From assembly GCA_964106645.2 (NCBI GenBank), contig OZ067042.1: a stretch of 64,000 nt of DNA. One strand, 5' to 3'. This DNA is from Podarcis pityusensis (lineage: Eukaryota). How positions within the stretch are numbered: position 1 is the stretch's first letter; each line of letters starts with the position of its first letter. Made by a program: the position numbers and the translations under genes. Shown in pieces: positions 1-64,000 of this stretch. The notes beneath the pieces are model-generated. The model was not told where the DNA came from and did not search any database. It was given only the letters and a program-made list of their open reading frames with translations.

Positions 1-24
1 CTGTTGAGTAAGAAATTAATATTA

Positions 25-1498
<1,474 letters not shown>

Positions 1499-1499
1499 C

Positions 1500-2645
1500 G
1501 CCGCGCCTTTGAGGGAAACAAATGCACGGGCCGCTTCGACCGACAAGGAGCAACCGAGGAAGTGCCTGGGGGGCGGCGAGGGCGAACGCAGTTCACACCC
1601 AAAGGAGCTATTCCTGTCCTTTCTTTCCTATCTCTATGATCCTTCCCTAAACGTGACTACAGCTTCAAGGCGCGTGCGCAAAGCCCTATTGGCGCGCACG
1701 CTTCTAGGGCATCTGCCTCGTTCACATACAACCCCTATGTACTCTGGGAAACTGAGTTTTTTCTCTCTCTCGCAACGGTGAGCCAGTACTCAAGGTGGTT
1801 TTTTTATCTGTAAGCCGCCTTGAGTTCCAGTTACGGGAAAAGGCGGGGTACAAATAAATATATAACAACGACATCAATACAGCAGCACTTGGTCTTAAAA
1901 CTGAATTTTGATTCCTATTGTAATAAAATACATAAAATGGTTTTCTTAAACTTAACGCTGGCTACTGCTTAATAGCAGTTTTGATTAGACAATTGAAATG
2001 GGTGCATAGTGAAATCATTCTGATGCCGGTGTTGGTGAAAGGGTCACTATTTAGTGCTTGTACAAATCATTATTGTTACATATTTGACTTTTTGGTCACT
2101 CGCTACGAAAAATCTATGCAATTTACAGAAGGGGATTATATAATATCCCGAGGTTCAGCTAAATAAATTTTAAAATAGCCAACACGTTGTTTAGAATTGG
2201 CTTTTAAGTGTGTGAGGGTGCAGAAGACAGAAATACACCACCATTCGTGTGTCACAGAACTCTCTCAAAGACATCTCAGAATCCTGCTTACTGATGAGTT
2301 CACTGTCAACTTAAAATGTGGTATACGACACACTTTTCACCTGTTATATAGGATATATACAACTGGAGAATCGACCCCTCTGGGCAAGCCGCATCCATAA
2401 CCTCTCATTTCGCAAACTTGTAAACGGTCGCAGAATCATCGGGAGCATTTACTTGCGCTAGCTAGTTCTCCTTTTATTTTACAGTATTTTATTTGAAATC
2501 ATTTCCCTCCAGTGGAACAGGAAGTGCCGTAAAGCGCCGCCCTAATTGTCGCTAGCAGCCCTTGGCCTCACGGCTGGAGACCGTGCCCTCACTGTCGCAA
2601 AGCCGCGGGCTGCCTGAGTTGGAGGCGAGGCTGTCGGGTTCCATT
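1500..2645. promoter_or_regulatory. Divergent PCGF6/TAF5 promoter region (two CpG-rich ends around an AT-rich spacer)
   Basis: Start codons are 1.15 kb apart and head-to-head. Motif-like sites: ETS AGGAAGTG (about 1557, 2520), NRF1-like GCGCGTGCGCA (1670-1680), E2F-like TTGGCGCG (1689-1696), ZNF143/THAP11-like CTCTGGGAAACTGAGTTT (1742-1759). Confidence 0.7.
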
Positions 2646-5600
2646 ATGGCGGCTCTGCCGGAGGAGCCGGCCGAAGCAGTCACAGTGAAGCCGGACCCCG
2701 ACGCGGGAGCGCCGCCGGCGCCACCCCCTCCTCCTCCCGCTCTCCCTCAGTCGCCGGCAGCAGCAGCGGGAGCGACGGCGGCAGCGGGAGTCGCTGCCGC
2801 TCCCTCTGCCCCCTCGGCCGCCGCTCCTCTAGCGGAAGGGGGCGAGCCGTTGGCGGCAGGAGCCGACGCGAAGCCGCCGGTGGCGCCCAGCCCTGCGCCG
2901 CCAGCTTCGCAGCTGCCCACCGACCGGCAGACGCTGCTGGCTGTGCTGCAGTTCCTGAGGCGCAGCAACCTCCGCGAGTCCGAGGAGATCCTCCGCAGGG
3001 AGGCCCGGCTGCTCGCTGACGAGGTCGCGGCGGATCCCGGCTCCTCGGCGCCCGGAGTCCAGGCGTCCCATGGCGGGGAAGGGCAGGAGCCCGGCGGCGG
3101 CGCCCCCGGCTCTGGGGATGTGCTGCTCAGCTCGGTCACCTTTGGCCAGAGCGGGGCCACCATCTCTCCGGGCGCTGCCGCGGCGCCTCCCGCAGTGGCC
3201 TTGGGGCCACCTGGGAAAGGTGAGCGAGGGGGTCGCTCGCAGGAGGGACCTTTCATATTTGCACTGGCTGCTTTGTGACAGCTGAGGTCAAAATCCAGTT
3301 TTTAAATTCGCATGCTGTTCTATGTTGTGGTCACCTAGTGCTATTGCACAGGATTCGTTCTGCGAATGGTAATGACTTGACCAATTTATCTGTTTAGGGA
3401 AGCTTTTAATGTTTGACAGACTATTGTATTTTAATATTTTGTTGGAAGCCGTTCAGAGGGGCTGGGGAAACCCATCCAGATGGGCAGGGTATAAATAAAT
3501 TATTTATTATTTATTATTATTATTATTATATTGGAGTACATATTACTGTGCGGGAGGCAACGGAAGACAGGAGTGCCTGGCATTCTCTGGTCCATGGGGT
3601 CATGAAGAGTCGGACACGACTAAATGACTAAACAACAACGACATATTACTGCATACATAAACTTTTTTTTTGTTAATCGGCTTGCTCTTTTGGGGCACAC
3701 CTATAAAGCTGTTGTTTATATTTTTATTCTCCCAAGCAATCAAAGTTAAAGTCTACAATAAAACTAGATTTAAAACCACACATAATATGTACAAAGTGTA
3801 GGCTACAGCTTCGGTTTCAAAATAACTAGGTGAGAGACTTAGTTATCACCTTTTATAACTACATTTTGGGAAGTAGTATAATAGGAGGAATTGACGCCAC
3901 TAATAGAATATTCTGTAGAGCAGAACTCCCATCAGCCTTAACTAGCATGACCAATGGCATGGGATGATAGGAGTGGTAGGTAAGGGGCTATACTGACTGC
4001 ATAACCTGCTTATGAATGATATTTGATCCTGGATTGTAATAGTACAATTGAGCTTAGGGTATGATTGAATGATGTCAATTTTTCATGTAAACATTTAGTT
4101 GAAAAGAAATTTGTTGCAGCATGTTTCTTAGTCATTTTCTCCGTGTCATTACTTATTAAAAGTGATAAAAATAGCACTGTTGCTGTACATGAAAATTTAT
4201 GCAGCAGTATAAAGGGGAAAGAGGTTATTGTCTCAAGAAGCTTACACAGTTTAGAGCTGAAATAGTTACACAGAGTGCAAACATTGATTTACCCTTTATA
4301 TGTTAATGCCTTGCAGTTGGAGTCTTTGTGGAAGATCAGCCAGATGTAAGTGCAGTACTGTCTGCCTACAATCAGCAAGGAGACCCAGCGCTTTATGAAG
4401 AGTACTACAGTGGACTGAAACACTTCATTGAATGTGCTCTGGACTGTCATCGAGCTGAGTTATCGCAGCTTTTTTATCCTCTCTTTGTACATATGTACTT
4501 GGAGCTAGTCTACAATGGGCATGAAAATGAAGCAAAGTCCTTCTTTGAAAAGTAATACCATTTTGTTCATTTAGCCTCCATTTTCATGTCCTCACTATTA
4601 GCTAGATAAATCTATAAATTTGTTGGTTGCAGATGTTCACAGTTAAAGTGTGTGAACTGGAAGTAGAGTCTGTAACATTTACACTAAGGCAGGCATCCAG
4701 AGGAGGAACAAAATAATCCTGAGATGCTGAAAGATTTTTAAGCCCCTCTCCTGGCAGTTAGGTCTTTCCTGCAAGTGTGGGCTACTGGATGCCTGCAACC
4801 ACAAAATGTATGCAGTATTTTAGGAGGATATTTATAGATGCCATATAACACGACTTAAGACATTCCCAGTTATTACATAGATTATTGCATTCCAATGATT
4901 AATTATTATTCTTATGAGGCAGCTTTTGTTTATGTGTGTGCTAATTTGTTTAATTATGAGGTTAAATGCCAGTTCTAGTGATGTCTGTAAAGTTCTGAAA
5001 CTTCTAGGCCTGAACCATTTGATAACATTGCTCATTTCAATGACTTAAGGGAGTTGAACCAATGAAATATTCTGCATTGTCTCCTGTTATGGGCAGCAAG
5101 CGAATACATACATGGCCTCTTCAGAGGAAATTTACCTGTGCCCAAGGCTGGAAAATCCTAGGTATTTGGTACTTGAATTCCTAAACATTTATGTGGTTAC
5201 TTAGGAATCTGAAATGTTTTTTCCAGCCTTGTCCATTCTGGTTTTATGAGCTAATACAAAAGGTTGCTGCTTGTAAAAGCTAGCTATTTCTCACAGCACC
5301 TGTGCTTCTGTGCTTTAGAATTGTGGCTTTCTTCTGGTATAATGAACTATGTTGTAAGGGTTTACCTTGAAAGTCAAGTAGTTTATTAAATTACTGCTAT
5401 TTCAAGATGTTCTGCTAGACTGACTGCACCAGCAATTGATTGAGAAAGATCTGGGACATTAAGGGTGACGTAGAATGATGTCCGCTTGCTTGTGCAACAG
5501 GACTTAGTTTTTCTTCTCCTCAGCCTCCAGAGCAGATTTTGGAGGGGGGGGCGCGGAGAAGAGACAGGCAGATGTAGACGAGGAAGAAGCACCCACTTGC

Positions 5601-8600
5601 ACTATGTTGGATCTCACCCTTAGATAATCAAAGAAATTACAAGATAAAAGCAGTTATGGGAGTGAAAAATTCAATTGAAATGAATTTTTAACATAACTGA
5701 ACTATTGATAAAACATAATTTTTAGATACATTAAATATAAGATGGTGATAGTACATAGATGTCATGTGCAAATATAGAAAAATAAAAAATGTGTTCTGCT
5801 GAAGATCACAGAACTTAAGTTGTTTAGACAGTTGTCCCCCTATACATCTTTTGTATGATTCTAACCTTTTTCTAGGTTTCATGGAGATCAGGAGTGTTAT
5901 TATCAAGATGACTTGCGTGTACTATCAAGTTTAACCAAAAAAGAGCACATGAGAGGGAATGAGACAATGCTGGATTTTCGAACGAGCAAGTTTGTGCTGC
6001 GAATTTCCCGAGATTCTTATCAGCTATTGAAGAGACACCTTCAGGAAAAACAGAACAATCAGATCTGGAATATTGTTCAGGAACATCTTTACATTGATAT
6101 CTTTGATGGAATGCCTCGCAGTAAACAACAGATTGATGCTATGGTGGGAAGTTTGGCAGGAGAGGCAAAACGGGAGGCTAATAAAGCAAAGGTATGAGGT
6201 TAATAAATACGTAACATCATGAACATTTTGTCAGGGATGTATAGGTTGTCAGTTCTATGAGAGTTCTTGGCTTCTTTAGATCTGCAGTTGGTTAACAGTG
6301 TATGCTTCTGGATAAGGAAGAATTAGCTAAGCACTCTTATCATTACTCCTGACTGCAGCTCCTTGTGCTAAACTGGATGTTGTTCTGGATAGATCTCCAA
6401 TTTTCCAAAGCAGTTTAAATTTATGTGCCCCTTACTTGCCAAAATGGCAAGTATCTCTCTGACCATTGTCTTGGCATTAGAGATGACTTACATTGGATGT
6501 TTTCATATATTCTGCCATTGTTCAATATACGATACAGAAAGGCTAAGGAGTTACATTTGTCACTGACATCTGTGACAGATTAGTGTTCCAGTTTACATGT
6601 CATTTTAAAGCACAGTTAAAACTTAACTGTTGTTCCCACCCCCCAATTACTTGAAAATAGCTGAGAATTTTGGTGGACCACTCTTCATGGAGATGTATGT
6701 CTTAAATGAAAGCGGTTGTGGTCCACAGAGAAACATTCATATTTTTAAAAGTAATTACATTGATCTAATAAAATTTATTATTCTGCTCTACCAGTTCTTT
6801 GTTTCATTAAACTTTCCTTTTTTTAATTACATGACTCTTTTCTTCTTTTGGCTTGTAGGTCTTTTTTGGCTTATTAAAAGAACCAGAAATTGAGTTGCCT
6901 TTGGATGATGAAGATGAAGAGGGGGAAAATGAGGAGGGCAAGCCAAAGAAGAAGAAGCCAAAAAAAGACAGCATGGGATCAAAAAGTAAAAAGCAAGATC
7001 CAAATGCTCCTCCACAGACTAGGTAATGCTGAAAGTAGAAACGTCTCAATTCATTTTCCATCTTGCTTTTTTAGTCTGCACCAGTTCAGACTGAAGTGGG
7101 CAGCTGACATTGCTGAATAGAAAACTAGATATCACAGAAAAGGTTTCTACCCCAGTCTTTTACCTGACATCTAGCTTTGTTTGTGGAAGGTTGGCTTTTT
7201 TTCCTTCTGCATGGAGGAGCATTCAGTCATGTGAGCCCTCATGCACTCTGATGTGATACAGAGCAAAGGAAAGTTTACCATCTAGGAACTAGACTATAGT
7301 CAATATTTTGATACGCATTTTCTCAGTTAATTTGATTCTTAAAAAACGTTTTGGAGGTTCTCTTTCTATTAGGATAGGGGTCAGCAAACTTTTTCAGCAG
7401 GGGGCCAGTCCACTGTCCCTCATACCTTGTGGGGGGCTGGACTATATTTTTTGTAGGGGTGGGATGAATGAATTCCTATGCCCCACAAATAACCCAGAGA
7501 TGCATTTTAAATAAAAGCACACATTCTACTCATGTAAAAACATGCTGATTCCCAGACTGTCCGTGGGCCAGATTTAGAAGGTGATTGGGCTGGATCCGGC
7601 CCCTGGGCCTTAGTTTGCCTACCCATGTATTAGGAGATGCATTGCACTGATGTAAAAAGCTTGTATCATTTGAAGGAAAACCTTCCTCTATGAATATGGA
7701 GGTGTACGTAAAAGTAACTTCCCTTATATTGTAAAAGAATTGGTAGAGTTAGGATTTTCCTAATTTTGTCATCTTTTAGTTATTACTACTCAAGGAGCTT
7801 GTTCTCTGGGTTCTTTCCTCCCCAGACATTCAAAAGTTGAGTTCTTTTTCGGCCTCTGTTCAGTCAGTGTGCAGGTGTGATTTCCTGACATCAATGAATC
7901 TTTTGTTTAGTTTTTGGTTTTAAGTATGTTCTTCTGTATACAGAATCCCGCTTCCTGAGCTAAAGGATTCGGATAAGTTGGACAAAATAATGAATATGAA
8001 AGAAGCCACTAAACGTGTACGTCTTGGTCCAGACTGCCTGCCTTCCATTTGTTTCTACACATTCCTTAATGCATACCAGGTCAGTTGTGGGATTGGTAGT
8101 GATACCAAAGTATGACATTAGGCGGAGGGCAACTGGAGGTGGCTTTGCCAAAATGGCCTCAACCAAACGGGGGAGGCCTGGTGAGCTTAATTCTCCACTC
8201 CTTGTCTATAGCAGTGGCTCCCCAGTTTCAGACCATTCTCTCCCTGCCCTACCTGCAGATGTTGAGGGTTAAACTTGGCATGCAAAATATATTCTGTATA
8301 ATCCAGCCCTTCCCAGATACCTGTTCTATCAAATCTTGGCAAAGTTTAAAAAATGGATTGTGCCCTGACTTTGAATGAGTGGGACGTTGCTTGCACGGTG
8401 CAGTTTTTCATCCTCTTTCCTCTGGCCCTCAGGACAGCTGTGGAACTAAGTGTTGTGGGCTGAAATGGGAGATGGAAGCATAAGAAATTGGACAGAGACA
8501 ACTTGCCTAATGCAGAGCCGGAAGGCCACTCGTTGTAGTCAGGATACAACACATAATTAATACCAAAAATGTGGAAGTGCCTTGTGCAGGCTGCTTAAAT

Positions 8601-11600
8601 AATAGGGGGCTGCAAATCTTTTACTTTTAATGATGGCTTGTGGTTGCCCCACATGAAGCAAGATTCCTTCCCTTCTCTGCTTTTCACTTATTGAACAAAA
8701 CATGGGCAGGAAGGCTTTGTCTTACTTCAGGTTGGGAGGCAGAGATGGACAGCAAGGGAGTCTCACTATTTCGAGTGTCTCCAAATCCTGGTGTAAAGTG
8801 GAAAATTAACCTCTTCCCCTTCTTTCAAGTCCTCTGCATTTGCCAGAGGACTCAGGGGGGTTGGGTAAATGGTGACTACAAAAAATCAGTGCCAGCCAAA
8901 AGGTGGATCCTTTCTTTAAAAACAAAAAACTTCTGCCCCGGGTTAAGCAACATTTGCTTTGCATTTTTTTTTTTAATGGCTATACAGTATAGTTAATTTT
9001 GTAATATGGTAATTCTCACCTCTGTGTTCAAAACTAATGGTAGATGGCCAATTCTCGGGGAACAACACTGTGTGGTGATTACATTCTCAGCCCATATATA
9101 AAACTTCTTCAATGGTGATTTTTGCATGAACAGGGCCTTACAGCAGTGGACATTACAGATGACTCTAGCATGATCGTTGGAGGCTTTGCTGACTCCACTG
9201 TCAGAGTGTGGTCTGTGACACCCAAAAAGCTACGCAGTGTGAAATCAGCAGCAGGTAATCAGAATGAACTCTCGTCCTAATTTACACACTAACTGTTCAG
9301 ATAGAGGATCGCATGGAGGAAGGTTGCTCAGTTTAAATCCTTCCTTTGGAATAGCAATCCTGAGCTAATGAAATGAAATTTAATGCATCACAGCTTTAGC
9401 ATTCATATGTATTTAACTGCTGACAATAGAACCTACCCAAATTAAGACAAATTGTTTTTGCATATAACTACTGACATCAGGGGAAAAACTATACATAAGG
9501 ATCAATGCTCTATTTAGGGAAGATGTTGTGATACTTTGGAAATGAGACAATGTTTATTTTGTGTTATTGTACTTCCTTATTGTAGAGTACTGTGTTTTTG
9601 CCAAGGAAGATATGCTAATGCAGAGATTTTAAAAATCAAGTGGTTCCAGGAATGGAGCAGAAAATACAATTGAAAGTGTTCAGGCCTGTCAGCCTAGCAA
9701 AATGGTTGCCAGTGGTACTCTGGTATAAGCATCACAGATTTCAGATTTCAGTGAAGGCCTTTCCCAACCAGATGCCCATCAGTTATTTGGGACTGTACCT
9801 TGCTTCAGGCATAGCCAGCACATCTCTGTTGGCTGGAGCTGATGGATGTTATAGACAAACACATTTTGAGGGCATCTTGATCTGTATCATTGAAATTGAC
9901 AGAAAATCATGACTTAGGCCATGGTGGTATTCTGATACAATCAAAAAGGCATTTGCACTTTGGCAAGCACTACTAGCGATCTACATGAAGATAAACTTTA
10001 GGGTTTTTTCTTTTCAGATCTCAGTCTCATAGATAAAGAATCAGATGATGTTTTAGAAAGGATCATGGATGAGAGAACAGCAAGTGAGTTGAAGATTTTA
10101 TATGGTCACAGTGGACCTGTCTATGGTACCAGCTTCAGTCCTGATAGGTAAAACAATAGTTATTTGTGGGGGGATCTCTTAATACAGTATTCTTTAAGCA
10201 GAGTATCCACACTTACAAAAAGTATTTTTCTGGAGACTTTTGTACAATTTGAGTGTACCACCTCAGGATAGATGAATGAGACCTGATCCCATGGACTATG
10301 TAATTTATGTTGAGCATCAGAAGGAACCTCATGAGCTAGAAGCCTCAAACTGCTACAGGCGGTGGCCATTTTAGGCATGTCCAGTTAACATGTGATTGCC
10401 GACATATGAGTCCTTTTGGACCTGGGAGAGAACGGAACGAGAGGTGTGGCATGCTTATGTACACTCAACCAAAGCATGCAGAGGCCAGGAACAGAACCCC
10501 CACACGAAATGTTCCGTCTGTACTAGCATATTTTTAATCTGAAGGTCCCATCCTTCAGCTGAGCTATGTACAATATCAAAAAGCTTAGAATTGAAACAGT
10601 ACTGCACAATTGTTGTTTACAAAAGTGCAGTGGGTTAAGCCAATGTCCACTTAATATCTATGAATCTCAAACCCACCTCTAGCTATAGTCTCTGAAATGT
10701 TTTTGTGTTTTGGACAATGAAATATATACCTGTCAAAATAATGGTTTTATTTCTTCAAAGCATGATCAAGCTTTCTTAGATGCAGGAGGCTTTTCGCATA
10801 TTTTAAACTAGTAAATTATATATGGGGCAATAGATCTTCACATGCACATGAATAGATGAGTGTTCCATATTTCATATTATATCACTGTTTAAAAAATATT
10901 GTATGGAAAACATGAATATGAAATAACTTCTAAGAAACAAGGGGGATAACATTCTGAGGAGCATGTTTTAAAGTGGGCAGCATCCCATGTTGCTTGAGTG
11001 GACTTGAGCTCATGTAATTGGGCTTCAGCTACCTTACCCTTCCCTCCAAAACCCCTCCATCATCTCTGGACAATCCTGTAATTCTCCAGAGCAGTTTGAG
11101 GGTGTGTGGAGGGTGGGGGCTACAGGCAATGTTGGATACAACCTAGTAGTTTATAATTTTGAGGTTATATTGTTAAATTTTAATTCTTAAAAACAAATCA
11201 GGTGTCAGCCAAGCATCAAACAGTAACCAATCAGTGTGATGGCTAAGAGGATGTAAACATAAGAAATCCTTAGTTCCTGTGTCATCTCAGCTGTGATCTT
11301 ATTCTTTTAGCTTCTTAAATGCAAAATGGGGATAATACTCTCCTGAAGTGTATTAAAAGCTTTGATGTCTTGAAATGTGTTATTGAGAGGTTTAAGATTG
11401 AGTATAGCTTAAAAAATACCTTTTCTGATTTATTTTTTCTGTCAGGAACTACTTGCTATCATCTTCAGAGGATGGCACTATCAGACTGTGGAGCCTCTTA
11501 ACCTTTTCTTGTCTAGTCGGATACAAAGGACACAACTACCCTATATGGGATACACAGTTCTCTCCCTATGGATATTACTTTATATCTGGAGGTCATGACA

Positions 11601-14600
11601 GAGTGGCTCGGTAAGAGTCAGCATGAGTTTCCCATCTCAATGTAAATCTGCAGTTCTGTCTTGTCAGTTGGTGACATCTCCTTGTTGCTGTCTGCTATAT
11701 TTTAGGGCAAGGGTAGGGAACCTCTAACCCAAAGGCCAATCTTGGCCTGCAAGGTCCTTTCCCCCGAACAACACCCACTTGTATCTCAACCGATATCAGT
11801 GGGTGATGTCAGCTGATGAAGGGGGGGCAGGGTTCAATCCTGCAAGGATCTGTTTTGCCACCGTGTTCCCTGTGGGGAACATGCTGGTGAAGCAGACTCC
11901 TTCAGCCAGTAGGACTGAACTCTTTGCTTATCAGCTGGTGAATGGAGAGTTCAGTCCTTATAGTTGTTGCTTTGCCAGTGTGTTCCCAGCAGAATGGCAC
12001 TGGTGAAGGAGACCCCTCCCCCTGCCTCAGATTAACTTTGATAGGTGAACCCACCTATCAGTCACCTGACATTAGATGATTGATGCCAAAGTTAACTTAT
12101 TTTGTATATGGTATACGACCCTTCTCTTGCCAACCTAGCAGTTCGGAAGCACATCAAAGTGCAAGTAGATAAATAGGTACTACTCCGGTGGGAAGGTAAA
12201 CGGTGTTTCCGTGCACTGCTCTGATTTGCCAGAAGCGGCTTAGTCATGCTTGCCACATGACCCAGAAGCTGTACGCCGGCTCCCTTGGCCAATAAAGCAA
12301 GATGAGCGCCGCAACCCCAGAGTTGGTCACGACTGGACCTAACGGTCAGGGGTCCCTTTACCTTTGCCTATACAACCCTTATATAAGACAACCCCTACTT
12401 TTTAAAACCCAAAATTAAGACATCAGGTTTTGGGGAGGACAACATGCAAAAACACACACCCCATTGCATGTCTGGCCTGCTGTGCCAAAAAGGTACCTCA
12501 TCCCTGTTCTAGGATATATCCTATAAGACATTTGACTAAAAATAGTACTAATTGCCATTTAGGGTTTTTTATACTAGAGGGAGAATTAAATTTGCCCCCC
12601 CACCCCCTATCTCTCTTGACTCTTCAGCTTAGTTTGGAGGCACTTGTGAAGCACACATTCCCTTGCCGTCAGGACATCAGCAGTCTTGTTATGTATTTCT
12701 TGTTTCACATTTTTGAAATGTTCTTTGTACTGGTTTAAGCTTGTGGGCTACGGATCACTACCAGCCTTTGCGGATCTTTGCTGGCCATCTTGCTGATGTC
12801 ACATCGACGCGTTTTCACCCAAACTCCAACTACGTTGCTACAGGCTCAGCAGATAGGACTGTGCGGCTGTGGGATGTCCTGAATGGGAATTGTGTCAGAA
12901 TTTTCACAGGACATAAGGTAAATTAATCTGAGATTAACACTGAAATACATTAGTTGCACAAAAATGGTAACAGGAGATGGCTGAAACCTTTGCACACAGT
13001 ACTAGAAATTAGTTAAAAACTGACCTGTTGTTCAAAGTTTCCTTTTGAATAGATACTGTTTCTCCATAGGACCACAACCTATCTTTTAACTTCCCACTGG
13101 GAAGTAAGAGGTCACCTCAGAAGAGGTGGTGCAGAGTGCTCTGAAATGACATTATTTATTTGAAGGGTGCTTGCTAAGTAAAACAAGGCATACTGTTGAC
13201 GGTTTTGTTTTTGGATTTTATATATAGGATTTTCTGTAGCTTTGAATTGTTATCATTTCTAGTGTAATTTACCTTGAGGCTTCTTGTAGAAGGTGATGCA
13301 TAAGTGTTGTTGTTAATAGGCTTATTTTTGTTCCAGGGACCAGTTCATTCATTGGCATTTTCTCCTAACGGAAGATTCTTGGCAACTGGGGCAACAGATG
13401 GAAGAGTGCTTTTGTGGGATATTGGGCATGGTTTGATGGTTGGAGAATTAAAAGGACACACAGACACAGTCTACACACTCAGATTCAGTAGAGATGGAGA
13501 GATCTTAGCATCAGGTATTGAAGTCAATTTTGCTCTGTTTAGTGGAACAATACTATCATCTGGAATCATAGACTTGTCTCTATTTTGACATCTCAGTCTT
13601 CCATTTAGTGAGCAATTGTTAAAGCATATTCATTTAATACTTTAATTTGCTAGCATTGTCTGTTAACTTGAAAAACTGAACCTAAAGGACAAGATGGTGC
13701 CACACCCAACTTTCCATGTATAGAAGCAGACATGACTTGCAAATGGTGAGGGGAGGTATCGTGTACTGCACCTGTGGGAAGCCAGATAGCTTGGGGGCTG
13801 CAGGAGAGGCCGCATGGCGCACAGCTTTGTCCATAAACACGCTGCTTCTACACTGCATCCCCCAGCATCCACCACCTGAGGCTAATAGGCCAGGCCCAAA
13901 CTTCATTTTATGCAATTATATACCTTTTGAAGCAAAGGTACTATTTATGTATTTACCAAAGTGGGCATGCTAAATTCGAGCAGGCTTTGCAGAATACCTT
14001 AAATATTTTCCCCCTCAGAATTTGGCTTTTTTTTTTTAACCTATTATGAACAAGGTGTGGGTCTTTTTGAAAAAGTAAATGGGTTTAGAAGTTTTGCCTT
14101 CCTGCTTATTCATGCTCCCCCACTGTAATTTTATTAGCATCAGCCCCCAATCTATCCAGTGAAGGGATTTCATACTACAGAATACAAATATAACTTAATT
14201 ATAATTCCATTTATTTTTTACTATTACGAGGGTTTCAGCTTGTATCTTTTAAACTATAAATTGTGAGAGTGGGACCTGCATTTTCTGTCCTGTTACCAGA
14301 ATTTTAGAAACATTGGGTCATATTCTACATAGTCCATGCATGAGTGAAATGGGTTCCGACTCATGCATTGGGACTTCCTCTCCTCCCTGCAAGCAGGTTG
14401 AAGGATCTTTAAAAAGGCTTTATCTTTGAAAGGCTATTAACTACTACAGAGTACTTAGCAGTGAATATAAGAAGTGATTAGTAGTTTTGTAGATCCTCAG
14501 CTTGACGAATGGGTTGTGGTGTAATAGCAGAAGTTTTTTCTTTATATTCAGAATTAAATGTTATGTCCTGTTAAATTAGAAGAGTTGTTTTCATTTTTCC

Positions 14601-14821
14601 TAGGTTCCATGGATAACACGGTAAAGCTATGGGATGCAGTGAAAGCCTTTGAGGACTTAGAAACAGATGATTTTACCACAGCCACTGGACATATAAACCT
14701 GCCTGAAAGCTCTCAAGACTTGCTGTTGGGTACATACATGTCCAAATCGACCCCTGTCACACATCTTCATTTTACTCGCAGAAATTTGCTTCTTGCCGCT
14801 GGAGCATACAGTCCTCAGTGA
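2646..14821 (+). CDS. TAF5: TFIID subunit 5 (LisH/NTD2 plus WD40 repeats), 11 exons, 804 aa
   Basis: Exons 2646-3219, 4317-4551, 5876-6191, 6859-7022, 7944-8079, 9134-9254, 10018-10147, 11446-11610, 12740-12917, 13337-13514, 14604-14821. All introns GT-AG, phases consistent, total 2415 nt. Motifs: DRQTLLAVLQFLRRSNLRE, YPLFVHMYLELV, WD40 repeats (GHLADV...LWD), C-terminal LLLAAGAYSPQ. Confidence 0.97.
3438..3530 (+). mobile_element. L2/CR1-group LINE 3' tail with (TTA)n microsatellite
   Basis: GGAAGCCG...GGGCAGGGTATAAATAAAT followed by (TTA)n; a reverse copy of the same tail lies at about 40620-40745. Confidence 0.6.
3548..3639 (+). mobile_element. Bov-B/RTE LINE 3' end fragment
   Basis: GCCTGGCATTCTCTGGTCCATGGGGTCATGAAGAGTCGGACACGACTAAATGACTAAACAACAAC is the typical Bov-B 3' terminus with a (CAA)n tail. 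Confidence 0.75.
7375..7627. mobile_element. hAT-type MITE
   Basis: Perfect 8-bp TSD TATTAGGA (7367-7374, 7628-7635); imperfect TIRs TAGGGGTCAGCAAACT / AGTTTGCCTACCCATG. Confidence 0.8.
12124..12368 (+). mobile_element. Sauria SINE, 5'-truncated
   Basis: GCCAACCTAGCAGTTCG...GTAGATAAATAGGTAC...GGGGTCCCTTTACCTTT tail; TSD TATAC(G/A)ACCCTT at 12112-12123 and 12369-12380. Confidence 0.8.
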
Positions 14822-15755
14822 ACTACCAAACTACAAGACTTGATTGTACAAGTCTCATGTATATCTTAGAATAACTTGAATTAATGAAGACCACAATGTA
14901 CATATTATACAAATGAACTGAACTTGTCTGCCAGAACAAATGGTGCAAACTGATGATGATTCAAGCCACACCTTCAGAAACTGCTATTTTAAACCCCACC
15001 CCAACCCCAGTGTTAGTGCTGAGACATTGACATCATAAAAATAGGGGAAGAAACATATAATGTGGTATGGCTTTTTAAAAGAAGTAAACAGTATGTGGGA
15101 ATACCTTGCTTAACCTTGTCCACAAAATGACAACAGGCACTACAAAACTGTAGTGCCAGTTGCATAAAGCAAAGTTGTTTGAACAACAATTTAAAAGCAC
15201 TTAGTTTGGCATTAACACAGGTTTAATAAGTACCCAAAATTTTCTTTCGGAATAGGTTTGTTCATATAAGTTCTTCAAGAGTGGAATTTGTCTCTATGGA
15301 GCTGTTACTTCTTTATAAAACTGTGAAGAGGCCTAAGTAGTTATCTGACTTATGTGAGTAACCTAGTTTCTTCAAAGCTGAAAAGCACAAATTGAACAAG
15401 ATTGAACAGTTCTAAAACTTCAATTACCAGTAAGCGGCATTTTAGGAAACGCAAACAATACTTGAAACCTTTAAAACTGAATTTTTGCGTTCCTAACTAT
15501 TTTGGATACAAAAAGTAGACCAACCTCCCACCACAAGAATCTTGATTCACCCCCCCCCCTTAAGTATTTGCCAGGGGGAGAAATACTTTTTGAGCCCTTT
15601 CTATAATGACAAAGCATAAGTGTCATTTATGCTTTCTGTGAAAAATTGTGCCACAGCTATACACAATTTGTTGAAAACTAGTATGGATCCATTAGTTTAA
15701 AAACATACTGCCATGGTTTTGCATTATGTACAGTTTTATACTTTTGATATTTTAT

Positions 15756-15761
15756 AATAAA
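15756..15761 (+). terminator. Likely TAF5 polyadenylation signal
   Basis: AATAAA about 0.94 kb after the stop, with upstream TGTA and downstream T/GT-rich sequence. Confidence 0.6.
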
Positions 15762-18241
15762 ATCTATTTTGTGCCTGTCTTTCAGTTTCATTTGCTCACA
15801 AGGGCCTTGTTTTTACCAGTCTGAACCTATATTCTGTAGTTCCAGCAAAAGCAGCCCTTGTACTACAAGCTTTTATCTTCAAAGACAAAGCAAATGAGAG
15901 AATCATGATTTTAAAGGGGGGAAAAGTGAGGCTGTTAAATATTTCTTGTGGAAGATTTCCACTTACATAATTCCAGAAATGGTGTAATGCTTTGTCAAGT
16001 TTACAACTGGATTTTTAAAAGGGTTGTATGTATAGAAATCAGTGTTTCAGGGAAGCCAGTTAGTCACATCTTTAAAATGGGGGTGGGGAACCACAGGCCT
16101 GAAAGCCAAATGCAGTCATCTGGGCCTCTCTGCTTGCCCTTTGCAAGTCCTCTCAGGCCACAAGCCTACCACAGCCATATTCTAGTGGCTGTGCTTTGTA
16201 CTCTTGAACAATGCCTCTTTTTATTCCCTGGATGGAGGCTAGAGGGATGTGTGTAGAAATTAGCAAACTGTACAAAAGTAAAAATTGCATTCTTTGACCC
16301 TGCTCACTACTAGCCTCTAGGTGACTGATCAGAACATTTGTCCATCAGAAGGGGCCTGCAGGTCACTGGAAGTACATCATCTGGGATGAAATGTATATGC
16401 AGCATCATAAAGGGTGTTTCCTAAGAGGCAAACGGCAGAAAGTGGTGGAATTTAGGCCTGGTTTGAGTCTCAACACTAAATTATGTTTTTGCATTACATA
16501 AATAAGCAAGCCACTTCCTGCAGGACTGCAAGATTAGAAGCTTCCCTTTCTAGTTTCAATTTAATTACATGTACTGTTACATTTGAAGTCTAAACAGTAG
16601 TTAATCTTTGCTATGGATTGGTGAATGACCAGTTCATAAACCATAGTTAAGACTGCCCATTTTGTCTGCATTTGGACATAATAAACCACAATTGGTTAAA
16701 AGCAAGTGAAAGCTTTGTTATCCCACAATGGATGCAACCCACGATCCCAATTACCTATCTGCATTTCACTTTGGGTTGAATTAAGGCTGTGCAGAGTGGT
16801 GCAGACACATATTTGCTCAGAAATAAGATCAGTCAAGTAGTCTTAACACCTATCATTCAGCATTATCCTCAATGTAAAAGCAGCCCTGCCAGATCATTGA
16901 ATTCCGTATGTTGACGAATGCCTGTAGATTAAACAGGTTATATTAACATGTAGTATTATGCCATACTCTGCTCAGCACCATCCACATGTTTAAGACACAG
17001 GAAATAGGATCATGTTTGTTCCTCTCTTACTACAAATGGAACACAAATGGTTGTAATGAAAGCCATAATTTACTTTTGGAACAGAATGCAGTGTAACATT
17101 TATCCCAGAGATACAGTAATGCCTAAGGATGTATCCATCATTTCTCAGCACAGATTGAAAGGGCTCCTTAACTGAATTGTACACACTAGAACTCTGCACA
17201 CTGTTTATATGTAGGACCGTCACTTCTGTAGTGGCAATGTGTACAGATGACAAACTTCATCACTGTTCATGATTTATTGAAGTGTACATCAACTTCTAGT
17301 TATATTATGTGCATGGTCCAGTGTCAACATGTCAACCTGTCAAAAAAATAAACATTCAGTTACTACATCTTGCACAACTTCTATTTATTAACACACAGTG
17401 GCAGTATTTTGCCCAAACCAGGAAAAATCATATACTGGCTTGTTCTGAAGCCATTAACCAGTTTCCTGGCTCATACAAAATGGGAAATTACAGTTAACAG
17501 AAGACTTCCTGGTTGGTTTGCTGGCTCACACATTTAAGGCCTATTAAGCAGATATATGATCATACAAATGGGGATACACTGCTGACATGAAATAACATGC
17601 TATTTAGTTGGGCAGACTAAATATGCAGACTAGGTATGCTCACAACTGGATGTCAAGAGGATATGAAAGCAACCACTTCCCCTTATTTCTGCATTTAGAA
17701 ACTCTTGCCATGCCACTCAGTGAAGAACTGAGTGACATAAAATAGGATAAAAATGCACATGCTGAGCAATTGCTGCTATCTGAACTATCAACTTTTCCTT
17801 AGTCAACTCTATTAAGACATCTATGAAATTTAAACTCATGGCAAACATCCCAGGTTTCAAAAACAAGCAAATTAACCTTGCATATCCTGTATCAAAATTC
17901 TGGTACTATGCATCTGCTCCTGGTGTTTGATTAGCTGAAGAACAGAGTGTTACACAAATTCAAGATCACTACACTTTGTTATGCCATTTAAGAAAGCCCT
18001 TCTATGTTCAAGTTGAGATTAGAGAGACAGCAACATATGATAACATTCCTGGTAAGAAATAACTTCATTCATGTTGTAATCTGCTTAAAGCCCTATGAAA
18101 TGATTTACTCATAACAATACAAGTGCTTAAGATCCTAAACTTGCATTTGACATTTCATGTACAGATACAGAGATTTACCTGGATCTCTGGAGGTTTTAAG
18201 CCCTACTGGCATCAGTAAAATATGGCAGACACTTACCCATC

Positions 18242-18891
18242 TTATTTCTGTGTCACGGCTGGAGTTTGCTTCTTAGGCCTCAGTTTAAAATACAGGATGA
18301 TAGTTGCAATCGTTGTATATGTAGCTATAACATACTAAAGACAGAAAAGGATATTATTCCTCAGATAAAACACATTTCAAAGGGTTGTTTTTCTGTTATT
18401 TAAGTGCAGGAAAGAGAGAAATGGATTATTAAAAGTACCTGAGTTTATTAAAGCCCAAATCTGACAGGAAGGCAGGGCTGTCCACCTGTCAAATCACCTA
18501 ATGTAATAATGTTGTCAGGTGACACCACCTTGGGTGCTAAGACATCACCTTCTGAAGTGTGTTCCAAGGAGATTTCATTTAAACTTCTTAGAAACGCATT
18601 TCAAAGTGAAGGCCACACCACAGGATACCAGAGGCAGGGCAAGTGGTTTGTGGAATAGAGCCTTGCAAACCAAATTAGGATCCCTGCCAAGCCTAATTCG
18701 GTCTGTGTGCCAGAGGTTCCCACCCCACACATTCCCAAATCAATTCAGGAACTTTTGAGAATCAACTTCTTTGTTTCTTAGCAGTTATTTAACTGGACAC
18801 TTACATTTCTTCTGCCTGTTATGGTGTAGGCATTGAAGTATTTATGAAACCCTGTGAATTGGTGTTGTGACCCAGCATCGTGTCCTGCCAT
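18242..18891 (-). CDS. ATP5MK: ATP synthase membrane subunit k (DAPIT/USMG5), 59 aa, two coding exons (18805-18891, 18242-18334)
   Basis: Hand translation: MAGHDAGSQHQFTGFHKYFNAYTITGRRN|YVIATYTTIATIILYFKLRPKKQTPAVTQK*. Matches the DAPIT pattern QFTGxxKYFNxYTxTGR plus one hydrophobic segment. Canonical splice sites; position between TAF5 and PDCD11 as expected. Absent from the ORF track because each exon is under 60 codons. Confidence 0.95.
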
Positions 18892-19620
18892 CACTATTAG
18901 TCCTAGATTTTAAAAAAGGAAGTTAGTACTGAATCTTTTTTAAAAAATCTACAGTATCTTCCAGCCAAAGTAGACCAACTTCATTCCAATTATTTACATT
19001 TGAGCATGAAAGCATTAGCTACTAAAACTAAAACTACATAGGAGGATCTACTCAAAGCTGTTATTCTGAATTGTTTGCTACATCTAATACCAATATATTT
19101 TACAGTGCTGACCTTCAAACAATAATGGTTACTTCTGAAGTTAAGAGCGATGCTTCAAGAAACGTAATATGGGCTTGTAAATAACGAATTATTTAGCCAC
19201 CTGAGCCTCCATAGAGCAGGTTACAGATTTGCCACTATTCACATGCATGGGTAATAATAATAATAGATAACCTAATAAGAGTTGCATGTCCTATTTGTAA
19301 GAATGATGTAATCCATAGTTTTAACTGACATTAGAATACTTCATGCAGTAAATTTATCTTATTGTTCCAGACTACAACTCCTGTACCACCTATACCTGGT
19401 TGAGTCAATGACCAACAACTGTAGTTTCCCACCCCAAGGAGTCAGGCCATCAATGTCATAGCTAAAGGCATAAGTCTGGGCAGAAAGCAAGCACTTTCAA
19501 ACAGACCTTCAATCACTGTTGTTCAGCAAGAAGTGGAAGGGAATAGGCACCAACCACTGAAACATTCAAATCAATTCACTGAGGAATACTAGTTAGATCT
19601 AGTATAGGAGACCAACTTAC

Positions 19621-19688
19621 CAAATGTTTCTCAACTGTGATTAACACAGGTATCTCCTCAACAGGTGGATTGATTTTACACTGCAAAT
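19621..19688 (-). other. ATP5MK: Candidate non-coding 5'UTR exon of ATP5MK (68 nt)
   Basis: Minus strand: strong acceptor CTCTTTCCTTGTTTTCCAG| and donor TG|GTAAGT; no ATG inside. Confidence 0.6.
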
Positions 19689-20300
19689 CTGGAAAACAAG
19701 GAAAGAGACGGCTCATCCTCTTGCAGATACAGGGACACTACGGAGTCATAAGCAAAGCCAACCAGTCTGGTGCTATGCATAACCCCAGAACTTCAGAAAA
19801 AGGAAACCACTCCGTTTTGCATATTCCCATTGGGATATTTCACTAACCAGAAAGTTATTTTATGCATCATTGAAATAATAGCCTTTAAACAGTTCAAACT
19901 GCTCAGTACTTTTCAATCAACATAACAGAAGCTCCTTTAGACCTCGGCTACCTATTACCATTGAACTAACTTTAGTTATTTCATATGAACAGCAACATGC
20001 GTATAAAGAGTATCAAACGCTAAATTACTCTATGTACCAACCAATGACATTCATATCGAGTTTTGAAGACAACACAAAGAATAGAAAATGACAGCCTGGA
20101 TCCCTCGGCCCGGTCGGAAACAGCAGCACAAAAATGCTGACCCTTTGGACCTATGCAGGAGCTATTGGCTTACGAAACTGAATTTCAATTGCCATAGCAA
20201 TCCTTGAAGGTTACTCCTACCAGGGTCTGTGTGTCACAAGACACTAACAGGACCTCTACCCTTTTTACAGATGCTACTCAAACTTCCCAACAAAATTAAC

Positions 20301-20790
20301 CTTCTGCCGAGCCAAGTCAGCGCCCGCCGCAGTTATTACCCGCTTTCTCCTCCCGATAACAACCATTCAATGCCCTTCGCGTGCAAGATGGCGTCGCTCA
20401 AACAGCCGTCCTTTCCGCTTGCCTCTGATTGGCTGAGGCGCGCCGCCCTGACGAGTAAGGCGGCACCGCCTCAGAAAGCTATGGTGTGATTGGGCAATTT
20501 GCGTGTTTGTCAAAGTTACCGGATTCCTTGCGCTCTGTGACGACTAATAAACCGTCCCGCGAGTTCTACCACGGTCCGGTTTCCGTAAAGCCCACTTCCG
20601 GTTCTCCTTTGCTGGCCTTCGAATTCGTTTCCGGGTTACGGAGCAGATGGCGGCTCTCACGCCCGAGGCGTGCCAGTGAGTTGAAGAAGCGTGGGGGACA
20701 TAAGGTACATAAGCTGAGCTCTCTGGAAAAGAGGGATAATGACGGAAAGGAGGGTGGCCTAAGGAGAGGGGGCCGAGTCCGGGTAAGCTG
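20301..20790. promoter_or_regulatory. Bidirectional CpG-island promoter and first non-coding exons of ATP5MK (minus) and PDCD11 (plus)
   Basis: CpG-rich. YY1 motifs CAAGATGGCG (20384-20393) and AGATGGCGGC (20645-20654); ATTGG/CCAAT boxes at 20428 and 20489; ETS/GABPA ACTTCCGG (20594-20601). Candidate splice donors face outward on both strands. Confidence 0.8.
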
Positions 20791-21487
20791 AGGATTGAGA
20801 AATACGGCAAGGTGGGTTGCACGTGTAGAACTAGCGTGGCTGTGTGAGTGCCTTGCGGGTTCGCCGCCGGAGTGCTTGCTGTGACGCGCCTCCGCTCTTC
20901 TGTTTGCAGGATCTCTCACAGAAGACATGGAAGGGGGGCTGTGTGGCTTGATTTAACTTCCGTGCAGAAAATTGAATAGTCTGTAACCCTAGAAATCAGG
21001 GTGTGGGGTGATCATACCGCTTCCCACCCTCAAACTCTGTTTTGCTAAGGGGTTGGGGGACGGTGGAGTGTGAAGTATGGAGTATGGACGACCGTCAGGA
21101 CCCCACTTTCTTCCCACTAAAGCCATTCATCCCGTTTTTGTAATATTTTTTTTAAATATTGAAAGCTGCTTTATGGACATAAAGGCAGAGTGAAAATAGT
21201 GCTCTTATCTGCCTCAGCTTCCACTTTGTGCCTTCTGAGCTATATAAAAATGTTTATATTTTAAAACTAGTAAAAGATTGCTAGATTTTTCTGAATGTAT
21301 GTGGGGGAAATGATTAAAATACTGGTATGGTTATGAAGCAAAGTCATTTAGAATAGTGCATATTGTTCATATTGTTTGTGAAATGCTCTTTTTAGTTTGT
21401 CATATTTTAAAATACAAAGTTTCTGGGTTTATAATAGCTGCACAACAGCCAGAAATCAACAGGTGAGTTTTTTTCTTGGCTGAGAGA

Positions 21488-21633
21488 TAGAATCATAGAC
21501 TTGGAAGAGGACCCAATCATAGAGTTGGAAGGGACCCTGAGGATCATCTAGTCCAACCCCTGGGATGCACCCATGCAGGGATCAAACCTGTGACCTTGGT
21601 GTTATTGGCGCCACGCTCTAACCAACTGAGCTA
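21488..21633 (-). mobile_element. tRNA-derived SINE with CR1-like tail (POM/Squam2-like)
   Basis: Minus-strand head TAGCTCAGTTGGTTAGAGCGTGGCGCCAATAAC...GGTTTGATCCC; tail GTTGGACTAGATGATCC...TCTATGATTCTA, partly duplicated. Confidence 0.7.
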
Positions 21634-21682
21634 ATGGTAGAAAAAACTATTTATTGATCTCCACTTATGTAGGCATTGAATA

Positions 21683-21908
21683 CAGTGGTACCTCAGGTTA
21701 AGTACTTAATTCGTTCCGGAGGTCCGTACTTAACCTGAAACTATTCTTAACCTGAAGCACCACTTTAGCTAATGGGGCCTCCTGCTGCTGCCGCGCCGCC
21801 GGAGCACACTTTCTGTTCTCATCCTGAAGCAAAGTACTTAACCCGAGGTACTATTTCTGGGTTAGCGGAGTCTGTAACCTGAAGCGTCTGTAACCTGAGG
21901 TACCACTG
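21683..21908. mobile_element. Tc1/mariner-pogo (Tigger-like) MITE, 226 bp
   Basis: Perfect 18-bp TIRs CAGTGGTACCTCAGGTTA / TAACCTGAGGTACCACTG flanked by a TA duplication. Confidence 0.9.
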
Positions 21909-22260
21909 TACTTAGGATCTTGGTTCATGAAATAACTCTTTGTGACTTAAGAACAAAGGAAGGACTAGCTTATTTTTGCATCTCTACCAGTAGACATTCA
22001 GTTTGAGTAGGTGTGGTACAGTGTTTGCACATCATAGATTAACAATATTTATGAGCTCTTGGTGTCCTGATACTCTCATGAGTGTTGTCTTGTTTTAGAG
22101 AATGAATCATCTTCAAAAGCACAACAATTACTTTATTCCTGTTATTTTAAAGTCTGTCCTCATTCTTTGCATATAAGAAAATGTTTGTGTTGGTTTTGCC
22201 CTTTTGAACACAATTTGTATATGCAAATAACTTTGTTGCTTCCATTGCAGAAAGATAACC

Positions 22261-25200
22261 ATGTCATCTGTAGAAGAGAATTTCCCTCGAGGTGGCCCAC
22301 AAAGGAAAAGTCAAGAAGAAAAAGCGGCCAGACAGTCAGCAGTAGAGCAGGATAATTTATTCAAAGTATGCAAACTGTGAACATATTAAGTTGCCTTCTA
22401 CTAAGTCAGATCATAGGTTCATCTTGTCGCTTATTATTGCCTATTCTGCTTGGTAGCAATTCTCTAACTGCTTACAGAGGTGTTTCTCAAACCCTATTTC
22501 CTGTAGCAATTTTAACTGGAGTTGCCAAGGATTCAGCCCAGATTCTTCAGCATTCAATGCATATGCTTTATCACTGTGCTATAGCCCCAGATTGATGCAC
22601 TGACATTGTTCTTAACACAATAAGTGGTTCTGGGAACTCTTCAGGATAGAAGAGAAATGCCTGTGCTGTATAAACAAGTTTCCTGCCGATTAAACTGTAG
22701 CTTCTGATTTTGGCTCATTTCAATAAGCCAGAGTTTGGCCTGGTTTGGGCATAGCAACAAATTGTGGTTAGTTTAGTTTAAACTCGGAAGTGAATGCTTC
22801 AAAATTCTTCCTTTGATGTGTGCCAGAGGAAGAGAGAGGAGGTGGAAGACTTCAGCCTCAATTTTGAGCTCACTTGCTTCCATAACACTAAACTGGGTTA
22901 GTGCAGGAACTTGTCGATCTCAAGATGTTGTTGGTTTCCAACTCCCACCAGCCCTAGCTATCATGGCCATTGGTTAGAAATGATGGAAGTTGTAATCCAG
23001 CAGTATCGGGAAGGTAACAGCATCTCCATTCTTGTTTAACTTTAGATCTGTACAGCTCCTTTGAGTTTCAGACCAGGCCTTCCTTAAGATTAAACTCTCT
23101 TAAACATGCTTTCCTGCAGGTTACGTTCATGGGTCCCTTTGCAGCTCTAAAACTAAACTATTGTTTTAGGGAAGCAACTGTCTTTTCAAAATCTTGAAAT
23201 GTCTTTCTTTTTTTTAACTGTCTTAGACGCAACATGAAGAAGTGACCAAGAAAAGAAAGAAAAACCATCAAGATGAAACAAAGCCAAAAAAACTCAAGAT
23301 TGAGAAGAAAGCCGTTGTAAAAATCGGTGTTAAACATTTTGAATTTCTAACAGTTGAGGTTGGTCTATAATTTGTATTATGGCTTATTTTCACACTGTGG
23401 CAAATAACTACACAATAATAAGTAGTACCACTTCAAATAGTAGCATATGAGACAGGAGTAGATTGTACATCATTGTGGTATTGAGAGATAATTCATAGCA
23501 TGCAGAAGGCAGTGGTGTAATTTTCCCCTTCCGCTTTTCTTTGGATTTTTTTAGGTCTTGTTAAAAAGGGGACTTACAGCTTTTATTAACATTATACCTT
23601 TTTCCCCTGTGGGGGACAGTCCAGTTGTGTAGAACACAGGAGAAAAAAAGTGATTCTGAAAGTTGCTTATTACCTGTCCTTGTTTTTTAAACAGTCCCTC
23701 ACTGCAGGGGTACTGCTCTTAGGATGCGTGAAAGAGTCTAATCAGTTTGAGCTGGTGATCAGCTTGCCCAATGGGCTCACTGGATTTGTGCAAGTGACAC
23801 GTATAAGTGATGCCTACAATGAGATGCTGAATGAACAGGTGGCTACAGATGAGCACTTAGAGGTAAGACAAGGTGTGTGTGTTACGTAGTTGTTTGGTGG
23901 GTTCTGCAAGTACCACCAAGCAGCAGGTTTCTTCTGTTCAGGGCATTCTCTTGCCTCCTCTGTTTCCTGCTCTGTCCTGAAGAGGTCTACATTGTAGAAG
24001 ACCATTTAGAGCTGCCTACAACACCTGACTTGCTTTGGTGCCAAGATGGGGAACTTGAGGCCATCCAGATGTTGTTAGCCATCCGCAACAGCTACAGCTA
24101 GAGTTGATGTGAGTTGTAGTCCAACATCAGGAGTGCCCTGCCTAGTGTTTTGCACACTGCAAGAATGGGAGGATGTGCATTGAAATTAATATCTTTGGAA
24201 TTGAATAAAAACGAAAGAAGGTAGACCTTTTTTAAAAAGCACTTCTAGATTTTGATTGACACATCCCATTCCAGTCTGGAACAACATATGCTGTGGTGTT
24301 TGCCCATTCTTTGGGGATATGTTTGTATTGAGGGAGAGAAAGGGTTAATAGGTTGACCAATAAGAAAGTCCGGAGGCAGAGCCTACCTGATTTTGAGGCT
24401 CAGCCCAGAGGTTTTGACAGTTAGTTCGCTTGGTTCTTTTTTTGGGCAGGGGGGATAGAGGAGTCAGAGACGGGGACAAGACTGCGAGGCAATAGAGTGA
24501 CAGCGTTTCGAATATATTTTAAAACTTGTTTGTGTTTGAAATAAACTTTAATCTTCATTGTTAACTCTACCTGACTGAAACTTAATACTTCACCGGGGAA
24601 CCCTGGGTTTCCTCCCCACAAAATTGGTGGCAGTGGAAGAATAAAGTAGTGGTGTACAGGTCAATAGTCGGTGAAATGACCGGGGGCTCTGTACGAATGC
24701 CACAAAATTGGTGGCAGAGGTGTGATGAATACATCGTGAGGGGAAAGGTAAATCTGGGAATGATTACCTTATCCTGGGTGTGAAGACATATTGGTGTAGT
24801 TGTGGAAAAACCCAGTGTATGAGGCGAAGCCAACGTTATAAATTGAAAAGAGAACTTGAAGCTATTCTGGCAGAGGTTTTAGACTTGTGGTTGGGTGAAG
24901 GGATCTTGCAGGGTCGGTGTGGAGACCCAGTGCAGACTGTGGGGACAGAGTCTAAAAGGGAACCTAGCCAGAGGGAATAGCAGTGAGAAAAATTTCTTAT
25001 CTGACTCTGTTTTGCTGTCAAATCACACTTGACATGCCACCCAAAAAGCCAAGAAATCCTGTTAGGGAAACAACATATGAAAAGTCTGAAGGAGAGGGAA
25101 ATGGGAATCCTCAGGGAGAAGGGCAGAATTTAGAGGAAATATTAGAAATTCCCTCTGGCTAGTTCCCTTTTAGACTCTGGCCCCGAATTCCTGCATTGGG

Positions 25201-28200
25201 TCTCCACACAGCCAGTAACATGAATTTCTTTTGGCTTGCCATCTGTATTTTGGAGGAAATAAGCTTTGAATAGTTAAATGGCTGTATCACAACCCCTTCA
25301 GTAATCAACATCCTCCGTAGCATGTTCAAAAATTCAGTTGTATTGCTTACAGCAGAACATTTTGTTTGGCCAAAGTTTCAGAGTCAGTGACTAGATATTG
25401 CTGTTGCCGTTTTGATATGTTTCTTATTTTAGTCTTTATCCATTAAACTATCTTTTTGCAGGATCTGAATTCTCTCTCAGATCTCTTTACCCCAGGAATG
25501 CTGGTCAGATGTGCTGTGGTTGGTGTGGAGAAGACTACTACAGGTCGTCAGAGTATACAGCTAACAATCAACCCCAAAGATGTCAACAAGGCTTTGAATG
25601 CTGCCACTCTGAGACCAGGCATGGTATGAAACATATGAATTATCTGTTTACGCCTGCCTTTTCAAAATTATGTCATGTTGCTTACAAAAAATAAAATATA
25701 ATAAAGCAAAATAAAAAGCACAAAACTACAACAATTAATAACACTTTAGCAGATAAATAGCTTTGAAATGTAAAGTAACAATTGAAAGAAGCAGTAATAA
25801 AAACTCAGTGTGATGAATTAAGATGTCTGGATAAATAAAAATGCCTTTACTTGGTGCCAGAAAGTCATCCATGTAGGTGCCAGGTATACAGACCTAGAGA
25901 GGGGTTTCCATGGAAAAGAACCTCTCTGGTATCATCACATACCCTAACCTCAGTAGCTGGGGAACCTGGCAATGGGCATCATCAGATGAGCTCAAAACAT
26001 ATCATCTGTTAATTTTTTGTGATTTGATATGGGAAAATGTTCTTGTGCCTTTTATAAGAATGCAGGGAATAGAATTTCAGCAGGTGCAGGTGCAGATATC
26101 TTGTCCTAATATTGCTGTGAAGGGTATAGGTCTCATTTGTGGAAGCCCAAAGTCCTGTTTCTTTTCAGGGAAACTTGAGTGCTTGAGGAGGGAGGAACAA
26201 CAACAAGGAGTCTGATAAAATTTCCTTTAAGCTTACACTTCTTCTCCAAACAGCTGCTCTCTGGCTGCATCTCTAGTGTGGAAGATCACGGCTACCTTAT
26301 TGACATAGGCATCCAAGCAACAAAAGCATTTATTCCTCGTCAGAAAGCCAAGGCCTACTTGCAGTCAGCCAGCAAAGGTATAACTATACTTAGGAGTACT
26401 GGGTTTAAGGCAGGGGGAGAAGCAAATGGGTGGTTTAGAGAACTGTAAAATCTTAGATTTGGGAGTTACCAGAGGCAGAATTTACTGCCCAATGTTTGTG
26501 TGTGTGTGTGTGTGTCTGTGTCTGTGTGTGTTTGAGAGAGAGAGATTCTTGAGTACATATCATTGTACAGTAACTTATAAGTGGCCAGCTGTTGCCTGGC
26601 TTCTCTTGTTTAGGAAGCTTTTTATGCAAGGTGGAGTATTTCAGTCTAGGATGAAAAGCCTTTTAATGTGATGAACATGTGAAAGGATTTCAGAAGTAGC
26701 TGGTGCCAGGAAATAATGGCCATAGTGATAGAAAGGTAATGTCAAAGCTTTGCTGATAAGTGATGATAGTTGCATGTGTTGGTCTCTTAGGGACTGAGCT
26801 GAAGATAGGCCAGTACTTCAACTGCCTTATTGAAGAAGTAAAGAATGGTGGGCGGATAATCCGCATGGCCATTGATCAGTCGGAGGTTGCTGCAGCTATT
26901 GCCACAGAAGAACAAAACTGGTCCCTTGGCAATTTGCTACCTGGGCTGGTGGTGAAAGCCCAGATTCAGGAGGTAAGCTGTTTTTTACGAATTAATTTAC
27001 TAATCTTATTTTCTTCTCTCTTGGAAAAGTACAGTGAAATTAATAAATTCTCTAACACATCTGCATTATTTTTTTTAAAATGATATTTATTGAATTTTTT
27101 TTTTAGAATTACAAAAAAAAGACAAAACAGAAAAATAAAAAATAAAAATCCATCATTCTCAAATTTTCAACTTTCATTACCTTCTTTCTTTGACCTCCTC
27201 CTCCTCCCCTTTTTTGTATCCTAATTAATAATTATCGCAGCAAATCCTTTCCATAATTCATAATATTCTGTCATTACATTACCTTAATCTATTTTCATCT
27301 TATCTTATAGAAAACCTTAAAACTTAAAACTTAAATCTTATTTTTACCAACTTCTCATAACCATAATATTCTTACCTAATTCTTTAAACATTTTTGCTAG
27401 AGCCAAGTAATTTCATTTCAACATCTTTCCAACATTCATCAATTTTATAAAACAATCCTAATGACAAAAAATAATAAAAAAAAATAAAAACAATCCAATC
27501 TTCATCCAGCGTCCCTTCCTCCTGGTCCCGGGTTTTGTCAGTCCTTTTTCCCATTGATCTAGCGCATTAACCTGGTAACCTTATATCCGAGGCCCTTAAG
27601 TCTCTTCCATGTCCCTTCCGCGGCTCTTCTTCATATTTTCCTTTCCCTCGTGGGAACTCCAGTTTGGTAATGTTTTTGACCCTTTTCAACAAATCAGCCC
27701 CTTTAAACTCCATATGGTATTTAAGAACATGTTTCAGAATCCCTCCAAAATTGAGAGCCCCCACAGCTCCAAACATCTCACGGCCCATTGCCAGACTCGG
27801 AAAGTCCAAACATCCCTTCATAGGGGGGTCAATCCAACCCCCCATTTCCAAACCAATCCAAACTTTATCTTTCCAAATCTGGTTTTTTCCAAGTTCATTT
27901 GTCAAATCCAAAAGCTCATGTTCCTGCAGGGCCACAGCTCCCTCCATCTCTGGCGCCCAAGATTCAGCAACGTCCTCTCATCTGTTCTGTCAGGGCACAC
28001 TCCTGATTTAGTTCCTGGGTGGGCTCCATATAGTTTCCCACTGCCTGTTCAAAAGTTCTGACCGCATTAGTCATCAAATCCGTCTTCTCATTTAACTGAA
28101 CCAGTAGGGCATTTGTTTTACAGAGAGCACGCAACAGAGCTTCTGAATACATTGTCCTACAAGGTCACAAGTCTATTCCCACGATTGTAATCTGTGACAG

Positions 28201-31200
28201 CTGCAAGCTCCCTGGAATTAGTTACAGTTTCACAGTCTCCCTCTAGGGGGAAAACTTCTATTTGTTCTTTCTTTTAAGGACAAATTTAGCAACAAAGTCT
28301 CTTTTTTAAGATATTTTGTCAATATTTATTCCTTTAAAATGTGAAAGGAAACAGTGGAATCACTATGTTACTCTTCTTTTAGCTATCTGTCAAAAGCATT
28401 TGTCTCTGGTCAATGAGCTTCAAACATCAGTCCTGACACCCCGCTCCAGGATCAGGACGGTGGAAAGTTACTTTACTTTAAACCCACTTCTGCAGGTTTA
28501 AACAGTCCAAAAAAGATCCCCCTTCTTCTCCTGCTACCGAAGGGGGGGGGTTCAACAATTTTAAATGATGAAAGCCAATCCTTTAGAAGAGATTTTCTGA
28601 GCTCTAGTTTACGTTGTCTTTGCTTTATTCTGTTTACAAAGAAACGGAAGGCTGACTTCCTGTTTAGACCTTCCCGTTTCAGTACCAAATTGAAGTAAAT
28701 TTTTAAGTCCAATTCCTTTCTACTTGCCAGTCCTTATTTAAAGTCCAATTGTTCAAAGTTTAAGTACTCACGGGTGATTATTTTAGATGCCAAATTGTCC
28801 CAGGAAAAAGGCAGCGCTCTCCGGCAACGGCTATGCGGCTTCGCTCCACGGAAAAAGCAGTTGACTCACAGCACCGCGCCACTTCCCCCTCTTCGCTTCG
28901 GAGCCCGTTAATGGGTTCCTTTGCGGGTTGGGGGGCGCCAAGGGTGCCCGCCGAGTCCCATGGTCACAGGCTTCATCCGCCTGTGATTTCTAAAAGGGTC
29001 CCCGCTTCGCCGTAGCGGAAAAGACCCGTTTCGCGCGGAGCTGGTCCCGCCAGTTCAGAGGGAGTCCGCCATTGCCGATGGCGCCACCCCGGAAGTCGGG
29101 CCACATCTGCATTTTAAACAGAAGATGCACCCGCTTTTTCACAGCTTTGAATTGTTCCAGTCTGACTACTGAGGTTGGTTAAAATATAAGGATAATTGCA
29201 AATGTAGAGGCTTTTTGTTGGAAACATCTATGACCCTGTGTCTGAACCATATGAGGTTTTTGGTTTGTTTTTTCTTCTAGCTTAACCTAGATTTTAAAAA
29301 ATCTCTATAGGGTGATATTCAACATTAGCCCTACTCAAGCCACCCCATTGAAGTTAATGGACATGACTTAGGTTCATTAATTTCAATGTGTCTACTCTGA
29401 GTAGGACTTGGTTGATTACCACCCTAAAATGTTATTAAATCTAGTGATTTACAGCACTAGAAGACATAATTTGGAGCCACTAGCAAATTATGTCTTCTAG
29501 TGCTGTAAATCACTAGAAGACACAATTTGGAGCCACTAGCAAAAGAATCATTAATATTGTATACGTATAAGAATATAATACATATAAACCATAAAACACA
29601 TTTACATTTCATGACAGCCACATTAGAACTCAATATTCATTTAATATTCAGATCTGTCAGAGAAATTCTGTTTAATTTTACATCTTGCAGGGCAATTTTT
29701 GTTTCCTTTTGAATATTTCCAGGTGACTCCTTTTGGAATTTCTCTCAGTTTTCTGTCTTCCTTCTCTGGACTTGTGGACTACATGCATATGACTTCTACA
29801 AAAACAAGAAACTACTCACCAGGTCAGACGGTAAGTGATTTTATAGCAAGGCTTAAATTGTGTTAAGGTGGTGCTGCAGGACTTGGTTAAGATATGAATT
29901 GAACAAGTGCATCTCTCTATGGTTTCGCCATAGTCATGGAGGCTAGAATGTTTAAGAGAAGTAAAGTACCATTCTCAGCACATTCCCTATTTTTCCTACA
30001 AACTTAACATCTCACCCCCCCTTTTGTGTTTTCCCCTCCAGGTGAAAGCATGCATTCTCTTCAACAATCCTACCTCCAAGGCAATACGCCTATCTCTGCG
30101 CCCAGTTTTCCTCCAGCCTGGCACTCAACTTGGCAAGCTGTCTAGTGATCAGATTGGCAGGGTAGTTCCAGACTCCACAGTTGAGACCTTTCTCAAAAAG
30201 ACTGGTGCCATCTTCAAGCTGGATGGTGGCTGCCTAGCTTTTGCACATGTAAGTAACTCGATGCTGATTGCACCTTGTAGGAAGGTAGACCCTTTCAACC
30301 ATCATGGCTGATGTTTGGAGAGCAGTACATCAGCATTTTGCCCGTTACCGATTCAATACATAGATGTGTCTTGGCATCTGTTTGTGAATGTGTTATATGA
30401 TGTCTTAATTTGTCCTGGAGAAGAGCCCAGAGTCTGAAGGTAGCAAAGAGCTTTTCTAGATTCCTTTGTTGTTTGCTCACCCTTGTTAGATGCAATCATA
30501 ACCTCTGTTGTCACATTGTAATTCATATTGGAAGGTAGAATCAGATAGATGCAGAAACTAGGCTTTGCTTTGCTTTCTGGATTACAGCAGGGTTAATCTT
30601 AAACTAGAAAACTGTCCGGATTTATAATTTAATCTTCATTTTCTGCACTACCTTTATACCTCTTTCAGATAAAACATCTTTCAGATACTGCCAAATCTTT
30701 CAAACCTGCAGCATTCAAGCCTGGAAGCAAACATAAATGCCGAATTATTGAGTACAGCCCAATGGATGATGTGGTGGTGGTGTCTCTCAAACAGTAAGCT
30801 TTAGAGTGCAATTTGAGTGAACCAATCTGTGACGTGTCTTTATATACTCATGTTTCAAGCATATCTCCATGTCTTAAATTCTATGCATAGATGGAACTTC
30901 CTTATGCCTAACAGATAATCAATACATTTCAGTTGGGTCATAAGTCCCATTGCTTTCAGAACAACTGAGATGGCTACATTATGCACACCTGTGCAGTGGA
31001 TTGCATTTGCACATTTTAAAAATTGGTTCCATAGGTATCCAAACTTTCTGCCTTCAGGTGATGTTTTGCTACTTAAGTTACAAATGAAATTCTGTTGAGG
31101 TCCTTTCTAGCATCTGATGAATTTCTGTCCAGGCACAGCCATTAACCCACCCCATGTACACCAAGGCTAGATCATGGCACACAATGTGAATGATATTTAG

Positions 31201-34200
31201 CCCAATGATACCCTACCTCATTTAGATCATATATACCAAGTTTCATACTGACAGCACAGATATAAAAAGAGCCAGTATGGTATACAGTGGCAGGACAGGA
31301 ACGTAGGAGACCAGGGTTCATATCTCCACTTGGCCATGAAGCTCACTTGGTGACCTGTTTAGAAGGGCAGGAGGAAGAATTGGAGGTGGGGGAGAATCAG
31401 TTCTCTTTACTCTTTCATCTGTTTCTCTTCCACCACACAGATCAATTTTCACTTCCCTTCTTTTTGTTTGCAGACACATTATTGAGGCTCCATTCCTGAG
31501 ATACCATGATATTCATCCTGGACAGGTGGTGGAAGTAAGTTCAAGGAGAGAAAAAAATGTCCTTGGAATCTTGTTTATCTTGCTGAACAAACCTGAGGCG
31601 AGGGCTTTGGTCCAATTTTGTCCTTGTGTGCTAATCTGTGTGCTTAATGCATCTTTGAACCTAAATCCTGCTGTGTGACATTAATGGAACACTATTAATT
31701 TCACTGTAGCCTAGCAAAGCCGTTGCATTAGTTGTACAGAAATCAGTCTGGTTTCTGCTACATTTCACAAAGTTACGTGCAGTGGATTTGCCTATCTTTT
31801 AGTCTGTGTAATCATGCTTTGTTTAGATACTTATATGCTGATTTTTAGGCAAACCTTGCCAGGCAGTCTAGATCAAAAGATTTAAATAATGAGCATCAAT
31901 TAAACTGTATGATAAAACAATAAACATGAGCTTCAAGGGGAAATGTAATTATTGAAAGCTAGATCTCTCTTCCCTTCAAAATGGTTCTTAAGTAACACTG
32001 TAGTAGCAGCTGAGGTGAGAGGGACGCTTAGGGGCTGGGGTAGCCAATGTGATGCCCTCCAGATGGCTGCCCAATTTATATCCCAACCTTCCCCCCAAAT
32101 GAGTTGTTGGACTGCAGCTCCCATCACCTCTGACTGTTTGTCACGCTGGCTGAGGCTGATGGGAGTTGGAGTCAAACATTTGGAATGCCCCACATTCACT
32201 ACCTCAAAGTTAGATGGAGGGCATCTCCTCTTTCTGTACTAGTTTTTCTTGCTTTCTGATCCCTCGTTCTTTTGGACTTTAGGGCACGGTGTTAGCTCTG
32301 AAGCCCTTTGGCATGCAAGTAAAGGTGACTGAGCACATCAAGGGCCTGGTTCCCCAACTGCATCTGGCAGATGTGCTTCTGAAACAGCCAGAGAAGAAAT
32401 ACAGTGTGGGAAGCACTGTCCGGTGTCGGGTAAGAACTCTCTGTAAGGGACCGCTTTGCCCTGATTTATCGATTTCTCTAGCAAGGAGAGACCAAGGGGG
32501 CTTTCTCCATGCAATAATCTGCCTTTATAATGAGAGCTGCTGTGGTTCTGTGGGTAACATTAGGTTGGATGTGCAAAACCTAGGTTCAGAATCCCTCTCA
32601 GCCATTGTGTTTACTGTGTAATCCTTGGATTAGTTACTATCTCTCAATCTAGTTTATTCAGAGTTGTAGTGAATCTAAAATGGGGACAATGACATGTGTT
32701 CTTAATTTCTAATATTTCTATTTTACCTACTCAGAAGTCAGGCTCGCTGAGTTCTGTGGGACTTGCTGGCAGGTGTGTAGGATTACAGCCCCACAGGATG
32801 AGATGTAGACAGTGTTTCCGTCTAGGCAGGAGTTTGCGGCAGAATTCTGGGGCCCCACTCAGCAAAATGAGCAGGAGAGCCCCCCAATTCAGTTAAGCTG
32901 GCTTGCTACGTATTTAACAAAGTGAAGTAATAAACATTACCAATTAAAGAGAGGATCCCACAGTAGGACCTTTAAGAGTCTAAAATTACAATCCTTTCTT
33001 CCTTTGCACTGACTTCAGCACTGACGTCCTTGACTTTAGCACAGACTGCAAGCCCTGCTTTTGGTAGGCAACTTCTGAGTGCAACTTCTTCCAGCAGGGC
33101 TTGAAGTCTGCACCAATCAGATGATTGCTGCTAACTTTAGAAGGGATTGGCTCCACTTGGTATTTTAAAGGTGCTGAATGCAAGCCCTGCTTGCCTCGGA
33201 ACAGCTGAGAGCACACTTTAAGGCTCTGAATTGCTCCTTTACAAATATGTCTTTACCCTTCCCACATCTGATATCATCTGACATCAAGTGTTGGGCAGGT
33301 GGGTGTGCCTTGGGAAAATGACATTGTCAGCCACATTAGGACCCATGTAGTGGCCTATTTAGCTTGCAGATCAGAGATTCCCCATGCCTATTTTGAATAG
33401 TTAAAGAAGTGTTATTCAGGTCCTGTTACAGGATGAGCTCTGTCTCTGACAGCTACCTCCTAACCTTTTGTAGCCCTTATTTTTCTAAGCTGTATTAGGA
33501 CTGATCCCATGAGTTCCAAGCTGACATTTTGGACGTTCCTTCATTTTGGTTCAATTGTAGTTTCCTGCCAGTTGGCATACATAATTCCAGTTTCTTCTTC
33601 TCCTCCAGGTGCTTTCCTGCAATCCTGAAGCAAGGAAACTCGCTCTGACGCTTAAGAGAACACTTGTCAATTCCCAACTCCCTGCCCTTTCCAGTTACGA
33701 AGATGCAAAGCCAGGCTTGATCACCCATGGTTTTGTTGCCTGTGCTAGGGAGTTTGGCTGCATTGTGAAATTCTACAACGACATAAAGGGCCTTGTCCCC
33801 AAAAATGAGCTCGGCGGGGCACCTTCAATTGTTCCTCAAGAAACATTTTATGCAGGCCAGGTAAAAGCTGGGTAAAAGTAAAAAAGTCTGATTGTCCTTG
33901 ATATAATTTTTTTAGTTAATAGCTGTACACATTTGCATAACAGATTTGCATAACATCTTTAATGCACATACATTTGTTTAGTGATAGAAGATGAATGGCA
34001 GATTATTGTTACTGAATTCGCAGGACCCTTGATATGCTTATGTAGTAGGACATAGCAGTAGTCTCTCTTCCTCTCTTGAAAAACATTTAAATAAAAGTTT
34101 TTGAACTACTAGTAAAATGACTTACATTTGTTACTTTAACACAGAGAGATGCATAAAGCCAGTGGAAAGTTACAGAACTTCCATGTTTTATCCAGCTAAA

Positions 34201-37200
34201 GTGGAGGGAAATGGGTTAGGACCCAGATAGGATGCAGTAGAGGGATATCTGGGGACACATTCAGGTGGTCCTGTTTTTGAAGTGAGAGTGAACATGCCTG
34301 CAATATGAAGATTCTTTTGTTTTGCCAATCAGGTGGTCAAAGTGATTGTCTTAAAATGTGAGCCTGAGCAGGAGAGACTGCTGCTGTCATTCAAGCTGAC
34401 AAATGAAGCACAAGCTGAGGATGGTGGAGAAAAAAAGACTTCAAAGAAGCGAGAAGTAACATACGAAACCGGACGGGTAATTTATTCTAAAAGATGTCCC
34501 TTCCCTTTCCCTGTTGACATTCCCCTGAGGATGCTAGGAGCAAAGACAGGAATTTATGATATTTCTAACTTGGGTTTTATTTCATACAAAATGATCAGAT
34601 TATCAGATCATATATCTTAAGAAGGACTGTGCTATGGGGTCCCAATTATAGTACTACTTCATGCAAACATGGAGCATTTCTGTTGGATTTAAACCATTTA
34701 TTCTAACTTGAAGTGTTCTGCACATCAGAATAAATGCTTGATCTGGTTGGTCTAGATTTAAATTTAAACATAAATTATTATCTTCACTTTGAACTCCCCT
34801 CCCGTGTTCATCAGTATACCAACACTTTATATTGTTTCATTGATAATCTAAGTAAAAATGACTATTGCACTTACTTAATCTAAGCACAACCAGAAGGGCA
34901 GCTGATTAGGCATTTAGCGATGCGATGATGAATGTTATCTGTCAACTATATTCTATCCTGTTCCCCACCTCCTTTTAAAAAAGAAATTCACAAACCAAGA
35001 ACTTATACAATGACCATTAATAATGAACTATTTGTTGTAGATATTGCTGCAGATTTATTATGCTATTTTTGTTATATTCAAATAAGAACTGGTTTATTTA
35101 TTTATATTGATTATTATTTCTATGATCCTTGTTTATAAAACCCAATAAAAAGTTATTACAAAAAATAAAAAATGCTCCTAGACTTTAACTTTGATTGTTG
35201 AGATTATTTCTTTCTTTTATCTTTTAAGTTGCTTGCATTTTGAGAAACCTTGTTATCCTGGGAATATTGCATTTTAGGTGGTGGTCTTCCACGTATTAAA
35301 AAAGTGTTGCCTTTTTTCTCTTGCTCAGATTGTTGATGTAAAAATTCTGAGGAAAAAAGAAGATGGCCTTGAAGTTACAATCTTGCCGGACAATGTTTTT
35401 GCCTACCTTTCCACAAATCATCTCTCTGACTATGTGTCTAATAGCAAGTTGTGGTGGTCCTGCCTTAAAGCAGATGATATTCTCCACAGAGTGTTATGCC
35501 TCCATGACAAGGGAGGTCATGTTGTATCCTTGTAAAGTCCAGCCAAGCTTGGTGAAATCATTTAGCCATTTTATGTTGTACAACAGCATTAACTTGCATT
35601 GCATTGCATTGCATATATTGTCTCTCAGACAAGTGACCTTCAAAGATTCTGTGTCAGTTTTACCTCTCTGTGTCTATGCAGTCTGAAGGAAAGAAATTGT
35701 CTTAGAAGATTTTTTAGATGGAGGGAGAGTAGAAGTGAGCAAAGGTTTTTGTAGCCTTTAGTATCTTCACCACCTTGGTTTTTGGATGAAGCAATTATTC
35801 CCTTTGCTTTCTTCAGTTTTTTTTTTTTTTTTAAATGGCTGCCTGCGAATTGGGATCCCGTGGAATCTTGTTGCTGACAGAACGTTTTATTCCCCCCCCC
35901 CCTGCAGAATCTGAATGGAATCAGGAGGTTGGTTGCAACATGATCTTACTTTTTGGCACTATTATGTCCTACATCCCCTGTGTTATAACAGTCTGCCTAC
36001 CTCCCCCTTTATGTTGATAGGCTTTGGTGAAATGCTTGTTTTGTGGCTGCCAAATAAAACCAAACTACCAGTACGCTTCTTCTCCCCAATTTTATTCCTT
36101 GACCCATTGTTTAGACCCTGAGCAGAAAGCCATCGGTTATTTCAGCAATTGAGGAGGAACGGGTGGTGAAGAGCTTTTCAGACATCCAGCCTGGATTGCT
36201 GCTGACTGGCTTTGTGAGAAACGTCATGCCTTATGGTGTGTTTGTGGAGTTTCCATATGGTCTGACAGGGCTGGCACCCAAGTCGGTAAGGCATGTTGCA
36301 TTGTCCCTACTAAAATAGGTTTATTCGCAGATGTTGAGGAAGGGGTGCTTTCTAGTTGAAATAATCTCTTAGGCTGCACTACTCAAGGATAAAAGTTCCT
36401 GATGAGATGAGTTCTCTAGATGGATTTGGAAGTAAGGGCACAAAATAATACATAGGAATTTCCTGCTTGCAAGTGGTGTGAGAGAAGCTGTTTCCTAGTG
36501 GTATGTTTTGAAATGCAGGCACTCAAGATGGCCCCCATCCATAGGCAAAGGTAAAGGACCCCTTGGATGGTTAAGTCCAGTCAAAGGTGACTATGGGGTA
36601 CAGCGCTCATCTCGCTTCAGGCCGAGGGAGCCTGCATTGCTCCGCACACAGCTTTCCGGGTCATGTGACCAGCATGACTAAACCGCTTCTGGCACAACCA
36701 TCCATAGCCATGCCCCCAAAGAGCATTCAAGCACTTGTGCTGATCCATATATACACTTGTCGCATTCCCCAAAGAGCAGTAGTACATGGCACAGTTCCCA
36801 ATTTATTAGCATCAGCTGACTGTCAAAGAATAGAGGTTTATAGAACAAATTCGACTTTTAAAACACATTGAACGTTATCCAAAGATCTTCAGCTAGCTGA
36901 AAATGCAACCTTTGGTCTTTACTTAGAAAGGCAAACAATCTAGCGATGAAATGTTAATTAGACTGCTAGCATGAGTAGCTAATAGAGCTGTCTCTAACTC
37001 AGCCTAGGTAAAAGGTTTCTTGTCTGGAACTGTTTTGATTGCATTCCTTCCTTTCTGGAAGTCTTGAGGCTGGTGGTGTTGATAGCTCTCTTGCAAAGGC
37101 ACTCTTAAGGAACAGTATTAATTGGTTCTTATCTCCTAATTGCTATAGGCAATGAGTGACAAGTTTGTGACAGACACCAAAGACCATTATGTGGTAGGTC

Positions 37201-40200
37201 AGACTGTAGTTGCCAAAGTGACCAGCATTGACGAGGAGAAGCAACGCATCCTGCTGTCCCTGAAGGTGTCTGAGTGCTCCTCCGAGGATTCTGTTTCTGA
37301 GAGTTTCTGTTTGCTGCACAAATACTTCAAGGAGCTGCAGGAGATCAAGAGTATCACGAGTGGAAGAGGTAAAGGCTGTCATGTTGATAAAAGATGGCCC
37401 ATGGAAACCTTGTGTTGGCCACATACACACAGTGGATGCATGTGAGCGTCCTGGTTTTGGGGAACAGGCTTGGAGCACCTTTTCTCAACATTTTGTCTGA
37501 ATTCAGGAGGCCTAGGAACTTTTCAAACTTTTATTTAAAGAGAGGTTCAAAGATTCAGTTTCAGGTAAAACATCTAGTCACTTGGGGTGGTTTTCTGCTA
37601 TATGTGATTGCCAAGTGGGTTTTGCTTAACTTGCAGTTGGAGAAAGATTACATTTCTTTGACTGGCACTTTATTTCTGGGTGACTGGCTCATTTGCTATG
37701 AGCTTAAAAGACCCCATTTTCCCCTTCCATTTTCATATTGACTTAAAGATACAGTAAGAAAGTTACTTTCAGGCACCAGAGCATAATTCCTCAAAATAAG
37801 GGAATCCACTCATTTTTAATAGTTAATCCTTCTTATACTTACTCTGACTTTCTATAGTTCAGCGATGAAACATCAAGCTGCAAATGGGACTTAGTTCTTT
37901 CTTTATCCTCAGATGATGTTGGTGTGATAGTTCAGCGATGAAACATCAAGCTGCAAATGGGACTTAGTTCTTTCTTTATCCTCAGATGATGTTGGTGTGG
38001 TTCAAAAAGTCTGTGAATTAAAACCTGGGCAGAGGCTGATGCTAACGGCTCGCAAAGTCAACACTGATGGTTCAGCACTATTTGATAGCACCTCTGTTTC
38101 TGGCTTAACTATAATGGCTACTCATAGTCACCTTGGAGGTAGGACATACTTTGTGGTCTTTCCCCCCTTGTCTACTTTGTCCTGATATACTATATTTTGC
38201 TCTTTGGGTTGGAAACAAATAATTGATTGCAAAAAGTGGAGTCTTTTTGAACAGTCTGAGCAGCAGAAGTGTGTCTGAGACCTGAGTGAATTCTTGGTTT
38301 TTCTCCTGACTCAGCTATCAGTGATGTAATGTAAATAAATAAATAGTGTCTCTTACTGAAATACTGAAATGCAGTTGCTTCATTTTGCCCCAGTTATATC
38401 AAGCAATAATCTTATGGTGCATGTTTGTTTGTTTTTAAAGGCAAAAACATTGCCCAGGGTGAAAAAACAAGAGCTGTGGTTCTCTGCATTGATTCCCTAG
38501 AATCAAAGGTCTATGTGTCGCTTAGAGAGGAGTTGCTGTCCCCCAAGCCTAAGAAGGTATGATTAGCCTGAATTGGCTTTTATGCTGGATACTAACCTGT
38601 GTAGCTGGTTAATAACAGAGTCATAGAAGAGAGGTTCATAGAATACCATAGAAATGAGCAACATATGAAGAGATTTCAATGGAATAACTAAGCCAGGGGT
38701 GGTTGACCCACCCGCCAGAGAGCTGTTTTTGCTTCCTAGTCAAATTTTTCTGCCTCCAGCAGCAGCAAAGAGAAAGTCAAAGTAGACACAGTGTGGGGAG
38801 GAGAGATATCGGTATGTCTGTACAAGAGTGATGTATAGCCTTGATTACCACTTGCATATGACCCCTGGAGGACTGGGCAAAGGTGAATACAGTCCTTGGG
38901 ACCAAAACAATTGGTTAGCTTATATTCAAATGTCAGGGGGCCATAATGAGGAGGAGGAAGCAGCTTTCCCTTCCTGTGTCCTAGAAGGAATAACTGGGTT
39001 TAAGCTGCAACTTCTTCAATATTATTTGATCCTTAGGAAAAATTGATCACCTGTTAGGCACACATCTGAGAAAACCCCAGGGAGTGTTGGCGTTTTCTGC
39101 TTTTGCCTAGGAATTCAGCTGGGGCCTAAAAACGAAAAAATGTTGTGTCCTGAGAATTTCCTGGAAATTCCCTGGAAAGTGCATTGCTGGAGTTTTTCTG
39201 ATGAGGGTAAAACATCTGTCAGGAATGCTTTTAAATAATCGATTTAAGCCTTGGGCCAAAATGGCTGCTGAAGTCTGTACCAGGTTTTGTGTGTGTGTGT
39301 GAGTGAGTGACTTTCTCTGGATGTTATTTCTGTGTTTTCCAGTTAAAACAGAACTCTCAGCACCAAGCCATCGTGCAGCATGTGGCTACAGAGCATGCAG
39401 TTGTTTCACTGGTAGGAAATGGTCAGCTGGTTGCCATACCTGTGGCTTCCCACTTCAATGACACTTTCCGCTTTGATTCTGAAAAACTGAAAGTGGGACA
39501 GTCGGTCCTAGTGGTTCTGAAAACTCTCCAGCCAGGTGACTGTGGGCTCTTACTTGCTGTTCAAGATCAGAAGAAGAGAAAGGCTGTAATCAGGTCACGG
39601 CGTGAATCTGAAACACTTGGGGAAACTTCGGCCATTGTGAATCACTCGCTGTGCTTGGGAGATGTGGTCAAAGGAACTGTCAAGTCAATCAAGCCTACTC
39701 ATGTCCTAGTGGCAATTAATGATCAGCTGATCGGCTCCATTCATGCATCCCAAATCCTGGATAAAGTTTCCATAGGCACCTTTCCAACATCAGTGCTAAG
39801 AGTTGGACAGCAGTTGACTGCTCGGGTGATTGGGGGCAAAGACATTAAAAATCACAGGTAAGATCCCCCCAAGCTTCTGAGTGCCTTTTCTGAGTTTTAG
39901 CCAATTATCAAATTTTAGTTCAATGTTCTAGCAGGCACAGAACTTTCCAGATCTGTGTCCTAAGTGCAAGTGTTGTCCTCATGCATTTATTGCCCTGTTA
40001 CTAATTTTCAGTCCAATTAAAGCATAGTCACTTGGCTCTCTTCCTACCTGGATATAGACCCATTTCCATCTACAGCTGACGAGGAGGCAACTTGCAATTC
40101 TCTGTTGGAGAGAGGTTACCCAGAGTGGCTTTTCTCCTCCCACTCACTCTAGAAGCAGGACTTAGGCAAATTAAGGAAACACTCACTTTTGTGTGGAAAA

Positions 40201-40619
40201 GACTCCTTCCAGTTTTAGTCCTGCATGCTCAGAGAGTGATTATTTCCCCCACTAGAGCAGATAAAGAGGGAACTTTGAAAAACTATCAAATGCTGAAGGG
40301 CCACTTACAACTGGAGTAAGGATGATGTGCTAATCTGCTCTTAATTTTTAGGTATTTGCCCATCACCCATCCCCATTTTACCCGTACCTGCCCAGAGCTC
40401 AGCATCCGACCAAGGTAAGATAGCCTTTAGATACTTTGTTTGATGAGGTTTTACAACATGTTAAATGCTAACAGATACACCTATCCAAGCGTCTCCTGGT
40501 CTGAATGTTAGTCAGTGACAGAGTAGGGGTTCTCTACATAAAATTCTGCATCTTGGAACATATTGCACAAATATGTTAGACACAAGTGACAATTTGCTTA
40601 ATTGTAATGATTCTGGCAT

Positions 40620-40663
<44 letters not shown>

Positions 40664-43600
40664 TATTATACCCCACCCATCCAGCTGGGTTTCCCCAGCA
40701 CTCTGGGTGGCTCCCAACAGATTAAAAGCCGAATAAAACATTCAAGTCTTGAAGACAAGAGAAGTTCTTGGTGGGTGCTAGGATTGTAGTATACATTGAG
40801 GGGAGGCAGCCTAGAGTTTTACAGATAGGAAATATTGGATTGGTTGGCAAATGCTTGGACCTAGAAATATTGGAAGGGAGCAGGGAGTGGATCTCAAGCT
40901 GTTCGCCCTCTAAGGATACATGGATCTATAGAGACTGCCTAGAACATGTCTGGTGATCAAGCTATTTTAGAATGATGGCTTTAATTTTAAGTTGCTCCTC
41001 TTTTTTCCAGATAAGATAGTAGGCAGTTCCCACCACTTTCCCCTCTCTATCTTCAACCCCCCAACCATATCCCACAGCATTCCCAAGGGTCCTCCAATGC
41101 CCACAAGCAATTTCCTTGGGGTGGGAGTTCATTGAGCTGCAGTAGGAGACATGCAAAAACTTGTTCTGTGAACTCTCTTTTACTCAGAGCCAATTCATTC
41201 TAAATCATGGGAAATGTCTGTATATCTCCAGCATCCTTGCTGAGAATTTACCAGTCCTGTAATAGACATCCTGGTATGTGTCTTGTGCACTATGTCCCTT
41301 GCTTTTGATTGCCAACCTAAAATTGGGAGTCCTGTATTCTACATGAGCTTGGATAGGAGATACTTTGATCAGGGACAGGGGAAATAATGACATGTCAAAG
41401 CAAAGAAGCTAAGGGCATAACTGGTGTGTGTGTGTGTGTGTGTGCGTGCGCGCTATTGGGCTGTTGTTTTTATTTTTATTATGTATTTTGTGATTTTATA
41501 TCTTGATTTTATTCTGTGAACCGCCCTGGGACCCCTGGGTATAGGGCGGTATATAAATTCAATAAATAAATATAAATAAATAAATCTCCACTTACAATCA
41601 GTGAGCTGTCTGGAGAAAGCAAAACTGCCCTGGGTCCAGAAGATGGCAATCCGGAAGAAATACTGAAACCCTTTAAGCCTGGGCAGACGGTGACATGCTT
41701 TGTTAAGAAGGTGAGGCCTAAGACTTCTCTACCTTTGCGTGGCAAGGGTTTTCCCCTCCCCCTTCATTTTAAAAAGTTGGGCCAGTCTTCACTGTAGATT
41801 TGGGAAGCATGACATGCTTCAGAATACTATGGGTTGATGCAATTTCCCAATGGGGTATAGTGTCCAAAATGTGTGGTTGTATGTGTGTCCATAAGCTCTT
41901 GTTTCACTTGGGTTGGGGGGGTTGATGTGGAAATTCTGGAATAATTTATAGGATCTATTACCAGGGAATGCATGGTAAAAACTGGACTCTCTTTTCTAGT
42001 GAAGAGTTTTTTTATTTTCTCCTGTTTGCTTCTATTCTTAGTACGCTGCAGCAAATAAATGGCTGGAGGTGGAGGTCACCCCTAACATTAGAGGGAGAGT
42101 TCAACAGCTGCTACTTTCCCTTCGACCCACGGTAAGTAATTGCCAAGGAATGAAGGGCACAGGACTCTTGCAGGAAGCTACGCTCAATAACATGAAAATC
42201 TGCAGTAAAGAAACAGAAGCATTAAAATGTTAGAAATGTGTTGTTCTGGCTATTACCAGAGACACAGCCATGTTAGTCAAACAAAGTCTGAAAGCATTTT
42301 TTAAAAGGCTAACCAATTTATTATGACATAACCTCTATATGCCATAATAAATTTGTTAGTCTTTACAAAGCCAAAAGGATACATCCTTGGGATTGTTATT
42401 TTTTGTCCAAGTTAAGCTTTAAGAATTCTACAGCCACATAAAAGCCTATTTACATAGTCAATAGCAGTCACAGCAAGGGTTGCTTCTTTCAGGATAAGAG
42501 GAGTACAAGGCTTTTTTTGTTCAGATTTTCACTGGAAAGGTGTAGGAAATGTTCTGGTCTCTCTCAGGGCATTTCCCAAATAAGTACACAATTTGAAACC
42601 TTAACTATTTCAAAATGGTTTTTATGAAGAGCTAAACACTAGCCCAGTTTCCCCCCCCCCCCATGCATACCACTGTGGGGAATTCTTCACAGGCACAATT
42701 AAGTGGTTGGATGATGGTAATGATCAGGTCATTCTCTCACAACAGGTCTTAAAACACGCAGGGAAACACTTCAGAAATGGACAAGCTTTGGCTGCGACGG
42801 TGACCGGCTCTGATGTCACTGAAACTAAGCTCCACCTGTCACTTACAGGTATGATGAGAAGAGAGTGCCACAACATTAAGATCCCAGAAAGAGACAGCCA
42901 ATGACGGTCACCCTCCATCTAGTCATCAGAGGCTTATAAACCCAATTCTATATGCTCACAATAACTCTGATCCTGTAGTTCCTTGTATGTGAAAAGCTTC
43001 AGATGTGTCATGGAATTCTTGAGCATGAAAGGGCTTTCCATTTACTCCAGTGTTGTCTCTCTCTCACACACACAGCCCCATGTTCTTATCCACATTGTAC
43101 GCATGTAAATACCTCTGTGGCATTGGAGCTCCATACACGTTAATATGCTTGCAGAAAGCGGGGCCAGGATGTATGCCAGTCAAAGTGAATGGATGAGTAA
43201 TCATTTTGTAGCTCTTGATGATGATGCCTTTAGTAGTAGGGGCTTGTTTACATCAGGAAAGTGGCACAACTAGAGGATGAGCAACCAAATGCTGAGCAGT
43301 GGCTGTTGGTCATAGGACTTACCTTTATACCAAGTCAGACCAACTGTCCATTTAGCTCAGCATCGTCTACATGGACTGGCAGTGGCTCTCCAGGGTTTCA
43401 GGCAGCTGTACCTAATGATGCCAGAACTTGAACCTGAGACCGTCTGTGTGCAAAGCACTTGTTCTCTACCACTGAACTACAACCCTTTCCATGTTGGTTG
43501 GGAGCTACCTCCAGCGCTGGAGACAGTATTCCTGCAGTTCCCAGCTGCTGGGAGAAACAAGCAAGAGAATGTTGTTGTATTCATATCCTGCTTGCAAGCT

Positions 43601-46600
43601 TCCCTTAGGCACCTGGCTCACCACTGTGGGGAATGGGATACTGGACTACGTAGAGGCTTTCATCTGATCTGACAAGGCTGCTCTTCTTGTTCTGTTTTTG
43701 TCTCTCCTGGTGGTTCTGACAAAGTTTGAAAGACAGTGTTTATGTGCAAGGCAGCGAGAGTATATTTCCTTGTTACTATTAGAAGTTGAATTATAGTCCT
43801 TCCCTGTGTGCCAGTAAAGTTCCTGGTGCAATTTGTACTAGGGACTGGATTAGGTCCTCCGTATGTGGGAATTGATTGTAGATGCACTTGGGGTTCAGGA
43901 TCCAGCCTGACAACCTTTAAGTGTACTGTATAAGTAGGCCATAGGGGAGTGGGGTATTATAATATCTGACTTGATCTCTTTGAACCTCCTCACCCCTGAA
44001 CAGGAGTTTACTCTCTGGAGAAAGGAACCATCACGCTAGGCTATGTGAGCAAGGTGATTCCGCATGTTGGCCTGAATGTTGAGCTTCCCTTTGAAAGGAA
44101 GGGGAAAGTCAGCCTTTTCCACCTGAGTGATTCATATGCTGAGCAGCCACTAGAAATGTTCAGCATTGGGAAAATTGTCAGGTAAGAGTCTTATGCAAAA
44201 TCATGTCTGTAGACAAGCTGAGGGAATTTTATTTGACAGTCATTTAACCCTAAATCCTTCCTTGTCTAGAGCTTCATTGGTTCTCTTAGATCCTTAATGC
44301 CCTCATGAAGCCCATGACCAAGAGCAGTTATCACATAACTAATTTAATCCCAATATTTTCTGTGGGGAGGGTCTTTTCGAAACGTTCAAAAGTTCCATGT
44401 TTTCTTTTTCCTGCATACAGGTGCTATATCCTTTCCAGTGAAGGTAAAAAAATGGAAGTGTCCCTTCGACAATCCAGGTAAGGATCTACACTCTAAATTT
44501 AGATGGGGAGAAGATTAAATAATAATGATGATGATAATAATTAATAATAGAAAATACTCTATATCCTATTGCACAGGTTTTCAAAATTAGCATAAATTGC
44601 CCTGCTATTTGGGACATAGGAAGAGGGAACCTAACATTTGGGCCTAAAGTGCAACTACAAAATTTTGGATGGATTCTGCAAAGCAGATAAATGGATTCTG
44701 CAAAGCAGATAAATATGTGTCCTTTGATTCGTTTGCTAAAGTTGCTTGCTGTTTTTGAGTTCTTGAATTTTTTTTAGAATACTGTGGTTTCTTGTTTGTT
44801 CTTGACTTTTTTGTGTCCAGTTCTTAAGAACAGGGGAAGTAAAGAAATCCCACTAGGACTTCTACTTCGTTCATTGCTTTCTAAGCTCTAAGCTTTTTGA
44901 GGGCAGCTAGAGCTCTACTTTTCTTTATTAACAAAGTGGAGATAGAAGTTGTCAGCATTTTAAAACCCTCGCATATGTTGCAATAGTTTCTGTACTATGG
45001 ATATGGAGATCTTTTTACTATATTGTCAGGATTTTCCGCTTTGCAGTCACCAGAAGTGTCCTTTCTAATAAAGAAGCCTATCCAGAAATAGGGCATTTCA
45101 CTACTTCTCCATTTTTGTTATAGGATAAATCCCAAGAGCCATTGTAAAGTGGAAGACCCTGAAATCACATCCCTCGATGATCTTCAGAATGGTCAGCTTG
45201 TCAGAGGCTATGTCAAATCCATCACTCCATCAGGCATCTTCTTTGGGTAAGTTTCCCTTGCTGACCATAAAAAAGCGAATTCCACATTGTGAATTTTTGT
45301 TGGAATGGTGTCTAAATAAATTGTAAAGCAGTTTGGAGCCTATAGTTCTGGAAGTCAGGAATGGCCAATTGTTCCATCTCGGAGCAACTTTACCTAACCC
45401 TGAACAATCTGAATAAATTTTAATCAATGAGGGGTGGGGTTGAGTTTGTCCACCATTTCACTTATAACATTTTTCTTTTAAGAAATAAAGCTGGTCTGCA
45501 ATAGGAGCAAAATAAACCTGTGTTACTATATGCCACTATCTTTTTTCCCCCTTGGCAGGTTGTCTGACTCGGTTGTGGGTCAAATCCCACCACAATTTAT
45601 CTCTCCTCTCTTCATCTCGGATAATTCATTGTGTGCAAAATACATACATGCCGGCCAGTTTCTTACTGCCAAGGTTTTCAGGTAGGTGTGATGTTTCCTA
45701 ATAGAGGGGTGAATCTGGGGTGGAAAATATTGCGGAGACACATGAGGACATTATGGTTCACAGGACAACAGAGACCAGAGTTCAGATATCACAACAGTTG
45801 TGGGCTAACAGGTGGTATTGGGGAAAGCATTTCTATATTTTCCTCTGCTCGCTGTCTTATGAAATGGAAATTATAATGACTACCATAGAGTGCTGGTGTG
45901 ATGCTCAACAAGTTGAATAATGTTAAAGCCTGTGTTACTATTAAGAAAGTACTGTGTAGGTTTAATGTTTATAGCAGTTCCTTATCTCTCCTGCCACTTT
46001 CTTTCTGCCCCTTCTCTTTTACTCATTCTGCAGTATAAATAAAGAAAAGAACCTTGCAGAGCTCTCTCTCCTTCCTGAAGACACTGGGAAGCCAAGCATT
46101 ATCCCAGAGTCCCTGGAACTGCCAGTTGGTGAAAAGGACGTGCAGCCAAGAAAGCGAAAAAGGGGAAACTCTGAAAGTGAGCAGGTATTTATCCTGGAAA
46201 AGGGGGTTTTAACCCCACTGTTGATGTGAACAGTTATCCAACGATGCAAACAAACTACACACACAAAATGTTAATTATTTTTTTAAAAAAATTAAGCTGC
46301 AGTACCTGAACTTTTTTTAGGAGGTTAAAGCACGAAAGAAGAAAACTCGTTGCCCTGAAGATGATGATAGTGGTGTTGAGGTCTACTATCGGGAAGAAGA
46401 GGAGGGAGAAGAGAAGAAGTGTGCAACAAAATCTAAGGTAAAAGACTGCCTGGAGCATTGTTCGTGCTTTGTGTGGGATGCTTGCTGTGTGTGTTTCTAA
46501 ATAGAGGCTTTTTTCTTGATTGTGTTTTCTGCAGGAAAAGAAAGTTCCAAGGCTGCAGGTTTCAGCCAGCTTTACATGGGAGGAAGGCTTAAGTGTGCTG

Positions 46601-49600
46601 GATACGACCATGTTGAACCAGAGGGAGCAAAGCTCTGACAGCGAAGAAGACGACGACGATGTTACAGAGTCCACGGTAGAGTATCTCAATGTATTTTGCT
46701 TTGCATAGTGCTTGGTATGCAATCCTGTTTACTTAGGCCTCTTAAGAGAAGTACTATCTTGCTGGCCTAGAAAGTACAAAGGCAGTGTTTTGCTTCTAAA
46801 ATTAGCCTAGCTCTATGTCAGGAATTAATTTGTGCAAAAGGCCTTTTGTGTTTTAGGCTTGCATCTGGGATTCATTGATCACTTATTTATATATACCTAT
46901 GTCTATAGAGACTATCCGTATAAAGTTCCTTTTCTCTAAATGTGTTGCTCTGAAAAGAATGTTTTTGTATATGCAGCTGAATTTTGAGCCATGCCCCTAC
47001 TCGCAAAACTCTCTATCCTTTTCAACTAATTGGCTTCCTCTCCTGTCTTGGCCCTCTGTTTAAGACCAAGAAGCAGACAAAGAAAAAAAAAGAGCTCGAG
47101 AAGCAGAAGGCAGAGAAGGAACTCTCCAAACTTGAAGCTGCCCTGATGGATCCCAGCCGGCAACCTCAGACAGCCGACGACTTTGACCGATTGCTCCTTG
47201 GCAACCCAGACAGCTCCATCCTCTGGTTGCAGTACATGGCTTTTCACCTTCAGGCTACGGAGATAGAGAAAGCAAGAGCTGTGGCAGAAAGGGCACTCAA
47301 AACCATCTCCTTTAGGTGAACTGCTTCCCCTTATCATCCATAAAACCATCTCCTTTAGGTGAACTGCTTCCCCTTATCATCCATTTTTAGCTTTTAGTTG
47401 ATGAGCTGCTATTGCCCATGCATGCTTAGCTTGGCTTTATCTCGTGGGAGGGGCACCTGCAGAACAAAGTGGGCAATTCTGTTACTTTCTCTCCCCTCCC
47501 TTCACAGACGTTGTCCAGTCAGATCTCCTGCTTTCTCTTCCAGGTGGATTTGTTGAGCAAAAGGCTAGCGTTGAGCCATGTGTAGGTAGGGTGGTTATTT
47601 GTGGTCCCTCTTTCTTTCAGAGAGGAGCAAGAGAAGCTGAATGTGTGGGTTGCACTGCTGAACCTGGAGAACATGTATGGCACCGAGGAAGCTCTAATGA
47701 AAGTCTTCGAAAGAGCCATCCAGTACAACGAGCCTCTGAAGGTCTTCCAGCAGCTGGCAGACATCTACAGTGGCTCTGAGAAATATAAGGTGAGGCTGGG
47801 TTTACAGTGTTGCCGAGAGAAAGATCACTTCTGCTCACTGAGTCTGGCAGGGAAATTGCTTGTTCATTCTGTTCTTGGGAAGAGCCCACCGTGGTTGATC
47901 CACCTGGATCCTGCGCTTCCATCTACCCTGTGGATTTATCATGCTGTGGATTTTTCCTTCATTTTGGACAAGCATCAGGCTGATTTCCCTACGTTCCTCT
48001 TTTTCATCTAAGCAGTACCACCACATTGCCTCTTGCTCTAGCTTGTTGGCAGCATAATATTCTCTGGGGCCCATGAGTTGGGTTCTGTACTCCAAGATAC
48101 ATACAGTTGTGAATAGCGTACAAAGGCAAGGGAGAACCACAGGATTTAAAGTGTGTTTCCATGGTTTGAACGATCTTCTCTCCTATGATTTTTATTTTCA
48201 GCAAGCTGATGACTTGTACAACACAATGCTGAAGCGCTTTCGTCAAGAAAAGTCTGTGTGGGTGAAGTACGCCACTTTTCTCCTGAAAAGAGGCTTGGTG
48301 GAGGCAGCTCATAAGCTCCTCCCACGTGCACTGAAGTGCCTGCCAGTCAAAGAACGTAAGAACCACTTCGCTCTTCTTTCCTATGATTAGCATCTAAACA
48401 TCATGTTGGTTATTTATGCAGTACACAGGTAATATCTAGGAAATGCAGTATGTGCTGTGAATCTAAAAATATCCGTAGCCATTGTTAGCAAATTCTCTTT
48501 CAATAATTTTATTGGTACTTTCCTTTAAAAAAAAATACTTTTCAAAGTTAATCAGTTAGGGATTGGGGCATGGGGAGATTTCAAAGTTAATATAAAGGAC
48601 TGTATATTCCTGGATGCTGCAGTTTTACCAATGGCTTGAGAAATTCAGACAGGATTTTCATGGCCTAGATTGAATGCAAAATACCCTTTTGCATTGATTG
48701 CATAATTTCATTTCTTTCCCTCCCGATGCACTGAAGCAAACCCAAACAATAAAAAAATTGCCAACACAATGAACAATGCACATTTTATGAAACACGGGGT
48801 CGGGTGTTTCATAATTTTAGCTTTGTTGCCTACTCTGGGAATTTGGTAGCATGGAACCCCAATTCCTTGCTAATATTATTGCCAAAGTAACTACAGCATC
48901 CTTGAACTCTAAGCAGAGGCAGTGATGACTAGCCAGAAGAACACTTCTAAAATGCACTTTTGCAGATCTGGATCTGATATCAAAGCTGGCGCAGCTGGAG
49001 TTCCAGTTTGGTGATCTGGAGTATGGCAAGACCGTTTTTGAGAATACCCTGAGCACCTACCCGAAGCGTACAGACATCTGGTCAGTGTACATAGACATGA
49101 TGATCAAACATGGCAGCCAAAAGGAAGTACGGTGAGTACTAGCATGGGAAAGTGGGCTGGTACTTCTGAACTTCCTAGGAAATGATGTAAATACAACATA
49201 AGGGATGCTTCTTGGCCTTAAATCCAGGGAAGCTGGGAAGCTTGATTTCATGTGAGCAAATATTTACAACTCTGAAAGGTGCCGCAGGAAGTGAAGCATT
49301 AGGAACCTGTATTAGGCCTGCTATTTACTAGAGGAACCCATTGGCTTTCTTTCTCAATACTTTCCCTTCTCTCAGCCTGGAAGCTGAGAGTCTAGCATGA
49401 GAACCTTCATACTCATAGGCCATGATTCCCAGTTTTCAGAAAAGGCACAAAATGTATGTAAATTTTAATTGCAATCTGGTAAAAAAAAATATTGTTCCAT
49501 AGCACAGAAATTTAAAGAACTTGCTGGTATGAAAACGGGGGTGTGGGGCATGTGGCTTCAGAGCAACACCATATGATTTTTGTTAACAATCAAGGGAATT

Positions 49601-50534
49601 GCAGAGAGCCTGTCCTTGAAGCATGACTGATTATACCTTTCTGCTCTCTCTCCCAAGTTTCTAGAAATTTATTTCCCTTTTCAGTAGCAAGACAGCCCTT
49701 AGAAGGCTCCAACACTACTTACTCTCTAACAAGAGAAGAAGCAAAGGATTTGTGTCTCTTACCAATTCTAGTAAATCAGTTTTGCGTCATAACATCCTAG
49801 CTGAGTTTACATGTAATGGGAATTCATAGAACTCCACTATGTGGGTGAGCCTTAGCTTGTTCTCTTAGCAGAAAACCATAGTTTTCTGTTACATGTGAAC
49901 TGAGCCCCGGTTGCTGCAGGCGTGCTCTTAGACTAGAAATATTCTCACTTCTCAGGCTAGGGGGCCCCTGCCATGCTTGTAAAGAGCAACTGAGATGTGC
50001 TTGACATTTGACAGAGCAAGATTTCTCAATGAGGGTGATATACCCCTCCAAGCATGTGTGTACTGAACACTGAAGGAAAATGCACAAGTGAAACTTGTTC
50101 TAGTTTCAGAAGCTCTTTGAACAGATCCTTGTAGATGCTAGGAATCTGAAAGCTCTGTGATTGAACACAATGTCTGAATTTTCTGGAAACACATGTGGTA
50201 GTCACTTCCTGTCTTCTAGGCATCATTTTGATAAAGCGCTTATGATGGGCAAGAAAGATTTGTACCCACAGGATCAGCTAACTCCTAGGCCCATGCTTTT
50301 TCTGTTGCTTGTTTGTTACCTGTTTGATTGCATAATAAAAAAGAGTTTTCTTTCTTTTTGTTTTGCAGGGATATTTTTGAACGTGTAATACACCTAAGCC
50401 TAGCAGCGAAGAAGATGAAGTTTTTCTTTAAGCGCTATCTGGAATACGAGAAGAAGTATGGCACAGCAGAAACAGTCCAGGCTGTGAAGGCAGCAGCACT
50501 GGAATACGTGGAATCCAAGAGCAGTCTTGCTTGA
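22261..50534 (+). CDS. PDCD11: Protein RRP5 homolog (S1 repeats plus C-terminal HAT/TPR), 35 coding exons, about 1815 aa
   Basis: Exons 22261-22365, 23227-23358, 23695-23862, 25462-25623, 26254-26377, 26791-26972, 29723-29830, 30042-30248, 30669-30793, 31474-31534, 32283-32429, 33609-33860, 34333-34476, 35329-35523, 36115-36285, 37149-37368, 37986-38138, 38441-38556, 39343-39857, 40352-40414, 41602-41710, 42042-42131, 42746-42848, 44004-44181, 44421-44477, 45124-45246, 45559-45681, 46034-46184, 46321-46437, 46535-46675, 47065-47315, 47621-47789, 48202-48355, 48966-49131, 50369-50534; total 5448 nt in frame. N-terminal EENFPRGG, S1 motifs ([12 protein letters not shown]), HAT region ([30 protein letters not shown]). 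Confidence 0.96.
24292..24720 (+). mobile_element. LTR (about 329 bp) followed by tRNA primer-binding-site-like sequence; truncated LTR element
   Basis: TGTGG...CCACA termini (24292-24620), internal AATAAA at 24540-24545, then TGGTGGCAGTGG (24625-24636), complementary to a tRNA-Leu-type 3' end. Confidence 0.55.
26497..26545. repeat. Compound (GT)n/(GA)n microsatellite
   Basis: Directly visible dinucleotide runs. Confidence 0.85.
27068..29101 (-). mobile_element. Non-autonomous L1-type retroelement, 2034 bp, full-length between TSDs
   Basis: TSD CACATCTGCATT at 27056-27067 and 29102-29113; target reads TTTT/AA. Minus-strand AATAAA (27086-27091) and A-tail at the left end. CpG-rich 5' end GCCCGACTTCCGGGGTGGCGCCATC. 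One short frameshifted ORF; no RT or EN motifs seen. Confidence 0.8.
29309..29426. mobile_element. Short palindromic MITE
   Basis: TAGGGTGATATTCAAC ... GTTGATTACCACCCTA termini, with internal inverted symmetry (CCTACTCA/TGAGTAGG, CATTGAAGTTAATG/CATTAATTTCAATG). Confidence 0.65.
29440..29543. repeat. Perfect 34-bp inverted repeat with an overlapping 33-bp direct repeat
   Basis: Arms 29440-29473 and 29484-29517 with a 10-nt loop; 29455-29487 is repeated at 29511-29543 with one mismatch. Confidence 0.95.
35524..36114 (+). other. U12-type (minor spliceosome) GT-AG intron of PDCD11
   Basis: 5' site GTATCCTTG; branch site TTCCTTGAC at 36095-36103, with the branch A 12 nt from the intron end; no polypyrimidine tract between branch and AG; frame maintained. 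Confidence 0.9.
36545..36697 (-). mobile_element. Sauria SINE 3' fragment
   Basis: Reverse complement of the same tail as 12124-12368; 10-bp TSD CCATCCATAG at 36535-36544 and 36698-36707. Confidence 0.8.
37854..37999 (+). repeat. Perfect 73-bp tandem duplication spanning a PDCD11 3' splice site
   Basis: 37854-37926 is identical to 37927-37999. Confidence 0.95.
40620..40664. repeat. (TAA)n microsatellite (retroelement tail)
   Basis: About 13 perfect TAA units. Confidence 0.9.
41465..41585 (+). mobile_element. L2-like LINE 3' tail with (TAAA)n end
   Basis: TGTGAACCGCCCTGGG...AGGGCGGTATATAAAT followed by TAAA repeats; a similar tail lies at about 1809-1862. Confidence 0.65.
43312..43486 (-). 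mobile_element. Squam3-like SINE
   Basis: Reverse-complement similarity to 586-769, covering both head and tail. Confidence 0.7.
47299..47384 (+). repeat. Perfect 43-bp tandem duplication spanning a PDCD11 5' splice site
   Basis: 47299-47341 is identical to 47342-47384. Confidence 0.95.
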
Positions 50535-53500
50535 GGGCTAACTTCTAGAGCAGTCAGGCTTTTTTTGTTCTCACTTGCAGTGCAAGATGCAGCAGGGACA
50601 GAGAAGCAGACCATAGCTGCAAGGAGGAGAGTGTTTCTGCCTGCTCCATTTCCTGATCTCAAAAGCAGATTGGGTTAGCCCGGACCAAATTACTATGCTT
50701 TATCGAGAACTGTGTGAGAGCATAGTTTCTGTAGATGTTTATACCTATTGAACCTTACAAAAACTTTTGAATATGAGAATTATAGTTGGAGCTTTATTTA
50801 AATTTATTTTGGAGTATAAAAATAGCAGAAAGTCACCCACTACTTTGTGCTTTCCTGTTGCTCTGCTCATTAAATGAACCAGGGTTTTTTAAAGCTTCCT
50901 TTTTCTTCTGTTCATTTTCAAAGGTGCAAGGAATACTTCTGGTGTCTGTCTTCTGCCAGTATTCTAGGGTGTGTTTCCTGGCTTGTCTCATTAGATTCAT
51001 TCTCACATACATACAGTCTATCATAAATCTGACTTAAGAGAGGACTATTGGTTATGCCAATATGCAAGAGTTGGAGTTACTCACTGATGCCGTACTTTAT
51101 GAATATATACCTAGAAAATTATGCCAGAGCTGTTTTCTAGCCCTTATTTTAAAATGGCACATATACTTAACACCTAAACACAATGTAAAAATAGCAGGTG
51201 AAAATGGTCCTCTGATATCTGATTTGTCATTCAGCCATGACCCAAATTAGAAACACTTTCCAAGGCAAAACTCCTATATCTGCAATGCACAGAATCCAGA
51301 GAATGTAATTTATTTAACTGGTGAACAGAAAAAGTCCTAGCCGCCTAGTGAATAATGTAGGGGTAATGTCTCACATCCATTCTCTTAACATTTAGCAGCT
51401 GTACATCTTGGTCCCTTCTCTTTTACATCCCATTTATTACTGCTTCTATGCCCTTTGTGCCTACTTGATCCTTATCAAAATTTCCAATAATACAATTGGG
51501 ATAAGCAGAATATATTTTACAAACAACACAGAACTGATGTAAAATCATCAGATCACCTGATTAATTCAAGGGGCAAGATCTCTTCTGATCATTTACACCG
51601 AACTGACCTGGAAAAGCAGGCATAACTCATCCCTTTATATGCATTCCAGCAGTGGGGTATAGTAAGCCAGGGAGAGTGAGTTGCAATGCCTATAGATTTT
51701 GGTACGTGACAGACACATGTGAGACTAATGTTAGATTTCTTCACAGAACCGTAATGGTTTAATGTTACAATTCCACATAAATCTTGTGAATGTCTTGAAT
51801 GCCCAAGAAAACTAGAGATGCAGATGTTAAGTCACTTGAAAGGTGACTGTTGCAGCATTTACTGGAACCATGAAAAATGACAAAACATACATTGGATCAT
51901 GTTGTTTATACAGTCCATGTGGTCTGTGCCATATTTGAATAAGGAAGACCATAAAAGCCATGAGAAATTATAACAGCGTTTAGAAAGAGCCGTGGAGTGA
52001 AAAAACACAAAATCAAATTAAAGTACATGATACCGGACTTCTTATAGGGTCCCTCAGCCAGGAAAAGGAAGGTCTTCTGTTCATCTTAGTGTGGCTCAAA
52101 ACTCCAAGCAGGCATCAAATTCTGATTATGGTTTTTGCTGAGGATACTAAATGTTCATACCTTGCCAAAGGTAGAATATGTCATGGATAGGGAACCTGTG
52201 CGCCTCTAGATATTGTTAGACTGTACTCCCATAATCTGCCCATTGGCCATGCTGGCTAGAGCTGATTGGAACTGGAGTCCAATATCTGGAGGCCACCTAT
52301 TAGCCATCCTGGAAATAAATAGAAGTGCTTTTCTGTATAGCAGCAATTCAGGTAATTAGATAAAATCCCTGATTTAATAATTTGGGGAGTCACCCTTTGG
52401 ACAACAGACCCTTGAAGCAGGAACCTTTACAATACTCTTCAACTCTCACCCACAAACTTTTATTAAGAAAGGATAGTCCCCAAACTAAGATGAACCTTGC
52501 GACATTTTTGGTAAAGGATATGAAGATAATTGTAATAAATGGGGGGAAGGCAATAGTAGCTCTTTGCTGGTAGACAGTTATTCAGAGACAATTGTGCTAT
52601 CATCTGAAGTCCAGTACATGGGAAGGCATGTACAACAGTCATAATGAGAAACGGGATCATAAAAGTGCAAACTGCAGAGTCTTGTCCATTAAATAAAATA
52701 ATCCAGTCTAGGTCAGTTAGGTGTTTGTTTTTTTAATCCTGTGGAGGAAATACAGGGCAGATGCCACTCACAAAAACAGAATTCAGCCAATCCTATGGGT
52801 CCTAGCCCTGAATCTTGATAGGGAAGTAGGTTTCTGAGAGATTCCGCTGATAATTTCCTGTACTAGCAATCAGAAATTTGTTGCCTACTACATGTTTCCA
52901 GCCTACAGCATGCATCATCCCCTGATCATTGGCCATGCTGTGTGGGGTTGATGTCAGGTGGAGTTCAGCAGCCTCTGGGAGGACCACAGGTTCCCCACCC
53001 ACCCATACACACACACACATATATATATATATATGTATGTTTGAGCCCTCCTGGAGGAAGTCAAACAAAAGTAAGTTAAGGCACAGCTGCATGATGGCAT
53101 TATATTGTCTTCAAAATGAGGAGGAAAATAATCAGCAATTTTTGAGTAAGCAGAGCATCTAGTTCATTTCCTCTTCTTTCCATTGTATGTGAGAATACAT
53201 CAGTGAGAGGCCTCTGGGTATCAGACCAGCTGTCCCAATCCAAGAGATTAGCTGCAATGTTTTCTTTTAGATTTATTATTCTCTTTGACTCACAGTCCTG
53301 TGGTCTTAGTTTAGTAGTCCACAGTTCCAGACATTCTGCTGCTCCTTCAATTTCTGTTTCGAAATGTAGTCTTTTGGATGACCACTCACATCAAATCCAT
53401 TAGCCATATCTTTTGCTGAGAGCTTAGGTTAACAGATAAAATGAAGGTATACAGCACAGATGTACCAAGAACGGGGGTCACTCTTATAGTCCAGTTCATT

Positions 53501-53587
53501 CTATGCATGTATACTCAGAAGTAAACCCTATTGAGTTCAATGGGACTTACTCCCAACAGGGAAATGTGTTTAAGTCCGCAGCTTCTG

Positions 53588-55969
53588 CTAGGTAGCTAAG
53601 AAGGCCATTTCCTGGCTGTCAGGACCTAAGCTGTTTCCTGTCACACCTTTGGCCCATTTATGGAGACGGCTATAGAGGGGGAAGCCGTTCTTCTCCCGAT
53701 AGATATAGACCCCTGTGATGGCATCCCATTGTGGCCTGGGCTGAAGGGTTTCGACAGCAAATTCCTGCACCAACTCCTTCTCCTCCTTATCCAGACACAC
53801 AAAGCCAAAGAAGTTTTTGACGTTGTTTGCAGCCACAACCTTCGAGTGTATCTCAGCAGTGCGCTGGAAGAGTTTGGCCTCGCTGGAGCGGTACAGATTC
53901 CAGTAGTCCTCCTGGCGGTAGCTGAGTGGTGAGCAGCAGTGTTTGAGGCACTTGGTGATGAACACAAGAACTGCAACCGCACCAATGAGCATCCACCCAA
54001 ACAGCTGAAGAGAAAGACAAATAAACCAATTAAAATTTGCATTCCCTTTAGGAGAAAGTAGGGTTCAAAAGGATATCCTTGGCTACCACACATTGATTTG
54101 TATATAAATAGAAAAATTCCCACAGTTGGTAAAACTGGAAATTGCAAAAACCTAGTTCATATACATGGAAAAATACAATATATCCTGGAACAGGGACCCA
54201 CAACCTTTCTGGATGGGGGCACATTTGGGACTCTGAAACTGTCCTGGGCAGCGAAAAACAAGTCACAAAAGGAAAAAGTGGTGCTTTCCCAACATCCCCT
54301 AGAACAGGCATGTCCAACCAGTAGATCGCGATCTACCAGAAGATCCCTGGCTGATCCTGGTAGATCACGGGACCCCTATCGATCATGGGATTAAGAAACA
54401 GTTTACCAAAAGTTAACAAATAAAAGCTGAAGAACTTCGGGCAATCCTCCGCAAAAAAAGCTGAAGAACTTCGGGCAATCCACCCACCCCATGCATGCTC
54501 CCCCTCCAATGACTGGGTAGATCACTGCCAATTTTTTTATACTGGGAGTAGATCAGTCTCTTGGGAGTTGTACATGCCTGCCCTAAAACAAGCAAAGCAC
54601 CTATAACACACACACCCCTGCCAAATCAGACAACCCTCCTCACAACAGGTATCCTTTCGAACCAAACAAATACCCCAAAACAAAAACAAACAATGGGGAG
54701 CAGCAGGGGGCCTTTGTGAATGTCAAGGAGTGTCTGAGGGTGCTATGTTGAGCGCCCCAGTTGTAGAGAAATATAAGAGGATTTAGTTTCCAGTGGCCAG
54801 ACAGAGGCTGAAAATGAAGCAAAAGAGAGGACAGTTCAGTAGATTGTTGACCATTTAAGGTTGCAATCCAATGTTTTCTTACTGTGGGGTGAGCTTCACT
54901 GCATTGAGTGTAGCTGCTTCAAGTAATCATGCAAAGAACTGGGTTGCAAGGGTTTGTAGATCAGCCCCCACTGGGGCAGCCACAGAATAAACTGAACGTC
55001 TAAGCCTTGCCCAGAACAGCAAATGGGTGCAGAATCACATAGATCTAAAGAAAGCCCAGGGGCATGCTATCATACTATGATATCCTGAAAACCCAAAGTT
55101 CATACCATGATATGAATAATAACAGTAACTATGTACAATGATAATGGAGTAAAAGAAAAAGCAAACTCACTAGCAGAAAAGGAAAATAGTAATCAAGGGA
55201 ATTACCATTAGTTAATCGTATTAGTTGATGGAGGGGAAGTTAATAAAGACTCTAAAATGAACCTGTTTTAGGAATTTACAGCTTATCAGGTATGTGTCAT
55301 ATCCTAATATACCAAAAGCACACATTTTGGAATGGAAAAATATGTTCTAAGCCCTTAATTATTCTTATTCCAAGCAGGAGGCAGCACTCCTCTGCTTCAG
55401 ACGAACAAGTAAGTAAAATGCAATACCTGAGACTCATACTTTAATCGTCTTATAACCTCATCCTGAAATCTTGTCAAGTTTTGCGGCACGTCTTTACAAG
55501 GGAACCTGGCCATGGTTTCTGCTCCGTAGCCAGGTGGAAACTTATCCAGAGACGTAGGTTCTATGAATTCACTCAAGGCACAGACATAAGCCTCTCCACG
55601 AAGCAGTGAGATCACGGACCATGTAACAGGAGCAACTGCAGCCCGTCCCATGACAGAGCCAAAGATCAAGAAGTTGGCTGCTGCTGAAAAGTTCTTGGTT
55701 CCTCGTTTGTGGCATTCAGCTACCAAGTTCCAAGTGTGATTGTTCCAGATGACACCAATGACAAACAGGGCCAGAGCTGGTACACCAATGGCAGCCAGAC
55801 CATAGATGTAGTTCCTGGCTGGGGAGCATGGACAATGGAAAGCAACCACAGAGAAAAGTTCTTGGCTTCCAACAGTGCCCAGAGCCACCAGGCCATTGAA
55901 AATCATCACATCTTTGCTCTTGAAGAAAAGTGAAAGGAAGCGGAAGTTTTCAGCAATGAAGGCAGCCAT
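53588..55969 (-). CDS. CALHM2: Calcium homeostasis modulator 2, two coding exons (55427-55969, 53588-54004), 319 aa
   Basis: MAAFIAENFRFLSLFFKSKDVMIFNGLVALGTVGSQELFSVVAFHCPCSPARNY...RRLKYESQ|LFGWMLIG...PLYSRLHKWA is the CALHM2 signature. Donor CAG|GTATTG and acceptor TCTTCAG| are both phase 0. Confidence 0.96.
54305..54580. mobile_element. hAT-type MITE in the CALHM2 intron
   Basis: TIRs CAGGCATGTCCAAC / GTTGTACATGCCTG; 8-bp TSD CCCTA(G/A)AA; internal duplication of about 26 bp. Related element at about 63442-63750. Confidence 0.8.
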
Positions 55970-57991
55970 TTTGCTTTTCTGTATCCAGTTCAGACTTCAG
56001 TGTTCTGATGTGGAGTTGTCTGCAGCATCACGGAGTCTTGTTCTTCTCACCTTTCCATGGGCTGCAAAACAGAATAGTTACTAAACATTGGGAACTAAGC
56101 ATTATCACGGTTGCTAAAGGTCAAGAGATACAATAATACATACTCTTATCTACTTAATAGCTACAATAATAATCCCATGCACACTATATTGTTTGCAATG
56201 TCTGCTGGATTTTGGTATACTTTTGGTATTTTCTTTATCTAGTACTATAAATTACATACCAAGTGTACCTGGTTGGTAGGTAGAATACTGTCTTATTTGA
56301 GCAGTGAATCTCTACTTCTAGCATTATTTTGAGATGTAATATCCTAAAAACAGTGTTTTAGGACAGAAACGTGTGTCAATTAAAACATGGGAATTTATGT
56401 TGCTTCATTACAAAATGTGCTGTCCACTACTAGTACTATTCATTTTGATGATGACATTTAATAGAATCTTGGGGAAGTCATATTTCATTAGACTTAATGT
56501 AATTTTATTTATTTATGGCACAAATGTATATACTGCTTAACATAAAAACACCATAGTGGTGCACAACATAAAAGCACAATATACCATAAACAGCATAAAA
56601 AATCAGTATAAACAGAAAGGTTTTAAGCAAGCGTCTAAAACTGAACACTGTTGATACTTGTCTGAAATCAGTAGGGAGTTCCACAAAGCACTGAATCTTC
56701 CTTGAAGTGTACCTATTTATCTGTCAAAGTATAAAGGATGTATAATAAATGAGACAACTTTCTTCTGATCAGTCTGCCACTGTACCGGCTGCTTCCATTA
56801 ATAATACTAAAAGATTAGAAAGGACTAGGCAGTCATGTACTTTAGTGAACAATCTGGCACTCCATTGCCTTTGAATCCGTAGCTGGACTTTTTATCTCAC
56901 CGTACAAGAGAACACTCAAGCATGGCTTACCTTCACTTCTATGAGGCTTTAATGACCGACTGGAGTTTGAATTTTCAGTGAAGAAACACCATTATCAGAA
57001 TAGAAAATGTGCTGCTGTTAATCTTAGGTTCTGTCCATGTGTTACTTTGCTACCAAATTTTCTGTGTGATCTTGAGACAGATGAATCCTCAGTTTTGTTG
57101 TACTTCCATTCACTAGTTCTGACCAGACTGTTGTTATGAACACAGGAGTAGTTACATGAGTTTACTGTATTAGTGTGAACAGGTTGGACCAAATGAATGG
57201 CACTTGATGGATGGAATAATGAGGAACAAATAGTCATTGCCTGACTAATTTGAATCAATGGGAGGTACACGGAGTAATGAATTAATGGGAGCAACAATTC
57301 ATTACCTTAGGTGACACAGCTGCATATCCTAGCAATTATGGCCACTCAGCAATGTGAATAATATATCTCCAAGCACCATCTAGTGATAGGTTTACTAATT
57401 GCACATTTGGGGCATTATACTTGTATGTATAAAAGTTTAATCCAGCATGTGCTTGAATGCCTCCTGCAAGTTAGGGCTGGGCTGGAGGTACCCTAGGAAT
57501 AGCAGGGTCTCAGACAGAGACCTTTCCTATCATCTGCTACCTGAGCTACTTAAATTATGGGCTGGCTCTACCATTAGGCAAAGTGAGGCAACTGCCTAAG
57601 GTGGCAGATGGAGGATGCCAGCAGCAGCTTCCTGGCTGTGCCTCATAAGGCCCCCGGCCAGTTCCTTCTGTCAGGAGGACAGAATTGTGTGTGCTACAAG
57701 GCCTGACATGGCCCTCCTAAGTTAGCCTTCTGAGATTTAGTGGAGTGTGCTATTCCATGACCAGCCTTGTGGTAAGATTTGGCTCTCAGTCCAGTTGGCT
57801 TCTGTACATAGAAATGGCAGGAGGTGCTTGCTTAAGGCAGCAAATGTCTTGGGTTGGCCCTGCATAAACTGGAGGTGCCAGGGATTGATCTTAAAACCAC
57901 CTGTATTCAAATCATCTGCTCTACTGCTGTACTATTGCCCCTTCCCACCATGAACATAATTAGTAATGATTTTTTCCTATGGACCCCAATA

Positions 57992-58238
57992 TAAGGTTGC
58001 CATATGACTGGAATTTCCCAGACATACCAGAGATTTGGATGTCAGAAACTGTGTCCAGGCAGAAATCGCTTGAACGTCCAGGAAAATACAGATGTATGGC
58101 AACCCATGTCGTAAGTGTAGAATTTCCTTAAAAACCTCTCAAAAAACTCAACAACATTGCCCCCTCCCCAAAAAACCAAAAAACCAAACAAAAAATCAAC
58201 AACTTTTGTGCCTGGATTTTTGAAATATGGCAACCCTG
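57992..58238. mobile_element. hAT (Blackjack-like) MITE
   Basis: GGTTGCCATAT / ATATGGCAACC TIRs; 8-bp TSD CCCCAAT(A/C). Confidence 0.75.
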
Positions 58239-61200
58239 CCCCAATCTCTCTTTCTATGACAGTTACAGCCAATTCAGTTCCCAACACTCTGCAGGCCTGA
58301 AGCCTGATCCCTCATTCTTTTCCTCACCATCCATAAATGCAGCTTAGGGCCAGGAGCAACAAATAAATAAAAAAAGGTACCCCACAAGTAACCATCTCTG
58401 TTATCCCTTCAGTCCTCCAAATGAATAATTCTAGATTCTCCTTCAAACTATGGTAGGATTTGTTTTGTTCCAATATGCGTCACTTTGTATTTACATTGAA
58501 TAATATCTGCTATTCTGTTGCTCATTTATTCAGAGGTGTCCCCCACCCGTGAGTTGTTCTCACTCTGGTCTGGATTGCAGCATTTTGAAAAATTAATAAT
58601 TTGAAGTCATTTCTAAACTAGGTTACTACCCTCTTCACCTTGAACTTCATATCATTTATAGTTAAACACTAGATCACTTTTCAACACAGATTCTTAGGGG
58701 ATGCGACTGTTTACTTCCCTCCACCATAACAATTCTCAGTCCATTGTATGTGTTTACTGATTTTTAGTGTGTTACAAATCCACAAAGGACATGGCTTTTT
58801 ATCCATGCCTGATAAATTTTATTAAAATAAATCCCCTGTGTTCCTTAAGTATTATTTTGACACATTTCTGTTATCTAACACCCCCAGTGTCATCCTAGTT
58901 TCTTCACAGAATTTTATTGAGTTTTTAAATTTTTTTTGTAATATTCTCCTCAAGTTCTTTATTTGCTTGACTTACACACAGCTTGCCTGTGTGCTCCCCC
59001 GCCCCCCGCCAGAGGGCAAGACTTCCACTTTTTAAAGGAAGCTTTCTTGCCTTTTATAGCTTCCTTGACTCTGCTATTTTTAACCATTCTGTGTTCCGTT
59101 TGGACTTGTTTGTACATTGTCTAAGCTGTGGTATTGGTTCCATTTGAGGAGACTCTGTTAAAGTGCTTTGTTCTGACATAACCTCCAAGCTTCCTGAAAA
59201 GATATGGCACTTATAACAGTACCCTTTGGGTTTCTTTTACCAGTCCTCTTATTTGGGAAGCGTGTGATAAAATTAACTGAATGTGCTGTATTTTCTGATG
59301 TTTTTTTAAAAAACAAATACATATATGCTGCATTTCATAGGATTATGTTCCCTGTTCCCAAATAGCTTGACCGTGCTTCTGTTTTGCATCAAATAATAAT
59401 AATAAGCAGGGTTATTTTTTCAGCTAGAACTCACTGGCACTCAGTTCCAGCACCTCTCACGTGGGTGCCATTATAAGAGAACAAGGGAGGTGTTCATGAT
59501 GAGTCCCGACACCTCTTTTACTAGAAAAACAGCATTGATAATAAGCATTAAGTCAAACTGCCAGAGGAGGAAAGATGAGGTAGATGTATGGTCTTCCAAG
59601 TCATGGACAGTCTCCCATCATGCCTTAGGTACAGCTAAAACCAATCTGGGGCTGTAGCTTATGTTTTTAAAAATCTTGTAGGCATTTTTAGGTTGCTGTC
59701 CTATACCACATACCTGGGGGTAGGCCGTGCTGAATTCAATGGAGCTTACTTTGTGGTCATTGCAGCACATGGTGCCGTCCAGCTAAATATAATTTTCTCC
59801 TATGGATTTTAATTGGGCCTCATCAATGCAAGTCAACTAACATCTTAGTTTGCAAGTCTTTTCAATTAAAGGATGTTTGTGGGCTTCCCATATGATTATG
59901 GTTGGCCACTGTGAAAACAGGATGTTGAACTTTGGGCAGGGCTTTTCTTATGTAAATGCTTTATGCATCTTCAGCCTGAGTACTTGCAGTACAGAAGATA
60001 GCAGAAATTAAAAATGATTATACAAGTGAGAGGAAGAACCAGGAAATTCCTTTCCATCTACTCATACACGTGCTTGAGTCATGCACTCTCGGGACTGAAG
60101 GACTGAATCTACATTAATACTCTGAACTGAACTTCTATGCAGCAATTTTGGCACCTTAAATCTCTAATATATCTGGGAAAAGGCAGGTTGGGGTAGGGAA
60201 GTAAACAGGCATTCCCATTCCTTCTCTTTCCCTCCCTCCATTATAATCTTCAGGAAAATATAAAAACACCATTAACCTCCTGTTAATGCTGATGGAATCT
60301 ATTACTCTTATACTTTATAGTGTAAGGTCACTTGCAACATAAATGCAAAAAATATATAAGTCTGGCATCTCACATGTCATCCTTGTGCCTGAGAGCCACA
60401 CCCTTAGACCAAGGCCTGAATGTCAGAAACAGCCACGCACATTTCAGTACATACACAGACCAACTACTCCACCCAGAGATTTGTAGATTCTTTTAACGTT
60501 CTTGTGCAGGGGTTGTTGAAATCGAAACAAAACAAAAGCACCACTTGAAATTGAAATATTGATAGAAGATGTGAAAGAACTGCTCACATAGCATAGCAAA
60601 GGACTATATTGCGTGTAAGCTATTGTGTGTAAACCAGCTGGGCTTGCTGCCAGTTTGCTATCGCTGCACAAAAATAGTTTGAGAACTTTTTACGGAGGAA
60701 GCAAACAGGCGGCAAAACTGATCTTTTCTACTTCTCTAGCTCTGACATCTGGCAGCCCAGCAAACGTCTTTCTTGCTAATAATAGGAGAGGGGGGTTGCT
60801 GGGATCACAAGTAGATATATTTAGTGCATGTATTTGTTTTCAGAAAGCTCCAGGTTTCCCAAAATCAAAATGAAACTTGATGAGAGAGAAAAAAAGTTAC
60901 TTACTTCTGCAGATCCCCGAGCCTCTTTTTAGCTGGCCACGTGGGTTTTGAATCTATTCCAGGAACATCTGGCTGCCCTGCACATGAGGATAGAGAATGG
61001 GATCTGATGCAGAAATTGCCGCTGACAGAAGAAAGAGTTAAAAAGTGTGAGTGTGCTGCTATCCAGCAGCTTCCTTTTGCTTGCAAAGGGCCTGGGTGGT
61101 GTGTGTTTTTGGGTTTTTTTGCTTAATTTTCATGTTCAAAGGGAGGGGAGAGGCTTCCGTCTGGGTGGGGATTGTAGAGGGAGGGAGGGAGGGAGAAAGA

Positions 61201-63259
61201 ATTGGCCAGATTCATCCTCTTGCTGTCACGCACAACACTGTGCCTTTAAGGAAAGGAAAAAAGTGTAGGGAAATGATAGGAAAAAAATGGTAGGGAAATT
61301 ACAGGAAAAAATGAAACTCTTCATAACCAGATCAAGATGACTCATTCACAGAATGGAAAACAAAAAAAACTGTCTGGGCCGTGAAAATAGGCATTGCAGT
61401 TTCTTCTCTAGCCCCCAAAATAATGCTTGCTCAAGAACAAAGGGTTTTTGCCTTTACAAGATGGGGAAGTTGGCAATATAGGTGCTGTTATTGTTACTTC
61501 ACCATATTTTATAAGCTTTTGCCTAGTAAAGTTCACGCTGCTCTAAGTAAGTACTGTAATTATGGTGAGATAAAACGCCACTGTCTTTAAAGCAAAGGGT
61601 GACTAATAATCCATAATGCTGAGTGATGTCAGAAAGACAAGCAAGTGCTACACTCCTGCCTGGTGTTTTCGTTTGTTGTTGCTGCTGTTTGCTGTGGTGA
61701 CATTGATTACATGAGCATCACTGGACCCCTTTTGGATCATGCCTGTCATTACCTCCTTTTGTTGAGTCCCCAACGGCTAACTCTCAAGCCCACAGGCATC
61801 TACTAGGGAGCAGGCCTTTTTCAGTTGAGGGGACAACTTCATGGAATGCCTTCTCCAAGGAGGACCATATCAGTTTGGGCCTTCAGTCACCAAGACAAAT
61901 CCTGGCTCTTTGTTCCTGTTTGGTTTGTTTTTGTCCCATTGTCTTGTTTTATGAACTCCTGCTGCAATGTGGTGATACCATAATGATGTGGTATATTTGC
62001 TTCACTGTTGTTTTTGAAGGTTTTTTGTGTGTGGCCATTTGGGGTTTTTATTGTATATGTATCAGCCATCATGGGCTGTGCAAGATCCAGCTGCAAAGTC
62101 CCACTCTCTGGTGTCAGAAAATCTCAATGGGAGGCATTGTCTGGCAGCTGCCAAATGGCAGCAAGGGAGGACTTGCCTTCATCCTGGGCTTGCATGATGA
62201 CACTAAGGACGACCGATGCCAGGTGGCAGGAAATGCCACTGAATAATGTGTCGGCACAGGGACATTTCTGTTTCTGATACTACATTCGGATATCATTTTA
62301 TTGTGAGAATTTTTTGTAAGACTACGTGAGCACCTTTCAGGGCTAAAAAGTGGGCTGTAAGGCTTCTTATGCTCCTGCAACAGGACTCTCCTCCCTCCTC
62401 TCCCTCTTGCATGTACCACCCCCAAATCTGCCCCAAAACAAACTTGGACGCACAGAGGGAAGAGAGGGGAGGAAGGCCTTGTGCTGATAGGACAGCTTCC
62501 TAGCACTACATTGGATAAAATTCTAAGTATTCCAAATAAATGATAGATTTTGATGTTTCATGTAAGCCTCTTTGGGTTCATTTCTTTTAAAAAGAAAATC
62601 AGGATATAACATGCATTTTAAAATACATATCCATCCCCAACCTAGCTACCTGTATACTACATTTTCTCTTCTTTTCTCTCTTGCTTTCTATTCTTGATTC
62701 TGTATCTTCGTGGGTTTCTACATATAGTTCTGATATTTATTTATTTTTACAATGCAGACTTCTAATAGGAAGGTTTTCCATTGGGAGTAAGGCTAGTCCC
62801 CTGCCCCTTCTATTAATTGGGGACAGGAGTATCATCCACAGCAGATGGTTAGCCATCTGCAGTGTTAAAGCTACCAGAAACCACCACCTGTCCGAAAGGA
62901 CTATTTACCTTCCTTGTGGCAACAGACTAACATGGCTACTCTTCTGGAATTTTATTTTAATGGATTGCCTATTATTTCAGCTGGTGTACACAACTTTGCC
63001 ATAGGCAGGAAGCCCTGCTCTATAAATAGAGGGAACTTTGTAATGGCATAACTGCGTAAGAAATATTCAGAAGTCACATACACTTACAATGCACATCTGA
63101 GTTCTGAAGTGCAGAAGAGTTAGGAAATGTCATTCTTCCAGTCTCTAGCATGAATTCAAGCCCCAAGGAAACCAAATAGTTCATCCCAATTTAGCATGGG
63201 CTTTAAGTGTTTCCAGGTTTGACTGCTTGGGCAGGCTACATGGTTCTCAGCCTTTGTGC

Positions 63260-63420
63260 TCTCTGATAATTCTAATTCAAAGTGTTGGTACTGACCTTTT
63301 AAGCCCTAAACGGCCTTGGTCCTGTATACCTGAAGGAGCATCTCCACCCCCATCATTCAGCCCAGACACTGAGGTCCAGCACCAAGGGCCTTCTGGAGGT
63401 TCTCTCACTGTGAGATTTGG
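63260..63420 (+). mobile_element. L2-like LINE ORF2 C-terminal remnant
   Basis: Translates FKP/ALNGLGPVYLKEHLHPHHSAQTLRSS, resembling the L2 post-RT region. Another decayed L2-like piece lies at about 61790-62070. Confidence 0.55.
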
Positions 63421-64000
63421 GACTCAAGCAGTCATCTAGTCCAGGGATGTCCAACTGGTCGACCCCGCAGTGGAGTTAAAGTCTTCACCCCCTGCTGTCG
63501 TCACTCTTTCCTCTGTCCTCTGTTGGGTCAAATGCTTATGTAGTCGGCACGTTAGAAAATGGAAGCAGCTGTTACTGCAGTGTTGTTGTTGTAATAAGTG
63601 TGCGATGTTGTCCCCCCCCCCCCAAATAAAGCTAAAAATGCTAGATTAGCTTTTCCTCCCTAAAAAAAGCTCAACAACTTTGGCTTTGCCCCCTCTAAAA
63701 TGTTCAACAACTTTGACTCCCCCCTCTCTCTTGGGAGCTGGACGTGCCTGATAGTCCAACTCCCTGCAATGTGTGTTTGGGGACTGTTTACCTGGCCACA
63801 ACCTCTGCTGAATCAGGTCTTGGTTCCAGTTCTTAGTATTTATAGCCCTGATCTGACTGCTTGTCTGGTTCTGAACCCTGACATACCTTTATGTATGTCT
63901 CAAGTGCCATCTGCAGACTCACTTCAGCTTTGCACCCAGCTCCTGTCCTTATTCTGGAGTTTCAGCTCTTGTGTCCTTCGCTGTAGTCCAGTGTTGACAG

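Follow-up and report, generated by a model that had tools for sequence, protein, structure and literature searches.

The window analysed here comprises 64,000 nucleotides of Podarcis pityusensis contig OZ067042.1 and contains a 2-kb retroelement on the minus strand at 27056..29113. It is located about 80 nt into the intron that follows a plus-strand exon (26791..26972), antisense to a likely PDCD11/RRP5 gene. The exon, which we take to belong to PDCD11, is bounded by AG and GT splice sites, and a further frame of the same host gene downstream matches Rrp5 at E 3.5e-9. The element is flanked by 12-bp target-site duplications (TSDs) at 29102..29113 (5' copy) and 27056..27067 (3' copy), which are identical; the junction zones share no longer match. 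The consensus for the L1 endonuclease target is well established, and a target of this type, TT/AAAA on the element strand, was read at 29112..29117. As TT|AAAA extends to 29117, the duplication may in fact be 14 bp long and include 29114-29115, in which case its 3' copy carries one mismatch. The duplication and the TTTT/AA target agree with the first-pass annotation.

An empty site in relatives had been suggested as a check and was seen in three of the four runs (X3, X8 and X12; organisms B, C and E). Their contigs connect 27055 to 29102, skipping 2046 nt and retaining one TSD copy. In organism A, the fourth run and possibly that of the source sample, both filled junctions were matched with zero differences. 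Since relatives with about 1% difference in the flanks lack the insertion, this copy has been inserted recently. The youth that had been proposed therefore holds for the insertion but not for the family, which, judged from members with about 30% protein identity, is old enough for such divergence.

The element is complete, as had been claimed, and its parts correspond to the earlier description. It begins with a leader or 5' UTR of 949 nt (28153..29101), close to the 950 nt expected, which is likely to act as an internal Pol II promoter; five short frames, each opening with an upstream ATG and 5-22 codons in length, occur in it. The 5'-terminal motifs GACTTCCGG and ATGGCGG (29066..29097) are those of the lizard clade-1 L1 consensus printed in PMC5381506, except that their spacing is 16 nt in the element and 10 nt in the consensus. 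A CpG island occupies 28701..29100, with 31 CpG per 400 nt and an observed/expected ratio of 0.95-1.02 compared with 0.28 for the window. The 3' UTR (27068..27566; 499 nt) is GA-rich at its start, continues with T-rich tracts and has a C content of only 6%. It includes the polyadenylation signal AATAAA (27086..27091) and an A-tail of 8 nt (27069..27076). According to PMC5381506, the L1 elements of lizard clade 1 are characterised by long 5' UTRs, and T-rich 3' UTRs have been reported for lizard L1. The element shares with clade 1, as portrayed there, the GACTTCCGG and ATGGCG motifs, the long 5' UTR near 45% GC, the T-rich 3' UTR, AATAAA, the A-tail and homology to ORF1p. It differs in the motif spacing, in the lack of ORF2 and in having a single CpG island, with 38 CpG in the leader, where clade 1 has two, with 56 CpG on average.

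As the first-pass annotation had stated, endonuclease and reverse transcriptase motifs were not found: none of 23 translated frames reached the Pfam cut-off, the best hit being to an unrelated family (E 0.0017). The ORF2-like C-terminal part of P0011 gave no match as a tblastn query. Just 499 nt separate the stop of the ORF from the 3' TSD, and the ORF2 of an autonomous L1 is absent. A SINE with a head derived from tRNA, 7SL or 5S RNA was also considered and rejected, given that an Rfam search admitting E values up to 0.1 gave no match within the element and that the 5' end is of L1 type. The leader contained no remnant of the lost ORF1p N-terminus (best result 6 of 300 shuffles in 9 tests), and the 64-kb window contained no second copy of the element.

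The single ORF (27567..28152) encodes 194 residues, including one X at a +1 break, in keeping with the roughly 195 codons and the frameshift near 27977 noted previously. In this copy the first frame comprises only 62 residues. At the frameshift site (27974..27980) this copy is 5 nt shorter than other copies (indel at 27976 in runs X1, X3 and X12), and the related proteins P0002 and P0003 read through it. The first segment of the ORF (27979..28152) is a predicted helix homologous to the coiled coil of ORF1p, corresponding to residues ~56-131 of the 370-aa Podarcis ORF1p P0016, our reference, with a 14-residue gap. It is followed, at approximately 27640..27865, by a remnant of the first half of the RRM fused to the end of the RRM and the start of the CTD. 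An alignment of members revealed a conserved C-terminal motif of 12 residues before the stop (27567..27605), which is identical in P0001, P0002, P0004 and P0005; P0007 agrees with it at 10 of the 12 positions and P0009 at 9, and P0003 stops before it. In run X12 a single-copy rearrangement leads from 27964 back to 27580 within the ORF; we took it as decay and left it out of the subfamily indels.

The earlier view of this frame as an orphan has to be given up. BLASTP aligned residues 1-175 with P0016 at 23% identity (E 4e-6), and hhalign gave a collinear alignment of 190 columns with ORF1p (98.2%, E 3.2e-14). Both halves are significant on their own, the coil part with 88.6% and E 2.7e-6 and the RRM-CTD part with 94.1% and E 1.3e-7, and for neither part did a column shuffle, out of 100, score as high. 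When single members were compared with P0016, four of six exceeded all 2000 shuffles, P0004 was marginal (6 of 2000) and P0009 alone did not exceed them (472 of 2000). P0016 itself is an L1 ORF1p on the basis of its models: those from the Atlas match PF02994 clusters with TM 0.78-0.79, and human ORF1p structures took nine of the ten top ranks in Foldseek, at E above 0.001. At the Pfam cut-off there was no match for the ORF, its relatives (no PF02994) or even P0016, and PDB sequence searches missed human ORF1p. The statement that no RRM was recognisable is hence true of Pfam but not of profile comparison.

Relative to P0016, the element protein is missing the N-terminal 55 residues, a further 40 from the core of the RRM, and some of the CTD. 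The RRM gap (P0016 ~214-253) is common to all seven aligned members and removes the third strand, the second helix and the next segment of the modelled RRM; the CTD gap comprises about 20 residues and is smaller in P0005. These alignments identify the ORF as a degenerate, internally deleted L1 ORF1p whose product is probably not RNA-binding-competent. A canonical L1 ORF1p composed of coil, RRM and CTD was considered and rejected because of the gaps in both domains. As RRM and CTD are incomplete and PF02994 was not matched, we prefer the term HAL1-like with an ORF1p-derived protein.

That the element belongs to a multi-copy family, as anticipated, is evident from the summed contig depth, which was 100 to 14,000 times that of the flank in every element bin of all four runs. 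Such depth along the whole 2 kb indicates an abundant family rather than a one-off deletion, and among the mobile elements of wall lizards this family without reverse transcriptase is very abundant. Scans of JGI metagenomes revealed no copy. Protein databases contained few members (4 among 176 candidates in one search, and 7, one of them spurious, in another), annotated as hypothetical Podarcis proteins. P0010 was set aside as a repeat artefact, and the alignments do not include P0006 and P0008, which are chimeric gene models.

With L1 ends, an ORF of L1 ORF1 ancestry, no ORF2, and replication as a family with TSD and A-tail, the element is very likely a HAL1-like derivative of L1 in lacertid lizards, non-autonomous and restricted to ORF1, the class proposed at the outset. 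The literature surveyed places HAL1 in mammals only; the family may be undescribed, as had been suggested, and a Podarcis Repbase library exists (PMC10214862). Mammalian HAL1 (half-L1; Bao and Jurka 2010, as cited in PMC5753468, PMC3627910 and PMC13756887) is depicted in these citing papers as likewise derived from L1, restricted to ORF1, long retaining coding capacity and presumably mobilised in trans. The present element differs in its ORF of about 200 aa, compared with 370 aa for the local ORF1p, and in its lacertid host and lizard L1 parent, from which an origin independent of mammalian HAL1 may be inferred. HeT-A, Ag-Sponge and HAL1, treated in PMC5786205 as bipartite non-autonomous LINEs with ORF1 present, likewise join the 5' part of a LINE to its 3' part and encode a single protein derived from ORF1, for which multimerisation with the protein of the autonomous partner has been proposed. 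HeT-A arose from Jockey and Ag-Sponge from CR1, and loss of the nucleic-acid-binding core is described there for neither. Lyosin, a domesticated ORF1p exon of reptiles and birds, resembles the element protein in that the coil N-terminus is best kept and the CTD or parts of the RRM are lost, but it is portrayed in PMC12129022 as a single host exon, whereas the element belongs to a family that is mobile, has many copies and is flanked by TSDs.

It might be asked whether the reading frame is maintained by selection. Five complete relatives have open frames of 196-215 aa at mutual identities of 26-68%. In neutral simulations 478 of 4000 frames stayed open at 81% identity, 21 at 46% and 4 at 34%; even without indels only 3-8 of 4000 were open at about 30% identity. 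A variant present in two runs has a net loss of 54 nt, which is in frame and equals the 18-residue gap of P0004; of the 10 indels listed beyond the ORF, 8 have lengths not divisible by three. Because protein searches return open frames only and thousands of copies exist, the argument from openness is inflated for close members. With this proviso, the comparisons favour the reading, more likely than not, that replicating lineages have been selected to keep the frame open. Constraint on individual residues looks loose, as members tolerate the absence of further stretches of 18 and about 33 residues and no confident fold was obtained. Only the N-terminal helix (residues 4-41, pLDDT 67-81) was predicted with confidence by AlphaFold2. 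Past residue 41 there was no confident fold (mean pLDDT 42.7; Atlas pTM 0.19), and an Atlas search with P0002 gave no usable match.

We consider it probable on balance that the locus represents a recent, frameshifted copy of an abundant ORF2-less family with an internally deleted ORF1p, copied in trans. By analogy with L1 biology, the CpG-rich 5' UTR would drive Pol II transcription, the RNA would be polyadenylated, and the ORF2p of a driver L1 would nick TTTT/AA and reverse-transcribe from the tail. The TT|AAAA target, TSD and A-tail point to an autonomous lizard L1 as the putative source of this ORF2p, although DNA of such a partner did not turn up in the sequences examined. The N-terminal helix might be the working part of the element protein, co-assembling with the coil of the driver ORF1p during translation; this could pull the element RNA into L1 particles and replace RNA binding by an RRM of its own. 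Co-assembly is the single most likely mechanism, with somewhat less than an even chance of being correct. Two observations count against it: the coil's C-terminal half, described as necessary for trimers in the account of PMC12129022, is the less conserved half in this family, and a HAL1-like reporter in human cells fails unless an ORF1p able to bind RNA is provided in cis (PMC11260458). Taken to its full extent, the idea would make the family a half-L1 outside mammals, among the most active wall-lizard retroelements, whose ORF1p has ceased to bind RNA and persists as a coiled-coil adaptor hijacking autonomous L1 ORF1p and ORF2p in the manner of a defective-interfering particle; in this form we regard it as rather doubtful.

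The same class of element could also need nothing but translation, an open frame of about 200 codons keeping the RNA stable and on ribosomes for capture of nascent ORF2p, and the C-terminal motif being an RNA element. Frame and length indeed persist while identity drops to 26-30% and internal blocks are lost, no protein fold is confident, and depth reaches its maximum at 27510-27630 in all four runs, so this DNA is widely shared. This alternative is less likely than the main reading in view of the ORF1p-like residues kept in distant members at the coil start and the RRM-CTD junction, and of the conservative motif changes in P0007 and P0009; moreover, each of 200 shuffles folded better than the sequence surrounding the stop, and no structured RNA element is evident. 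It is less probable still that the ORF is a decaying passenger of a family moved by its L1 promoter and 3' end, open frames having been picked by the protein search. The frameshift in this copy, the few database proteins and the gutted RRM and CTD would fit such decay; the rarity under neutrality of open frames that, at about 30% identity, still have start and C-terminal motif in common, and the in-frame nature of the large subfamily indels seen, do not.

A short ORF1 might instead stem from an autonomous L1 lineage, with the 2-kb form as a frequent derivative or with ORF2 lost from this copy only. The element is not covered in full by any contig of the four runs, and depth is greater in the 5' bins than in those of the ORF, which may mean that the 5' UTR is shared with other families. 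Even so, depth stays high across the junction of ORF and 3' UTR, 27440-27568 is spanned in run X1 by a contig of another copy, and the P0008 gene model holds pieces of ORF and 3' UTR in order. A search for longer proteins (8000 scored candidates), itself weak evidence, gave an olfactory-receptor chimera alone, and RRM and CTD, broken in the element, are very conserved in the autonomous families covered by PMC5381506. We rate this reading as very unlikely. A retrocopy of a host gene or a domesticated ORF1 gene is hardly to be expected, even with relatives annotated as hypothetical Podarcis proteins and with the domesticated ORF1 exons that PMC12129022 reports from reptiles. The L1-type 5'-terminal motifs and high abundance along the whole length argue against it, the gene models look like TE-derived predictions, and divergent subfamilies in one species (P0002 and P0005, 44% identity) fit a transposon family.

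The capture of L1 ORF2p by non-autonomous RNAs made by Pol II has been called unresolved (PMC11260458). A very abundant family with half an RRM in its ORF1p separates the candidate roles of RNA binding, coil assembly and translation itself, and its members, being natural deletion variants, offer a natural test of why hitch-hiking elements need a protein of their own. The HAL1 design would extend beyond mammals, into a group whose L1 copy numbers are described as low (PMC5203782). The element also accounts for some of the hypothetical and chimeric gene models of Podarcis, and its insertions can be used as markers between close species.

The 2-kb element was inserted recently and belongs to an abundant half-L1 family of lacertids whose ORF1p is gutted. 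Its body occupies 29101 to 27068 of the minus strand and is bounded by two exact copies of a 12-bp target site duplication (TSD; 27056-27067 and 29102-29113). The 5' junction reads TT/AAAA on the element strand, which is the L1 endonuclease consensus, so that the duplication may be 14 bp long with one mismatch. The 3' end carries AATAAA (27091-27086, minus strand) and eight A residues (27076-27069, minus strand). The leader comprises 949 nt, of which the first 400 nt form a CpG island, and the ORF extends from 28152 to 27567 (minus strand; 194 residues including one X at a +1 break). The TSD, L1-type target, AATAAA with A-tail, CpG-rich 5' end and single frameshifted ORF described in the first-pass annotation were thus each read in the sequence. 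ORF2 is absent, none of 23 translated frames reached a Pfam cut-off, and Rfam gave no match inside the element.

The element lies antisense to its host gene, about 80 nt into an intron. A downstream frame in the window matched Rrp5 (E 3.5e-9), and we take the host gene to be PDCD11. Long frames across 1139-55996 presumably resemble PCGF6, TAF5, PDCD11 and CALHM2, the Rrp5/PDCD11 match being the one supported by search.

Contigs from four sequencing runs among 23 were compared with positions 26300-29900: X1 (from organism A, which may be the source sample), X3 (B), X8 (C) and X12 (E). X1 contained both filled junctions, identical to the window. X3, X8 and X12 each yielded an empty-site contig linking 27055 to 29102 with a single TSD copy; its shorter arm spans 18 letters for X3 and 255 for both X8 and X12. 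Divergence between the window and the flank contigs is about 1% in X3 and X8 (5/586 and 6/506 differences), so the insertion is recent, as had been proposed. Summed contig depth, which is no copy number and was taken as an order of magnitude only, was 59,132-317,669 in the element bins of X1 (flank about 22), 24,363-145,146 in X3 (12.7), 1,298-17,662 in X8 (13.2) and 29,785-273,163 in X12 (55.5). The multi-copy family that had been suspected is present in all four runs, with an abundance of the order of hundreds to thousands. Because the high depth spans the whole element, ORF included, a one-off copy made by internal deletion was rejected.

Depth peaked at the 5' end (28720-29082) and round the ORF stop (27510-27630), regions that other families or shorter derivatives may have in common with the element; unlike in truncated L1 copies, the 3' end was not the deepest part. 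In organism C, element depth relative to flank (27147-29082) was about ten times lower than in A and B, possibly through lineage-specific amplification; its flanks are about as close to the window as those of A and B.

The ORF had been called an orphan, a description that did not survive comparison with L1 proteins. Its closest protein is P0002, a hypothetical protein of Podarcis lilfordi (201 aa, 88%), which makes a Podarcis wall lizard the likely host. A profile of four relatives, searched against 1.84 billion representatives, gave seven matches: two of its own members, the distant members P0007 (212 aa) and P0009 (215 aa, from a cluster of four), one chimeric gene model, one repeat artefact, and P0011, whose N-terminal half resembles L1 ORF1p. 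P0011 led to P0016, a P. lilfordi protein of 370 aa labelled as an L1 RRM-domain protein. The Atlas model of P0016 matched PF02994 clusters with TM 0.78-0.79, and Foldseek with the model built here placed human ORF1p structures in nine of the ten top ranks, at E values (0.007-0.035) above the bar of 0.001. P0002 and P0016 are collinear (BLASTP, 23%, E 4e-6), and hhalign aligned the family with the P0016 alignment over 190 columns (98.2%, E 3.2e-14). To rule out a coiled-coil artefact the comparison was split: the coil part alone gave 88.6% (E 2.7e-6) and the RRM-CTD part 94.1% (E 1.3e-7), with reversed queries, like the 100 column shuffles, scoring far lower. Both parts are thus significant by themselves. 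Compared singly with P0016, four of six members beat all 2000 shuffles; the score of P0004 was reached by six shuffles and that of P0009 by 472. Judged from these alignments, the element ORF derives from L1 ORF1p.

Two Podarcis muralis TRIM39-like gene models, P0018 and P0019, also end in about 225 residues of L1 ORF1p RRM and CTD, and are either annotation chimeras or real TRIM-ORF1p fusions. Another P. muralis model, P0006 ('olfactory receptor 14A16-like'), takes its first 108 residues from the element family (67% to P0005) and is likely a chimeric prediction.

Relative to P0016 the family protein starts at internal Met56, has a coil shorter by 14 residues, and shows a 40-residue gap in the RRM (about 214-253 of P0016) and one of about 20 residues in the CTD, the latter being smaller in P0005. 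The RRM gap is common to all seven aligned members, which points to a single origin. On the P0016 model (mean pLDDT 50.9) it removes the strand 220-227, the helix 230-241 and what follows, which makes a canonical RRM improbable. Given six sequences, AlphaFold2 predicted one confident helix (4-41) and nothing confident beyond it (mean pLDDT 42.7).

Five complete relatives (196-215 aa, mutual identity 26-68%) have a frame that stays open between a matching start and the shared C-terminal motif, a count biased by the fact that protein searches detect open frames only; P0003 (174 aa) stops short of the motif. In neutral simulations with substitutions alone, 97 of 4000 frames were still open at 66% identity, 21 at 46%, four at 34% and three at 26%. 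Among the 12 of 29 indels listed, ten fell outside the ORF, eight of them frame-shifting, and the two inside were a 3-nt change and the window copy's own break. That break is explained by five bases fewer at 27976 than in other copies from three runs, the additional bases being explicit in only about a fifth of the X1 depth, so that the loss may or may not be confined to the window copy. A variant in X1 and X8 lacks 54 nt net relative to the read-through form, which equals the 18-residue gap of P0004. Against a kept frame, further internal losses are tolerated among members; that the ORF is a decaying passenger seems improbable to us.

Both motifs of the lizard clade-1 L1 consensus (PMC5381506) sit at the 5' end, from which we infer that an L1 promoter drives transcription by Pol II; an autonomous L1 would then reverse-transcribe the RNA in trans. 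The N-terminal helix is predicted to co-assemble with the driver ORF1p and so bring the element's own RNA into L1 particles, a tentative idea with somewhat less than an even chance, in line with the proposal in PMC5786205. That translation alone matters is a less likely reading. In human cells a HAL1-like reporter does not work when ORF1p carries an RNA-binding mutation (PMC11260458), which makes the lizard family surprising and calls for caution over a protein role of its ORF.

The family works like HAL1 (half-L1, ORF1 only) and has the structure by which PMC5753468 and PMC3627910 define it, but its protein is not a complete ORF1p. We therefore file it as HAL1-like, in agreement with the first-pass annotation. 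HAL1 occurs throughout mammals, according to PMC13756887. A full-text literature search, with most subscription papers outside its coverage, found no paper on reptile HAL1, and the term is absent from the accessible main text of PMC5381506, PMC5203782, PMC12129022, PMC10214862, PMC9498476 and PMC11303007. As a Podarcis Repbase library exists (PMC10214862), the family may well have a Repbase or Dfam entry, perhaps under the plain name L1, although our guess leans against it.

Near the element, 29366-29408 is a short high-copy repeat piece. Its depth ranged between 1.6e4 and 7.2e4 across the four runs, every one of which showed hundreds of loose ends on either side of it. A perfect 34-bp inverted repeat (29440-29517) lies inside a 56-nt tandem duplication (29440-29543), where Rfam gave only hairpin matches far under gathering scores. 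Two more tandem duplications, likewise perfect, are located at 37854-37999 (73 nt) and 47299-47384 (43 nt).
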